A stretch of 64,000 nucleotides of DNA from an uncultured Actinomycetota bacterium (GCA_963711655.1 CAVQEW010000001.1:53176-117175), one strand, 5' to 3'; counted from the first letter of the stretch, positions 1 through 64,000 are shown. Program-made: numbers and translations. Notes: generated by a model from the letters alone, not told the origin.

Positions 1-715
1 GTCCTCATCGTGATCGGCTTGGCCGTCTGCATCGGCTTCGCTGCCGGCGGGAGCCTCCGACCGTTCGAGAGCTTCAGGGTGCACTGGTGGGCCGTCGCGC
101 TGTTGGGGCTCGCGCTCCAGGGGATCCCGCTCGCGAGCGGCGTGAGCAGGCCCGTCGGGATCGATCGTGCTGATGGGCTCCTACGCGCTCCTCGGCTCCT
201 TCGCCTGGGTGAACCGCCGGCTGCCGGCCGTCTGGCTCGTGATGCTCGGCCTGGCCTCGAACCTGGCGGTCATCGGCGTGAACGGCGGGATGCCGGTGAG
301 CGCGGAGGCGCTCGAGACCGCCGGCGCGCGCGCCGAAGGCCTCGTCGGCACGGGCACCCTCAAACACCATCTGATGGGCCCGAGCGACGTCCTCACGCCA
401 CTCGGCGACGTGATCGGGATCCCCCCGCCGATCAGCGCCGTGATCTCGATCGGCGACGTGCTGCTCTACGCCGGGATCGCGATCCTGGTGGTCGCCGTCA
501 TGCTCGGACGGTCGGGTGAGAATCGCCGGCCGCCGGCTCGGCACTTCCAGGGGTATCGGGGGAAGCACTCCCGTTCTCCACGTCAGTTCTCAGGCCTGGA
601 GAAGCGGGCCGCGCCGTACCGCTCCTCCACCCGCCCGTTGGCTCGACCGGAGGCTGCGTGGGCCCTTCCGGGGGAGGCTCCTCTTGGAGGAGCGACCTCG
701 GGAATCGCACAGTGA
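1..715 (+). CDS. Polytopic membrane protein, DUF5317-like (N-terminus at or just beyond the window edge; one frame break near 160-170)
   Basis: ORF 10..519 begins with hydrophobic VIGLAVCIGFAAGGSLRPFESFRVHWWAVALLGLALQGIPLA and then degenerates. ORF 167..715 continues with MLMGSYALLGSFAWVNRRLPAVWLVMLGLASNLAVIGVNGG...GIAILVVAVML. Joined, they give a 4-5 TM protein. The family name is from memory. The last ~60 aa (Arg/Pro-rich, antisense to the kinase tail) are probably not native. Confidence 0.45.
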
Positions 716-2093
716 TCGTCGAACCCTCACCGGGCTTGCTCTCGACTTCGAAGCGGCCGCCACCGACCTGTGCCCGCTCGCGCATCATCGCCATGCCGAA
801 GTGACCCTCCGGACCCGGCGCCTCCGTGTCGAACCCCACGCCGTTGTCCTTGAGACTGAGGACGATGTCCTCACCCTCTTCGCGCACCGCGATCCACACG
901 TCCCGAGGTTGCGCGTGCTTCATCGCGTTCATCACACCTTCCCGTCCGATGTGATACACGAGCAACGCGATCGGAGCAGGCAGATCGATGTCGGCGACGT
1001 CGCGATGGAACCGGATCGAGGAGTCCCTGCCCACCTCATCCGTGAACGACTCGAGTGCCTCGGCGAGCCCCTTCGCTCCGAGCGGTGACCGGTGCAGATC
1101 TGGATCAATGCGCGGATCCGATCAGACGTCTCTTGTTTCGATTCGCGGATCTTGTCGAGCTGCAGCGCTCACATCATCGGTCTGACCCTTCGCGAGCAGC
1201 TTCCGCGCGACATCCACCTGGATGGAGAGGCGGAAGAGCACCTGCGCGAGATCGTCGTGAAGGTATCCAGCGATCTGGAGTCGTTCGTCCGCCCGTTCCT
1301 CCGCCATCGCGTTCGAAAGCGCCGGAGGACCTGCTCGCGTTCCTGAAGTTCCTTGTGGGCCTCCTCGAGAGCCTGCGATCGGAAGAACATCTGTCGAGCA
1401 AAGAGCAGGGGAGCGAGGAAGGCGGGCAGAGCCCAAAGGCCCACAGGACTAACCGTGAACTTCGCCATCGTCAGACCGAGAAGTCCAAGCCCGAGATAGC
1501 TAATGAGGAACTCACCGGCGCTACCGATGCGAAGTTCCTTGAGTACCTGAAGGGGGGGCAGTCCAACCCTCAGACTCGTGAACAGAGCGACCATAGTGCT
1601 ATTCACCAAGTAGTCCGCTATCGCGGCAACCATCGCGGCCAAGATCAACAACCAGGGTGGCGACGGAGATCCGTGCAGAGGGTCGATCGCAGCAAGGGCG
1701 TTGAATACGGCGCTGGCTGCGAACACGGAAAGGGCCACCTGAGAACGATTGAAGATGGCTCTGAGGACGGTTACCTCACGTCGGAACTCACGTGGGTCCA
1801 CTGAGCCAACGAATGCGGTGACGGCAGCCACGATGGGCGTCGTGGACGATCGCGAGGGCCATCAATAGCGGAAACGACAAACTCAAGTGGACCCCGCGCC
1901 AAGCCGGGACGGGGATCAGCTCCACCAAGGCGACCGCCGCTGCCCAGAGGAGAAGCTCTCCCACCAACCCCCATCTGAAGGAATCCAGATCGGCGAAGAT
2001 GAGCAGCGCTCCGCCAACAAGGGTGGGGATGATGACGACGAGCTCAAAGGCCAAGAGCCGTCGTTCCGACGTTCTGCTGCTCATGAGTGCCAT
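498..2093 (-). pseudogene. Membrane-anchored sensor histidine kinase, HisKA_3 class (paralog 1), reading frame broken at least 4 times
   Basis: Pieces 1788..2093 and 1169..1831 form the multi-TM sensor (LLWAAAVALVELIPVPAW, AIFNRSQVALSVFAASAVF). Piece 1122..1436 holds the H-box (ERLQIAGYLHDDLAQVLFRL). Piece 498..1034 holds the HATPase_c domain (REGVMNAMKHA, DNGVGFD, GHFGMAMMRERA, GSTITVRFP). A short out-of-frame stretch (LDKIRESKQETSD) lies between shifts near 1165 and 1100. Other shifts are near 1840 and 1325. Confidence 0.75.
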
Positions 2094-2142
2094 CTTGGCG
2101 TGCCTGAGTCTCCCAGGGAAGCAGGAAGTACGCGCGAATCAG

Positions 2143-2160
2143 GTACGTCGACCTACGTAC
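2143..2160. promoter_or_regulatory. Inverted repeat GTACGT-N6-ACGTAC in the divergent intergenic region between kinase 1 and the small ORF
   Basis: Read directly: GTACGT (2143-2148), CGACCT, ACGTAC (2155-2160). It lies about 50 nt upstream of the kinase-1 start (2093) on the other strand. Function unknown. Confidence 0.3.
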
Positions 2161-2175
2161 TCCGAATGTCGGGCT

Positions 2176-2227
2176 TGTCCCCCGGTTGGGTGTCCCCCGA
2201 TAGTCCTCCTTGTCCCCCACTTGGGGG
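2176..2227 (+). repeat. Three direct copies of TGTCCCCC (2176, 2191, 2211). The last copy runs into a CCCCC-ACTT-GGGGG hairpin (2214-2227).
   Basis: Read directly from cttgtcccccggttgggtgtcccccgatagtcctccttgtcccccacttggggg. It sits immediately upstream of the Shine-Dalgarno sequence of the 27-aa ORF. Confidence 0.5.
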
Positions 2228-2255
2228 TGGAGCGGACTTGGGAGGAGGACACAGC

Positions 2256-2339
2256 ATGAAGCTCGTGAGGCGCATCGCGATCGCTCTGAGCTCTCTGCTC
2301 GCCATCGCGTTGGCGGGTGGCGCACACTGGAAGGCATAG
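2256..2339 (+). CDS. 27-aa hydrophobic small protein (MKLVRRIAIALSSLLAIALAGGAHWKA), hypothetical
   Basis: ATG 2256 is preceded by GGAGGAGG (2241-2248) at 7-nt spacing. One predicted TM helix, TAG at 2337-2339, followed by an 11-bp hairpin. It is the tail of track ORF 1887..2339. Confidence 0.4.
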   Translation: MKLVRRIAIALSSLLAIALAGGAHWKA

Positions 2340-2383
2340 CAATCTCCAGCAGCGCCGAGAGTTCTCAAGATCCTGTTCCGCCC

Positions 2384-2412
2384 CGAGGTCCCGGTCTTAG
2401 GCCGGGGCCTCG
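2384..2412. terminator. Hairpin between the convergent small ORF and kinase 2 (11-bp stem including one G-U pair, 7-nt loop)
   Basis: CGAGGTCCCGG-tcttagg-CCGGGGCCTCG. There is no clear U-tract, which is common in high-GC actinobacteria. Confidence 0.45.
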
Positions 2413-2443
2413 CTGGTTCCGGTCACGGCGAGCTTGATCCTGG

Positions 2444-3851
2444 TCATGGCGCGAAGGAGAGCCGCACCACCGTTCCAGAGCCTGGACTAGACCGGATTTC
2501 GAGGTCGGCTTCAATTTCAGCCGCGCGCTCCTTCATGAGCTGAAGACCAAAGTGAAGGTCACTCAGCTGACCACCGAGGTCGAATCCTTGGCCGTCATCT
2601 GCGATCTCCGCTAGAAGCAAATCGGTCTCCCGGCTCAACGAAAGCCAGACTGTCCTAGCCTTCGAGTGGTTAGCCGCGTTCGTAAGTGCTTCTCTCACGA
2701 TCTGATAGACAATCAGTTCACGCTCTGGAGTCGAGCGAATCGATGGGTCAAGGGAGGCGACGACCTGCAGACGCGATTCCTCCTCCAAACGGCGGGCGAA
2801 CAAGCCGAGCGTCTCGACCAAACCAGCATGACCAACCACGGCTGACCGAAGCCCTTTGATGACTTCTCGAAGGTCTTCTACAGCGGCCTCGCTCGCCTGG
2901 ATCACTGCCGGCAAGTCGTCTTCCAATTCAAGAAGACGGCCGCCGAGCAAGTCCTGGCGCAGGACCTGGGCGCGAATTGTTACGTTGTAGAGGTCCTGGA
3001 GAACATCGTCATGCAGTGCGGCGGCGATGCGTGCCCTCTCTTGCTGACGCTCAGCTGCGATTCGTTCATCCACATGGCTGAGCGCCACAGTGTTGTCTAC
3101 AAGAGTTCTCTCGACATTCTCCAACCGAGACCGATGTAGAAAGACCTGCTTGCCAAGGATCACAGGAGCTACCGAGGCAACAACGCCGGAGAGCCCGAAG
3201 CGCACGTACGCCTCAGCTATCAAGATCCCAAGGAAACCGAAGCACACGTAACTCAGCAAGAAGGTCCACGGGGAGCCGAAGCGCATTGCGCGGAGGGACT
3301 CTCGGATGGGAAGTCCGGTTCGCAGGGTTGTGCCATACCCCACGATGACGTAGTTGACGAATACATCGACTCCAAGGGCAGCGAGTGCCACCAGTGGTGT
3401 CAATGGCCAGTCTCCAAGATTCACAGGCTCGAAAAGAAGCGCTTGCGCAAATCACACTTAAGGAGGTCTGCGAGCGATTCCAGATTGCCCGCGACCAACT
3501 GATCTCTCTTCTTAGCTCGCGAATATCAATCGCACCAAGGAGTGCAATCACGCCCGAAATCAGAGGTCCGAACACAAAGGCAGCGGCAAGAAGTAGAGGG
3601 AGATCCATCGCAAGGGACGGACCGCGACCGGAACTCAAGGGAACGACCCCTGCTATGGCCACGAATACGACCCAGGCGACCAACTCGAGGAGTCTAGGTG
3701 GTTCCGCAAGTGGCATCTGAACGGCTGCAGCGATTAGCAGCGCGAGATTCAGCCCAACGACACCGACGGCGAAAAGTCGGAACTGCGTGGTCTCGCCCTT
3801 GCTGAAACTCCCACGTGATCGGCCAGGATGTCCTGCTGCGTAGACCGACAT
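2444..3851 (-). CDS. Membrane-anchored sensor histidine kinase, HisKA_3 class (paralog 2), one frame break near 3436
   Basis: ORF 3213..3851 (TM sensor; AIWNRSQTSLSVICASA parallels AIFNRSQVALSVFAASA of paralog 1) joins ORF 2444..3424, which carries the H-box ARIAAALHDDVLQDLYNV, REALTNAANHS, DDGQGFD, HFGLQLMKERA and GSGTVVRLSF. The break sits in or next to the run gaaaag. Confidence 0.8.
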
Positions 3852-3995
3852 CTCCCCTCCTTGGGACGAAGCGGTCTCCCGGCAACCGCGGGACTAGGAA
3901 CCGCGAGAGTTGTAGCCCATCCGCTCTACGCCAAGCAAGACTGACAATCTCGCCCCTGGGCCACTCGCCGCCCGCCGTGCGAGACTCGATGCCTC

Positions 3996-4436
3996 ATGAC
4001 GGCTGAACCCGAGCAGAACCCCAAGAAGCGCCGATCCCCCTTCCGGGACGAGGTCTGGGGGGACGAGCCCCAGGAGGTCGACGCATCCGAGGTCGTCGAA
4101 GAGCTGGAGACATCTCGCCCGGAACTCGCTCGTCGTTGGTATGACCACCCAGCCATCGTTCCGTTCAAGGTCGTGGCCGGATTCATCGCCCGCAACAGCA
4201 AGCGCGTCGCGATCACGATCGCCGGCTTCGCCGTTGTCCTGGCTGGCGTGGCGATGCTCGTCCTCCCCGGTCCCGGCATCGTCGTGATCATCGCCGGCCT
4301 CGCGATCCTCGGAACGGAGTACGTCTGGGCTCAGCGACTCCTGAGGATCGCGAAGGAGAAGGCGAACCAAGCGAAGGACGCGATCCTCCGGAAGAAGGAG
4401 GAGGAGGAGACCGAACGAGGGGACACGCCCTCGTGA
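3996..4436 (+). CDS. PGPGW-motif small transmembrane protein
   Basis: 146 aa. Two TM helices contain ...AMLVLPGPGIVVIIAGLAILGTEY..., with charged N- and C-terminal tails. ATG at 3996. Confidence 0.6.
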   Translation: MTAEPEQNPKKRRSPFRDEVWGDEPQEVDASEVVEELETSRPELARRWYDHPAIVPFKVVAGFIARNSKRVAITIAGFAVVLAGVAMLVLPGPGIVVIIAGLAILGTEYVWAQRLLRIAKEKANQAKDAILRKKEEEETERGDTPS

Positions 4437-4448
4437 CCCCGGCGCTCG

Positions 4449-5351
4449 ATCCTGATCGGCACCTCCTCGTGGACGGATCCCACCCTGATCAAGGACGGGA
4501 ACTTCTACCCGCCGGGCACCAAGACGGCCGAAGGTCGCCTCAAGTTCTACGCCTCCAAGTTCCCGTTGGTCGAGGTCGACTCCACGTACTACTTCCCGCC
4601 GTCGGAGCGGAACTCCGAGCTCTGGATCGAGCGGACCCCGAAGGACTTCACCTTCAACATCAAGGCGTACTCGCTCCTCACGAACCACCCGACGCGCCCC
4701 GATTCCCTCTACGGCGACATCAAGTCGGAGCTTCCACCGGAGCTCCTCGAGAAACGTCGGCTCTATCGCGACAAGCTCCCCGATGACGCCGTCGAAGAGG
4801 TCTGGGAGCGATTCCGGCTCGCGCTCTACCCGCTGCACTCCGCCGGCAAGCTCGGCGCCGTCCTGTTCCAGTTCCCGCAGTACTTCACGATCTCGAGGAA
4901 GAACAAGGCCTACATCGAGGAGGCCGCGTCCCGGCTGCCCGACTACCGCATCGCCGTGGAGTTCCGGCACAAGTCATGGCTCGAGGATCGCAACGTGGAG
5001 GAGACCTTGTCCTTCCTCGAGGAACGGAACCTGCCGCTCGTCTGTGTCGACATGCCCCAGGGGTTCGACTCCTCGATGCCACCGATCGCGGCGGCGACCG
5101 CGGAGGACATCTCGATGGTCCGCTTCCACGGTCGCGACCCGAAGGCATGGGAGACGAAGAGCGAGAGCGCGAGCGAGCGGTTCCGCTACGACTACGAGAA
5201 GAACGAGCTCCAGGAGTGGGTCCCGAAGATCCAGGGCTTGTCCGAGAGCACCCGGGAGACGCACGTCCTGATGAACAACTGCTATCAGGACTTCGCCGTT
5301 CGCAACGGGAGAGACCTCGGCGCACTGCTCGACCTGGATCTCCCCGAGTAG
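4449..5351 (+). CDS. DUF72 (UPF0759) family protein; start codon uncertain
   Basis: Track ORF 4566..5351 begins VEVDSTYYFPPSERNSELWIERTPKDFTFNIKAYSLLT. The same frame stays open and family-like back to 4437 (RRSILIGTSSWTDPTLIKDGNFYPPGTKTAEGRLKFYASKFPL), but it has no ATG, GTG or TTG there. Confidence 0.7.
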   Translation: MLIGTSSWTDPTLIKDGNFYPPGTKTAEGRLKFYASKFPLVEVDSTYYFPPSERNSELWIERTPKDFTFNIKAYSLLTNHPTRPDSLYGDIKSELPPELLEKRRLYRDKLPDDAVEEVWERFRLALYPLHSAGKLGAVLFQFPQYFTISRKNKAYIEEAASRLPDYRIAVEFRHKSWLEDRNVEETLSFLEERNLPLVCVDMPQGFDSSMPPIAAATAEDISMVRFHGRDPKAWETKSESASERFRYDYEKNELQEWVPKIQGLSESTRETHVLMNNCYQDFAVRNGRDLGALLDLDLPE

Positions 5352-5409
5352 GCCAGTCGCACGGAACCGTGACACGAGCCTCGGCTCGTGCCCGGGTAGG
5401 CTGAAAATC

Positions 5410-6570
5410 GTGGAGAAGCGCTGGAAGGTCGCCTCGATCGGCGGCATCCCGATCTACATCACGGTTCCCTGGCTGATCTTCGCGGCGTTCGTCGTCTACG
5501 GGACCTACGAGAGCCTGGCGCGGACCCGCGCCCTCACGGATCAGCAGGCGCTCTGGTGGTCGGTGCTGAACGCGTCCCTGTTCTACGGGAGCATCATCTT
5601 CCACGAGCTTTCGCATGCCGTGACCGCGCGGGCCTTCGGACTCCACGTGCACGGCATCACGCTGGTCTTCTGGGGGGGCTACACGGAAACCCATTCGGCC
5701 GAGCGCAGGCCCGTTCGCCTCCTTCCTGATCTCAGCCGCAGGTCCGCTCAGCACGCTGGCTCTCGCCGGTGCCTTCTGGCTCGGAGCCGAGGTCTCCGAA
5801 GGCGTCCTCTCGGCCATCCTCGGGAACCTGGCGTTCCTCAGCCTGCTCTTCGCGGGTCTCAACGCGCTGCCCGGGATTCCCGGTCGACGGCGGACGCATG
5901 TTGCTCGCCGTGGTCTGGGGCATCACGAAGGACCGGTTCGTCGCCCTCAGGGTCGCGGGGTGGGGTGGCGTGGTCGTCGGCGCGATCCTCGGAGTCGTCG
6001 GTATCCAGCGGCTCCAGGCGGGGCATGGGGACTGGCTCTTCTTCGCCTTCATCGGCTGGATGATGATCAACCAGGGGACTCCAGGTGGGGAAGCAGGCTC
6101 CGGTGCTGCGCGATCTGTCCTCCGGCACCGTCGCCGAGGCGATGGGGCCGGCTCCCCCGCCGATCCCGGTCGACGCCACGCTGCTCCACGCCCTCGAGAC
6201 CCATCTCCGCGCCGATCGTTCGACGGAGTTCCCCGTCGCCGACGGGTCCGGACGTGTGGTCGGCTCCCTGTCCTTCTCGGATGCCTCGAAGCTCGGAGCG
6301 AAGGATCCCACCAGGGGAGTCGGAGAGGCGATGACGCCGCCGGAGCGGATGCGAACGGTGGAGCCGGATCTCTCCCTCGACCGAGCGCTCGAATGGATGG
6401 CCGGAAGCGGCCAGGCGCTCGTCCTCGACGGCGGGCGGCTGCTCGGCCGACTCACGACGGTCGACGTCGACCGGTGGTATCGCCGACGGATCGTGGGCGA
6501 GACGGTGGAGGATGAAGCGGCGCCGGTGCCGCCCCGACCCGACCTCGGGGGTGTCGGCGACTGGCGGTAG
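5410..6570 (+). pseudogene. Site-2 (M50) metalloprotease with C-terminal CBS pair; 3 frame breaks (near 5707, 5876, 6078)
   Basis: HExxH motif in IIFHELSHAVTA (ORF 5410..6063). The next frame reads GPFASFLISAAGPLSTLALAGAFWLG...LNALPG. Then FPVDGGRMLLAVVWG...WMMINQG (ORF 5769..6515). The CBS region is ORF 6085..6570. Each break is repaired by deleting a single A. Confidence 0.8.
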
Positions 6571-6580
6571 CATCCGGCTC

Positions 6581-9488
6581 GTGAACCCCCCCTTCTCCCC
6601 CGATGGGATGCAGGACGCCGTCCTGTCGCACACGGCAGGTCCACTGCTCGTCACCGGCGCTGCCGGCACCGGCAAGTCCTCGGTGCTCCGCGAGCGGTTC
6701 GCACAGCTCGTCGAGGGCGGAGCGGATCCGGAGCGGGTGGCGCTGATCGTCGGATCGCGCCGCGCGCGGCAAGCGACGCGCGACGCGCTGATCGCCCGGC
6801 TGCCTGCCTCGCTCTCCAGCCTTCAGGTCCTGACCTTCCATGGGCTCGGGCATCTGATCCTCCGCGAGCGCTTCTCCGCGCTCGGGTACTCGGAGCCTCC
6901 CGAGGTCCTCTCGGCCGCCGATCAGTTCGCGCTCGTGCAGGATCTCCTGCAGGGACAGGATCCGGCGGAGTGGCCGGCGTACGGTCACCTCCTCACGCTC
7001 CGTGGGTTCGCGGACCAGATCCGGCAGTTCCTCCTCCGCGCCCAGGAAGCTCGACTCACGCCGGAGGAGATCCAGGACAAGGCCGGATCGCGCGGGCTCA
7101 CCGGCTGGCTCGAGCTCGCGAGCTTCTACCGGACATATCTCGATGTCCTGGACGCCGATCGGCGTCGTGGACTTCGCGGCCCTGATCGGCCGGGCCGAGA
7201 CAGCGGCGGCGGCCGACGCTCCGCTCCTCGATCATCTCCTCGTCGACGACTACCACGACGCCACGTACGCGCAGGAGGCGCTCGTGCAGTCGATCCGCGC
7301 GCGCGATCTCGTGGTCGCGGCGGACCCCGAGGCGCACGTCTTCTCGTTCCAGGGCACGACGGCGGTGCCGTCGCTCCGGTTCACGCAGGTCTTCGTGGGC
7401 GCCACCCACGTGGAGCTGACCACGGCGCACCGTGCACCAGCCGTGGTGCGCGTCGATGCGTGGAGCGCGTCGCACACCTCGGAGGAGTACGCAGCCGTCG
7501 CACGGGAGCTTCGACGGCTCCACGTCGAGGACGGCGTCGGCTGGGGAGAGCTCGCCGTCGTCGTCCGCCGCCAGGGGACCCACGTCGGAGGCCTCCTCCG
7601 GGCGCTGGATGACGCGCGGGTACCTCGAACCGCCCCGGAGAGCGGCGTGTCGCTCGCGCAGGAGCCCGCCACGAGGCCGTTCGTCCTGGCGCTTCGCTGG
7701 CTCGTGGCGTCCGAGGACGAGCGCAACGGCTTGATCGAGTCGGTTCTGACGTCGGATCTCGTCCGTCTCTCGCCGGCGGCCGCGCGCGGCCTCCTGCGGG
7801 TCGCTCACGCCGCGACGGGCTCCGTGGGGAGGGCGCTCGAGTTCACCGACGGCCTCACCGCGGAGGAGGCCGCGCAGGTGGAGGAGGTCAAGGGCGTGCT
7901 CGATCGCGCCGCGAAGGCGGCCGACCGTTCGGTGCTCGATACGTTCTCCGTCCTCTGGCGGGAGCTGGCGTGCTCGCGCCGCTTGGTCGAGGACGCCGCC
8001 TCCGTGGAGTCGCGGCGCGAGCTCGACTCCGTCGTCGCGTTCTCGAGCGCCGTCGCGGAGGCCGGCTCGGCCGCCGATCCCTCGGTCGAGGCGTTCCTCG
8101 CGTCGGTCGACGCCGGCGAACGCGGGCCGGGGTTCTCGGCATGGGAACGTCGCGACGCCGACGCCGTCCAGGTCCTGACGGCCCACGGCGCCGCAGGCCG
8201 CGAGTTCCACACGGTGATCGTGGTCGGCACCGTGGAAGGGAACTTCCCCAGCCTCTCGCGGCCGGAGCCGATGTTCGACCTGGAAGCGTTGGACCGGCTC
8301 GTGTCGCAGTCGGATCGCAACCGAGCCCGGCTCGAGGACGAGCGTCGCTTGTTCCGGATGGTGCTCGGTCGGGCGAAGGAGCGCGTCGTCTTGATGGCGA
8401 GCCGCGCGCACGCCGACGAGGCCTCGACCGGCTCGAGGTTCGTCGAAGAGCTCGGTCTCAAGTGGTCGGCCGTCCCGGACCCGGCGTTCGCGGAGCCCGT
8501 CTCCGTCCGCGAAGCGGCGGCCCTGTGGCGCCGGATCCTCGCGGACCACTCGGTCCCCGGCGCGGAGCGGCTCGCCGCCCTCGACGGGCTCATCGCGCTC
8601 GGCGTCGATCCCCGGCGCTGGTGGTTCCAGCGCGACTGGACGGAGACGGGCCGTCCGCTGCACGAGCATCTGCGAGCCTCGTACTCCAAGCTCGACGTCC
8701 TGGACAACTGCGAGCTCCAGTTCGTCCTCGGCTACGAGCTCGGACTCGGTCGCCCGGTCGGGTACCAGGCGTGGGTCGGGTCGCTCGTGCACCGGATCAT
8801 CGAGGACTGCGAGAAGGGCGAGGTCGAGCGAACCCTCGAGGCGCTCACGGCGGAGGTGGACCGGCGGTGGCGTCCGCAGGAGTTCCCGGCCAAGGCGGTG
8901 TCGGAAGCCTGGCGCGCGCTCGCCCAGCAGAAGATGCTCCCCAACTGGTTCGAACGATACGGCGCGCATCCCGCGTCGGCGACGGAACAGGGCTTCGAAT
9001 TCGACTACGACGGCGCGATGATCGTCGGCTACATCGACAGGATCGGCCCGGACCCCGCCGGGTTCCCCGGATCCCGCATCACGGACTACAAGACGGGCAG
9101 CGCCGATCGCGCTCCCAAGGCGAACGAGAGCCTCCAGCTCGGCATCTACTACCTCGCGGTCCTGGAGTCCGAGGAGCTGAAGGAGTTCCAGCCGGTCTCC
9201 GGCGTCGAGCTCTCCTATCTGAAAGGCGATTGGAAGAACGGCGAGCTCGTCACCCGGGAATGGACGGTGGGCACGCCCGATCGCGAGGAGGCGTACCAGG
9301 ACGTGATGCGCGAGAAGCTCTCCGGCCTCGTCGGCGAGCTGCAGCGCCTGAACGACTCGGGCTCGTATCGCCCGAACTACCAGGCGAACTGCTTCTTCTG
9401 CGAGTTCCAGTCGCTCTGCTCTCTCTTCCCCGAGGGCCGGCCGTTGTTCGACGTGGGCGACCCGGGGTCGGAGGTGGGTCGCCGATGA
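6581..9488 (+). CDS. adnA: AdnA-type helicase-nuclease subunit (UvrD-like motor plus RecB-like nuclease); one frame break near 7153
   Basis: Walker A in LLVTGAAGTGKSSVL (ORF 6512..7612) continues in ORF 7002..9488 (LLVDDYHD, VLTAHGAAGREFHTVIV). The C-terminal nuclease and Cys cluster include DYKTG...QLGIYYLA...NCFFCEFQSLC. GTG start at 6581. The stop overlaps the adnB start (ATGA). Confidence 0.75.
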
Positions 9489-12400
9489 GCGACACCATGA
9501 CCTTCCCGCAGGAGATCCTCGACGTCCTGGGCGGACGACCGCCAACGGAGGAGCAATGGCGTGCGATCTCGTGGCCGCTCGAGCCCTACGTGCTCGTGGC
9601 GGGCGCGGGATCCGGGAAGACATCGGTGATGGCGGCGCGGGTCGTGTACCTGGCGCTCGTCGCCCTCGGACGCCTTCCCGCCGAGCACGAGGGCGTCCTG
9701 CCCGGCAACGTGCTCTGCCTCACGTTCACCAACAAGGCCACCGAGAACCTCCAGCAGCGGGTCCGTCGCGCGCTGAGCGGCCTCGACCTCCCCGACGGTG
9801 AGGAGCCCGAGATCACCAACTACCACGGGTTCGCGGCCCAGCTCCTCGACCGCCACGGCGTCCTGATCGGCATCGAGCCGAACCAGCGGGTCCTCACGCC
9901 GGCGCAACGGGTCGAGCTCTGCGGGCGGGTCCTCGACCGGATGACGTTCGAGGTCGTCGAGGCGCAGCGGCTCCCCGGCGTCGTGGACAGGATCCTGACC
10001 CTCGACGATCAGGCGGCCAACCACTTCCGCTCCCCGGACGAGATCGTGGAGTTCAACGAACACCGGCTCGAGGAGCTCAAGGAGCACCGCTCGGATCGAG
10101 CCTACGGATCGGCCAGGGAGCGCATCGAGCTGGCGAAGGCATGCGCGGTCTTCCGGGAGCTGAAGCGCGAGCTCGGGGTGATCGACTTCGGCGACCAGAT
10201 CGAGCTCGCGCTGAACATCGTGGAGCGGCACCCCGAGGTCGCCCAGCAGTATCGCGACCGCTTCGCCGCGGTGCTCCTCGACGAGTATCAGGACACGAAC
10301 GTCGCGCAGGCGCGCCTGATGGCCGGCGTCTTCGGCGGCGGCCATCCGGTGACCGCGGTGGGCGACCCGGATCAGAACATCTACGCGTGGCGCGGGGCAT
10401 CGCTCTTCAACCTGCTCGAGTTCCCGAAGCAGTTCGCCACGGCCGAGGGAGAAGAGGCGACCAAGCTCCCCCTGTACACCAACTTCCGTTCGGGGGCGCG
10501 GATCCTCGAAGCGGCGGACGTGCTGATCGGCCAGCTCCCCGCCGCGCAGCGCCCGGACCCCGACAAGCGACTCGTCCCGTGGGATGAGAACGGTCCCGGC
10601 GAGGTGCACGTCGCTCGGATCTCCGACGAGGTGAAGGAGGCGGCGTGGGTCGCGGACCGGATCGTCGCGCTCCACGACGACGGCGCCGCGTGGTCGGACT
10701 GTGCGGTGCTGTGTCGCACGTCCCGGTTGTTCCTCTCCCTCCAGCAGGCGTTCAACGAGCGAGGGGTGCCCGCGGAGATCCTCGGACTCGCGGGACTGCT
10801 CAAGATGCCCGAGGTCGTCGAGGTGCTCGCCTACGCGCGCGCGACGCTGGATCCGCTGGCGAGCGTCGCGCTCGGCTCGGATCCTCCTGGGACCGCGCTA
10901 CCGCGTGGGCTTCAAGGATCTCGCGCTCGTCGCCTCCCTCGCCAAGACGAAGAGCTACGCGCTCCGGGAAGAGGACGAGGCCGAGGGCGAGGCGGCCCCG
11001 TTCCTGTTCACCGAGGCCCTCGAGCATCTCGACGAGGTGGAGGGCCTCTCCGACGAAGGCCGATCCCGACTCGAGGAGTGTCGTCAGGAGCTGACGGCGC
11101 TCCGTGTGGAAGCACGCCGTCCGGTCGGGGAGTTCCTCGGCGAGATCATCCGGCGCACCGGCATCCTCACCGAGCTCGACGCGCACCTGGACGTGGCGGC
11201 GGCCACGGCGGCCAGGCGCAACCTGGCGGCGTTCCTCGACGAGGTGCACGCGTTCTCGCCCGTCCAGGGCGAGCTCACGCTGCGGGCGTTCCTCGAGTAC
11301 GTCGACGCCGTCGAGAACCTCGACAAGCAGGAGTGGTCCCCGGTCCAGCCCTCCGAGGAGGACTCCGTCAAGGTGATGACGATCCACGTCGCGAAGGGTC
11401 TCGAGTTCGACCACGTCTTCGTGCCCGGGCTCGCGAAGGGTCTCCTCCCCAACACGACGATCCAGCACAATCCGGCGGAGCGGGGCAAGTCGATGGACTT
11501 CGAGCTCCGTGGTGACGCCGCGTACCTGCCTCGCTACGACGGCAATCTGTCCGCCTTCAAGAAGGACCTGAAGCAGCAGGAGGAATACGAAGAACGGCGG
11601 ACCGCCTACGTCGCCATGACCCGCGCTCGCCGCACGCTGCATGTCACCGGCGCCCATTGGTACGCGGAGAACATGCGTGCGAAGGAAGCCGGCCCGTTCC
11701 TCCGCGAGCTGAAGGATTGGATCATGGAGACGAAGCACGCCACGTGGGACCCAGGGGCCGACATCGACGAGGAGAACAATCCGATCCTCGGCTACCGCGA
11801 GCGTTTCGTGCGAGATTGGCCCGGGCCTGCGCTGCCGAGCGGCTCGGATCCTCTCTTCGCGGAAGGATGGCGGCGAGCCGCGGTCACGGCATCCGAGGAT
11901 GGCGGCGCGATCCAGGGCTCCCTGCTCTCCTCGCTCGATCCGGCGGAGCGGGCCACGCTCGACCGACTCAGCGCGGATCGGCGTGGGCTGGCGCTGCATC
12001 TGAAGGACCGGGAGGAGGTCGAAGGCAGCGGCGGAGAGGTGACGCCCCCGAGCACGGTCTCGGTGGGTGGGGTGATCGACTACGCGCGCTGTCCGAAGCG
12101 CTTCTTCTGGACCTCCGTGCGGCCGCTCCCTCGGTTCTCGGGACCGGCCGCCAGGATCGGCACCGAAGTGCACCGCTGGATCGAGCGCCGCTCCTCGGGG
12201 CAGGGCCAGCTCCTGGAGCTCGACGATGCGCCGGACCTCACCGCGGACGAACTGGCGACCGAGCCCGGCAAGGTCGATCGGCTCCGCCAGGCCTTCCTCG
12301 CGAGCCGGTTCTCAGGCGCCGTGCCGTTGTTCGCGGAGCGCGCGTTCCTCCTGCGCATGGAGGGCTTCGCGGTCTCGGGACGGATCGACGCCGTCTTCGG

Positions 12401-12746
12401 TGGATCCGTCGAAGGACCGTGGGAGGTGGTCGACTGGAAGACCGGGCGGCGCCCCGCCGACGACGATCCGCTCGCCGGACTCCAACTCGACCTCTACGGC
12501 CTGGCATGCGTCGAGGTGTGGAACAAGCGTCCCGAGGACCTCACGCTGACCTACCTGTACCTGGCAGGTGGGGAGGAGGTCTCACATCCGATGGGCGATC
12601 CCGACGAGGTACGAACGCGGGTCGCCCGCTCGCTGCGCGCGATCGGCGAGGGCGTCTTCGATCCGACGCCCGGACCGTGGTGCCATCACTGCGACTTCCT
12701 GTCGTTCTGCGACGCGGGAAGGTCATGGGTCGCCCGAGAAGCATGA
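9485..12746 (+). CDS. adnB: AdnB-type helicase-nuclease subunit (UvrD/PcrA-like helicase plus RecB nuclease with Fe-S Cys cluster); one frame break near 10870
   Basis: MSDTMTFPQEILD...VLVAGAGSGKTSVM, LLDEYQDTN and VGDPDQNIYAWRGA lie in the frame of ORF 7970..11515. The protein continues in ORF 10701..12746 (MTIHVAKGLEFDHVFV, YVAMTRAR, CPKRFFW, VDWKTG, QLDLYGLA, CHHCDFLSFC). Confidence 0.8.
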
Positions 12747-12762
12747 CCGTCGGACGCGGCGG

Positions 12763-13183
12763 TCAGGACTCCAGACGTTCGATCTGCTCCGAGAACCGGC
12801 GGTAGTTGGCGGCGGGGTCGTAGCCGCCGGCGGTGACGCCGGGAACCGATCGAGCGGCGAGTCCCGTCTCGTCCGAGGACCCGGAACTGCGCGACCGACC
12901 GGAACCACGCGATGGTTCCGGGCTGGAGCATCTGTTCGCCGTGGGATCCCGCCCCGCGCAGGGAGGCATCGTCCACGACGACCGGCGTCGCTCGGAACGC
13001 GCGTTCGATCGAGGCTTTGATCGCGGGGTCGTCCGACTCGACGACGGCACGTCCCTCGACCCAGCTCGCCGAGGCGACGGCGGGGGGCGGGGGCGGCGGT
13101 GGTGGAGGTGGTCCCGGCGGAGGAGGGGTCGCAGCCGTCGCCGGCTCCACCGGATGGTGGAACTCGATGCGCAGCGGACTCAC
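12763..13183 (-). CDS. Hypothetical protein with poly-proline tract; one frame break near 12845
   Basis: ORF 12686..13183 (MSPLRIEFHHPVEPATAATPPPPGPPPPPPPPPPAV...QPGTIAWFRSVAQFRVLG) continues in ORF 12763..13050 (VPGVTAGGYDPAANYRRFSEQIERLES). The GTG start overlaps the stop of the upstream cNMP gene (GTGA). Confidence 0.45.
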
Positions 13184-13602
13184 TTCGCGAGCGAGCGGTC
13201 GACCCGCCTGACCATCCGGGCCAGCGAAGCGAGCAGGGCTCGCGCGAGGTCGGCGTCATCCCTGACCAGTCGGAGGAACGAGGCGCGAGGGAGCCGCAGG
13301 AGGGAGAGCGGCGTCTCCGCCACGACGGACGCCGACCGTGGCCGACCGTCGAGCAAGGAGATCTCGCCGAAGTGGTCACCGGGGATCAACCGATGGACGG
13401 TCTTTCCTCCGGAGACGACCTTCGCTTGGCCGGCGACCGCGACGAAGAACGAGTCTCCAGGCTCGCCCTCCTGGATCACCGTGTCCCCGGCGTCGTACTC
13501 GACGGTCGTCGTGAGCCCGGCGACCTTCTTGAGGTGCCGCTTGGACAGTGTTTCGAACAGCGGCACCGCCCCGATGACGGCATCGAGCTTCGCCTTCGCC
13601 AA
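13180..13602 (-). CDS. Stand-alone cyclic-nucleotide-binding domain protein
   Basis: 140 aa, intact. Motifs PLFETLSKRHLKKVA, GEPGDSFFVAVAG and FGEISLLDGRPRSASV. Confidence 0.8.
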   Translation of the reverse strand: MAKAKLDAVIGAVPLFETLSKRHLKKVAGLTTTVEYDAGDTVIQEGEPGDSFFVAVAGQAKVVSGGKTVHRLIPGDHFGEISLLDGRPRSASVVAETPLSLLRLPRASFLRLVRDDADLARALLASLARMVRRVDRSLAK

Positions 13603-13657
13603 CGTGACCTCCTCCGGGACTGCAGCGGGGCAAGCCTAGCGGGTTCTCCTCCGCAGC

Positions 13658-14311
13658 GTGTCGGTGGCCGTGGGTACAGTCCGCGACGCGAAGGAGTGGT
13701 GCGTGGTGAACATTGCCGACGAGCCATTCCCCCTCATGTTCGATGTCCCTCCCGGGCGGGAGGTGATCCATCAAGGCGAGCCGTATCCAGATGCGTGGGT
13801 CGTGCGCAGGGGTGGCTTGCTGATGGAGGTGGTCGATCTCGAGGGCCACCGTCTGGCCCTCGACCTGCTCGGGCCGGGCGACCTCGTCGGCGGCCCCGCA
13901 AGCTGGACCGCCGAAGCATCGGTTCGCGCACTCGTGACGAGTGGGCTGTTCGCGGCGGGACCGATCGCGCTCCGGGACGGTCTCGCGAGGCGGGCGAGGC
14001 GGGCATCGTGGCTCGCGTGCTCGGTCGCCTGGGATCGGATCGCGGATCGCCTCGCCGCGCGCCTCGATGACCTCGCCGCGCGATTCGGACGTCCGGTGCC
14101 GGGAGGCCGGTGCCTCGAGCTGCCCCTGACGCAAGAGCACCTGGCTCAGCTCACGGGGGCGACTCGGGAGAGCGTGAACAGGGCGCTCGGAGAGCTCGCC
14201 GCCGCCGGACGCGTCGATCGGGCCCGCGGACGCTACGTCGTCAGGCCGGGGCCGCTGGCGGGTGAAGCGACACCGTCACCCTTCGGACTGCAGCATCGCA
14301 AGGGAGCATGA
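13658..14311 (+). CDS. Crp/Fnr-family transcriptional regulator
   Basis: N-terminal beta-barrel-like effector domain and C-terminal HTH (LPLTQEHLAQLTGATRESVNRALGELAAAG). GTG start at 13658, with alternative GTGs about 45 nt downstream. Divergent from the cNMP gene. Confidence 0.7.
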   Translation: MSVAVGTVRDAKEWCVVNIADEPFPLMFDVPPGREVIHQGEPYPDAWVVRRGGLLMEVVDLEGHRLALDLLGPGDLVGGPASWTAEASVRALVTSGLFAAGPIALRDGLARRARRASWLACSVAWDRIADRLAARLDDLAARFGRPVPGGRCLELPLTQEHLAQLTGATRESVNRALGELAAAGRVDRARGRYVVRPGPLAGEATPSPFGLQHRKGA

Positions 14312-15139
14312 ATCGCAGTAGCGCGCCTTGCCCCTGACCTTGCGGCCGCACCGTTGACAGGTCCTCGGCGTCGAGGCCGTCCAAGGACCTTCCTCGGCCT
14401 TGCCGGTGCGCTCCGCCAGACCCTCCCCGGCGAGCTTCAGGAGATGCGCCAGCACGGACCGAGCGGCCAACGGGTGCACCTCGCGCGGGTAGCCGGCGTA
14501 GATCACTTCGACCAGCTCCGTGATCGTGCGTGGTCCCTCCGAGAGAGCAGAGACCACCTGGGCCTCACGCTCCTCGCGGTGCGCGAGGTACTCACGCAGC
14601 TTGTCGTTCGCCCGGAGGACGACGGGTCCGTGACCCGGATAGATCGACCGAGCGTCGAGGTCGAGCATCGCTCGGAGCGACCGGAGGTATCGCACGAGGT
14701 CGCCCTCCGGGGGGTCGAGGAAGCTGGTGCCTCGGCCGAGAACCGCGTCTCCGGTGAACAGCACCCTGTCGCCCGGTTCGAAGAACGCCACGTGATCCGA
14801 CGTGTGTCCCGGCGTGTGGACCGCCGTGAGATCGAGGTCTCCGGCGCGCACCCGGTGACCGGGAGACAGACGGTCCGCGCCGGCCAGTCGCATCGCGTAC
14901 ACGGGTGCACCCACGAGACTGGCGAACGGGATCGCGCCCGGCGAGTGATCCGGATGATCGTGGGTGACGAGCACCGCTCCCACCGTTCCCGCTTCTCGGG
15001 CGACCTCGGCGAGATGCTCGGGGATGTCGGGGCCCGGATCGATCACGAAGGTCGGCTCGTCCCCCACGATCCAGGTGTTGGTCCCTTCGAGGGTGTAGAC
15101 ACCGGGGTTCGGGGCGAGCAGCCGCCTGATCGGCACCAT
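14276..15139 (-). CDS. MBL-fold metallo-hydrolase with C-terminal CxxC...CxxC zinc-ribbon tail
   Basis: HxHxDH motif in VLVTHDHPDHSPG, plus HTPGHTSDH and PGHG. The tail reads TCQRCGRKVRGKARYCDSCS. ATG at 15139 (MVPIRRLL); the upstream extension in the track ORF is Arg-rich noise. Confidence 0.8.
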   Translation of the reverse strand: MVPIRRLLAPNPGVYTLEGTNTWIVGDEPTFVIDPGPDIPEHLAEVAREAGTVGAVLVTHDHPDHSPGAIPFASLVGAPVYAMRLAGADRLSPGHRVRAGDLDLTAVHTPGHTSDHVAFFEPGDRVLFTGDAVLGRGTSFLDPPEGDLVRYLRSLRAMLDLDARSIYPGHGPVVLRANDKLREYLAHREEREAQVVSALSEGPRTITELVEVIYAGYPREVHPLAARSVLAHLLKLAGEGLAERTGKAEEGPWTASTPRTCQRCGRKVRGKARYCDSCSLAMLQSEG

Positions 15140-15141
15140 GG

Positions 15142-15786
15142 TCAATCCTGGGTGAAGACCGATCGGGGCAACCGGCCGACCTCGTCGTCGCGGGGCTCGC
15201 GGGTGACCAGCCGGAGACCGAGCAACGCGTCGGCATCGCGGCACTCCGCGAGCGCTCGCACCGTGAAGTGGGTCGGCCAGTACAGGCGCACCTCTTCGGC
15301 CTCCCAGGCGTCGAGCAGGGCGGTCGGCGAGATCCACCACGCCCTTGCCGCCTCGGTCCCGTCGGGCGCCGGATCCGCCGCGTCCTGCATCCGCACGGCG
15401 TAGTAGCGGGCGTCGAAACGGACGGGCACCTCCTTGGGCGCGATCCACCGAGCGACTTCGGGGAGCGCGTCGGCGGCGGGCGGCGACCCGTCGATCGCTG
15501 CCAGCGAGCGGTTCGGACCGACGGCGATCACGGCCTCCCTGGTCACCGCGAGTCCGACTTCCTCGGCAAGCTCACGAACCGCGGCGGCGCGCGCCGCCTC
15601 CGCCGGTTCGCCGAACCAGCGCCCGGCGAGGGGCCCGTCGGCCGGATCCACGGCGCCTCCCGGGAACGCCACGTACCCCGGGAGGAAACGGTGGTCGAGG
15701 GTGCGTTCGATCACGAGCACCTCGGGACCGCCCGGGGCGTCCCGAACACCGATCAGCGAGGCCGCCTGCCGGATCACGTCGCTCAC
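15142..15786 (-). CDS. NUDIX hydrolase
   Basis: Nudix box GGAVDPADG...AAVRELAEEVGL. GTG start at 15786 chosen because the divergent gene starts at 15826. The stop is 2 nt before the MBL gene start. Confidence 0.7.
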   Translation of the reverse strand: MSDVIRQAASLIGVRDAPGGPEVLVIERTLDHRFLPGYVAFPGGAVDPADGPLAGRWFGEPAEAARAAAVRELAEEVGLAVTREAVIAVGPNRSLAAIDGSPPAADALPEVARWIAPKEVPVRFDARYYAVRMQDAADPAPDGTEAARAWWISPTALLDAWEAEEVRLYWPTHFTVRALAECRDADALLGLRLVTREPRDDEVGRLPRSVFTQD

Positions 15787-15825
15787 GGAGCCCGATGCTA
15801 CCCAGGGCCGTACGCTGGGAACCCG

Positions 15826-16860
15826 ATGGATGCACGCGAGTCGGTCGCGAAGGCGATCCGGGACCACGGACCCATCACCTTCGCCGAATACATGGAGCTC
15901 GCGCTCTCAGGTCCGGGGGGATTCTTCGAACACCCTCCGATCGGTCCGGACGGTCACTTCGTCACGAGCCCGCACGTCCACCCCGTGTTCGCGGAGCTCC
16001 TCGCGCGCGCGATCGTCGATCTCCACGACCGTTTGGGAGAGCCTCGGCCGTTCCGGATGTCGGAGGTGGGGGCCGGCGACGGCACGCTCGCCCGGCGGCT
16101 CGTCGAACACCTCGGCGACCTGGACGTGGCGTACACGGCGATCGAGAGGAGCCCGGGAGCACGCGAAGCGCTGGTGGCGATCGACGGGCTCGAGGTCGCC
16201 GAGCGGCTGGACGGTTCGCCGCAGCTGATCCTCGCGAACGAGCTGATGGACAACCTTCCTTTCCGGCGTCTCCGAGGGACGCCCTCGGGGACCAAGGAGG
16301 TCATGGTCGGGATCGACGACGATCGGTTCGTGGAGCACCTGGGTGACCCGTCGTCGGGCGGCGACCCCTCCCTCGAAGACGGGCAGGAATCGGTCGTGCC
16401 CGAAGGAGCGCTGGCGTTCATCGAGCAGGTGGGAGCCCGGCTCGCCCACCCGGGCTACGCGCTGCTGATCGACTACGGCGGGGTGGGCGAGCCGGGGGGC
16501 CCGCCCCATGGCTACCGGGCACATCGTCCGGTCGAGGACCTCCTCGAGCAGCCGGGAGAGACCGACATCACGTCCGGGCTGGACTTCGATCTCCTGAGCC
16601 GACACGCGGAGAGCCAGGGACTGATCGCGTTCCCGAGCGTGACGCAGCGTCACGCGCTCACCGCGCTCGGGTTCGACCACTGGGTCCACGAGCAGCTCCG
16701 ATGGCAGAACGAGCTCCTGGAGCAGCGCGAAGGGTTGGACGCCGTCAGGGCGTGGAGCGGACGGAGCCGCGCCACCCTCCTCGTCGACCCGTCGGCGCTC
16801 GGCCGACTCCGCTGGCTGCTGCTCGCGACGCCGGGCCTCCACGCGCCGTCCTGGATGTGA
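15826..16860 (+). CDS. SAM-dependent methyltransferase, MidA/NDUFAF7-like (DUF185)
   Basis: MDARESVAKAIRDHGPITFAEYMELAL...GHFVTSPHVHPVFAELLA...EVGAGDGTLA...ANELMDNLPF. Intact; ATG at 15826. Confidence 0.6.
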   Translation: MDARESVAKAIRDHGPITFAEYMELALSGPGGFFEHPPIGPDGHFVTSPHVHPVFAELLARAIVDLHDRLGEPRPFRMSEVGAGDGTLARRLVEHLGDLDVAYTAIERSPGAREALVAIDGLEVAERLDGSPQLILANELMDNLPFRRLRGTPSGTKEVMVGIDDDRFVEHLGDPSSGGDPSLEDGQESVVPEGALAFIEQVGARLAHPGYALLIDYGGVGEPGGPPHGYRAHRPVEDLLEQPGETDITSGLDFDLLSRHAESQGLIAFPSVTQRHALTALGFDHWVHEQLRWQNELLEQREGLDAVRAWSGRSRATLLVDPSALGRLRWLLLATPGLHAPSWM

Positions 16861-16866
16861 ACGACC

Positions 16867-17757
16867 TCAGGCGGGGTGTCCGAGTCCGAGTCGACCCCGC
16901 CACCACACGACGGCGCGGTACTGCAGCCACAGGATCGAGGCGGTGACGATCAGCATCACGGCCGTGGCCGCCGACGCGTACCCGTAGCGGAGGTACTCGA
17001 ACGCGTTCCGGAAGACGAACAGGGGGAGGTAGGTCGTCGCGTACGGCGGCGGCCCACCTTCGGTCACGATCAACGCGGGTGCGAACGTCGCCTGCAGGCT
17101 CAGGATCGTGTCCCGCGCCGCGATCAGCAGCAACGCCGGCGCCATGATCGGGAGGGTGACGCGGACGAACCTGCTCCATCGCCCCGCCCCGTTGATCGCC
17201 GCGATCTCGTGCAGCTCCTGCGGGACCTGGCTCCGGGCGATGAGCGCGATCAGGGCGCCCTCGCCGAGCTGGAACGCGCCCATGATGATCACGGCCCACC
17301 GGGCGGGCGTCCCCTGCGTGAGCCACGATGGTGTCGGCAGGCCAGCAGCCCCGAGAGCGAGGTTCAGCGGCCCGTACACGGGGTTGAGGATCCACAGCCA
17401 GACCAACGCGTACGCGGCGTCCGGCATCACGCTCGGGATCAGGACCGCCACGCGGCCGGTCGCTCGCAGTCGGCCGCGTCGATGGAGCACCAGCGCGACC
17501 CCCAGCGCTCCCAGGAGCCGGATCGGCACGGCGGCGGCTACGTAGAGCAGCGAGTTCCTCAATGAGATCCGGAAGATGGGATCGTCGATCAGCTCCCGCA
17601 GATTGGCCCAGCCGACGAAGCGTGGGGGCCGCACCAGGTCCCATTCGTAGAGCGACATCGCGAGCGACCCGAACGCCGGCATCAGGACGAGCGCGACCAC
17701 GCCCACGAGGAACGGCGTCGCCATGAGCCACAGGACCCGGCGATCGCCGCTGTCCAT
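16867..17757 (-). CDS. Carbohydrate-type ABC transporter permease
   Basis: Six-TM pattern and an EAA-like loop (ELHEIAAINGAGRWSRFVRVTLPIMAP). ATG 17757 overlaps the stop of the upstream binding-protein gene (ATGA). Confidence 0.8.
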   Translation of the reverse strand: MDSGDRRVLWLMATPFLVGVVALVLMPAFGSLAMSLYEWDLVRPPRFVGWANLRELIDDPIFRISLRNSLLYVAAAVPIRLLGALGVALVLHRRGRLRATGRVAVLIPSVMPDAAYALVWLWILNPVYGPLNLALGAAGLPTPSWLTQGTPARWAVIIMGAFQLGEGALIALIARSQVPQELHEIAAINGAGRWSRFVRVTLPIMAPALLLIAARDTILSLQATFAPALIVTEGGPPPYATTYLPLFVFRNAFEYLRYGYASAATAVMLIVTASILWLQYRAVVWWRGRLGLGHPA

Positions 17758-19043
17758 CAGACCTCTGCGCGGGCGAACAGATCGCGGGTCTGCGTCTCGA
17801 GCTCCACCGCGACCTCGAGACCCGATCCGCCCCCGTAGTACGCCTCCTCGAGCAGCCCGTTCGCCGCGTCCTCGATCTCCGGCCAGGTCGAGATGCTCGG
17901 GACGGATCGGAGGTACGGGATCTGGTCGAGGAAGGCCTGCGCGTTCGCGGGAGGCTCGTCCGGGTCGAGGAAGGAGGCGCTCTCCGCCAGCGACCGCAGC
18001 GACGGCACCGTCCGGCCGGCCTCCGACGCGATCCGCTGCCCCTCGGGCCCCAGTGCGAACTCCATGAACCGCCACGCCTCGTCCTTGGCGTCCGACCCCT
18101 GCCGTCATGCAGTACGCGTCGGAGTGCAGGACCGACGCGGGCGTACCGAGCGTCGGCACCCCGACCACGTCCCACTCGAAGTCGGTGATCGTCCGGAGCG
18201 TGGGGACCACGCGCCGCGACTCCATGAGCATCCCGAGACGACCGTTCACGGAAACGGCTCACGAAGTCCTCGGCCTCAGCCTCCTCGTCCGTGGGGGTGA
18301 CGCCGGCCGTCCGGAGGTCGAAGAATCGGTCCAGCGCGGCGACCGCGCCCCCGTCCAGGGCGAACCGGGTCGGCGCCGCCTCGTCGTCGACCAGCCGCCC
18401 TCCGCTGGACCAGATGAACGGCGCGACGCGGATGATCTCGGGATCGACGCCGAGACCGTGCGTGTCGACGGTTCCGTCCTCGTCGCGATCGACGGTGAGC
18501 TTCTTCGCGGCGGCGACCATGTCGTCCCACGCCCAGCCATCCTGCGGGAGGGCGACACCCGCGTCCTCGGAACAGGTCGGCGTTGTAGTACACGACCAGG
18601 CTCGAGACGTTCTGCGGCAGGCACACCTGCTCCCCGTCCCAGCGGAAGGGCGTCAACGCCGTGTCGAAGAAGTCGTCCTCGGAGAACGCCTCGGAGTCCT
18701 GGAGATACGGAGCGACAGGCTCGAGCGCCCCGCGCGCGGCGAACTGACCGTAGAAGCGGTAGTTCATCAGGAAGAGGTCGGGCGGCTGTCCTCCCGCGAT
18801 CGACGTGGACAACCGCAGGATCAGATCGTCACGCTCGGCGAACGGGGTCAGCCGCGCCTCGACCTCGTCCTGCGCCTCGTTGTACGCGTCGACGACGGCA
18901 CGGTACGCCTCGATCTCTTCCGCATCGCCCGAAACCATCACCGTGATCCGTGTGGCCTGGCCGGAGGGTTCCCCCTGGCACGCGACGCTCGCCACCAGCA
19001 ACAGCGCCCACGCTCCGAACCACCGACCATCCCTCTTCCGCAT
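17757..19043 (-). pseudogene. ABC transporter extracellular solute-binding protein (sugar type); at least 3 frame breaks (near 18560, 18255, 18090)
   Basis: Signal sequence MRKRDGRWFGAWALLLVASVAC..., then ITVMVSGDAEEIEAYRAVVDAYNE...LVVYYNADLF (frame of ORF 18276..20147). Next MVAAAKKLTVDRDEDGTVDTHGLGVD... (frame of 16745..18520), then NGRLGMLMESRRVVPTLRTITDFEWDVVGVPTLG (frame of 16867..18249), then ORF 17757..18065. Confidence 0.7.
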
Positions 19044-19868
19044 CACACCCCCCGTTCGAGCAGATGACGTTGGACGATGAACGCGGTGACCACCGCCGGC
19101 ACGATCGACACCACGGCGGCGGCAAGCATCAGGCCTTGATCGGTCGGCGGCAAGTGGGCGAGCGAGACGATCCCCAGAGGCAACGTGAACCAACGCTCGT
19201 CGTAGACGTACAGCAACGGATCGGACAGGTTCCCCCACGAGACCACGAACGCGACGGCGACGGCGACGGCGACCGCGCCTTTCCGGAACGGGACCGCGAC
19301 GTGCCACCACGTCCCGAACGGTCCGAGCCCGGCTTCGGTCGCGAGATCGTAGATCTCGCGAGGAACGGAGTGGTAACTCCATGCGAAGAGCAGGACCAGC
19401 AGCGGCGTGACGCCGATCAACGCCGGTGCGATCAGCGGCATCGGCGTGTCGGTCACGCCGAGGAGTCGGAAGAGCACGAGCCGCCCGACGAACACCGTGC
19501 TCGCGGGGATCGCCACCGCGACCACCGTGACCCCCAGCAGCAGCAACGCGGCGCGGCGCGGAAGCCGCGCGATCGCGTACCCGGCACACGACGCGACGAG
19601 CGTGCCGGCCGGCACGGCGATCGCCGCGACGAGGAGAGAGTTGACGAGCTGCCGCTGGAGCACCGGCCGTTCCAGCACGTCTCGGGTAGTTCGAGGCTCC
19701 GGCGCCCGCGGGCCAGAGGTCGATCGACGTCGGGGGCGCGGTGCCCGGGGGCCGGAGCGAGCCGAGGATCGCGAGGACGAGGGGAGCCAGGAACAGCGCC
19801 AGGACGAGCGAGGGCAGGATCAGAGGGAGGGCCTCCGATCGCAACCGGTCCAGCGGGCGCCGATCCAC
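19043..19868 (-). CDS. Carbohydrate-type ABC transporter permease; one frame break near 19685
   Basis: N-terminus VDRRPLDRLRSEALPLILPSLVLALFLAPLVLAILGSL (frame of 18276..20147, GTG at 19868) joins ORF 19043..19678 (VLQRQLVNSLLVAAIAV...DLATEAGLGPFGTWWHVAVPF). Its stop overlaps the binding-protein start (ATGA). Confidence 0.7.
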
Positions 19869-19995
19869 CGCAGGAGGGTACCCGTGAGGCACCCAGTTCC
19901 AGGGTGGCGCGCGCCATCGCCACCGGTCTAGGATTCGGTCACCGTTGACCCCGAGGACCGTGCCGGTCGATCCGGCCGATGGGAGGCGAAGGTCG

Positions 19996-21448
19996 ATGCA
20001 GTCGAGGCTCATGTCCGGAGTGATCACGGTGTTCGCGTTGGTCGTCCTCGCGGCGTTCGTGTCGCTGGCAGCCAAGGCACCCACCGGCAACGAGGGCCTG
20101 GGACGCGCGCCCGGCGGGGTCGAGGAACGGCTCGAGCAGCGGCTCACGACCGACCTGCGGCTGGACGCCCTGCGTGAGGCGAGGGCCGAGGGGACGTTCG
20201 GCCAGCGCGAGCGCGTCGTGCTCGCCGCTGCGCCCGGATGGGCCGGCGAGCAGGTGATGAACGCTACGACCGACGACTGGGAGCCCGCGATCGCGGCCGA
20301 TCCCAGCGCCCCGTTCGTCTACATGCTCACGACCCGGTACGCGCCGAAGCCGTGCCCGGGCAACTGCCCGTCACCGTGGATGGCGCTCGAGATCTCGTCC
20401 GACGGCGGGGCCACCTGGAGCCAGGGCGTCCCCCTGTGCGCGTGCAAGGGCTCCGCGCAGTACGACCCGATCATCGAGGTCGTCCCGAACACGGGTCACG
20501 TCTACGCCCTCTACATGAACGGCTTCAACACGGTCTTCACGAAGTCGACGAACCACGGCCAGACGTGGTCGACGCCGGTCAAGACGTACGGCCAGATCTC
20601 GTGGACCGACAAGCCGGTGTTGGCGACGAGCAACGACGGTCAGCACGTCTACGTGTCCTGGAACGGGCCGAACGCCGGCGACCCGTACGTCGCGCAGTCC
20701 CACAACGCGGGTTCGACCTGGACCCAGACGAAGCTCGTCGATGGCCCGAGGTACTTCTTCGCCTACGACGCGGATGTCCTCCCCAGCGGCACCGTGGTGT
20801 TCTCGGAAAGCAGCATCCTCTACGGCGGTCAGGGCTCGACGCCGTCGGGCCAGGTCGAGCACCACGCGTTCGTCTCGTCGAACCAAGGGAGCCTCGTGGC
20901 AGAACGTCGTCGTGGATTCCGTGGAGATAGGCGAGTCGTGCGTGGCGGCCGGGTGCTCTTCGGACTTCTACATCGGCCACAGCGGAGTCTCCGCCGATGC
21001 GTCGGGCAACCTCGTGATGGTCTACGACGGCGCCACCACCCCGGGAGGCAAGCAGCTGAGCTTCGCGAAGCGGTCCACGAACGGCGGGCTGACGTGGTCT
21101 GCGCGGACGACGCTCTCGTCCGTCGGCGAGCAGTCCACCGCTCCGACCGTGGAGTCGCGCCTCGCCGGAGACGTGCGCGTCTGGTACGCGCAGACGAACG
21201 GAGGGAATCACGACGCCTGGAACATCTGGTACCGGAGCTCGACCGATGGCGGCGTGACCTGGACGGCGCCGGTGAACATCTCCGATGCGACCTCGGGCGC
21301 CGGCTACAAGACGGCCGCCGGGTTCCAGGAGTTCTACGGCGACTACGGCGAGATCGCGATCACCAACACCGGCAAGACGATCGGGGTGTGGGGCGAGGCC
21401 TTCAGCTATGCCGGTCCGGGAGGGGCCTGGTTCAACCGGCAGACCTAG
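19996..21448 (+). CDS. Secreted BNR/sialidase-like repeat protein; one frame break near 20890
   Basis: Signal-anchor SGVITVFALVVLAAFVSLAA. Repeated SxDxGxTW-type motifs (SSDGGATWS, STNHGQTWS, SHNAGSTWT, STNGGLTWS, STDGGVTWT). ORF 19945..22008 joins ORF 20741..21448. ATG 19996 has GGGAGG 10 nt upstream. Confidence 0.7.
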
Positions 21449-22443
21449 TCGGCCAACGAGCCGGTGCGGTCCGAGAACTCTTCGGCCTCGGCGAGGTCGT
21501 CCGGCACGTCGAGCTCGGCCAGTCGGGTCAGCTCGGCGGCCGCGGTGGCGGCGGCCTTCTCGGCTGCCTTCTGATCGCGGAGCATCTGCGCGTACTCGGC
21601 CTGCGGGATGTACACGGGGGTCGGGTAGTACGAGGGGAGGCTCGGTGCGTCCGCCGGATCGGCTCTCCTTCGCACCGCGACCGGTTCCGGTTCGGCGATC
21701 GCCACTTCGATGAGCTCCGGCGCGGGCTCGGTCCGAGACCGTCGGCGCAAACGCCGTGGCCGGTCCGGAACGTCCTCGAGGGGAGCGACCGACGCGTCCG
21801 TTCCTTCGGGAACGAGACGAACCGCCTTCAACGCGGCGCGCAACTCCTTCCGCTCGCGGCGTTGATCCTTCCTCGATCCACTCTCGGGTTCGTCGTAGCC
21901 GGAAACCGGCAGAGGAACATGGGCGACCGGCGTCGATGCCGGCGCCGGCTGCGGGAGATCCCCGGCGATCGCCACCTCGCGCAGCTGGTTCAGCTGGTCC
22001 GCGGCTGAAAGCATCTGCCCTTCGTCACCGTACGGATCCAGCTCCTCCGGATCGAGCGTCCCGGGGAGAGGGATCTGCCGTTGGTCGTCGAGGACCATCA
22101 TCAGGCGCGCCTCGTCGTGTCGGCGCTCGCCCATGAAACCGCTGACCTGGTCCCACGGGAAGCGCTGGGTGCGGATGACGCTGACGACGGATACGGCCTC
22201 GGGCGTGAGCCAGAGACCTGGCTTGGTCATGCGGAAGACGAACAGGGTCGCCCCGAGCATCACCGCGGCGCCGCCGATCCTCATCGGCAGGTCCATCGGG
22301 GCGAGGAGGAACATCAGCGCGATGCCCATCGGGATCAGGGCGTACAGCTGCGACTCCAGGCGCCAACCTCGCGCCCAGACCTCGAGCGATCCGTCATCCG
22401 TGGTGCGGGTGCGGAACGAGCCGGTGTCGTTATTCATCCCCAC
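21445..22443 (-). CDS. Membrane protein with bacterial PH-like domain and long charged/disordered C-terminal region
   Basis: 332 aa, intact. Two TM helices (LYALIPMGIALMFLLAP, GGAAVMLGATLFVF) are followed by LWLTPEAVSVVSVIRTQRFPWDQVSGF, then a Pro/Glu/Arg-rich tail. Confidence 0.5.
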   Translation of the reverse strand: MGMNNDTGSFRTRTTDDGSLEVWARGWRLESQLYALIPMGIALMFLLAPMDLPMRIGGAAVMLGATLFVFRMTKPGLWLTPEAVSVVSVIRTQRFPWDQVSGFMGERRHDEARLMMVLDDQRQIPLPGTLDPEELDPYGDEGQMLSAADQLNQLREVAIAGDLPQPAPASTPVAHVPLPVSGYDEPESGSRKDQRRERKELRAALKAVRLVPEGTDASVAPLEDVPDRPRRLRRRSRTEPAPELIEVAIAEPEPVAVRRRADPADAPSLPSYYPTPVYIPQAEYAQMLRDQKAAEKAAATAAAELTRLAELDVPDDLAEAEEFSDRTGSLAD

Positions 22444-22479
22444 AGGGGTATCGGCCGGTTCCGGCTGGAGATTGAGCCC

Positions 22480-23670
22480 TCAGCGGTCGACGTCGCCGAC
22501 CACGAAGAAGATCGAGCCCAAGATCGCGATGAGGTCCGGGACCAGGGTGCCCGGGAGCATCGCGGGGATCACGCTGACGTTGGAGAACGAGGCGGTCCGC
22601 ATCTTCAGGCGGTAGGGCTGCTTCTTCCCGTCGCCGACGACGTAGTAGCCCATCAGGCCGAGCGGGTTCTCGGTCCGGACGTAGACCTCGCCGTCCATCT
22701 TCAGGGTCTTCGGGAGCTTCGGTGCCCTGAACTCGCCGGGCGGGAGACGGTCCATGCACTGCTCGATGATGTTGCAGGACTGCTTCATCCGCTCGATCAG
22801 CACCCACAGGCGGTCGTAGCAGTCGCCCTTGATGCCCACCGGCACCTCGAACTCGACCTCCGCGTACTTCTCGTACGGCTCGTCCTTCCGCGGATCCATC
22901 GGGACGCCGCTCGCGTGGAGCACGGGCCCGGAGGTGCCGAACGCGATGGCGGTTTCGGCGGGCAGGAGTCCGACGTCTCGCGTGCGGGCGTAGATGATCT
23001 CGTTGCCCATGATCAGCGTCTCGAACTCCCCGATGCGCTTCCGGGTCTCGGCGAGCACCTCCGCGGAGCGCTTCAGGAAGCCGTACGGCAGGTCGTCCTT
23101 GAGTCCACCGACGCGGCAGTAGGAATGGTGCATCCGCGCGCCGGTCGCGGACTCCATCAGGTCCTGGATCATCTCGCGCTCACGGAACGCGTAGAAGATC
23201 GGGGTCATGGCACCCAGCTCGAGCGGATACGAGCCGCTGAACATCAGGTGGCTGAGGATCCGGTTCCACTCGGCGAACATCGTGCGGATCCACTGCGCCC
23301 GCTCGGGCACCTCGATGCCGGCGAGCCGCTCCACCGCGATCGTCCATCCCAGCTCGTTGTTGAACGCGCTGATCCAATCGTGGCGGTTCATCAGCACGAG
23401 GACCTGGCGCGCGTCGCGGTACTCGGCGAGCTTCTCGGCCGCGCGGTGCATGTACCCGATGACGGGCTCGGCCTTCGTGATCACCTCTCCGTCGAGCTCG
23501 AGGACGACGCGGAGGACGCCGTGCGTCGAGGGATGCTGCGGCCCGATGTTGAGGATCATCTCCTCGGTGGAGAACTCGCCACTGGGCATGACCTCGACGT
23601 CGAGCCCTCCACCCCGGATCATCGAGGCGACCTGGGAGCTCTCGAACGCGGCCCGCTCGCGGATGTCCAT
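22480..23670 (-). CDS. nuoD: NADH-quinone oxidoreductase subunit D homolog (orphan copy, no flanking nuo genes)
   Basis: 396 aa, intact. Motifs MILNIGPQHPSTHGVLRV, IGYMHR, HHSYCRVGG and the C-terminal FVVGDVDR. Confidence 0.85.
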   Translation of the reverse strand: MDIRERAAFESSQVASMIRGGGLDVEVMPSGEFSTEEMILNIGPQHPSTHGVLRVVLELDGEVITKAEPVIGYMHRAAEKLAEYRDARQVLVLMNRHDWISAFNNELGWTIAVERLAGIEVPERAQWIRTMFAEWNRILSHLMFSGSYPLELGAMTPIFYAFREREMIQDLMESATGARMHHSYCRVGGLKDDLPYGFLKRSAEVLAETRKRIGEFETLIMGNEIIYARTRDVGLLPAETAIAFGTSGPVLHASGVPMDPRKDEPYEKYAEVEFEVPVGIKGDCYDRLWVLIERMKQSCNIIEQCMDRLPPGEFRAPKLPKTLKMDGEVYVRTENPLGLMGYYVVGDGKKQPYRLKMRTASFSNVSVIPAMLPGTLVPDLIAILGSIFFVVGDVDR

Positions 23671-23751
23671 CCGCGCGCCATCCTAACGGAGCGGTCCGGC
23701 GAGCACGCGGTCGATGGAGCGGGCCGACGGAGGCGATAGGCTCCCCGGACG

Positions 23752-25185
23752 ATGGCCGTGGACGTCCGCCGCAAGGTTCCGTCGGTGGATGCGCTCCTGC
23801 GCTCCGACCCGGCGAGGAGATCGTCATCGACGCTCGGTCGCCCTCTCGTGAAGCGGATGCTGGAAGACGTCCTGTCGGAGGTGCGCTCCGCGGCGGCCGC
23901 GGGCGAAGACCCCCCGCCCGACGAGGTGTTGCTCGCCAGAGCCCTCGGCCGCGCGTCGCACGCCGCGCAGGGCATGGTGCCCGTGATCAACGCGACCGGG
24001 GTGATCCTCCACACGAACCTGGGGCGCGCGCCACTTCCCGAGCGAGCCGCGAAGGCCGCGGCGCGGGCCGCCCGCTCCTACACCGACATCGAGGTCGATC
24101 GGCAGACGGGCAGGCGAGGCCGGCGCGGCGGGCACGCCGAGACCCTGCTCACGGCGCTCACGGGAGCGGAGGGGGCGATGGTGGTCAACAACTGCGCCGC
24201 CGCGCTCCTGCTGGCGATGGCCGCGCTCGCCAAGGGGAAGCCGGTCCTCGTCTCCCGCGGGGAGCTGATCGAGATCGGCGGGGAGTTCCGGATCCCGGAC
24301 ATCCTCGCCGCTTCGGGTGCACGCCTGGCCGAGGTGGGCACGACGAACAGAACCAGGATCGGCGACTACCGCGGGGCGGTCACCGACAAGACCGGGTTGA
24401 TCCTCAAGGTGCACCCCTCGAACTACCGCGTGATCGGGTTCACGGCGGCGCCGGCGGCCTCCGAGCTGTCCGCGCTCGCCCGGAAGCACGGGATCCCGTT
24501 CCTGTTCGACATCGGCTCAGGACTCTTGCATCACGGCCACGGACATCCGGTGGACGAGCCGTCCGTGTCCGACGCGCTCGAGCAGGGCGCGGACCTCGTC
24601 ACCTTCTCCGCGGACAAGCTGCTCGGCGGGCCGCAGGCGGGGATCATCGTCGGGCGGGCCGATCTGTTGGAGCGGTTGCGGAAGCATCCGATCGCGCGGG
24701 CCGTTCGCCTGGGGCGGATGCAGATGGCGGCCCTCGAGCAGGTGCTCGCGATCGTCGCGACCGGCCGGGAGGTGGAGCTTCCGGTGTTCCGGATGCTCCG
24801 CGAGTCGCCCGAGATCGTGCGGAGCCGGGCGCAGCTCCTGTCCCAGACGATCGGCGGCGAGCTCGAGGGCGCGCGCGTGGTGCGCTGCGAGTCGGCCGTC
24901 GGCGGGGGCTCGATGCCGGGCACGAGTCTCCCCTCGTGGGGGGTCCGGATCCGGGTGCCGGACGCGCCGGCGTTCGCGGCGCGGCTGCGGACGGGCACAC
25001 CCGCCGCGTTCTCCCGGATGGAGGAATCGTTCATCCTGCTCGACTGCCGGACGGTGACGGACGCGCAGGTTCCCCACCTCGCTCGCGCGGTGCATTACGC
25101 CCTCGAAGGCGACGAGGAGCACGGTCACGACCTCCACGGCGACGACGATGACGACGAACGCCACGGCGACGCGACCGACGAGTAG
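23752..25185 (+). CDS. selA: L-seryl-tRNA(Sec) selenium transferase
   Basis: 477 aa, intact. Motifs VINATGVILHTNLGRAPL, VVNNCAAALLLA, GELIEIGG.FRIPD and the PLP-lysine context FSADKLLGGPQAG. Confidence 0.9.
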   Translation: MAVDVRRKVPSVDALLRSDPARRSSSTLGRPLVKRMLEDVLSEVRSAAAAGEDPPPDEVLLARALGRASHAAQGMVPVINATGVILHTNLGRAPLPERAAKAAARAARSYTDIEVDRQTGRRGRRGGHAETLLTALTGAEGAMVVNNCAAALLLAMAALAKGKPVLVSRGELIEIGGEFRIPDILAASGARLAEVGTTNRTRIGDYRGAVTDKTGLILKVHPSNYRVIGFTAAPAASELSALARKHGIPFLFDIGSGLLHHGHGHPVDEPSVSDALEQGADLVTFSADKLLGGPQAGIIVGRADLLERLRKHPIARAVRLGRMQMAALEQVLAIVATGREVELPVFRMLRESPEIVRSRAQLLSQTIGGELEGARVVRCESAVGGGSMPGTSLPSWGVRIRVPDAPAFAARLRTGTPAAFSRMEESFILLDCRTVTDAQVPHLARAVHYALEGDEEHGHDLHGDDDDDERHGDATDE

Positions 25186-27030
25186 ATGACCGAGCTCCGC
25201 GTCGTGGCCACGGCCGGCCACGTCGACCACGGCAAGTCCTCCCTGATCGTGCGCCTCACCGGGATGGATCCGGACCGTTGGGAGGAGGAGAAGAGGCGCG
25301 GCCTGACGATCGATCTCGGATACGCCTGGTGCGAGCTCCCGTCCGGGCGCGAGGTCGGCTTCGTGGACGTGCCCGGACACGAGCGGTTCGTCGCGAACAT
25401 GCTGGCCGGCGTCGGGCCCGTCCGCCTGGTCCTGTTCGTGGTTGCCGCCAACGAGGGCTGGCGTCGGCAGTCCGAGGAACACCTCGCGATCCTGGACGTC
25501 CTCGGGATCGAGGGAGGGGTCATCGCCCTCACGAAGCGAGACCTCGTCGACGACGCCGCCCTCGCGCGGGTCGAGGAGGAGGTCCACGAGCGCGTCGACG
25601 GCACGGTCCTCGGCGGTGCCGAGATGATCCACGTCTCGGCGACGACCGGGCAGGGTCTCGACGACCTCCGGACGGCGCTCGATCGCATGCTGGCGGTCGC
25701 GCCGGCTCCCGAGGAGACGCGGACCCGGTTGTTCGTCGATCGCGTGTTCACGATCTCGGGGGCGGGCACGGTGGTCACCGGCACCCTGGGCGGTGGGGAG
25801 CTCGCGGTCGGAGACGAGGTGGAGCTCTACCCGCACGCGAGGAACGCCCGCGTCCGATCGCTCCAGACCCACGAACGGAACGAGGTCCGTGTGGCCCCGG
25901 TCGCGCGGGTCGCGGCCAACCTCGTGGGGACGGGGAAGGAGGACCTCGCCCGTGGCGACGTCCTGGGTGCCCCGGCGGCGTGGAGGCCGACCACCACGTT
26001 CGAGGGCATCCTCCGGCCGGTCCGCGGCCTGGCCCACCCGATCACCGGGCGTGGCGCCTTCAAGGTCTACGCCGGCGCCTCGGAGGCGGACGCGACCATC
26101 CGTCTCCTCGAGGGCGCGTCCCTCGAGGCGGGCGGAGAGGCCTACGTCCGGATCACGACCGCGCGGCCGCTCGTGTTGGACGTCTTCGACCGGTTCGTCC
26201 TGCGGGAATCCGGACGACAGGAAACGGTCGGCGGCGGCTCGGTGCTGGATCCGGCGCCACCCCGGCGCGCGGGACGCTCCCCGGAGTCACGCCTCGCCCG
26301 GCGCGCCTCGGCGGCGCGGGACGAGCTCCCCGCGATCCTCGCGGAGGAGCGCGAGGCCGTGCAGGCGTCGGAGGCACTCCTCCTCACGGGCTCGAGCGCC
26401 GGGATCCCTCAGGCGGCGGGATGGCTCTTCCGGCAGGGCTTGCTCCAGGAGATCGGTCCCGCGCTCGTCCATCACGTCCAGGCGTTCCACGAGGATCATC
26501 CTCTCGAGGAAGGGGTGCCTCTCGCCTCCGCTCGCCGGGTGCTCGCCGATCTCGTCCGCCCGGCGAACGGCAGGCTCGACCCCAGGTCGATCGACCCGAT
26601 GCTCGATCGCCTCGTCGCCGACGGCTTGCTCGTACGCACGAGCACCTCGATCGCGTTGCCCTCGCGCGCGCCGGCCGAACAGGGGGGCAACCCACTCGTG
26701 CAGCAGGTGACGGAGGCGATCTCGTCCGAGCCCGCGCAGCCGCCGACCATCAAGGAGCTCGTGGCGCAGGGGATCGGGCGCGACGCGATCGACGCGGCGA
26801 TCCGAGCGGGACTCGTCGTCCGCGTCGCGCCCGACCTGGTGTTCCTCCCGGAGTTGATCGACCGGGCGCGCGAGATCGTCGCGAGTGCGAGCGGTTCCGG
26901 GATCACGGTGAGTGCGTTCCGCGAGGCCCTCGGGACCAGCAGGAAGTACGCGGTACCGCTGTTGGAATGGTTCGATCAGCGGGGCATCACGCGGCGAGAC
27001 GGCGACCTGCGATTCCCGCGCTCGTCGTAG
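25186..27030 (+). CDS. selB: Selenocysteine-specific translation elongation factor
   Basis: 614 aa, intact. G-domain motifs AGHVDHGKS, DVPGHERF and TKRDL. The long C-terminal winged-helix region is typical of SelB. The ATG directly follows the selA TAG. Confidence 0.9.
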   Translation: MTELRVVATAGHVDHGKSSLIVRLTGMDPDRWEEEKRRGLTIDLGYAWCELPSGREVGFVDVPGHERFVANMLAGVGPVRLVLFVVAANEGWRRQSEEHLAILDVLGIEGGVIALTKRDLVDDAALARVEEEVHERVDGTVLGGAEMIHVSATTGQGLDDLRTALDRMLAVAPAPEETRTRLFVDRVFTISGAGTVVTGTLGGGELAVGDEVELYPHARNARVRSLQTHERNEVRVAPVARVAANLVGTGKEDLARGDVLGAPAAWRPTTTFEGILRPVRGLAHPITGRGAFKVYAGASEADATIRLLEGASLEAGGEAYVRITTARPLVLDVFDRFVLRESGRQETVGGGSVLDPAPPRRAGRSPESRLARRASAARDELPAILAEEREAVQASEALLLTGSSAGIPQAAGWLFRQGLLQEIGPALVHHVQAFHEDHPLEEGVPLASARRVLADLVRPANGRLDPRSIDPMLDRLVADGLLVRTSTSIALPSRAPAEQGGNPLVQQVTEAISSEPAQPPTIKELVAQGIGRDAIDAAIRAGLVVRVAPDLVFLPELIDRAREIVASASGSGITVSAFREALGTSRKYAVPLLEWFDQRGITRRDGDLRFPRSS

Positions 27031-27036
27031 CGAGCC

Positions 27037-27510
27037 TTACTCGGACACCTCGGCCGTGACGGTGATCTCGACGCTCGCTCCCAATGGGAGCGAGGCCACG
27101 CCGATGGCGGCTCTCGCATGTCGGCCCTCGGGCCCGAGCACGGCGATCAGGGTGTCGCTCGCGCCGTTCGCGACCTTCGGATGCTCCACGAACTCGGCAT
27201 CGGCCGCGACGAACACGGACACCTGCAGGAGCCGCTCCAGGCGATCCAGGCTGTCCCCGAGGTGGTCCCGGATCGCCGACACAGACTGCAGGGCGGCCCG
27301 CGCGGCCGCCTCTTGCCCCATCTCGACCGACACCTGTTGCCCGAGCCTCCCGGCATGCAGAAGGTGGCCGTCGACCATCGGCACCTGACCCGCGACGAAG
27401 AGCAGCCTCCCCGTCTGGGTCACCGGTACGTAGCTGGCGACCGGAACGGGTGGCGGAGGAAGCTCGAGACCGAGTTCCTCGAGTCTCCGGAGGACGTCCG
27501 CGTCGCGCAT
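27037..27510 (-). CDS. RidA/YjgF-family protein
   Basis: 157 aa, intact. Motifs LLFVAGQVP, VSVFVAADAEF and RAAIGVASLPLGASVEI. Confidence 0.8.
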   Translation of the reverse strand: MRDADVLRRLEELGLELPPPPVPVASYVPVTQTGRLLFVAGQVPMVDGHLLHAGRLGQQVSVEMGQEAAARAALQSVSAIRDHLGDSLDRLERLLQVSVFVAADAEFVEHPKVANGASDTLIAVLGPEGRHARAAIGVASLPLGASVEITVTAEVSE

Positions 27511-27538
27511 CGCGGCATCCTCCCAGACGTCGACGCGC

Positions 27539-27811
27539 TCAGCTGGCTTCGAGGGCCTGCCGCTTGAGGATCGCGCGCCGTTCCGTCTCGTTCAGGCCTC
27601 CCCATACCCCATGGCCCTCGCGCGTCTCGAGCGCGTAGTCGAGGCAGAGCTGGCGCACCGGGCAGGCGGCGCAGATCCTCTTGGCGACCGCTTCGCGGGC
27701 GAGCTTCTCGCCGCGCTTCTCGAAGTAGCTCGGGGCGAAGTAGAAAGAGGAGTCCTCACCGCGGCACGCGGCGAGTCGTTGCCAGCCGGCCAACCCCTCT
27801 TCGAACGGCAT
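27539..27811 (-). CDS. whiB: WhiB-family (Wbl) Fe-S transcriptional regulator
   Basis: 90 aa. The four Cys are in AACRGED...CAACPVRQLC, followed by GVWGG and a basic tail. This family is specific to Actinobacteria. Confidence 0.9.
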   Translation of the reverse strand: MPFEEGLAGWQRLAACRGEDSSFYFAPSYFEKRGEKLAREAVAKRICAACPVRQLCLDYALETREGHGVWGGLNETERRAILKRQALEAS

Positions 27812-27904
27812 CTACCTGGTTGTTCGCAGGACGCGGGGCTGGGGATTCCCTTCGCGGCGAGGAGCATCGCGCCGTCACACGTTCTCACGAATCCCGAAGA
27901 TGCC

Positions 27905-29245
27905 TTATGGCCCAGTGTCTTCCAGCGGTTGAGCGCCCTCCACGGCGACCCGCAGGATCAGTCCGTCGACGCCTCGGACCCGGATCGGCGTGCCCGCTTC
28001 GATCGGATCGCCGTCGGTCCGCCCCCGCCAGAGCGCCCCCTTCACGAAGACCGGGCCGTCCGGCGCCAGCCGGCCCCTCGCCTCCCCGACGAGGCCGACC
28101 AGGCCACGCTGCGTCCCCACGATCCGGTCGCGCGACTGGAGGGCGACGGTCAGGGCGAACCCGTAGTACAGGAGGCTCGCGAGCACGGCGCCGCCGATCA
28201 GCCACGGGCTGATCGCGATCGACGCGTCGACGTTCCGCCACGCGAGGATCGATCCGGCTCCGAAGGCAGCCAACCCCGCCCACGTGGGCCAGGCCAGGCT
28301 CCGGAGCCGCACGTCGAGCACCAACAACCCGATCCCGACGAGCAGCAACCCGAAGCCCGGCCAGGACGGCACGGCGACGGTGAGCCCGTACACGGCCAGC
28401 AGCACGAGCGCGATGCCACTGAAGCCCGCGAACCCGAATCCCGGCTGCGTGAGCTCGAACGCGATCGCCGCGAGCCCCAGGACGAGGAGGAAGTAGACCA
28501 TCGAAGGCGTGGCCACGGCGTGCGCGACGCGGCCGATCACACCCGGCTCCTCGAAGCGGAGATCGACGGTGCGCTCGCCGGCCTCCGCGGCGGTGGTGGC
28601 CACCCGGGTCCGCAGCACCACCGGCCCGGCCGGCGTCTGCACGGTCATCCCGTCGACCGCTCGCAGGAACCCGGGAACCGTGTAGGCCGCCACCTGCGCG
28701 GCCCCCGAGGTCAGCGCATCTCGGGCTGCGAGGGGCCGAGCGAGCGCGTCGAGATCGACATCCTCGCGACCTCGCGCCTCGAGCCATCCCTCGATCCGAG
28801 ACCGGAGGCCCTCGGCTCCCTCCCCGGGATGCAGGACGTCCACGGGGAGCAGCGGGCCCGTCTGGGATCCGGGCGAGACGCCGGCGAGCGAGGAGGCCAG
28901 CATCAAGAGGAGCCCACCGCCGCTGGCCTTGGCCGGCACCGGTCCGATCCAGGTCAGCACGGGCACTTCGAGGCGAGCCACCCGCTCGGCCAGGGCGATG
29001 CCGTTCTGTCCGAGCATGCCCGGGGTGTCGAGCTGCAGCACGGCGATCGCCCCTGCCCGTTCGGCCTCGGCGAGTCGTTCCTCCACGTACGCGAGGAGCG
29101 GCCGGTCGATCGGACCTTGGACCTCGATGACCCGGACGACCGTGGTCGCCACATCGGCACCGCGTGCGACGGAACCGGCGAACGAGGCGATCGTGCTCAC
29201 GACGAGCACGGGCACGAAGAGCCAGGCTCGGACTCGGGGGCGCAT
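27905..29245 (-). CDS. NfeD-family membrane-bound ClpP-class serine protease
   Basis: Signal sequence, ClpP-like domain (VIEVQGPIDRPLLAYVEERL...LQLDTPGM), four or five TM helices, and a C-terminal NfeD OB-fold (VFVKGALWRGRTDGDPIEAGTPIRV). ATG at 29245. Confidence 0.75.
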   Translation of the reverse strand: MRPRVRAWLFVPVLVVSTIASFAGSVARGADVATTVVRVIEVQGPIDRPLLAYVEERLAEAERAGAIAVLQLDTPGMLGQNGIALAERVARLEVPVLTWIGPVPAKASGGGLLLMLASSLAGVSPGSQTGPLLPVDVLHPGEGAEGLRSRIEGWLEARGREDVDLDALARPLAARDALTSGAAQVAAYTVPGFLRAVDGMTVQTPAGPVVLRTRVATTAAEAGERTVDLRFEEPGVIGRVAHAVATPSMVYFLLVLGLAAIAFELTQPGFGFAGFSGIALVLLAVYGLTVAVPSWPGFGLLLVGIGLLVLDVRLRSLAWPTWAGLAAFGAGSILAWRNVDASIAISPWLIGGAVLASLLYYGFALTVALQSRDRIVGTQRGLVGLVGEARGRLAPDGPVFVKGALWRGRTDGDPIEAGTPIRVRGVDGLILRVAVEGAQPLEDTGP

Positions 29246-29303
29246 GGAGGCGCATCGTATCGAGCAGGGCGAGAGGAGATCCGGCGTATCCTGGTGGGAC
29301 CCC

Positions 29304-31799
29304 ATGAGCGTGGACACCGGTCGCCGCCCGGCGGGACCTCCGCCACCGGGGGGCCGTCCCGGCCCCCGATCACCACGCGACCCCCGGTCCGTCCGTGACC
29401 GCGTCTCCTTCAAGCCGATCGCGGCGCTCCTGCTCATCCCGGTGATCCTGGCGACGTCGATCCTCGCCGCCGCCGTCCTCGTCCCACCCTTCGCCGCGGC
29501 GGGCCTCGGCGTGAACGAGATCCGCTCCCGCCTCGACGCGCTCGGATCCGACTTCACGCGCATCCCTCGTTTCCCGGAGCGCTCCACGATCTACGCCGCC
29601 GACGGCTCGGTCCTCACCCAGGTCTACCTCTCCAACCGCGAGATCGTGCCCCTCGCGTCGATCTCTCGCGCCACCCAGCGGGCCGTGCTCGCGATCGAGG
29701 ACTCCGACTTCTTCCAGCACGGCGCCCTGGACGTCTCGTCCCTGATCCGAGCGCTCATCCAGAACGCGCGGGCCGGCGAGGTGGTCCAGGGTGGCTCCAC
29801 GATCACGCAGCAGTTGGTGGGCAGCACGCTCGGTCCGCAGCGCTTCGACCAGAGCATCGAGGGGAAGCTGCAGGAGCTCGCGCTGTCGATCCGCGTGGAG
29901 CAGCGGTACTCGAAGGCCAAGATCTTCGAGATGTACCTCAACCAGGTCTACATGGGTCACGGTGTCTACGGCTTCGGGACGGCATCGCAGTTCTACTTCC
30001 GCAAGCCCGCCCGCGACCTGACGCTGCTCCAGGGCGCCACGCTCGCCGCCATGGTCAAGGCGCCGGAGCGGTACGACCCGATCGACCATCCGGCGAGGAC
30101 ACGGAAACACCGTGACGACGTCCTCAAGCGGATGGAGGCCCTCGGGTGGCTCAGCTCGGGACGCCTCGCTCGTCTCCGGGCGGAGCGGCTCCGGCTCCCG
30201 CCGAACGCCGGGCAGCTCACCCGCCGGCATCCTCCCTTCTTCGTGAAGTACCTGACCGACCAGATCATCGAGAACGAGTCCGGCGAGTTCACCTCGCTCG
30301 GGACCACCGAGAACGCGCGTCGCCGCAAGCTGTTCGAGGGCGGCCTCGACATCCACACCACCCTCGAGCCCGACTGGCAATCGTGGGCAGAGGAAGAGGC
30401 CCGGAAGCCGCTCCGGGTCTCGATCTATCCGCCGGCAGGCTCACCGGCTCCCGACGTCTCGATCGTGACGATCGACAACCGGTCCGGCGCGGTGAAGGTG
30501 ATCCTGTCCGGCCGGAACTACCGCAAGGAGGAGCTCGACCTCGCGACGACGGGCCACCAGCCCGGGTCGGCGTTCAAACCCTTCGTCCTCGCCGGCGCGT
30601 TCCAGGAGGGCATCCCGCCGACGCAGACGTACTCGAGCTCCTCACCGTGGTGCTCGCCGCTGTGGGACGACGAGGATCACTGCGTCTCGAACGCCGAGGG
30701 CAGCGGCGTCGGCCTCGTGGATCTGTTCACGGCCACCGAGGACTCGATCAACGTCGTATTCGCCCAGCTCATCTTCGATGTGACGCCGGAGGTCGTGGCG
30801 AACATCGCCGGACGCATGGTGGGGATGGATCCCCGGACCGAGGGATTCCCGTCGGTGGCCTCCCTGGCCACAGGTTCCGTGGCGATCTCGCCCGTCGACA
30901 TGGCCGCCGGGTATCAGACGATCGCGAACGATGGGCGACATTGCGACCCGTACACGGTCCAGTCGATCGAGCGCGACGGCAAGGTGTTGTTGGAGCACGA
31001 GCGCGCGTGCGACCCGGTCCTGAAACGAGGCGATGCGCGCCTCATCACCTCGATGCTCGAGGCCGTGCCGGTCTCGGGCACGGCGGCGAGCGCGTTCGGG
31101 GGCTGGGGGAGCTGGCCGGTCGCGGGGAAGACGGGCACCGCCCAGGAGAACACGAACGTGTGGTTCGGCGGATACACGAAGCAGTTCACCACCGTCGTCT
31201 GGGTCGGCTCGCCGGGCAACCCCTACTCGATGGGTCACGTCTTCGGTGGGACGGTCGCGGCACCGATCTGGGTGTCGTTCATGTCGAGGGTGATGCAGGG
31301 GCTCCCGGCGATCGGGTTCCCGGATCCGCCGAAACCGCCGGAGGGACCTGTGCCCAGCGTGATCGGGATGAAACGGGCGGAAGCGATCACGACCCTCTCG
31401 GAGGCGGGCTTCCGCGCCTCGGTCGAGATCGCGGATGACCGCGCCCCGAAGGGCCAGGTGTTCAGCCAGTCGCCGGGCGGCGGCACCGTGACCGCCCTCG
31501 GCACGCTGATCCGCATCCAGATCTCGACCGGCGTCCCGGCGCAGGTCACGATGCCGAGGGTCGTGGACATGCGCGGCTACGAGGCGACGGCGTTCCTGCA
31601 GTCCCTCGGACTCGTGGTCGAGCTCGTTCGGGTCGAGACCGGCAACCCGAACAAGGTCGGCTACGTGCTCGCCCAGGATCCACGCAGCCAGTCGCTGGTG
31701 GTCCAGGGCGGCACCGTGACGATCTTCGTGGGCGAGCGACCCAACGGGAACGGGAACGGCAACGGTGGTGGTGGTGGTGACGGAGGTGGCGACGGCTAG
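29304..31799 (+). CDS. Class A penicillin-binding protein (glycosyltransferase plus transpeptidase) with two C-terminal PASTA domains and an Asn/Gly-rich tail
   Basis: Intact. Glycosyltransferase motifs EDSDFFQHGA and GGSTITQQL. Transpeptidase motifs SAFKP, SIN and KTGTAQ. PASTA-like repeats VPSVIGMKRAEAITTLSEAGF and MPRVVDMRGYEATAFLQSLGL. The tail is NGNGNGNGGGGGDGGGDG. Confidence 0.85.
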   Translation: MSVDTGRRPAGPPPPGGRPGPRSPRDPRSVRDRVSFKPIAALLLIPVILATSILAAAVLVPPFAAAGLGVNEIRSRLDALGSDFTRIPRFPERSTIYAADGSVLTQVYLSNREIVPLASISRATQRAVLAIEDSDFFQHGALDVSSLIRALIQNARAGEVVQGGSTITQQLVGSTLGPQRFDQSIEGKLQELALSIRVEQRYSKAKIFEMYLNQVYMGHGVYGFGTASQFYFRKPARDLTLLQGATLAAMVKAPERYDPIDHPARTRKHRDDVLKRMEALGWLSSGRLARLRAERLRLPPNAGQLTRRHPPFFVKYLTDQIIENESGEFTSLGTTENARRRKLFEGGLDIHTTLEPDWQSWAEEEARKPLRVSIYPPAGSPAPDVSIVTIDNRSGAVKVILSGRNYRKEELDLATTGHQPGSAFKPFVLAGAFQEGIPPTQTYSSSSPWCSPLWDDEDHCVSNAEGSGVGLVDLFTATEDSINVVFAQLIFDVTPEVVANIAGRMVGMDPRTEGFPSVASLATGSVAISPVDMAAGYQTIANDGRHCDPYTVQSIERDGKVLLEHERACDPVLKRGDARLITSMLEAVPVSGTAASAFGGWGSWPVAGKTGTAQENTNVWFGGYTKQFTTVVWVGSPGNPYSMGHVFGGTVAAPIWVSFMSRVMQGLPAIGFPDPPKPPEGPVPSVIGMKRAEAITTLSEAGFRASVEIADDRAPKGQVFSQSPGGGTVTALGTLIRIQISTGVPAQVTMPRVVDMRGYEATAFLQSLGLVVELVRVETGNPNKVGYVLAQDPRSQSLVVQGGTVTIFVGERPNGNGNGNGGGGGDGGGDG

Positions 31800-32258
31800 C
31801 TAGCTCGCGCGCAGCCGGGCCCGGACCTTCTCCTGCACGACCTTCCCGTCGACACGACCTTTGGCCCTCCCCATCAGGAAGCCCATCACCGCGCCGAACT
31901 CCTTCTCGGAGGTGGCGCCGGTCGCCGCGAAGGCCTCGTCGAGCAGGGCGTCGAGCTCGTCGTCGGTCATCGGTTCGGGTGCGTACGACGCGATCGCCTC
32001 CCGCTCGGCTCGCTCCTTCTCCGCGAGCTCGCGGCGACCGGCGCCCTCGAACGCCTCGATCGACTCCGCCCGTTTCTTCACTTCCTTCGCCGCGACGTCG
32101 CGGACCTCGTCGTCGGAGAGCTCGTGGCGGAGCTCCTTCTCTTGGTTCGTCACGGCCGCGGACAGCATCCGGAGCGCGCCCAGACGGACCTTCTCGCCGG
32201 CGCGGAGGGCGTCGGTGATCTCGACGGCGAGCCGCGCTCTCAGGGTCGGGTCGCTCAT
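31800..32258 (-). CDS. GatB/YqeY domain-containing protein
   Basis: MSDPTLRARLAVEITDALRAGEKVRLGALRMLSAAVTNQEKE...FGAVMGFLMGRAKGRVDGK. ATG at 32258. Confidence 0.75.
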   Translation of the reverse strand: MSDPTLRARLAVEITDALRAGEKVRLGALRMLSAAVTNQEKELRHELSDDEVRDVAAKEVKKRAESIEAFEGAGRRELAEKERAEREAIASYAPEPMTDDELDALLDEAFAATGATSEKEFGAVMGFLMGRAKGRVDGKVVQEKVRARLRAS

Positions 32259-32270
32259 TACACTCCCCCC

Positions 32271-33152
32271 GTGCTTCCCGTGGTCGCGACGATCGCCGTG
32301 CTCGGCATCGGATGCGTGCTCTACGGGATCTTCATCGAACGGTTCCGATACCGGGTCCTCCGGCATCGGCTCGACATCCTACCGGCGGGGGTCGAGCGGT
32401 CCCTCACCGTGCTCCATCTCTCCGACCTCCATTTCGTCCGTCACGACCCGAGGAAGACCCGATTCCTCGCCGGCCTCCCCACGCCCGACGTCACGGTGGT
32501 CACCGGCGACTTCCTCGCAGAGCCGGAGGCGATCGACACGGCGGTGACGAGCGTCCGGCCGGTCCGGGGTCGGCTCGGATCCTGGTTCGTCCTGGGGTCC
32601 AACGACTACTTCGTCCCGAAGCCGTTGAACTATCTGGCCTATTTCCAGAAGGGGCGGAGGGGGCGTCGGGCCCGCCGGGGACGCGCGCCGGAGCTGATCG
32701 AAGCCCTCGTCGCGGACGGGTGGGCGGACCTCACCAATTCTCGGCGGACCGTGTCACTCGACGGGCTCGAGACCGAGCTGCTCGGTCTGGACGACGCCCA
32801 CATCCGTCGCCACGATCTCCGGGGCGCTCCTCGGAGCAACGGGGACGGCTTCGGATTCGCCGTCATGCATTCACCCGACTCGGCCCCGGAAGCGGCCGCG
32901 CTCGGCTACGGCCTGATCGTCGCCGGACATACCCACGGAGGCCAGGTGCGATTGCCGTGGATCGGCGCGCTGGTGACGAACTGCTCGATGCCCTCGAGGC
33001 TGGCGTCGGGGTTGATCCGGATGGGATCGGCGATGCTCCACACATCGCGGGGGCTCGGGACCAGCAAATACGCCCCGTTCCGGTTCTGGTGCAGGCCGGA
33101 GGCGACCTTCCTGGAACTTCGGCCTCGGACCCACGAACGAGGGTCCGGATGA
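32271..33152 (+). CDS. Membrane-anchored metallophosphoesterase
   Basis: N-terminal TM helix, then LHLSDLH, TGDF, GSNDY and GHTHGG motifs. GTG at 32271. Confidence 0.75.
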   Translation: MLPVVATIAVLGIGCVLYGIFIERFRYRVLRHRLDILPAGVERSLTVLHLSDLHFVRHDPRKTRFLAGLPTPDVTVVTGDFLAEPEAIDTAVTSVRPVRGRLGSWFVLGSNDYFVPKPLNYLAYFQKGRRGRRARRGRAPELIEALVADGWADLTNSRRTVSLDGLETELLGLDDAHIRRHDLRGAPRSNGDGFGFAVMHSPDSAPEAAALGYGLIVAGHTHGGQVRLPWIGALVTNCSMPSRLASGLIRMGSAMLHTSRGLGTSKYAPFRFWCRPEATFLELRPRTHERGSG

Positions 33153-33207
33153 AGCCACCGGCCTCACCGGGTGTGCTCGGATGGACGACCCGCTAAACTG
33201 CACCGCA

Positions 33208-33281
33208 CGGGACGTGGCGCAGCTTGGTAGCGCGCAGCGTTCGGGACGCTGAGGTCGCGGGTTCAAGTCCCGCCGTCCCGA
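33208..33281 (+). tRNA. tRNA-Pro (anticodon CGG)
   Basis: Hand-folded cloverleaf. Acceptor CGGGACG/CGTCCCG; D arm GCGC-AGCTTGGTA-GCGC; anticodon arm CAGCG-TTCGGGA-CGCTG; variable loop AGGTC; T arm GCGGG-TTCAAGT-CCCGC; discriminator A. 74 nt, CCA not encoded. Confidence 0.9.
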
Positions 33282-33291
33282 CACCGAAGAG

Positions 33292-33325
33292 ATGGGGCGG
33301 GCCGACACCACGGCCCGCCCCATTT
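33292..33325 (+). terminator. Perfect 13-bp hairpin after tRNA-Pro (ATGGGGCGGGCCG-acacca-CGGCCCGCCCCAT) followed by TTT
   Basis: Read directly. It starts 10 nt after the tRNA 3' end. Confidence 0.65.
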
Positions 33326-33427
33326 CACGATGGGGCAACAGGGGTTTGACGACCCCCGGGTGCCCCGGTAGCCTCGGGCAACGGCTCCGGCGACGGAGCC
33401 TTTCGTGCTACTCGGACCAAGGAGCTC

Positions 33428-34505
33428 ATGACAGGGACGCGAACGCGGATCACACGGCTCCTCGTAGCCGTGGTCTTTGCGCTCCCCGTCCTCCTCTCCG
33501 CGCTCAGCCTCTCTTCCCTCGCAGCGCCATCCGAGGAGGAGGTCCAGGCGGCGAAGGACAAGCTCGCCGGACTCGAGCACGACTTCGAGGTCCTCGCCGA
33601 GCAGTACAACGACGCCAAGTATCGCCTCGCCTTGATCGAACGGAAGCTCGCCGAAGCGCGCGACCAGAGCGAGGCAGCCGAACGCGACGCGCAGACGGCG
33701 GAAGGCCGACTGGCCAAGCGGGCCGTCCAGGCCTACGTCGGGACCGGCTCCCAGGTCGACGGTCTCCTCGGAGCCGAGAACATCGCGGAGTTCTCCGACC
33801 GCCTCGAGTTCATGGGCGCGGTCGCCGAGGCGGACGCGGAGATCGCCCGCGCAGCTTCGAACGCTCGGCAGGAGGCCGATTGGGCGGCGGATCGGTTCGC
33901 CGACGCGCGCATCGAGCGACAGCGCGAGGTGGCGGCCATCGAGAGCCACCTCGATCGTCTCGACTCGATGATCGACGAGCAGGCGTCCCTCTACGAGCAG
34001 CTCCACCAGGACCGCGCCGACTACCTCGCCGTCCTCGCGGCGCAGCGTGCCGCGCTCGAGCAGGCCCGCCAGGAAGCGGCACAGGACACGCCGCCCGCCG
34101 ACACGACGTCGGACACCGGGGGCTACGTCCCGCCGGTCAACGGATGGCCGCGGGGACCGCGGTCGCAGCGGCGAGGAGCGTCGAAGGCACCCAGTACGTC
34201 TTCGGATCCGCCGACCCGAACGTCGGCTTCGACTGCTCCGGCCTCACCTCGTGGGCCTGGGCGCAGGCGGGCGTGTACATCCCGCACTCTTCCGCCGCGC
34301 AGTACTCCTCGCTCCCGCACGTGCCGCTCGGGAGCGTGCAGCCGGGCGACCTGATCTTCTACTACTCGCCCGATCAGCCACGTGGCGCTCTACGTCGGCG
34401 GCGGGCAGATCATCCACGCGACCCACCCGGGTGCCGATGGCGCGGTCCACTACGGACTCGATGTACGGCTACGATCCGCCGGTCGGCGCCGCTCGCCCGG
34501 GCTAG
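33428..34505 (+). pseudogene. RipA-like secreted NlpC/P60 peptidoglycan endopeptidase (coiled-coil N-terminus); 3 frame breaks (near 34140, 34375, 34453)
   Basis: Signal sequence plus coiled coil in ORF 33428..34354. The catalytic Cys context GTQYVFGSADPNVGFDCSGLTSWAWAQAG is in the frame of 33292..34986. ISHVALYVGGGQIIHATHPG is in a third frame. The C-terminus DSMYGYDPPVGAARPG is in the frame of 34047..34505. Confidence 0.75.
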
Positions 34506-34545
34506 CCTCCGGCTCCCTCGCATCCCGCCGCTAGGCTCCTCGCTC

Positions 34546-35194
34546 GTGACCGCCCCGGCTCCTTCCGGCGACGACCTCGCTCTGGTGGAACGGCTCCGCG
34601 CCGGAGACGAGTCGGCGTTCATGTCGCTGGTCGATCGCCTGCAACCCTCGATGCTCCGGGTCGCTCGCATGTACGTCTCGACGGCGGCCGTCGCCGAGGA
34701 GGTCGTCCAGGAGACGTGGCTCGGCGTCCTGCGCGGCCTCGACAGCTTCCAGGGGCGGTCGTCCACTGCGCACCTGGATCTTCCGGATCCTCACCAACAT
34801 CGCGAAGACCCGTGGACAGCGCGAGGGCAGGAGCCTGCCGTTCGCCTCGCTCGCCGGCGACGACCTCGACGCGCCCGCCATCGATCCCGGTCGTTTCGAC
34901 ACCTCCGAGGCCTCGTCCCGCGGGGCCTGGTCGACGCTGCCCGACGACTGGACCGGGATCCCGGAGGATCGGCTCCTCGGCCGTGAGACCCTCGCGGTCA
35001 TCGGCAGGGCGATCGAAGGGCTCCCTCCGATGCAGGCCGAGGTGATCCGGTTGCGAGACGCCCTGGGCTGGACGTCGGAGGAGGTCCGTAACGCGCTCGA
35101 CCTGACCGAGACCAATCAGCGGGTGCTCCTGCATCGCGCGCGCGCGAAGGTGCGGAGCGCGCTGGAGGCCTATCTCGCGAGCGAGGCGACGTGA
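34546..35194 (+). CDS. ECF-type RNA polymerase sigma factor; one frame break at about 34765
   Basis: Region 2 reads LVERLRAGDESAFMSLVDRLQPSMLRVARMYV...ETWLGVLRGLDSFQGRSS, then (after removing one A) LRTWIFRILTNIA. Region 4 reads LPPMQAEVIRLRDALGWTSEEVRNALDLTETNQRVLLHRARAKVR. GTG at 34546. Confidence 0.8.
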
Positions 35195-35445
35195 TGGGAC
35201 GCGAACTGACCTGCAAGGAGCTGGTGGAGCTGGTCACCGCCTACCTCGACGGCAGCCTTCGCGGACGGCGGCGGCGCCGGTTCGAGTCGCACCTGGCCTC
35301 GTGCGACGGATGCACGCGGTACGTGCGGCAGATGGCGGCCACGATCCGCGCGACGGGCACCCTCACCGAGGAACAGGTGACCGACGAACAGAAGGCCGTC
35401 CTCCTGACGGCGTTCCGCGGCTGGACGTCCAGCCGGTCGAGCTAG
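35191..35445 (+). CDS. Anti-sigma factor, zf-HC2 type
   Basis: 84 aa. HLASCDGC (HxxxCxxC) motif. The start overlaps the sigma-factor stop (GTGATG). Confidence 0.7.
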   Translation: MMGRELTCKELVELVTAYLDGSLRGRRRRRFESHLASCDGCTRYVRQMAATIRATGTLTEEQVTDEQKAVLLTAFRGWTSSRSS

Positions 35446-35639
35446 GCGAGATCCGCGAGCCGCAGCTCCGCCTGCTGCACGAGCGGCTCGTTCCCGATCT
35501 CGCGCGCGGCATCGCGCGCCTGGGTGAGCAGGTCCTTCGCCTGCTGCGTCCTGGTCCCCGCCTTGTCGGCGGTGGCGTACTTGAGCTTCTCGTCGGCCTT
35601 GACGATCAGCTCGAAGATCTCGTTCGGCTGCATGGGCAT
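35442..35639 (-). CDS. Hypothetical 65-aa helical protein
   Basis: MPMQPNEIFELIVKADEKLKYATADKAGTRTQQAKDLLTQARDAAREIGNEPLVQQAELRLADLA. It starts 8 nt after the reconstructed TrxR stop. It is the tail of track ORF 35442..37187. Confidence 0.4.
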   Translation of the reverse strand: MPMQPNEIFELIVKADEKLKYATADKAGTRTQQAKDLLTQARDAAREIGNEPLVQQAELRLADLA

Positions 35640-35646
35640 CTCGACA

Positions 35647-36881
35647 TCATCCTTCCATCGAGCGGCGGTCGAGCTGGTCGAGGTAGCCGCGGATCTGGAT
35701 CGCCGCGGCCGCGCCCTCCCCCGACCGCCGACGCGAGCTGTTTCGTCGAGCCGTCCCGCACGTCGCCGGCGGCGAAGACACCCGGCATCGAGCTCATGAA
35801 CGTCGGGTCGGTGGCGACGAACCCGCGTTCGTCGAGATCGACGGCCTCCCTTCAGGAAGTCCGGTGTTCGGGTCGAGCCCGATGAACACGAACACGCCCG
35901 CGGGATGGTGCTCCTCGATCTCGCCCGAAACGCAGGTCCTCGATCACGACGGCCCCGAGCTTGCCGGAGCCGTCCTCCTTCTTCCGGAACTCCTTCACGC
36001 CGTGCTGCAGCTCGACCTCCATCCGTGGATGATCCAGGACCTTGGTCTGGAGGATCCGCGACCCGCGGAGCTGATCCCCACGCTCCACGATCGTGACCTT
36101 CCCCGTGAACTGGGTCAGGAAGACGCCCTCCTCGAGACCGGAGTTCCCGCCGCCGATCACCATCAGCTCGTCGGACCCCTTGTAGAAGGGTCCGTCGCAC
36201 GTGGCGCAGAAGTGGATCCCTGCGCCGATCAGGTCGTCCTCCCCGTCGGCGTCCGTGCCGCCGGTACGACGACCCGGTAGCGAGGAGCACCGCCCGAGCG
36301 TGATAGTGATCGCCGGTCGCCGTCTCGACGTCGAGCTCGTCCCGTCGGCAGTCATCCCCGAGTCGGCGGAGATCCTCGTCACGGAGACCGCCTGCAGCAT
36401 CTCCACGCCGTACCGCTCGGCTTGCTTCACGAACCGGTCGGCGAGCTCCGCTCCGCCGATCCCGTCGGGGAAGCCCGGGTAGTTGTCGAGCCGCTCGGTC
36501 ACGCCGGCCTGGCCGCCGAGCCCCTTCGAATCGACGATCAGCGTCTCGAGGTTCTCCCGCGCTGCGTAGATGGCCGTCGTCAGCCCGGTGGGACCGCCGC
36601 CCACGATGATCAGGTCGTAGACGTGCTGCATCGCCTGTCGCTGGAGTCCCAGCTTCTGCGCGAGCTCCTCGTTCGAGGGCTCGGCGAGATGGGAACCGTC
36701 GGGGAACACGATCGTCGGGATGATGTTCTTGCCGTCGTTGCGATCCTGGACAACTCTGAAGCCCCGCCGGCTCGCCCTCGATGTCGTGCCAGGAATAGGG
36801 AACGCGTTGATCGGCCAGGAACTTCTTCGCGCGGCGGCAATCGGGGCACCAGCTCGCGCCGTAGACGAGGATCTCCTCCAT
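35647..36881 (-). pseudogene. Glutaredoxin-like domain fused to thioredoxin-disulfide reductase; at least 5 frame breaks
   Basis: MEEILVYGASWCPDCRRAKKFLADQRVPYSWHDIE (frame of 35442..37187). Then NIIPTIVFPDGSHLAEPSNEELAQKLGL...YDLIIVGGGPTGLTTAIYAAR...IHFCATCDGPFY...MVIGGGNSGLEEG (frame of 35852..36937). Then GVFAAGDVRDGSTKQLASAVG (ORF 35606..35797) and the tail IQIRGYLDQLDRRSMEG. Confidence 0.7.
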
Positions 36882-37047
36882 TGCGTCACCCTCCCGGGTC
36901 GAACGACCGCTCCCTGCTCGGACCGTATCGCGCCCACCTGCGTCCGTTACGCGGCTGTCACGAGGATCCTCCTCGCGGCATCTGGTGAACGATCGGGGAA
37001 CGGGTCCGGAAGGTTCCAGGGAACCCCTGGCCGGCCGGGGGCGTCCG

Positions 37048-37296
37048 ATGGACACTGCGACCGAGGAGGACCCACTGATGACACTTGGCACGGGACCCGG
37101 CGGCTCTGCACATGACGCGATCGTCCGGATCTTCCAGGATCCCTCCGCGGTCTGGACGCTCGACGAGCTCGCACGACGCTTCGGCATGTCGATCGGCGAC
37201 GCGATCCGCGTGATGTCGGACCTCGAGGCGATCGACTTCGTGCGTCGGGTCGGGGACGAATACGTCCCCGGCTACGGGGCCGCGACCGCCTCTTAG
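37048..37296 (+). CDS. Hypothetical small protein, possible winged-helix
   Basis: MDTATEEDPLMTLGTGPGGSAHDAIVRIFQDPSAVWTLDELARRFGMSIGDAIRVMSDLEAIDFVRRVGDEYVPGY. The track ORF starts at GTG 36985. Confidence 0.4.
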   Translation: MDTATEEDPLMTLGTGPGGSAHDAIVRIFQDPSAVWTLDELARRFGMSIGDAIRVMSDLEAIDFVRRVGDEYVPGYGAATAS

Positions 37297-38201
37297 GCCG
37301 CCGCGGCGGTTGCGAGCGCTTCGGCTTCCGCTTCGATCGCCTGGCGATCCGCCAACTTCTCCAGCCAGGCGCTCGGGAGCGCTTCCCGACCGTGATGGGC
37401 ACCGAGCAGCGCGCCCGTCACGGCCGCGTTCGTGTCGGTGTCGCCGCCGAGAGACACGACGTACCGCAGCCCTTCCTCGAAGGCGACACCCTCGGCCGCC
37501 ATCTGCAGCCCGACCCCCGCGGTGAAGAGCGTGAACCCCATGTCGGGCCCGTCGATCGGTCGAGCTCGACCCGCCTCCGCGACGAGGTACTCGAGCTCCT
37601 CACCTCCCTCCCGGTCGAGAACCGCTTCCACCGCTCCCACGACCGCCGCCCGAGGCTCCTGCTCCGCGGATCAGCGCCGCCGTCGGCAGGGTGACCGCCA
37701 GGCAGGCGGTGCGGCAGCGTTGATCCCAGTGCGTGATCGCCGACAAGCGCCGGCGCCTCCTCGAGGAGCAGCTCCGGGCGCGCCGCTCGGAAGGCTCCGA
37801 GCGGCGCGCAGTACATCACGGAGCCGTTCCCGGCCGAGATCTCCGGCCCGCGCTCGGACACGTACCGCTCCGCGGCATCCGAGACGCCGTCTCGGATGCC
37901 GCCGAGCACCCGTCTGCGTGAGGGTCCCGACATCGGGAGGATCCGTGGCCAGCCACTCGAGGTGGCGCCGCAGCACGTCGTCCGTGTCCAACGATCGGCG
38001 CTCGGCGAGCGACCGCCAGAGGTTGCGGGCCATCGCGGTGTCGTCGGTCCACGTTCCCGGGGGGAGACCGGACCAACCCCGCTCGAACGCGGGAAGCGGA
38101 TCGGGGATGTCGGCACGCATGCGGAACTCGAACGGCGCTCCGAGCGCATCCCCGAGCGCCAGCCCGAGGACGACACCCCACCACCCGTTCCCGCAGGTCA
38201 T
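37293..38201 (-). pseudogene. ADP-ribosylglycohydrolase family protein; at least 3 frame breaks
   Basis: N-terminus GLALGDALGAPFEF...GTWTDDTAMA (ORF 37671..38201). Middle part GNGSVMYCAPLGAF (frame of 37418..38176). C-terminus YVVSLGGDTDTNAAVTGALLGAHHG (ORF 37293..37640). Confidence 0.7.
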
Positions 38202-38265
38202 CCACGGGTTCGGAGCCTATCGACGCGACCCGCGACAAGGGCCTCTGGTAGCCTGACTGACCTCG

Positions 38266-38868
38266 ATGGACAAGATCGGACCCAAGCACCGCATGTGCAG
38301 ACGTGTCGGCGCCCCACTGTGCGGGCGCCCCAATTGTCCTGCCAACAAGCGGCCGTACCCGCCGGGCATGCACGGCCGGGGCCGCAAGCGGATCTCCGAG
38401 TACCAGACCCGACTCGTGGAGAAGCAGAAGATGCGGGCGATCTACGCCGTCGGAGAGCGGCAGATGCGCAAGTACTACGAGCGCGCGCACCGGTCGATGG
38501 GAGTCACCGGCGAGGAGCTGCTGAAGCAGCTCGAGACCCGGATCGACGCCGTGATCCTCCGCCTCGGCTTCGCGCTCACGATCCACCAGGCACGCCAGCT
38601 CGTCTCCCACGGTCACGTGTTGATCGACGGCAAGCGGATCGACGTCCCCAGCGCCCAGGTCAAGGCGGGCCAGGAGATCAGCCTCACGGACAAGGCGCGC
38701 GACTTCATCGCCGTGCGGGAAGCGATCCAGATCACCGCGGACCCGCCCGGGTACCTGTACCGGAACAAGGACGAGATCAAGGGCGCCTTCATCCGGATCC
38801 CGGAACGCGATGAGATCCCGCTCCCGGTGACCCTCGAAGAGCGTCTCGTCGTCGAGTTCTACTCCTAG
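38266..38868 (+). CDS. rpsD: 30S ribosomal protein S4
   Basis: 200 aa, intact. S4 N-terminal region and the S4 RNA-binding domain (LETRIDAVILRLGFALTIHQARQLVSHGHVLIDGKRIDVPS). Confidence 0.9.
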   Translation: MDKIGPKHRMCRRVGAPLCGRPNCPANKRPYPPGMHGRGRKRISEYQTRLVEKQKMRAIYAVGERQMRKYYERAHRSMGVTGEELLKQLETRIDAVILRLGFALTIHQARQLVSHGHVLIDGKRIDVPSAQVKAGQEISLTDKARDFIAVREAIQITADPPGYLYRNKDEIKGAFIRIPERDEIPLPVTLEERLVVEFYS

Positions 38869-38874
38869 CCACGC

Positions 38875-39617
38875 ATGGTCGCCTCCGGCGACGTGGACAC
38901 CTTCGATCGAGAGGTCAGGCTCGCCGTGTACCGGAAGGTCGTCGCCGAGAGCCGGCCGCCCTCACGGCGCCGGAGCTCGCCGCCGAGCTCGGCGTGGCGA
39001 CGGTCGGACGTCGAGACCTCCCTCCACCGGCTCGCGGCCGGGCACGTCCTCGTCCTCGCGCCCGGTACGAACTCCATCTGGATGGCGAGCACCGTTCTCC
39101 GCGATCCCGACGCCCGTTCGAGGTGAGCGTCGGCGAGCGCCGGTACTTCGCCAACTGCATCTGGGACGCGCTCGGGGTCGCCGCGTGCCTGCACGCCGAC
39201 GCCCGGATCGACACGCTCGTGCCCCGATTGCTCGGAACCGATGCGTCTCGAGGTCCGCGACGGTGCGCTGGAAGAGACCCGCCGAGGGCGTGGATCCACT
39301 TCGCGGTCCCGGCGGCCCGGTGGTGGGAGGACATCGGCGCGACCTGATCGACGATGCTGCTCTTCCGGTCGGAAGAGCACGTGGAGCGGTGGAACGAACG
39401 GCGAGGAACGCCGGCGGGCGCCACGTTCACCCCGGAACAGGGGTGGCGCCTGGCGAGCGCGTGGTTCCACGATCGCCTGACTCCCGAGTGGCGGAGGAGG
39501 TCACCCGAGGAATCGAAGGCGATCTTCGACGCGATCGGGCTCAGCGGCGCGTTCTGGGACCTCGATCCGGCCGGCGAGGTTTCCTCGACGGGCACGCTGG
39601 ATACATCTGACCCATGA
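38875..39617 (+). CDS. MerB-like (organomercurial/alkylmercury lyase family) protein with in-frame TGA at 39345-39347 (candidate selenocysteine); N-terminal two thirds carry about 6-8 single-base frame breaks
   Basis: Reconstructed sequence: MVASGDVDTFDREVRLAVYRKVVAE..LTAPELAAELGVATV.DVETSLHRLAAGHVLVLAPGTNSIWMA.PFSAIPTP.FEVSVGERRYFANCIWDALGVAACLHADARIDTL.CPDCSEPMRLEVRDGALEET.PAEGV.IHFAVPAARWWEDIGAT-TGA-STMLLFRSEEHVERWNERRG... ORFs 38994..39347 and 39354..39617 share one frame. The ANC/WDA residues and the TGA align with MerB Cys96/Asp99/Cys159 as I remember that sequence. Confidence 0.6.
39358..39379 (+). promoter_or_regulatory. Candidate bacterial SECIS hairpin (9-bp perfect stem, GGUC tetraloop), 10 nt downstream of the in-frame TGA
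   Basis: TGCTCTTCC-GGTC-GGAAGAGCA, read directly. All nine pairs are Watson-Crick. The loop GGUC lies 23-26 nt from the U of UGA. Confidence 0.55.
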
Positions 39618-39751
39618 CGAACAACTTCGTGCACCTCGCTCAGCGCTTCCAGCAGGAAGGCGGCTTCGTGATCGGGAGGGTCGCCCTGGTCGTCCTGATC
39701 CTCGCGATCGTGATGGTGGCCGCGCTCGTCGCGCTGATCGTCCCGAACTAG
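39614..39751 (+). CDS. 45-aa single-TM small protein, hypothetical
   Basis: MTNNFVHLAQRFQQEGGFVIGRVALVVLILAIVMVAALVALIVPN. The ATG overlaps the MerB-like stop (ATGA). It is below the ORF-track cut-off. Confidence 0.4.
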   Translation: MTNNFVHLAQRFQQEGGFVIGRVALVVLILAIVMVAALVALIVPN

Positions 39752-40362
39752 CGCTCGCCCACCGGTTCGAGCGCCGCGCGGACGAACGCGACCACTTCCT
39801 TCTCGCGTCGGCGCAGCGATGCCCGACTCTTGTCGGCTCCGACGACCGCATGGAGGACGCTCGCCTCGGTGAGCGACCCGACGACGGCCGTGTAGAGGGT
39901 GAACAGGAGCATCGCGGGGTCCTGCTTCCGCACCTGACCCTCGTCCATGCCCGACTGGAGGAAGTCGACGGCGCGCCTCCGGAGCGGGTCCAGCACGTCG
40001 GCGAAGCGCTCGAACGCCAGCGGTCCGAGCCGGCCCGCCTCGCGGACGAACATGGGGAACTCGGGCCACTCGGTCGCGAGGCCGAACACCGCGTGGATCA
40101 CGGCCTCGGCTCGGGCCCAGTACCCCTCCTTCCCCTCGAGGGCGTCGGCGATCACCTCGGCCAGCCGGATCCCGGCCGCCTGGAGGCAGGCTTCGAGCAG
40201 GGCGTCCTTACTGGCGAAGTAGTACAGGAGCGTCTGCTTCCGGACGCCGACGGCTCCGGCGATGTCGTCCAGGCTCGCGCCCGCGTAGCCCTCCCGGCCG
40301 AACTGGCGGATCGCCTCCTCGATGAGTGTCGAACGCCGTTCCTCGCCGCCCGTCCTCGGCAC
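39748..40362 (-). CDS. TetR/AcrR-family transcriptional regulator
   Basis: HTH in RSTLIEEAIRQFGREGYAGASLDDIAGAVGVRKQTLLYYFASKDALL. GTG at 40362. It is the last gene of the minus-strand lipid operon. Confidence 0.8.
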   Translation of the reverse strand: MPRTGGEERRSTLIEEAIRQFGREGYAGASLDDIAGAVGVRKQTLLYYFASKDALLEACLQAAGIRLAEVIADALEGKEGYWARAEAVIHAVFGLATEWPEFPMFVREAGRLGPLAFERFADVLDPLRRRAVDFLQSGMDEGQVRKQDPAMLLFTLYTAVVGSLTEASVLHAVVGADKSRASLRRREKEVVAFVRAALEPVGER

Positions 40363-40367
40363 GGCGG

Positions 40368-41288
40368 CTACTCCCAGACCTTCGCCGGGCCCTTGCGCCC
40401 GACCGGACGCGAGCCCTCCCATCGGCGGAGCCAATCGGGCCCGGACGGCCCCACGAGCGATGGGGTTTCGCCGCGCTGAGCCCGTTGGAGCGATTCCCAC
40501 CACGTCGTGCGTTCCTCGTGGAAGAGCTGGGTCACGGCTTGCGTCATCCGCCGGGACAGATCCTGGTGCGACTCTCCTTCGATCGGCCAGAACGGCTCGC
40601 CGTAGCGCACGGTGACGGGTGGTCGCCCCGAGCGCGGCCAGAAACGACCCTTGGGCATCGCTTGGAACGCGCCGACGATCGCGATGGGCGCGAGACCGGC
40701 GCCGGTTTCCAACGCCAGCCGCGCCGCGCCGTGGCGGAAGCGCTGGAGGTGCCCGTCCGCCGAGCGAGTGCCTTCCGGGAACACGACGATGCTCCATCCC
40801 TCGGACAGGAGCTCGCGCGCCTTGTCGACGGCTCCCTTGGCACCGCGCGCGCGATCGATCGGGAAGGCCCCGTAGACGAGCGCGGTGAACGCCTGCCGCC
40901 ACCACACGTCGAAGAAATAGTCGCGCGCGGCGCCGACCGCGGTCTTGGCCTGCCACTCGTCCGGGAGCGTGCACATGATGAGCGTCGCGTCGAGATGGCT
41001 GGAGTGATTCGAGTAGAGGATCAGCGGCGGATCGACGCTCGTGAGGTTGTCGCGTCCGAAGACCCGAAGGGTGAGCTCGTTGCGGACGATCGGCGTCATC
41101 CCTCCTTTCAGGAGCACTTGCCGTACGGCGACGCCCGCGTCGGTCCGCGCCCAGTCGGAAGGGAAGACCCGGTCCGCCTTCGGCTTCGCGTGCTCCTCCG
41201 CCGACCGAGGGACCAGCGGCCGCCGACCCCAGCGGAATCCTTCCGACATGGCCTTGAGCTCGTCCATGGCGTTCCGTACCGACCTCAT
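40368..41288 (-). CDS. Lysophospholipid/1-acylglycerol-3-phosphate acyltransferase (PlsC family)
   Basis: 306 aa, intact. HX4D motif in YSNHSSHLDA, plus FPEGTRSADG and IVGAFQAMP. Confidence 0.8.
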   Translation of the reverse strand: MRSVRNAMDELKAMSEGFRWGRRPLVPRSAEEHAKPKADRVFPSDWARTDAGVAVRQVLLKGGMTPIVRNELTLRVFGRDNLTSVDPPLILYSNHSSHLDATLIMCTLPDEWQAKTAVGAARDYFFDVWWRQAFTALVYGAFPIDRARGAKGAVDKARELLSEGWSIVVFPEGTRSADGHLQRFRHGAARLALETGAGLAPIAIVGAFQAMPKGRFWPRSGRPPVTVRYGEPFWPIEGESHQDLSRRMTQAVTQLFHEERTTWWESLQRAQRGETPSLVGPSGPDWLRRWEGSRPVGRKGPAKVWE

Positions 41289-41298
41289 CTGCGCCCCT

Positions 41299-42888
41299 TC
41301 ACACGACGTCCGCGATCATGATCGGCGGCGCGTGGAAGTAGGTGATCGTCGGCGAGGACCCCACCGTGTCCTTCGCCATCTCGAGCGCGTCGCGGAACGA
41401 ACCCGCGGCGCGGTAGCCGAGGCGCGCGACCGACTTGGGCTCCCCACCGACGAAGATCACGTCGCCGGCGTGATCGCGCCCGTGCGCCCCCCAGTACCAC
41501 ATGTAGAAGGGATGCACGCCGTGATAGGCGTGCGACGTTCGGTACAGGTGCGTGTACCACGGGTCGGTCGCGTAGCGCTCCTCGTACTTGGACTCGATCG
41601 TCGCGGGGTCCGTCGTCTCGGCGAGCACCTCCTCGAAGAAGTCGATGTAGGAGGGGTGATGGATCTGATGGAACTCCCACGGGACCGGGTGGTACAGGAT
41701 CACGACGCCGCCCGGCTTCACCAGCGGCATGTTCCGATACATGTTGAAGAGGTAGCCGAGCCCGAGACAGTGCACGAGGATCGGGTTGAGGATCGAGTTC
41801 ACGTTGTACGGCCCGAGGTACGGCAAGCCGAGCACCAGCACGTCGGATTGACCGCGCACCTCCACCAGCTGCTGGCGGTGGAGGTTCTCGAGGGTCCGCT
41901 CGTGCACGGCCTCGACCTCACCGGCGTTGATACCGGTGAGCTTGTACGGCGCCTCGACCCGGCGGAAGAACTCCCGGCGCACCCGGGGCGGCGCCATCGC
42001 GTTCCCCTTCCGCGCCGCCATCATCAGGCCCTGGTCGTAGGCGGACCACTCCCATTCGCGCTTGTTCAGGAACCCGAGGTTCTTCGGGAAGGTCTCGGCG
42101 TTCACGGTGGTCTCGATCTGGAACACCTTCGGACCCTCGGCGGCGATCAGGCGGCCCATCCTGGTCGCGGAGTCGGCGATCGCGCTGTGTCCCGGCCGCG
42201 TGTCCATGTAGGAACGCGAGTGCATCATCGTCTCGACGTTGTGATGGTGCTTGAGGGAGCGATAGCCGGCCAGACCGATCGCGACCGACTTGTGGCCACC
42301 GTCCATCGCCACGAGGTTCACGTTGACGTAGACGAGCAGGTCCGACTCGGCGGCGCGCTTCGAGATCTCCACGACCTCGTGCTTGTCGGTCGTGCCGATC
42401 TCCGTCAGCTCGTCCTTGTCCTCGCCGTCGAAGTTGTAGAGGTCCTTCGGCCAGAAGGAGCGATAGACGCGCTCGCCCACCATCCGGCGGATCTCGCCCG
42501 CGGTCATCCTGCGGTGGAGCGCGGTCGCGACGACGATCTGGACGTCCTCGACGCCCTTCCGGGCCGCGAGCTCGATCACCTGCTCGAGGATGCGTTGCCG
42601 GATGTCGGGGAGCGTCATCGGCGGCAGGGGGATCGAGATGTCGTCCACGGCGATCGTGAGCTTCATCCCGGCCTTCAGCAGCTCGGGGAGCGGCTCGGAG
42701 TCCCCGAGCGGATGCTGCAGCGCATGACGGATCGCGGCGTTCACGTCGCGGATCCCCGGCAGCGCGTCCGGCGGGTACACCACGCGGGTGCCGAGGGGGA
42801 ACTTCTGCATGCGGAAGCCCTCCCCCTCGTGCACGAGCAGCGGCGGCGTCCGCTCGTCCACCTCCAACACGAAACCGGGTCTGGGCAT
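41299..42888 (-). CDS. LarA-like (lactate racemase N-terminal domain, DUF2088) protein
   Basis: 529 aa, intact. Motifs KLTIAVDDISIPLPP, ATALHRRMT, VNVNLVAMDGGHKSVAIGLAGYRSLKHHHN. The family assignment is from memory of the motif pattern and needs an HMM check. Confidence 0.55.
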   Translation of the reverse strand: MPRPGFVLEVDERTPPLLVHEGEGFRMQKFPLGTRVVYPPDALPGIRDVNAAIRHALQHPLGDSEPLPELLKAGMKLTIAVDDISIPLPPMTLPDIRQRILEQVIELAARKGVEDVQIVVATALHRRMTAGEIRRMVGERVYRSFWPKDLYNFDGEDKDELTEIGTTDKHEVVEISKRAAESDLLVYVNVNLVAMDGGHKSVAIGLAGYRSLKHHHNVETMMHSRSYMDTRPGHSAIADSATRMGRLIAAEGPKVFQIETTVNAETFPKNLGFLNKREWEWSAYDQGLMMAARKGNAMAPPRVRREFFRRVEAPYKLTGINAGEVEAVHERTLENLHRQQLVEVRGQSDVLVLGLPYLGPYNVNSILNPILVHCLGLGYLFNMYRNMPLVKPGGVVILYHPVPWEFHQIHHPSYIDFFEEVLAETTDPATIESKYEERYATDPWYTHLYRTSHAYHGVHPFYMWYWGAHGRDHAGDVIFVGGEPKSVARLGYRAAGSFRDALEMAKDTVGSSPTITYFHAPPIMIADVV

Positions 42889-42914
42889 GGGTCGTCTCCT
42901 GTCTCTTCGTTTTC

Positions 42915-44124
42915 CTAGGCTTGTGGCGCGAACGCCACCTTGAACGTGCCGAGCGTGCCGGCGGTCATCGCATGGTCAAGGGCGTCGCGCCACCGATCCA
43001 GCGGATAGGTCGCTCCCACGAGCTGCTCCAGCATCGGAAGGTTCGAGGCCAGCTCGATCGCCATCTCGAACGTGGGTCTCGTGACCCCTTCCCCGAGGTC
43101 CTCGACCCCCGAGGTGTAGGCGCCGACGAGCTCCAGCTCCCGGAACCAGAGCGGCGTGAGATCGGCGCCGCCGCCGGGGATGCCGGAGACGACGACGCGG
43201 CCTCCCGCCTTCGTGGTCCGCAGGGCGAGGTCGAGCGCGCTGCTCGAACCGGTGCACTCGATCGCCACGTCGACACCACCGAGGAGGAACTCCATCCCGC
43301 GCTCGGGCGTGAGCTTCACGGCGTGGTCGGCCCGGCGCACCGCCTTCACGGCGTGCTCCGGACGCACGACGTCGTCGGCACCCGGCCATCGACGCCGCGG
43401 CGCGCTGGCGCTGGTGCTTCGCCGCCACGATCACGTGGTCGGCCTTCGTGAACGCCTTGATCGCGATCAGCGTCAGGATGCCCACCGTGCCGGCGCCGAC
43501 GATGTGCACGGTTCCTCCCGCCGGGACCCGCGCCCGGAACGCCGCGTGGATCGCGCACGCGAGCGGCTCGATCAACACGGCCGACTCATCGCCCATGTCC
43601 TCGGGTACCGGCCAGAGCTGGGATCGGTGGGCGAGCATCAGCCGGCTCCACCCGCCGCCCGTCTCCTCGCAGTAGCCGGTCTGGAGTCCGGGCTTCAGAT
43701 GGCCGACCGTGACGCGGTCGCAACGACCCACGTGCCCTGCCGCGCAATGCTCGCAGAGCGGGTCCTCTCCCCGCGCAGCGCACCCGAGGACGCTCGAGAG
43801 CACCACCCGCTGGCCGGCCACGAGGTCTCCGCAGTCGTCCTGGAGCTCACCGACGACCTCGTGGCCGGGCACGAACGGGAGCGACACGAGCGGCGAGAAG
43901 TAGAAGGAGGATCGCCCGGAGATCGTGGACAGGTCGCTGCCACAGATCCCGGCGAGCAGCGGCTTCACGCGCGCCCACCCTTCGCGCGTCGGCTCCGGAT
44001 CCTTCTGGGTCACGAGCCGGAGCGGCGCAAGCCCTCCCGTGAGCAGGCCGGGCGCCTTCGATCCGAGCGTCCGCGCGCCCAGGTACTTCGGGGCGGAGCG
44101 ATAGAACTCGAGCGCCAGCGCCAC
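42915..44124 (-). CDS. Zinc-type medium-chain alcohol dehydrogenase; one frame break at about 43380
   Basis: Motifs GICGSDL, VPGHEVVGEL, CEHCAAGHVGRC and IVGAGTVGILT in the frame of 42976..44268. The protein continues in ORF 42915..43367 (ADDVVRPEHAVKAV...VDVAIECTGSSSAL). GTG at 44124, 4 nt after the upstream stop. Confidence 0.75.
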
Positions 44125-44128
44125 GTCC

Positions 44129-46447
44129 CTACCTCCTCGCCGGCTTCGGGAATCGGACGCGCGGCATGCCCTTGGACATGCCCCACTCCTCGATCGGCCA
44201 CCGGCGCCGTCGCGCGTACCGGTACAGGTGCGAGTCGGGCGAGACCGCCACGGGGTTCCCCACGGCACGGAGCAAGGGCAGGTCCGAGTAGGAGTCCGCG
44301 TACGCGTAGGAGCTCTTGAGGTTCACCCCTTCACCCGCCGCGTAGCGGCGGAGCCACGCCGCGCGCGCCTCACCCACGAGCGGAGGCGTCGACATGAACC
44401 CGGTGTAGCGACCCTCGTCGTCGATCTGGAGGTCGGCGCCGATCACGACGTCGAACAGCGGATCCAGAGGACGGAGGAACGCGTTCGCGGCGGCGGTGAG
44501 CAGGAGGGTGCGGTGTCCCGCCGCTCGGTGTTCGCGGATCCGGCGGATCGCGCCGGGACTCGCCTTCTGGAGCATGAACTCCCCCACGTGCCGATCGACG
44601 AGACGCTCCAGGCCCTCGACCGACGCGCCCTCGTAGCGCCGGAAGAACGTGCGCAGGAAGTCCCCTCGATCCCGGCGGTCGATCGCCAGGTACCGCGGGA
44701 TCCGTCCGAAGACCCCCACCAGCTCGCTCGGCCACTCGTCGGCCTCGAGGTCGGCCATCCTCGCCCACACGTAGGACTCGACGACGTTGGAGGAGATGAT
44801 CGTCCCCTCCATGTCGAAGACGGCGAGGACCGGCTCTTCGCGTTCCCGGATCTTGACGTTCGGACGCGCGCGGTCCGTCCGCGACAGCTCGCGGAGCGAT
44901 CGGGTGACGGCCGGCGAGTGGACGTCCTGGAGGTAGTGCTTCCAATCGATCGCCGCCGCGTCGAACGGGAAGCGGGCCTTGTCCTCCTTCGACAGGCTCC
45001 GGTAGAGGGCCATCGCGACGTCATCGGTGTAGATGACCTCGGCCTCCGTGTAGGCGCCGTAGAGATCGGAGTACCGCTTCACGAAGTCCACGCGCGCCTT
45101 GTCGCGATCGACGCGACGGACGGCGTCGCGCATGCCCTTCGACTTGGGCAGGTGGGTCACCACCTGTTCGGCGATGTCGGTCAGCCGCTCGGCCCGGCGG
45201 AGCATCTTCTCGACGGTGACGTTGCCGGGGAACGTCCACTCCGGCACCTTGTGCTCCCCCCGGCCGCGCTCGGGCAACGGGTGCGCCTCGAAGTACTCAC
45301 GGACGAGCGCGTAGAGCTGGTGGAACTGCAGCGGGTTCCGATCGCCGGAGGAGATGTGGTAGTGCGCCGGCTCGCCTGCTGACGGTGGCGTCGCCGCCAC
45401 GGCGAGGATCGCGTTGACCACGAAGTCCACCGGGATGATGTCGACGATGCCCTCCGGGATGCCGGGGAACTCGGGGATCTGCCCCAGCCCGTACGCGCGG
45501 ATGATCGGGTCCGCCATCTTGAAGCCGTCGATCCAGCCCGGAGCGGGATGCAGGAGCGCGGACTCGATGATCGAGGGACGCACGATCGAGAGCGAGAGCT
45601 GCTCGGCCGCCGCGAGCTCCTCCACGGCCCGCTCGCCCATCGCCTTCGTGAACGTGTAGACGTCGGGCCACCCGAGCGATCGAGCGCGTTGGCGTCCGTA
45701 CTCCACGAGCCGCTTCGTCATCCACTCCTTGCGGCGTTGCTCGGCGTCATCCGCCACGGTGGTGGGCCCGGCGCGGGAATGCTCCTTCGACGCATCCTCG
45801 AGGAACCGCTCGAGGAGCTCCGGCTTCCTCGAGGACGCCTCCACGTCACGGCGGGCCTGGAGGGCGAGGTCCGCCTCGAGCCCCCAGTCGACGCGATGAT
45901 CGAGCGTGCGTTCCGGGATCACGCCTTTCTGGACGCCGGCCACGTACGCGGTCGAGACGTGGACGAGCGCGGGACGCGATCCCCCCGCGAGCACCGCGCG
46001 GTAGAGGTTCATCGCGCCGAACAGGTTCGTCTGGAACGCCTCGTCGATCGGCGGATCGAACGAGACCGTCGCGGCGGAATGGATCACGACATCGATGTCC
46101 CCCGGGATGTCCGGCTGACTCCGTGAGAAATCGCCGTCGACGACCTCGATCCGCTCGTCCAGGAGTCGAAGGAGCGCGTCGTCGGAACCGAGGGACTCTC
46201 GGAGGCGGTCGAAGGACGGCTTGCGCGTGAGGTAGTGGACCCGGTCGACGGAGGAGGCTCCGGTCTGGGATCGGACCAGGAGCACGATCGAGGTTTCGGG
46301 GAAGTCGGCGAGGAGGCGCTCGAGGATGACCTGCCCGAGGAAACCGGTCACGCCCGTGAGGAAGATCCGCTTGCCTGCCAGGCGACGCACGATCGAGCCG
46401 CGTGCCTTGGCGGTGCTCCTCCCGCCCTGGGCCTCGTTCTCTACCAT
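44129..46447 (-). CDS. Fatty acyl-CoA/ACP reductase (NAD_binding_4, FAR type) fused to a HAD-IB hydrolase domain
   Basis: 772 aa, intact. Rossmann fold motif IFLTGVTGFLGQV, plus VIHSAATVSF, VSTAYV and YTFTKAMGE (YxxxK). The C-terminal HAD domain has AVFDMEGTII...YADSYSDLPLL. Confidence 0.75.
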   Translation of the reverse strand: MVENEAQGGRSTAKARGSIVRRLAGKRIFLTGVTGFLGQVILERLLADFPETSIVLLVRSQTGASSVDRVHYLTRKPSFDRLRESLGSDDALLRLLDERIEVVDGDFSRSQPDIPGDIDVVIHSAATVSFDPPIDEAFQTNLFGAMNLYRAVLAGGSRPALVHVSTAYVAGVQKGVIPERTLDHRVDWGLEADLALQARRDVEASSRKPELLERFLEDASKEHSRAGPTTVADDAEQRRKEWMTKRLVEYGRQRARSLGWPDVYTFTKAMGERAVEELAAAEQLSLSIVRPSIIESALLHPAPGWIDGFKMADPIIRAYGLGQIPEFPGIPEGIVDIIPVDFVVNAILAVAATPPSAGEPAHYHISSGDRNPLQFHQLYALVREYFEAHPLPERGRGEHKVPEWTFPGNVTVEKMLRRAERLTDIAEQVVTHLPKSKGMRDAVRRVDRDKARVDFVKRYSDLYGAYTEAEVIYTDDVAMALYRSLSKEDKARFPFDAAAIDWKHYLQDVHSPAVTRSLRELSRTDRARPNVKIREREEPVLAVFDMEGTIISSNVVESYVWARMADLEADEWPSELVGVFGRIPRYLAIDRRDRGDFLRTFFRRYEGASVEGLERLVDRHVGEFMLQKASPGAIRRIREHRAAGHRTLLLTAAANAFLRPLDPLFDVVIGADLQIDDEGRYTGFMSTPPLVGEARAAWLRRYAAGEGVNLKSSYAYADSYSDLPLLRAVGNPVAVSPDSHLYRYARRRRWPIEEWGMSKGMPRVRFPKPARR

Positions 46448-46464
46448 CCGGCAGATTATCGGCC

Positions 46465-46480
46465 TCTACCGTTCGGTAGA
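46465..46480. promoter_or_regulatory. Palindrome TCTACCG-TT-CGGTAGA, candidate TetR operator in the lipid-operon promoter region
   Basis: Read directly. It lies 18-33 nt upstream of the FAR-HAD ATG (46447), in the 107-nt gap shared with the divergent GGDEF gene. Confidence 0.4.
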
Positions 46481-46554
46481 CAACCCCGCTGCTCAAGGAG
46501 GCGTTCTCGCAGGTCGAAAGGCAAGAAGTCGGACTCCCTGCAGGAGAAGCGCAC

Positions 46555-47834
46555 ATGTCGCTCCGCTCGAAGATGCTCGCCATGTCGACGATCCCCATCG
46601 TCGTGCTGGCGGTCGCGGTCATCTACGCGGTTTCTGCGCAACGAACCGCGGCGCGGACGAACGCCGACGTGGACCGAACCAACGCGGTGCGGCAGGAACT
46701 CTCTGCGATCCAGGATGACCTGACGGTCGCCGAATCGAGCGTCCGTGGGTTCCTGCTCACCGAGCAAGACCGGATGCTTGCGGCCTACGACGTTGCCGTC
46801 GACTCCCTTCGACAGGACCTCGCGGACCTCGACCCCCAGCTGTCCGAGGAGCTCCAACGGAATCGCCTCGATCGGCTCAACGAGCTCGCGACGGAGCGGG
46901 TGGCGACGCTCCGCGCGGTCCTTCGGACCGGGGCGATCGACGCGCCGGAGGCACGGGAACGTCTCGAGAGGCTCCTCCTCCACGGTCAGACCATCACGGA
47001 CGGGATGCGGGGGCTCATCTCCCAGATGCAGCAGACCGCCGCCGATCTCACCGCGGAGCGGATCGCGTCGCGAGACGCCGCCTTCCATCGCTCGTACATC
47101 GTGCAGGTCCTCGCGATGCCCGCGGCGGTCTTCGTCGCGATGATCCTCGATGGCGAGCTTCACCGCCGGGATCGTGAGACGGGTCGGCAAGATGCGCGAC
47201 AACGCCGGACGCCTGGAGCGCGGGAACCCACTCGAGGCCCCCGATCGTTCCCACGACGAGCTCGGAACGCTCTCCCGGGCGCTCGTCGGGACCGGAGCGC
47301 ATCTGTCCGAGCTCCAGGAGGAGCTCCGCAGACACGCCACCGTCGACGACCTGACGGGTCTGGCCAACCGGCGCGGCTTCTTCGCGCTCGGCGAGCACGA
47401 GCTCCTGGTCGCGGCGCGCACGCGGTCCTCCGTCGGCCTGCTGTTCGTCGACGTCGACGGGTTGAAACAGGTGAACGACGAACGGGGTCACGGCGTGGGC
47501 GACGATCTGCTGAAGGAGACGGCCGACATCATCCGGGAAACGATCCGTGCCTCCGACATCGCCGGCCGTCTCGGGGGCGACGAGTTCTGCGTCCTCCTGA
47601 TGGGCGACCCCGAGCTCGTTCCCGAGCGCGTGGTGGAACGGATGCGAGAGACCGAGGCCGTCCACAACGGTCGGCCCGGGCGCGCGTACCGCGTGTCCTT
47701 GTCGGTCGGGCGTCTCCGCGCTCCCTCCCGGCAGGTCGGTCACCCTCGAGGAGCTGATCGACGCGGCCGACGAGCGGATGTACGAGGTGAAGCGGGCGAA
47801 GTCGCGCGAGCCCCACACCGTCTGGTCCATCTGA
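46555..47834 (+). CDS. CHASE3-HAMP-GGDEF diguanylate cyclase; 2 frame breaks (near 47148 and 47709)
   Basis: ORF 46555..47757 holds the N-terminus (TM helix, CHASE3-like VRQELSAIQDDLTVAESSVRGFLLTEQ). ORF 47150..47929 holds the HAMP and GGDEF domains (DDLTGLANRRGF, RLGGDEFCVLL). The last 40 aa (SALPPGRSVTLEELIDAADERMYEVKRAK) are in a third frame that ends with TGA at 47832-47834. Confidence 0.75.
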
Positions 47835-47867
47835 CGAAGGACCTTCCCGGACGGTCGAAGGACCAGG

Positions 47868-48914
47868 TCAGGCGGACGGGAAGAGGCGCTCCGCGATCTG
47901 GATCCCGTTCAGCGCCGCACCTTTCCTGAGGTTGTCGCCGCACGCGAACAGGAGCAGGGCGTCGTCGTGTCCCGGAGCCTGCCTGATGCGGCCCACGAGG
48001 ACCTCGTCACGCCCGGCAGCCTCCAGCGGGGACGGGTACACGCCGTTCGCCGGGTCGTCCCGGAGATCGACTCCCGGCGCCCGTGCGAGCAGCTCCCGGG
48101 CTTCCTCGGGCGTGATCGCGCGCGAGAACCGGGCGAGCAGCGATACGGAGTGCCCCACCGGCACCGGCACGCGCACGCACGTGGCCGCGACGTCGAGGTC
48201 GGCGATGCCGAGGATCTTCCTCGACTCGTTGACCGTCTTGACCTCCTCGCCCGTGGAGCCGTCGGCGGCGAACGCGTCGATCTTGGGCAACACGTTGAAC
48301 GCCATCGTCTTGCCGAAGACGTCACCCGTCGGGAGGGCATCGATGTCCGGGCGGCCGAGCTCTTCCACCTGATCGCGGAGCTTCTCGATCTGTTCGGCGA
48401 GCTCCCGGGTTCCGTCTCGTCCCGCACCGGACACCGCCTGGTAGGAGGACAGGACGAGCGAGCGAAGTCCGGCCGCGCGGTGCAACGGCGCGAGCGCCAT
48501 CATCGCGACGATCGTCGTGCAGTTGGGGACCGCGATGATCCTCGGCGAACCCTCGAGCGCCTCCGGATTGACCTCCGGCACGACGAGCGGCACGTCCGGC
48601 TCCATCCGGAACGCGGAGGACTTGTCGATGCATACGGTCCCGGCCGCGGCCGCCTCGCGAACGAACCCCCGCGCGATCGACGCGCCGGCCGCGGAGAGCG
48701 AGAGATCGACGCCCCGCAGGGCGTCCAGCGACAGCTCCTGCACCGTGACCTCGCGATCGCCGAACCGGATCGTCCGCCCGGCCGATCTCGACGAAGCCAG
48801 CGGCACCAGCTCGTCCACCGGGAACGCGCGCTCATCCAGGATGCGCAGCATCTCGGTGCCGACCGCGCCGGTCGCGCCGACGACGGCAACCTTCAGCCTC
48901 TTTGGCAGACCCAT
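47868..48914 (-). CDS. asd: Aspartate-semialdehyde dehydrogenase
   Basis: 348 aa, intact. Motifs VAVVGATGAVG, IAVPNCTT and SYQAVSGAG. Confidence 0.9.
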   Translation of the reverse strand: MGLPKRLKVAVVGATGAVGTEMLRILDERAFPVDELVPLASSRSAGRTIRFGDREVTVQELSLDALRGVDLSLSAAGASIARGFVREAAAAGTVCIDKSSAFRMEPDVPLVVPEVNPEALEGSPRIIAVPNCTTIVAMMALAPLHRAAGLRSLVLSSYQAVSGAGRDGTRELAEQIEKLRDQVEELGRPDIDALPTGDVFGKTMAFNVLPKIDAFAADGSTGEEVKTVNESRKILGIADLDVAATCVRVPVPVGHSVSLLARFSRAITPEEARELLARAPGVDLRDDPANGVYPSPLEAAGRDEVLVGRIRQAPGHDDALLLFACGDNLRKGAALNGIQIAERLFPSA

Positions 48915-48918
48915 GCGC

Positions 48919-50149
48919 TCACCCTACCGTCGCCTCGTCCAGACCGAAGCGCGCGTGCACCACGCGGAGCGCCCGCTCGGCATCCGCCTTCCGCACGACG
49001 CACGAGATGCGGATCGGTGACGTCGAGATCATCTCGATGTTGATGCCTTCCGTCGCGAGCGCATCGAACATGTCGGCGGCGACCCCGGGCTGGCTCTTCA
49101 TGCCCGCGCCGACGAGCGAGACCTTGGCCACGCCGTCGTCGACCGACCAGTTCCTCGCGCCCACCTGCTGGGCGATCCCGCCGATCGTCGCTTCCAGGCT
49201 CGACACGTCGGCGATCGGGGCCGTGAACGAGAGGTCCGTCGCGCCCTCGTGCGAGACGTTCTGCACGATCATGTCCACGCTCACCCCGACGCTCGCGACC
49301 GCCTTGAACAGCTCGGCGGCGACGCCCGGCTTGTCGGGCACGCCGTCGAACGTGACTTTCGCCTCGTCGGTCTCGAGCGCGACCCCCGAGATCAAGACGT
49401 CTTCCATCTCGTCATCAACCTCCTGCACCCAGGTGCCCGGTGCTTCGTCGTCGAAAGAGGACCGGACGTGGAGCCGGAGGCCTCCCCGTCGGGCGAGCTC
49501 CACGGATCGCGACTGGAGCACCTTGGCCCCCGCCGCGGCGAGCTCGAGCATGTCGTCGTAGCCGATCCGTTCGATCACGCGCGCCTCGGGCACGACCCGC
49601 GGATCCGCGGTCATCACGCCTCCGACGTCCGTGTAGATCTCACAGACCTCGGCGCCGACGGCCGTCGCCATCGCGACGGCGGTGAGATCGGATCCACCTC
49701 GACCCAGGGTCGTGATCTCGTACGCGGACGACAGGCCCTGGAATCCCGCGATGATCACGACGTTGACCGGCCTGCAGCGCCTCGAGGATCCGCTTGGGAC
49801 GGATCTCGATGATCCTCGCCTGGCCATGTGCGGTGTCGGTGATGATGCCGGCCTGCGAGCCCGTGTAGCTGACGGCTCGGCAGCCGCGCTCGTTGATCGC
49901 GATCCCGAGGAGCGCCATCGCGATCCGCTCGCCCGCGGTGAGGAGCATGTCCATCTCGCGAGGGTCGGGGTAGGGCGCGATGTCCTTCGCCATCCGAGCG
50001 AGGTCGTCCGTCGTCTGCCCCATCGCCGAGACCACGACGATCACGTCGTTGCCCGCGTCCCGGGCGCGGACGACGCGGTCGGCCACGACGCGCAGCCGGT
50101 CGACGCCGTCGACGGAGGTGCCGCCGTATTTCTGCACGATGATGGGCAT
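48919..50149 (-). CDS. ask: Aspartate kinase with two ACT domains; one frame break near 49770
   Basis: [13 protein letters not shown]...VVVSAMG (ORF 49640..50149) joins [11 protein letters not shown]...[12 protein letters not shown] plus the ACT repeats (ORF 48919..49827). Confidence 0.85.
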
Positions 50150-50183
50150 GTCGAGCCGAGCGTAGCGGCTCGGAGGGGCCGGG

Positions 50184-52401
50184 TCAGTCGTCGAACGGGC
50201 CGCCGAGACCGAGAGCCTGCTTGAGGAACCGCACCTGCAGCAGCAGCAGGTTCTCGGCGACGGACTCCTGCGTCGTCATGTGCGTGACGCCCGACAGCGG
50301 GACGACGGAGTGGAGACGCCCCGCCTCGGTGAGCGCTCGCGAGAGCCGGAGCGTGTTCGCCACGTAGACGTTGTCGTCGGCGAGGCCGTGGATCAGGAGG
50401 AGCGGCCTCCGGAGGTTGGGCGCGTCGCCGATCAGCGAGTTCGTCCGATAGACCTCCGGCTCCTCCTGCGGGAGCCCGAGGTACCGCTCGGTGTAGGCCG
50501 TGTCGTAGAGGACCTGCTCCGCATCCGGCGCGCCGGCGACCGCAGCGTGGAAGACGTCCGGCCGGCGAAGGACCGCCAACGCCGCGAGGTAGCCGCCGAA
50601 GGACCATCCCCGGATGCCGACCTTCTCGAGGTCGAGGAACCCGAAGCGATCGGCGGCGGCGTGGAGAGCGTCGACCTGGTCCTCCAGCACCGGGCCGGCG
50701 AGATCACGGTAGACCGCGTGCTCCCAGGCGATCGCCACGCCCGGGCGTGCCACGGCCGTCGGCCACGAGCACCGCGAACCCCTGATCGGCGAGCCACTGG
50801 GATTCGAGGAGCGCCCGATGCACCTTGACCACCCGAGAGAAGTGGGGACCTCCGTACGGGTCGAGGAGCACCGGCAGCGGAGCATCGGGTTCCGCACCCT
50901 CGGGGGTGAACACCGACACACGGATGTCTCGGTCGCCGACGACCGCGAACGTGGGCCGTGCCTCGATGACCGGTGCTTCGGCGAGTGACCGGATCTCCGC
51001 GACCGGCTCGCCGGCGCGGAGCACGCGCACCCGTCGGAGCGACGGATCCAGCAGCTCGGAGACGATCACGGTGACGTCGCCCGCCCGTGCGGCAACATGC
51101 ACGCCGGGCTCGGTCGTGAGGCGTTCGGGCGGCTCCCCCACCTCGCCGCCCGGGCCGCGCCACACGTGCAGTTCCGTGGGATCCTCGTTCGCCGAGAAGA
51201 GGACGTCGTCCCCGACGTCGAGCACCGTGGCGACCTGGAGTCCCGGCGGGGTCGCGGGTTCGCCGTCGAGGGTGATGCGGCGCGTGTCCTCCGACTCGTC
51301 GACGAACACGAGCCGACCGTCGCGAAGTCGATCCGGCACCCCGGTGACGACGGTGTGCCAGTGCTCGGCGGTGTCCTCGAAGATGGTCTGCGTCTTCCCG
51401 GACCCGGGATCCGCCTCGAGCACGAGCCAGCGCTTCTGATCGCGTGACAGCACGAGCAGGGTGAGCGGGCACCGGTCGTTCCACGTCACGTTGATCAGGT
51501 AGGGGTACGCCTCGCGATCCCAGTCGACGTCCACCCGCGACCCGTCCAGCCCGAGCACCGAGAGCGACACGTCCGCGTTGTCCGTCCCCGCCTGCGGATA
51601 CCGAACGGCACGCGGAGGCGAGTCGGGATCGACCGGCGACGAGATGTACCAGGTCAGGACCGAGCGCTCGTCGATGCGAGCAGTCACGATCCGCTCACCG
51701 TCGGGCGACCACCAGTACCCGCGATACCGCTCCAGCTCCTCGGAGGCGACGAACTCCGCGACGCCCCACTGGATGTCGGGATCGTCGTCGTGCGCGAGGA
51801 CGCGGCCCGATCCGCCGGCCGCGCCTTCCGGCGAGAGATCCTGCACGTGGAGTGCGCCGTCGGCGACGTACGCCACGCGGCGGCCGGTCGGGTCGAGCCT
51901 CGCATCGAAGGCACCCTCGACGGATCCGTCCAGCGACCGAGCACCGCCCCCGACGAGATCCGCCACGTGGACACGCCCACCCACGACGAACGTCGCGAGC
52001 GTGAGGCCCGGGTCGGCGTCGTAGGTCGTGACACCGGTGAGCTGCTCGCGCATGCGCTCGCGCCGGTCACGCTCCTCCTGCGTGAGCTGTTCCTCACCGG
52101 CGGCCGCCGGATCGAAGATCACACGCTCCTCGCCCGAGGCGACATCCAGGACCCAGAGGCAGCCCTCGGGATCGTCGCCCGCTCGCGAACGGATGAACGC
52201 GACGCGTGAGCCGTCCTCGGCGATACGGAAGCTCCGAGGCGCGCCGAGCGTGAACCTTCGCGTCCGTGCCGTCTGCCTCGGGAACGAGTCCCCTGCCAAT
52301 GCCGTCAACCCCCCTGTCACAGCTTCGAGATCCGAGGCATGGTACGAGCAGGAACCCCCATCGGGGCCCCGATCCGGAGGAAGGCCAAGCATCGGAAGCA
52401 C
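50184..52401 (-). CDS. S9-family serine peptidase (DPP IV/prolyl oligopeptidase type); one frame break near 50745
   Basis: The beta-propeller N-terminus is in ORF 50704..52401. The catalytic domain is in ORF 50184..50921 (nucleophile GIRGWSFGGY, plus LLIHGLADDNV). Start at GTG 52401 or ATG 52392. Confidence 0.8.
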
Positions 52402-52402
52402 C

Positions 52403-52990
52403 TTGGTGGATCAGCGCAGCGACAGCGAGCTCCTCACGGTGTCCGCGACCGAGCCGGGCGCGTTCACCGAGCTGTACCGGCGTCACGCGGAGGACCTCCT
52501 CCGCTACTTCGCCCGGCGAACCCTCGATCCGGAGGCCGCCGCGGAGCTCACGGCGGAGACGTTCGCGCAGGCCTTCGCTTCGAGGACGAGCTATCGAGAC
52601 ACGGGAGCGAACGGCGTGGCATGGATCTACGGGGTCGCGAGGCACCAGCTCGGCCGGTTCTTCCGGGCGGGCAAGGTGGACCGCGCCGCCCGTCGGCGCC
52701 TGGGCATGCCCGAGCGTGAGCTCCCCCCGGCCGACTACGAGCGGATCGAGGACCTGGTGGATTTCGCACCGATCCGAGGCGCGATCACGGAAGCGCTCGA
52801 GTCACTCCGCGAGGAGCACCGCGAGGCGCTGAAGTATCGGGTGATCGAACAGCTCTCGTACCCCGAGGTCGCCCGTCGCCTCTCGTGCACCGAGGACAAC
52901 GCCCGGCAGCGGGTGAGCCGCGGCCTCAGACGTCTCGCGCTCGTGTTGCAGGAACGCGGGTTACAGCCCGCGGTGGAGAAGGAGCCATGA
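52403..52990 (+). CDS. ECF-type RNA polymerase sigma factor
   Basis: Motifs FTELYRRHAEDLLRYFARR and EHREALKYRVIEQLSYPEVARRLSCTEDNARQRVSRGLRRL. TTG 52403 or GTG 52406. The stop overlaps the next gene (ATGA). Confidence 0.75.
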   Translation: MVDQRSDSELLTVSATEPGAFTELYRRHAEDLLRYFARRTLDPEAAAELTAETFAQAFASRTSYRDTGANGVAWIYGVARHQLGRFFRAGKVDRAARRRLGMPERELPPADYERIEDLVDFAPIRGAITEALESLREEHREALKYRVIEQLSYPEVARRLSCTEDNARQRVSRGLRRLALVLQERGLQPAVEKEP

Positions 52991-54030
52991 ACACGGACAT
53001 CGAATACCTCCGGCAGCTCGAGACCGACCTGAAGGACGCAGCTGTCGCCGAGGCATCCCGCTCGCGAGTATCGGCGGCGACGCCGGCTCGGGGTCGAACA
53101 GGACAGATGTGGATGAAGGTCGCAGGCGTCGCCGCGGCCTTCCTGGTGGTCGCCGCTGGGATCGGCTTCGTCGCGAGCGGCGGCGCCAACGACGGCAGTC
53201 CGGCTTCGTTCCAGGAGGTCGGCGATGCAGTCGCGGGGGATGGAGACGATTCGGGCGGCGTGGCGCCGGGCGGCGAGGAGCCGGCCGCTCCTCAGCCATC
53301 GGCGACTTCCGTCCCGGATGTAGGCAGCGGCCCGGTCACGGGTGGACAACGCGGACCGCAGGACCTCTCGAAGATCATCCGGGACGGGCGGATCGGCGTC
53401 GTCGTCCAGGACGGGAGCTTCGGCGATGCCGTCGGCGACCTCACGTTCATCGCCGAGCAGCACGGAGGCTTCATCCTGTCCTCGTCGACACAGAACGAGC
53501 GCTCCGGCACGTTCGTCCTGCGGATCCCCGCGAGGCGCTTCGACAACGCGGTCGGCGACGTCCGGCGGCTCGGCATCGTTCGCTTCCAGGAGATCAAGGG
53601 GGACGACGTCACCGCCGAGTTCATCGACAGTCAGGCTCGCCTGCGGATCCTCCTCGCGCGGAAGGCCCTGCTGTTCGGCCTGTTCCAGGAAGCCGACACG
53701 ACCGACGAGATCCTCCGCCTCGCGAGTCAGCTCGACGACGTCCAGCTCCGTATCGAACAGCTGCAGGGCCAGCTCCGGTTCCTCAACGACCAGGTCGCCG
53801 AATCCACGCTTCGCGTCTCGATCCAGGAACGGAACGCTCCGGAGGCCCGCACGGAGACCGAGGTGGACAACCCGGATCTGGGCTCGTCCTTCGATCTGGC
53901 CGTGCAAGGGTTCCTGCGGATCGTGGGCGCCGTGATCGTGGGGCTCGGCTACCTCATCCCGCTCACCGTGCTCGGAGCACTCGTCGCGATGGCTGTCTGG
54001 TTCGCCCGGCGCCGGCGCGGCGCCGCGTGA
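52987..54030 (+). CDS. DUF4349 domain protein (possible anti-sigma partner), membrane-anchored
   Basis: TM helix after about 45 aa, then IIRDGRIGVVVQDGSFGDAV...FVLRIPARRFDNAV...DVTAEFIDSQARLRIL...QLRFLNDQVAESTLRVSIQE, then C-terminal TM helices. Confidence 0.65.
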   Translation: MNTDIEYLRQLETDLKDAAVAEASRSRVSAATPARGRTGQMWMKVAGVAAAFLVVAAGIGFVASGGANDGSPASFQEVGDAVAGDGDDSGGVAPGGEEPAAPQPSATSVPDVGSGPVTGGQRGPQDLSKIIRDGRIGVVVQDGSFGDAVGDLTFIAEQHGGFILSSSTQNERSGTFVLRIPARRFDNAVGDVRRLGIVRFQEIKGDDVTAEFIDSQARLRILLARKALLFGLFQEADTTDEILRLASQLDDVQLRIEQLQGQLRFLNDQVAESTLRVSIQERNAPEARTETEVDNPDLGSSFDLAVQGFLRIVGAVIVGLGYLIPLTVLGALVAMAVWFARRRRGAA

Positions 54031-54034
54031 CCGG

Positions 54035-54628
54035 CTAGATCTCCCGACGTCCTTCGAGCGCCTGCGAGAGCGTGACCTCGTCCGCGTATTCGAGGTCGCC
54101 GCCGACCGGCAGGCCACTCGCGAGCCGCGTAACCCGGATGCCGGCCGGCTTCAACAGCGCGGCCACGTACATCGCGGTGGCGTTCCCCTCGAGGTTCGGG
54201 TTCGTCGCCAGGATCACCTCGGTGACGTGATCGCGCTCGACGCGATCGAGCAGCTCCTGCACCCGGAGATCGTCCGGCCCGATGCCGTCCAGCGGGCTGA
54301 TGGCTCCCCCGAGGATGTGGTAGCGGCCCTTGTGCAGGGCCGCCTTCTCGATCGTGGCGGCGTCCTTCGGCTCCTCCACGACGCAGAGCAGCGTGCGATC
54401 CCGCGACTCGTCCCGGCAGACCCGGCAGAGGTCGCCCTCGGCGACGTTGCCGCACTCGCGGCAGAACGCGATGCGATCCTTCGCCTGCACGATGGCGGCC
54501 GCCAGGCGTTTCGCATCCTCCGGCGTCGCCTTCACGAGCCAGAACGCGAGGCGCTGCGCGGACTTCGGTCCCACACCGGGCAGGCGCGCCAGCTCATCGA
54601 TCAGCTCCTGGATCGGGCCCTCGTACAC
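54035..54628 (-). CDS. recR: Recombination protein RecR
   Basis: 197 aa, intact. Motifs [14 protein letters not shown], the zinc finger [16 protein letters not shown], and the Toprim motif [12 protein letters not shown]. Confidence 0.9.
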
Positions 54629-54630
54629 GA

Positions 54631-56440
<1,810 letters not shown>

Positions 56441-56543
56441 CTCTCCCCGCTCCTTGGCCGCTCCCTGGCCATCCCTCGGCGTCATACATAGGTGTGACCG
56501 TGCACCCACCGTCGACACCGAGGGACTCGGCCGCTACCCGACG

Positions 56544-56663
56544 ACGGAGCTCCAGCCGGGCTCACCCACGGCACCCGCCGGTTCACGCTTAGGGCTGCTT
56601 CCTTCCGGACCTGACCCGGTTCGCGTTCCGGCGTCGCGTGGGACCCGACCTTCGACGCTCCGT
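56544..56663 (-). ncRNA. ffs: Signal recognition particle RNA (small bacterial type)
   Basis: The minus strand reads ...GGGUCAGGUCCGGAAGGAAGCAGCCC... (plus-strand coordinates 56592-56617), the conserved domain IV motif. Long flanking pairing: ACGGAGC.../...GCUCCGU, GGUCGGG/CCCGGCU, CCCACG/CGUGGG. It has the classic position upstream of dnaX. Ends are approximate. Confidence 0.8.
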
Positions 56664-56806
56664 GCCGGGGCGCTCCGGACCCCCCGGGCCTCGGGCGGGG
56701 ATTCAGCCCCGCTGAAGCGGATCGCGGGTACAGGGCACCGCTAGCTCCCCGCCTAGCACGGTCACACGCGGCGAGTATACGAGGGGCCTCCGACGTGCCC
56801 GACGGC

Positions 56807-57278
56807 TCACGCCGGGCCGTCGACGTTCACGACCGGTTCGCCCTCTCCCGCACGGACGACCACGATCGCGGCGTCCTCGTCCGAGGGATTCCCTTCGCGA
56901 TGAACCGCACCCTTGCCCACGAACACGAAGTCGCCGGGTCCGGCGTCGAAGGACTCCTCGCCGCCCGGACCGAACTCCATCCGGAGGGATCCGGTGAGGA
57001 TGTAGATCGAGCTCTCGTAGTCGCCGTGATGGTGCCAGCCCGAGATCATCCCGGCGTCCGTTGGGACGAAGCCGGCCCACATCCCCTCGGTCTGGACAGC
57101 CTGCTCCCGCGTCATGCCCGGCGTGACCCGATCCTTCGTTCTCGAAGCGCCGCAGCGGCAGCGCGAGGCTGTCCGCAGGATGGCGCGCGAGAAGCGAATC
57201 GAGCGACACCGCCGCGGCGGCCGACCCGAGCGTTGCGGCGGCGCCGACACTCCACAGAATTCCGACGCGAAGTTTCAT
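56807..57278 (-). CDS. Cupin-domain protein, possibly with N-terminal signal peptide (one frame break near 57140 if so)
   Basis: The cupin core GMISGWHHHGDYESSIYILTGSLRMEFG...GDFVFVGKGAVHREGN lies in ORF 56807..57250 (internal ATG at 57115). The upstream frame 56703..57317 gives MKLRVGILWSVGAAATLGSAAAAVS starting at ATG 57278. Confidence 0.6.
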
Positions 57279-57348
57279 GGATCGTGGAGCATACGGTGAC
57301 GGCACCGGCGCCACCAACTGGAAGCCCCGGGCGACGGCGCGCAGGCGA

Positions 57349-60078
57349 TCACAAGCTCTTTCGGACCCTCAGCAGAACGAGGCGGCCGAGCTCGGGCGCG
57401 CCCACGAACTCGCGGTGACGATCGTCGAGGAGATTCGTGGCCGCGAGCGAGATCTGGGTGGAGCGCGAGAACGGAAGCGCGTAGGTGACGTTGGCATCCA
57501 CGAGCCCGTAGGCCTCGACCTCGCCAATGTAGGACCCCGAGTTCACCGGGAACGCGTCGACATAGCGTCCGCGGATCTCGGCCGACAGTCCCGTCCGATC
57601 GTTGCGGTAGTTCGCGGACAAGCTGCCCTTGTGCTTCGGCGCGTTCAGGGCGAGATCGGCGATGCCTCCCAGACTGCGGAAGAAGTTGGGTTCACGAACG
57701 AGTAGGTTCCGGTGAAGCTCAGCTGATCCGACACGATGACCGTGGCGCCGAAGTCCACGCCCCACAGGTGCACCTCGTCCGAAGTTCCGGCCCGTGAGAA
57801 AGATGTCGTACGGATCCCCGACGGTGTTGGATCGGGCGTGACCGTCGCGAGCGGAATCCCGGTCGCCGCGGAGCTGCCATCGATGCCGGCGATCGCGGCC
57901 GCGAGCTGCGCCGCCTGTCCGGCGACATGTAATTCGCGAGGTACGCGGCGAGCGGCGCGCGATCGAGGAACACGCTCGGGGTCGCCACCAGCGATCGGCG
58001 AGAGGAAGTTCTCGATGCGGGAGTAGTAGACGTCGATTCCCACGCTCGTGCGGTTCGCCAGGAATCCTTTGTAGCCGAACTCCACGCTGTTCGTGATCTG
58101 GGGCTTGAGCGGATCGACGTCGGCGACGTCCTGAACCCGGTGAAGGCGCGCGTGGTCGGATTCAGGCTCCGCATACACGCTCCCGACTTGCGCCGCGTTC
58201 GGCGGGGAACCCCGCTGATGTCGATGCCGCGTGACTGGAGGATCTGGACCACGACGGCCAGAACACCGTCACATCGAGCGGCAGCTGTTGCGCCGGTCCG
58301 CCGAGCCCGGCTGGCGTGAACGGCGAGCGCATCAGCGGCCGCCCGCGTCCCGTCGCGGCCGAAATGGAAGCCGCTCCTCGGGGACGCCGGTGACCCGCAC
58401 GTCGAAGGGCAGCCCACCGAAGTCCTGCGCCGACCTGAGGTCGAGGAACAGGCTGTTGCTCGAGGGCTGGTTGAACGCGCGGTTGTAGGTCAGTCGCAGG
58501 TTGTGGCCGTCCGCGGCCTTGACGACGAAACCCGCGCGCGGCGAGAACACTCTTCTTGTCGATGCGACTGTGATGGTCGAGTCGTGCCGCGGCGACGAAG
58601 TCGAGCCCGGGCGTGAGCCGGCGTCTCCGACTGGAGGTATCCGCCGATCTCGGTGATCTCGTCGTCGTCCTCGTTGCGGCCCGTGATCGTACCCTCGGTG
58701 CGCGGCACGGTGTCGGATCAGGTCGGCGCCATAGACGAGCCGCAGGCGCTCCCCGAACCGGCTGTCGTGCTGGGCCTGGCCGACCCACAGGACCGAGTTG
58801 TCGCGGAGCCGGCCGCCGTTGCGGAGCGTGTAGGACTCGCCCGCGCTGCTGAAGTTGACGTAGGACTGCGCGAACAGCCGCCGCGTGACGCAGCCGCGCC
58901 TGGGCGTAGCTCGAGCGCCAGTCACGTCCCTGCGCCGCCCCGATCCCGGTCAGCTCGATGCTGCTGCCGAGCTGGCTGAAGCCTCCGGAGAGGACGAGCT
59001 GGTCTGGTCGGCGAGCTGACAGTCGACACGTCCGTCCCCATTGAAACGCTCGGCGTCGAAGTCGCGCGCCGCGATCCGGAGCGTATCCGGGTTGGCGCCG
59101 CGACCGATCGCGACCGCGCGCAACGAGTCCTCGACCGGATCCCGGAAACACCCAATCCCGGCCGCGCATGTAGTTCCCGGAGATCTTGTAGCCGAAGCGC
59201 TCGCCGACTCGGGCGGCGTGCCGTCCACTGATCTGGGCGACGTCGCGCTCCCCGGCGATGCCGGTGATCGTCGGTCCCCGGGTGTTCGAGCGGCGATTGC
59301 GTGAGGATGTGCATCACGCCCTGGCTCACGTTGGGGCCGTAAAGCGCGGAGCCCGGCCCGAGCACCAGCTCGATCCGGTCGATGTCCTCGTCGGCGGTGG
59401 GGATCAGGTTGTAGGCGTTGAACGCGCAGCGAAGGGACCGAGGCCCACCGGTTGTCGGTGAGCACCAGCAGCCCGCCCGAGAACACGTTGTTGAACCCGC
59501 GAGCGACGACCGTGCTCTGCGTCAGGCCGCTGCTCGCGACGTCGACGCCCGGCACGTCGCGGACGTGATCGACCGCGGTGGTGGCGGGACGCGCCTCGAT
59601 TCTCGCGTGATCGACGACCCAGGTCGACGCCGGAGCCTTGAGAGCCTTCTCCTCGACCCGCGAAGGCGTGACCACGACCGGGTTCATCCGAAACGCCCGG
59701 GACACGAGAGCCACGGTGCCCACGTCGGTCGGCTCGGCTACCCACCGCGATCCCGTCGATTCGCCGGATCTCGTAGCCGAAGCGCGAGAACACCAGCGAG
59801 TAGCTCCCCGGCGGCGCGCGCGGTGATCTGGTATCGCCCCTCGGCATCGCTGGTCGCCGAGGCGACCCGCTCGACGGCCGCTGGTGATCAGCTCGACCTG
59901 GACGTCGGCGAGCGGCTGGCTCGTCTCAGCGTCCGGGCACGATCCCCGTCACGACTCCTCCCTGTGCGGAGGCGTCGCGTGGGGCGAACAGCGCGACCAG
60001 CGCAAAGGTCAACAGGACGACGAGGGTGCGGTGCGTGGGGCGGCGCGGAACGAGGCGGGCAAGGCGGGCGGCCTTCAT
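57349..60078 (-). pseudogene. TonB-dependent outer-membrane receptor with CarboxypepD_reg-like N-terminal domain; heavily fragmented (at least 8 frame breaks)
   Basis: Signal sequence MKAARLARLVP...ALFAPRDASAQGGVVTGIV (ATG 60078). GRYQI / SYSLVFSRFGYE is in ORF 59404..59847. The plug domain (VVVTPSRVEEKALKAPASTWVVDHARIEARPATTAVDHVRDVPGVDV...GLTQSTVVARGFNN) is in 58950..59723. Barrel pieces are in 58332..58925 and 57645..58178. The C-terminus (DANVTYALPF...LAATNLLDDRHREFVGAPELGRLVLLRVRKSL) is in 57349..57765. Confidence 0.7.
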
Positions 60079-60173
60079 GCTATCCCCCTGGGAACGAGGA
60101 CCGGATCGGAACTCCGTTCGCGACGTTGGGCATGATACAACCACCCGGACCCACTTAGGTGGATGATGCACGA

Positions 60174-60201
60174 ACGGCCGGGGGAGCATGCCCCCGGCCG
60201 T
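60174..60201 (-). terminator. 11-bp GC-rich hairpin 20 nt downstream of rpsA
   Basis: ACGGCCGGGGG-agcatg-CCCCCGGCCGT, read directly. Confidence 0.55.
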
Positions 60202-60220
60202 CGCGTGATCACTCTGGCGG

Positions 60221-62032
<1,812 letters not shown>

Positions 62033-62074
62033 GATCGGGCTGCCTCCTCGGAACATGGAATAGGGGCGCGGCGA

Positions 62075-62446
62075 TCAGGCCGCGCCGCGTGAAGCCGATT
62101 CTCGTTGTTCGTTCCTGAGGTCGCGATCTCGCGCATCACCGCATCGCCCGACCCGCTGGTACAGCGCCCGGCCCGGCTGAGGTCGCCGTCCGCCCGCCAA
62201 TTCCCGCCAGTGCCGCGCCGGGCCGAACGAGATGCGCACCGCGCGCCGCGGTACCACCACTTGCCCGGCCGGTTGCTGCCGGAGATGTAGCACGGCACGA
62301 TCGGGACGTCGGCGTTGCACCGCCATCATTCCCACTCCGGGCCGTGCCGGATGCAACTCCCCGTCATGCATCCGGCTCCCCTCGGGGAACATCAGCAGCG
62401 CGCCCGCGGCCTTGAGTACTTCGACGGCGCGCGCAATGCCGCTCAA
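62075..62446 (-). pseudogene. C-terminal fragment of a PlsC-type acyltransferase (N-terminal HX4D half missing), frame-broken
   Basis: [42 protein letters not shown] (frame of 62075..63007), then [22 protein letters not shown] (frame of 61390..62298), then [15 protein letters not shown]. It begins abruptly where the aroC reading ends. Confidence 0.6.
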
Positions 62447-63282
62447 AACACCGGCTTGCCGTCGTTTCCCATGCGCATCTCGTCGGCATTCTCCTCGCCG
62501 CTGAGCACCGCGGCGGCAAAGCCTGCTCCCGATCTCGATTGCCTTGACCGCATTGATGCCCATGAGCGCGGCAGCGAGATCGCCATCGAGCTTGCCATAA
62601 ATCGGCGCGCCGAGGCCGGCGGGGACGCCTTCCGCCACCACCTCGATGACGGCACCAATCGAGGAGCCGCGCTTGCGGACATCATCGAGGTAGCTCTCGA
62701 GCAGCTTGGGGCATCTCGACGTCCGGACAGAAGAACGGATTGCGGTCGATTTCGTCCCAGACTCCATCGGGGCGCGGTCTATCTTGTGCTCGCCCATTTG
62801 AATCAGGGCGCCGGCACCGCGAGTCGGGGAACGATCTTGCGCGCAATGGCGCCGGCAGCGACCCGCATGGCGGTCTCGCGCGCGGACTGGGCGTCCGCCG
62901 CCGCGGTAGTCGCGGATGCCGTATTTGATGTCATAGGTGTAGTCGGCGTGGCCCTGGCCGGTACTTGTCCTTGGTATCGGAATAATCCTTGGAGCGCTGA
63001 TCGACATTGTCGATCACGAGCGCAATCGGCGTTCCAGTCGTCACCTGCGCGCCGGTCGCCGGCTCGCTGAATACACCAGAGAGGATCTTCACCGCGTCCG
63101 GCTCGCGCCGCTGGGTGGTGAGCGCGACTGCCCCGGGCGCCGTTTGTCGAGGTAAGGCTGGATGTCGGTCTCCGAAAGCACGATGCCGGGCGGGCAACCA
63201 TCGACGACGCAACCAATCGCCGGCCCATGGCTCTCGCCGAAGGTCGTGACCCGAAAAGCTGCCCGAAGGTGTTGAACGACAT
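62446..63282 (-). pseudogene. aroC: Chorismate synthase, N-terminal two thirds only, multiple frame breaks, lower GC
   Basis: [10 protein letters not shown] (ATG 63282), [17 protein letters not shown]...[29 protein letters not shown] (ORF 62931..63212), [114 protein letters not shown] (ORF 62443..62685). The expected continuation LSNHAGG... is absent. Confidence 0.75.
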
Positions 63283-63395
63283 GGTATTCACCGGCGGGCT
63301 GTGGTAGCCCGCGTGCCGGCCGGGGTCAAATTCAACTCACCTTCGTCTTGCGCTACCGTCGAACTGCGGCCGGAAAACCGGTCACGCGTGGCGGG

Positions 63396-63985
63396 TCAGC
63401 CGCTTCTCGAAACATAGACGACCCCGTGCTCGATGGAATAGTGCGTAGCATCGTCCGGCGATGTGATCGCCAGATGCGCGATGAGGCGCGCGCGGTGCCG
63501 CCATGAGCGGCAACCACGGTTTCGTTGTCGGACGGTCTCGGTACCAGGCTTTCATGCGCAACGTCAGCTGGGCATAGCTTTCGCCCCCGGAGGCAGAAAA
63601 CCCAATTTGTTGGCTTCACGCGCTGGTGACAACGTCCTTGTCTCGCGCCAAACCTCGCTCATAGGTCAGACCTTCCCATTCTCCGAAGGCGATTCGGCAA
63701 GCCGGTCCTCGATGCTGTAAGCCGGTGGCCTGCAGGCCGAGCGTGACGCGCAACGATTTCCATGGTCTGCCGGGCGCGGCAAAGCGGGCTCGACACGTAG
63801 TCTAACTGCTCGGGTAAACGGTGCTCGCGCGCGAACAATGCCTGCAGGATTTCGCCGCAGCGTACCGCCTGCGCGAGACCCTCGCTCGTTCAGCGGCACA
63901 TCCTGACGTCCCTGCAATCGTTGTTGCACGTTCCAATCGGTGAGGCCATGGCGGACGTAGTAGAGGGCGCGTGCCGAAGGCTCAT
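63396..63985 (-). pseudogene. Histidine phosphatase (phosphoglycerate mutase-like) family protein, several frame breaks
   Basis: The minus strand reads ALYYVRHGLTDWNVQQRLQGRQDVPLNERG (63880-63970), SSPLCRARQTMEI, PPGGESY, VVAAHGGTARA and the C-terminus LIAHLAITSPDDATHYSIEHGVVYVSRSG, with the stop at 63396-63398. The pieces lie in different frames. Confidence 0.55.
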
Positions 63986-64000
63986 TGTCGTCGATTTCCT

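Follow-up and report, generated by a model that had tools for sequence, protein, structure and literature searches.

A predicted selenocysteine-containing MerB-like protein with an in-frame TGA and a conserved downstream hairpin, encoded beside rpsD

We describe a gene, lying directly downstream of rpsD in the 64-kb stretch of DNA analysed here (the window), whose in-frame TGA very probably encodes selenocysteine (Sec) at the metal-binding catalytic position of a MerB-like enzyme, a reading drawn from sequence comparison. We hold with high confidence a joint explanation of the locus, in which the gene specifies a MerB-fold selenoprotein that is decoded by way of a hairpin 3′ of the UGA and has a putative MerB-like chemistry, and in which the frame breaks that interrupt this copy are most likely errors of the consensus. 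The product would be one polypeptide of ~244 residues with the fold of MerB (organomercurial lyase), its third active-site residue being selenocysteine. The features concerned are as follows, in window coordinates.

23752–25185, + strand: selA (selenocysteine synthase), intact; Pfam SelA, E=3.8e-116, profile positions 1-366 of 367
25186–27030, + strand: selB (selenocysteine-specific elongation factor), intact; Pfam GTP_EFTU, Beta-barrel_SelB, SelB-wing_2 and SelB-wing_3
38266–38868, + strand: rpsD (ribosomal protein S4), directly upstream of the MerB-like gene and co-oriented with it; from the ORF list and from Pfam families on the related contigs L001, L002, L003 and L159
38875–39617, + strand: predicted MerB-like selenoprotein gene; 244 codons once 8 private inserted bases are removed; true stop TGA at 39615-39617
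38964–39292, + strand: stretch with 8 inserted nt private to this assembly, from alignments to L001/L002, L003 and L159; reading frame broken
39345–39347, + strand: UGA predicted to specify selenocysteine at residue 155, the counterpart of Cys159 in MerB R831b; 38/38 loci have TGA at the position
39358–39379, + strand: predicted bacterial SECIS hairpin; 9-bp stem, of which 7 bp are conserved across phyla; within the codons for L-L-F-R-S-E-E-H

Reading frame, frame breaks and genomic context

The MerB-like gene starts 6 nt past the rpsD stop. In the window translation its protein is spread over three forward frames with several frame changes, and a frame-corrected, hand-stitched translation matched the Pfam MerB family (PF03243) with E=3.7e-33 over profile positions 1-125 of 126, in agreement with the MerB assignment of the original prediction. 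That prediction also placed two ORFs, 38994-39347 and 39354-39617, in one common frame with only the TGA at 39345-39347 and two codons between them, and the window sequence confirms this arrangement. Moreover, in the intact orthologues whose DNA was examined, on L001, L002 and L003, the gene is one ORF with a single in-frame TGA and a conserved continuation.

About 6-8 single-base breaks had been noted in this copy, which was taken to be either error-ridden or decaying. We mapped the frameshifts by direct alignment to orthologous contigs, a GC3 frame plot being too coarse, and found 8 extra nt at 7 sites (38964, 38966, 39005, 39088, 39112, 39215, 39276 and 39292); the breaks are therefore real features of the assembly, and of the two causes error is favoured over decay. 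The window is 94.5% identical to L001/L002 and 98.4% identical to L159, a 1.18-Mb ENA contig that aligns over window positions 32077-45616 and has an unbroken copy of the gene (154 aa, the TGA, 87 aa). Deleting the eight bases from the window gives an ORF that matches this copy at 242/245 positions. Because the insertions are private to this assembly, and so close a contig (98.4% identical) keeps the gene whole, the sequence comparison points to long-read consensus (assembly) errors, and not gene decay, as the most likely source of the frame breaks.

The alternative that survives best is that the window copy is a genuine pseudogene, inactivated by frameshifts within a true selenoprotein family, which we regard as unlikely while according it some weight. 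The 8 insertions at 7 sites leave the frame unrestored (8 mod 3 = 2); at 8 in ~330 nt they are denser than insertions elsewhere in the window, and they form the densest indel cluster across the compared region. However, all eight are single-base insertions private to the assembly, and neighbouring genes at 34.1-38.2 kb likewise carry private 1-nt indels, including an ADP-ribosylglycohydrolase gene split into 37293-37640 and 37671-38201 as well as sigma-70 and NlpC/P60 genes. L159 has private indels of its own, one of them within rpsD, which is called at 182 aa there and at 200 aa in the window, and another near a fused TetR/acyltransferase call. Taken together, the window-private indels in the neighbours and those of L159 itself fit long-read consensus error. 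Once the insertions are set aside, the window and L159 copies differ at 15 nt and in no more than 3 residues, and both the TGA and the hairpin are untouched, which further argues against a pseudogene.

In close actinobacterial relatives rpsD is always followed by the MerB-like gene, and the downstream neighbours are either a 45-aa membrane ORF or a TetR regulator together with an acyltransferase. Across phyla we found no conserved neighbour: within 3 kb of the gene in 35 loci, no family was present in more than 3 related loci, and clustering of the neighbours of these 35 loci yielded nothing beyond artefacts from antisense ORFs and a single cluster of 3 loci, so that the surroundings offer no clue to function. 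The mer operon genes merA, merR, merT and merP were not found near the gene in the loci examined.

The TGA column and the downstream hairpin

TGA stands at the column in all 38 related loci, never TAA or TAG, and in every one of them the frame is open beyond it. Among these loci are 34 from species-representative genomes (the scan took one genome per GTDB species), whose record titles name about ten phyla. The actinobacterial titles are Actinomycetota, including Thermoleophilia, Gaiellaceae and Solirubrobacteraceae; further titles are Anaerolineae, Chloroflexia, Caldilineaceae, Acidobacteriota, Thermoanaerobaculia and Gemmatimonadales, and the remainder are Archangium, Phycisphaera, KSB1, Desulfobacterales, Armatimonadetes and Eiseniibacteriota. 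As all 38 loci carry it, the TGA is a feature of the family and not a private mutation; together with the hairpin it is seen in at least ten phyla. Past it, ~70-90 conserved residues continue in frame with the pattern STMLLFRSEEHV..W...WRR...GL.GPFW. Retention of the TGA and of the downstream hairpin, two of the points on which the original prediction was to be tested in relatives, are both seen.

A protein search over 5.8 billion proteins gave 2684 matches, of which the best 120 clusters at 90% identity were inspected. All but one of these (119/120) span only ~51-64% of the query and are mostly 154-157 aa long, a coverage that is expected where entries stop near the TGA column. The 13 of the 119 short clusters that were read all terminate in ...WW[ED]DIG[AS]T (WWEDIGAT or WWDDIGST), whose last residue is the one before the TGA. 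The sole exception among the best 120, P0052, reads ...WWDDIGFN-C-ANMLLFRSEDHV..., with Cys at the column. With this Cys form as query, 1.84 billion cluster representatives (50% identity) were searched exhaustively with HMMER; among the best 150 scored, 73 stop exactly one residue short of the column, which is occupied by Cys in 60 others and by Trp in 2 (P0124 and P0152). The 60 Cys-form representatives bear out the expectation that homologues would carry Cys at the position of the TGA. The C-terminal halves are stored in databases as separate ORFs of 67-87 aa. Neither of the two protein searches returned a full-length Sec-form entry, which suggests that the family is not annotated as a selenoprotein. 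P0052 and a second protein, P0121, are full-length, single-ORF Cys forms most closely related to Sec forms; used as a protein query, P0121 gave only 9 matches, which mainly showed its nearest relatives to be truncated.

We consider it very improbable that the TGA is a true stop and that a conserved split gene yields a 154-aa MerB N-terminal polypeptide and a 72-87-aa C-terminal one, although gene callers annotate two ORFs everywhere and an ATG lies two codons past the TGA in most loci. Against such a split, the stop is invariably TGA (38/38) and no second part departs from the frame of the first, whilst L011, L016, L023 and L030 have an Ile codon (ATT or ATC) in place of the supposed start. 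Moreover, each of the Cys-form relatives P0052 and P0121 is one ORF, so that the two halves are not separate genes there; separate genes would have told against the original prediction. A split would also delete the catalytic residue while the equivalents of Cys96 and Asp99 stay invariant, and it would leave the frozen CGG-TCG codons described below without explanation.

The reading of this TGA as Sec draws further on the RNA that follows it. A perfect hairpin, TGCTCTTCC-GGTC-GGAAGAGCA, begins 10 nt past the TGA, and both the sequence and its folding confirm the predicted 9-bp stem with a GGTC loop at 39358-39379 (-14.1 kcal/mol for the hairpin alone; -24.7 kcal/mol in a 61-nt context, z = -2.5 against shuffles). 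The apical loop, GGUC at 39367-39370, lies 19 nt after the UGA, at nt 23-26 from its U. Bacterial SECIS elements are described as having an apical loop of 3-9 nt whose first or second position is G, a 4-16 bp stem, a UGA-to-loop distance of 16-37 nt and an MFE <= -7.5 kcal/mol (PMC13188914), and the window hairpin lies within every one of these limits (GGUC, 9 bp, 19 nt, -14.1 kcal/mol).

GGTC is found at the identical offset in 35/35 independent Sec-form loci, on stems of 5-9 bp, and the loop codons for Phe-Arg-Ser are TTC-CGG-TCG in all 35, against a background in the same genes of 36% CGG among Arg codons and 31% TCG among Ser codons. The next Glu codon is GAA in 23/35 loci as against a 24% background, a preference that we link to pairing of its A with the U of TTC. 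As a control, an equally conserved Arg in ARWW uses CGC in 18 loci, CGG in 11 and other codons in the rest. Cys-form loci were sought in metagenomes with an IUPAC DNA pattern for WW[ED]DI..TC, and Cys-form homologues with the same F-R-S encode the last two residues as CGA-TCC, CGC-AGC, CGG-TCC, CGA-TCT or CGC-TCG. Since the Cys forms vary these codons, the codon freezing is specific to the TGA form; the codons for the conserved L-L-F-R-S-E-E segment would be frozen at the nucleotide level because they build the hairpin. P0052 retains the hairpin despite being a Cys form and, judged on its sequence, looks like a recent Sec-to-Cys switch.

The hairpin agrees with the published description of SECIS elements, as had been proposed; a test for covariation had been called for as well. 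Stem covariation over 36 loci was not significant, because the stem hardly varies, and the few compensatory changes are from C-G to U-A in L015 and L021 and from C-G to A-U in L026. The case at the RNA level therefore rests on the frozen synonymous sites. A scan of the window at Rfam gathering thresholds returned SRP RNA and tRNA-Pro only, with no SECIS match.

The geometry had also been likened, to within 1 nt, to that of the E. coli fdhF SECIS. The fdhF SECIS sequence used for the comparison matches fdhF at 100% in 5419 E. coli genomes, and by counting, its GGUC falls at nt 22-25 from the U of the UGA, versus 23-26 in the window. The likeness in position is thereby upheld; the further part of the claim requires that this GGUC be the apical loop of the fdhF SECIS, which we take to be so. 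In both cases a stem-loop lies immediately 3′ of the UGA within coding sequence. The E. coli fdhF SECIS carries a bulged U, whereas the window hairpin is a perfect helix of 7-9 bp without one. At UGA-155, SelB with Sec-tRNA(Sec) would bind the GGUC loop 19 nt on, and selenocysteine would be inserted instead of termination.

It is extremely improbable that the UGA is read without selenium, through near-cognate insertion of Trp or Cys or an alternative genetic code, for although Trp stands at the column in the database representatives P0124 and P0152, callers possibly used a code with TGA = Trp for these, and the same gene ends at a functional TGA stop (39615-39617), gene calls of 154-155 aa show that standard-code callers treat the TGA as a stop, selA and selB are present in the window, and the hairpin matches the SelB-binding consensus.

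Active site and relation to known MerB-like proteins

In HMMER alignments to the solved structures of MerB2 5c17 (E=2.5e-12) and MerB 3f2g, the TGA column coincides with the Cys of 'GGTC' and with C159, respectively, which agrees with the original assignment of the TGA to the catalytic Cys159 of MerB. The other two active-site positions are encoded upstream.

39156–39158, + strand: codon for Cys93, equivalent to MerB Cys96; FANC motif; Cys in 73/73 Sec-form representatives
39165–39167, + strand: codon for Asp96, equivalent to MerB Asp99 (proton donor); IWDAL motif; Asp in 72/73 Sec-form representatives

The Asp99-equivalent position is far more variable among Cys forms than among Sec forms. 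An AlphaFold2 model of the family member P0052 (pLDDT 82.4, pTM 0.81) matched MerB2 5c17 in Foldseek with E=2.8e-11 and a TM of 0.73 normalised to the target, and MerB 3f2f with E=1.3e-10; over the MerB2 and MerB structures as a whole, E ranged from 3e-11 to 1e-9 and TM from 0.6 to 0.73.

In MerB two soft ligands hold the metal and the Asp protonates the leaving carbanion. The mature enzyme of the window family would have a triad of Cys93, Asp96 and Sec155, corresponding to Cys96, Asp99 and Cys159 of MerB, and by analogy it may carry out protonolysis of a carbon-metal bond, with the Sec155 selenolate acting as soft metal ligand and nucleophile. By the same analogy, the substrate could be methylmercury or another organometal(loid).

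With MerB and MerB2 (PDB 3F0P, 3F2F and 5C17) the window family shares its fold, consisting of an N-terminal winged-helix-like region and a core, and the positions of the Cys and the Asp. It differs from MerB in having a predicted Sec for Cys159 and no Cys160, at a sequence identity of ~20%, and it scores below the MerB equivalog cut-offs (52.2 bits versus 193 for NF009710; 40 versus 200 for NF033555). Moreover, its context is one of chromosomal housekeeping genes beside rpsD, and the mer operon context of MerB is missing.

A MerB fold with Sec at this position was not known to the original prediction as a textbook selenoprotein family, and on this point it needs correction. SaoL, described as restricted to anaerobes (chiefly Firmicutes, spirochaetes and deltaproteobacteria), is a MerB-like selenoprotein which has a C-U motif, is encoded in the nine-gene SAO locus and has its Sec162 aligned to Cys159 of MerB (Haft & Gwadz 2022, bioRxiv 10.1101/2022.07.06.499078). 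Thus Sec at this position was already known, since SaoL has it. SaoL (NF040728) and the window family both belong to PF03243, both have a UGA-encoded Sec at the position of MerB Cys159 (predicted, in the case of the window family) and both keep the equivalents of Cys96 and Asp99; in both, database entries are routinely cut at the UGA, with at least 50 residues missing. However, the SaoL model, with a cut-off of 140, gives the window family 49.8 bits and matches only its N-terminal part. The motif of the window family is T-U-[A/S] as opposed to the C-U of SaoL; of 36 aligned loci, L007 and L009 have Ser ahead of the Sec and the other 34, the window among them, have Thr. Nothing resembling the nine-gene SAO locus accompanies the window family, the Pfam families of its neighbours being without an ABC transporter or efflux set, and its record titles (Actinomycetota, Chloroflexota-type classes, Acidobacteriota, Gemmatimonadota and others) contrast with the anaerobes that have SaoL.

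Two reviews of prokaryotic selenoproteins, one of them a catalogue of May 2026 that covers 119 families and subfamilies, contain no MerB-like entry other than SaoL. The full-text literature searched gave no other description of a Sec-form MerB-like family, although subscription journals are thinly covered in it and an earlier mention is possible. From its sequence, the window gene belongs to a large Sec clade of the MerB superfamily that is apparently uncatalogued. We judge the chances to be even that this is a second, independent and unrecognised lineage of MerB-superfamily selenoproteins, one that would extend over at least 10 phyla of uncultured bacteria, always stand alone, and combine a frozen fdhF-like SECIS with a strict Cys-Asp-Sec site.

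The family is predicted to have a selenolate where MerB folds bind the metal, in lineages and contexts quite unlike those of the SAO system of anaerobes, which raises the question of whether bacteria without mer operons carry out selenium-dependent cleavage of carbon-metal bonds. If methylmercury or another organometal were cleaved, this would constitute a selenium-dependent demethylation route outside the mer operon. As its database entries are all cut short at the UGA, the family would escape surveys of annotated merB. Hundreds of entries are split in this way, into a 154-aa 'organomercurial lyase' or 'hypothetical protein' without the catalytic residue and an orphan ORF of 70 aa. Recognition of the Sec codon corrects these split entries and adds the family to the prokaryotic selenoproteome, which is of relevance to specialists in selenoproteomes and in mercury cycling.

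Selenocysteine machinery in the window

An intact selA-selB pair had been reported upstream of the MerB-like gene, and the Pfam matches of both products confirm it. Winged-helix domains 2 and 3 of SelB bind the SECIS. We did not find selC (tRNA-Sec) in the 64-kb window with ARAGORN or at Rfam gathering thresholds, nor selD among the window ORFs scanned, which were a subset and not taken gene by gene. Other candidates for a TGA followed by a hairpin, at 1802, 4434, 19131, 31436, 34246, 46621 and 50140, were rejected because they fall in non-coding frames or in the space between one gene and the next. The scan of the window found no further TGA-plus-hairpin in a coding frame, and thus no other credible Sec client, in keeping with the earlier view that the window holds no other obvious one. 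As the only detectable client of selA and selB in the window, the MerB-like family may help to explain why such lineages keep the Sec machinery.

Variation at the Sec column and additional TGA codons

At the column of the TGA that is very probably the selenocysteine (Sec) codon of the MerB-like gene, two database cluster representatives, P0124 and P0152, carry Trp (..ATWGTILLFRSEE and ..YTWDTIRFFRSDE, respectively), which might result from a gene caller that used a code with TGA as Trp. In the metagenome contig Ga0209239_1033908 (L050:1623-1649) the sequence reads ...ACC TGC TTT TCT TCC GGT CGG AAG AAC, such that TGC is followed immediately by the Sec-type hairpin sequence. Here, approximately 10 nt that would separate the Sec codon from the hairpin look to have been lost, either by deletion or through an assembly error.

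Further in-frame TGA codons were observed in two orthologues. In that of a Desulfobacterales MAG (JASJCE010000149.1, L030:3001-3567), TGA occurs in frame a second time, at the column of the other conserved metal-site Cys, Cys96 of MerB (WWAN*AWDALG), and a stem-loop with a GGU loop begins ~17 nt downstream of it. This orthologue may be a double-selenocysteine form, with Sec as both metal ligands. In a Caldilineaceae MAG (L025:3430-3489) an extra TGA stands in place of the Trp conserved in the '..RW' motif (TGG to TGA), 15 codons 3′ of the Sec codon; this is probably an error or lesion of that assembly.

Surroundings of the MerB-like gene

Compared with orthologous contigs, window positions 34100-38200 contain ~15–20 single-base indels, most of them insertions and several private to the window, that affect the genes for NlpC/P60, sigma-70, a glutaredoxin-fused disulfide reductase and an ADP-ribosylglycohydrolase, the last of which is broken in two:

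37293-37640 and 37671-38201, ADP-ribosylglycohydrolase gene

Elsewhere in the window rpsD, selA and selB are clean, and 34100-38200 looks like a stretch of locally poor consensus.

The MerB-like gene lies ~2 kb downstream of a 1.28-kb segment (35673-36950) that encodes a 409-aa glutaredoxin-fused pyridine-nucleotide disulfide oxidoreductase. This segment is shared with two related loci (L001 and L002) but missing from L159, a contig 98.4% identical to the window.

Downstream lies a small ORF, also called on L159:

39614-39751, hydrophobic ORF of 45 aa

Its start ATG overlaps the terminal TGA of the MerB-like gene (ATGA), and it may encode a translationally coupled small membrane protein.

Structured RNAs and the selA/selB locus

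Only two structured RNAs in the window reached Rfam gathering thresholds:

56498-56761, minus strand, bacterial large SRP RNA (167 bits)
33208-33282, plus strand, tRNA-Pro (CGG)

selA and selB are contiguous (25185/25186), and selA is directly preceded by a Complex I gene on the opposite strand:

22480-23670, minus strand, Complex I 49-kDa (NuoD-like) subunit gene
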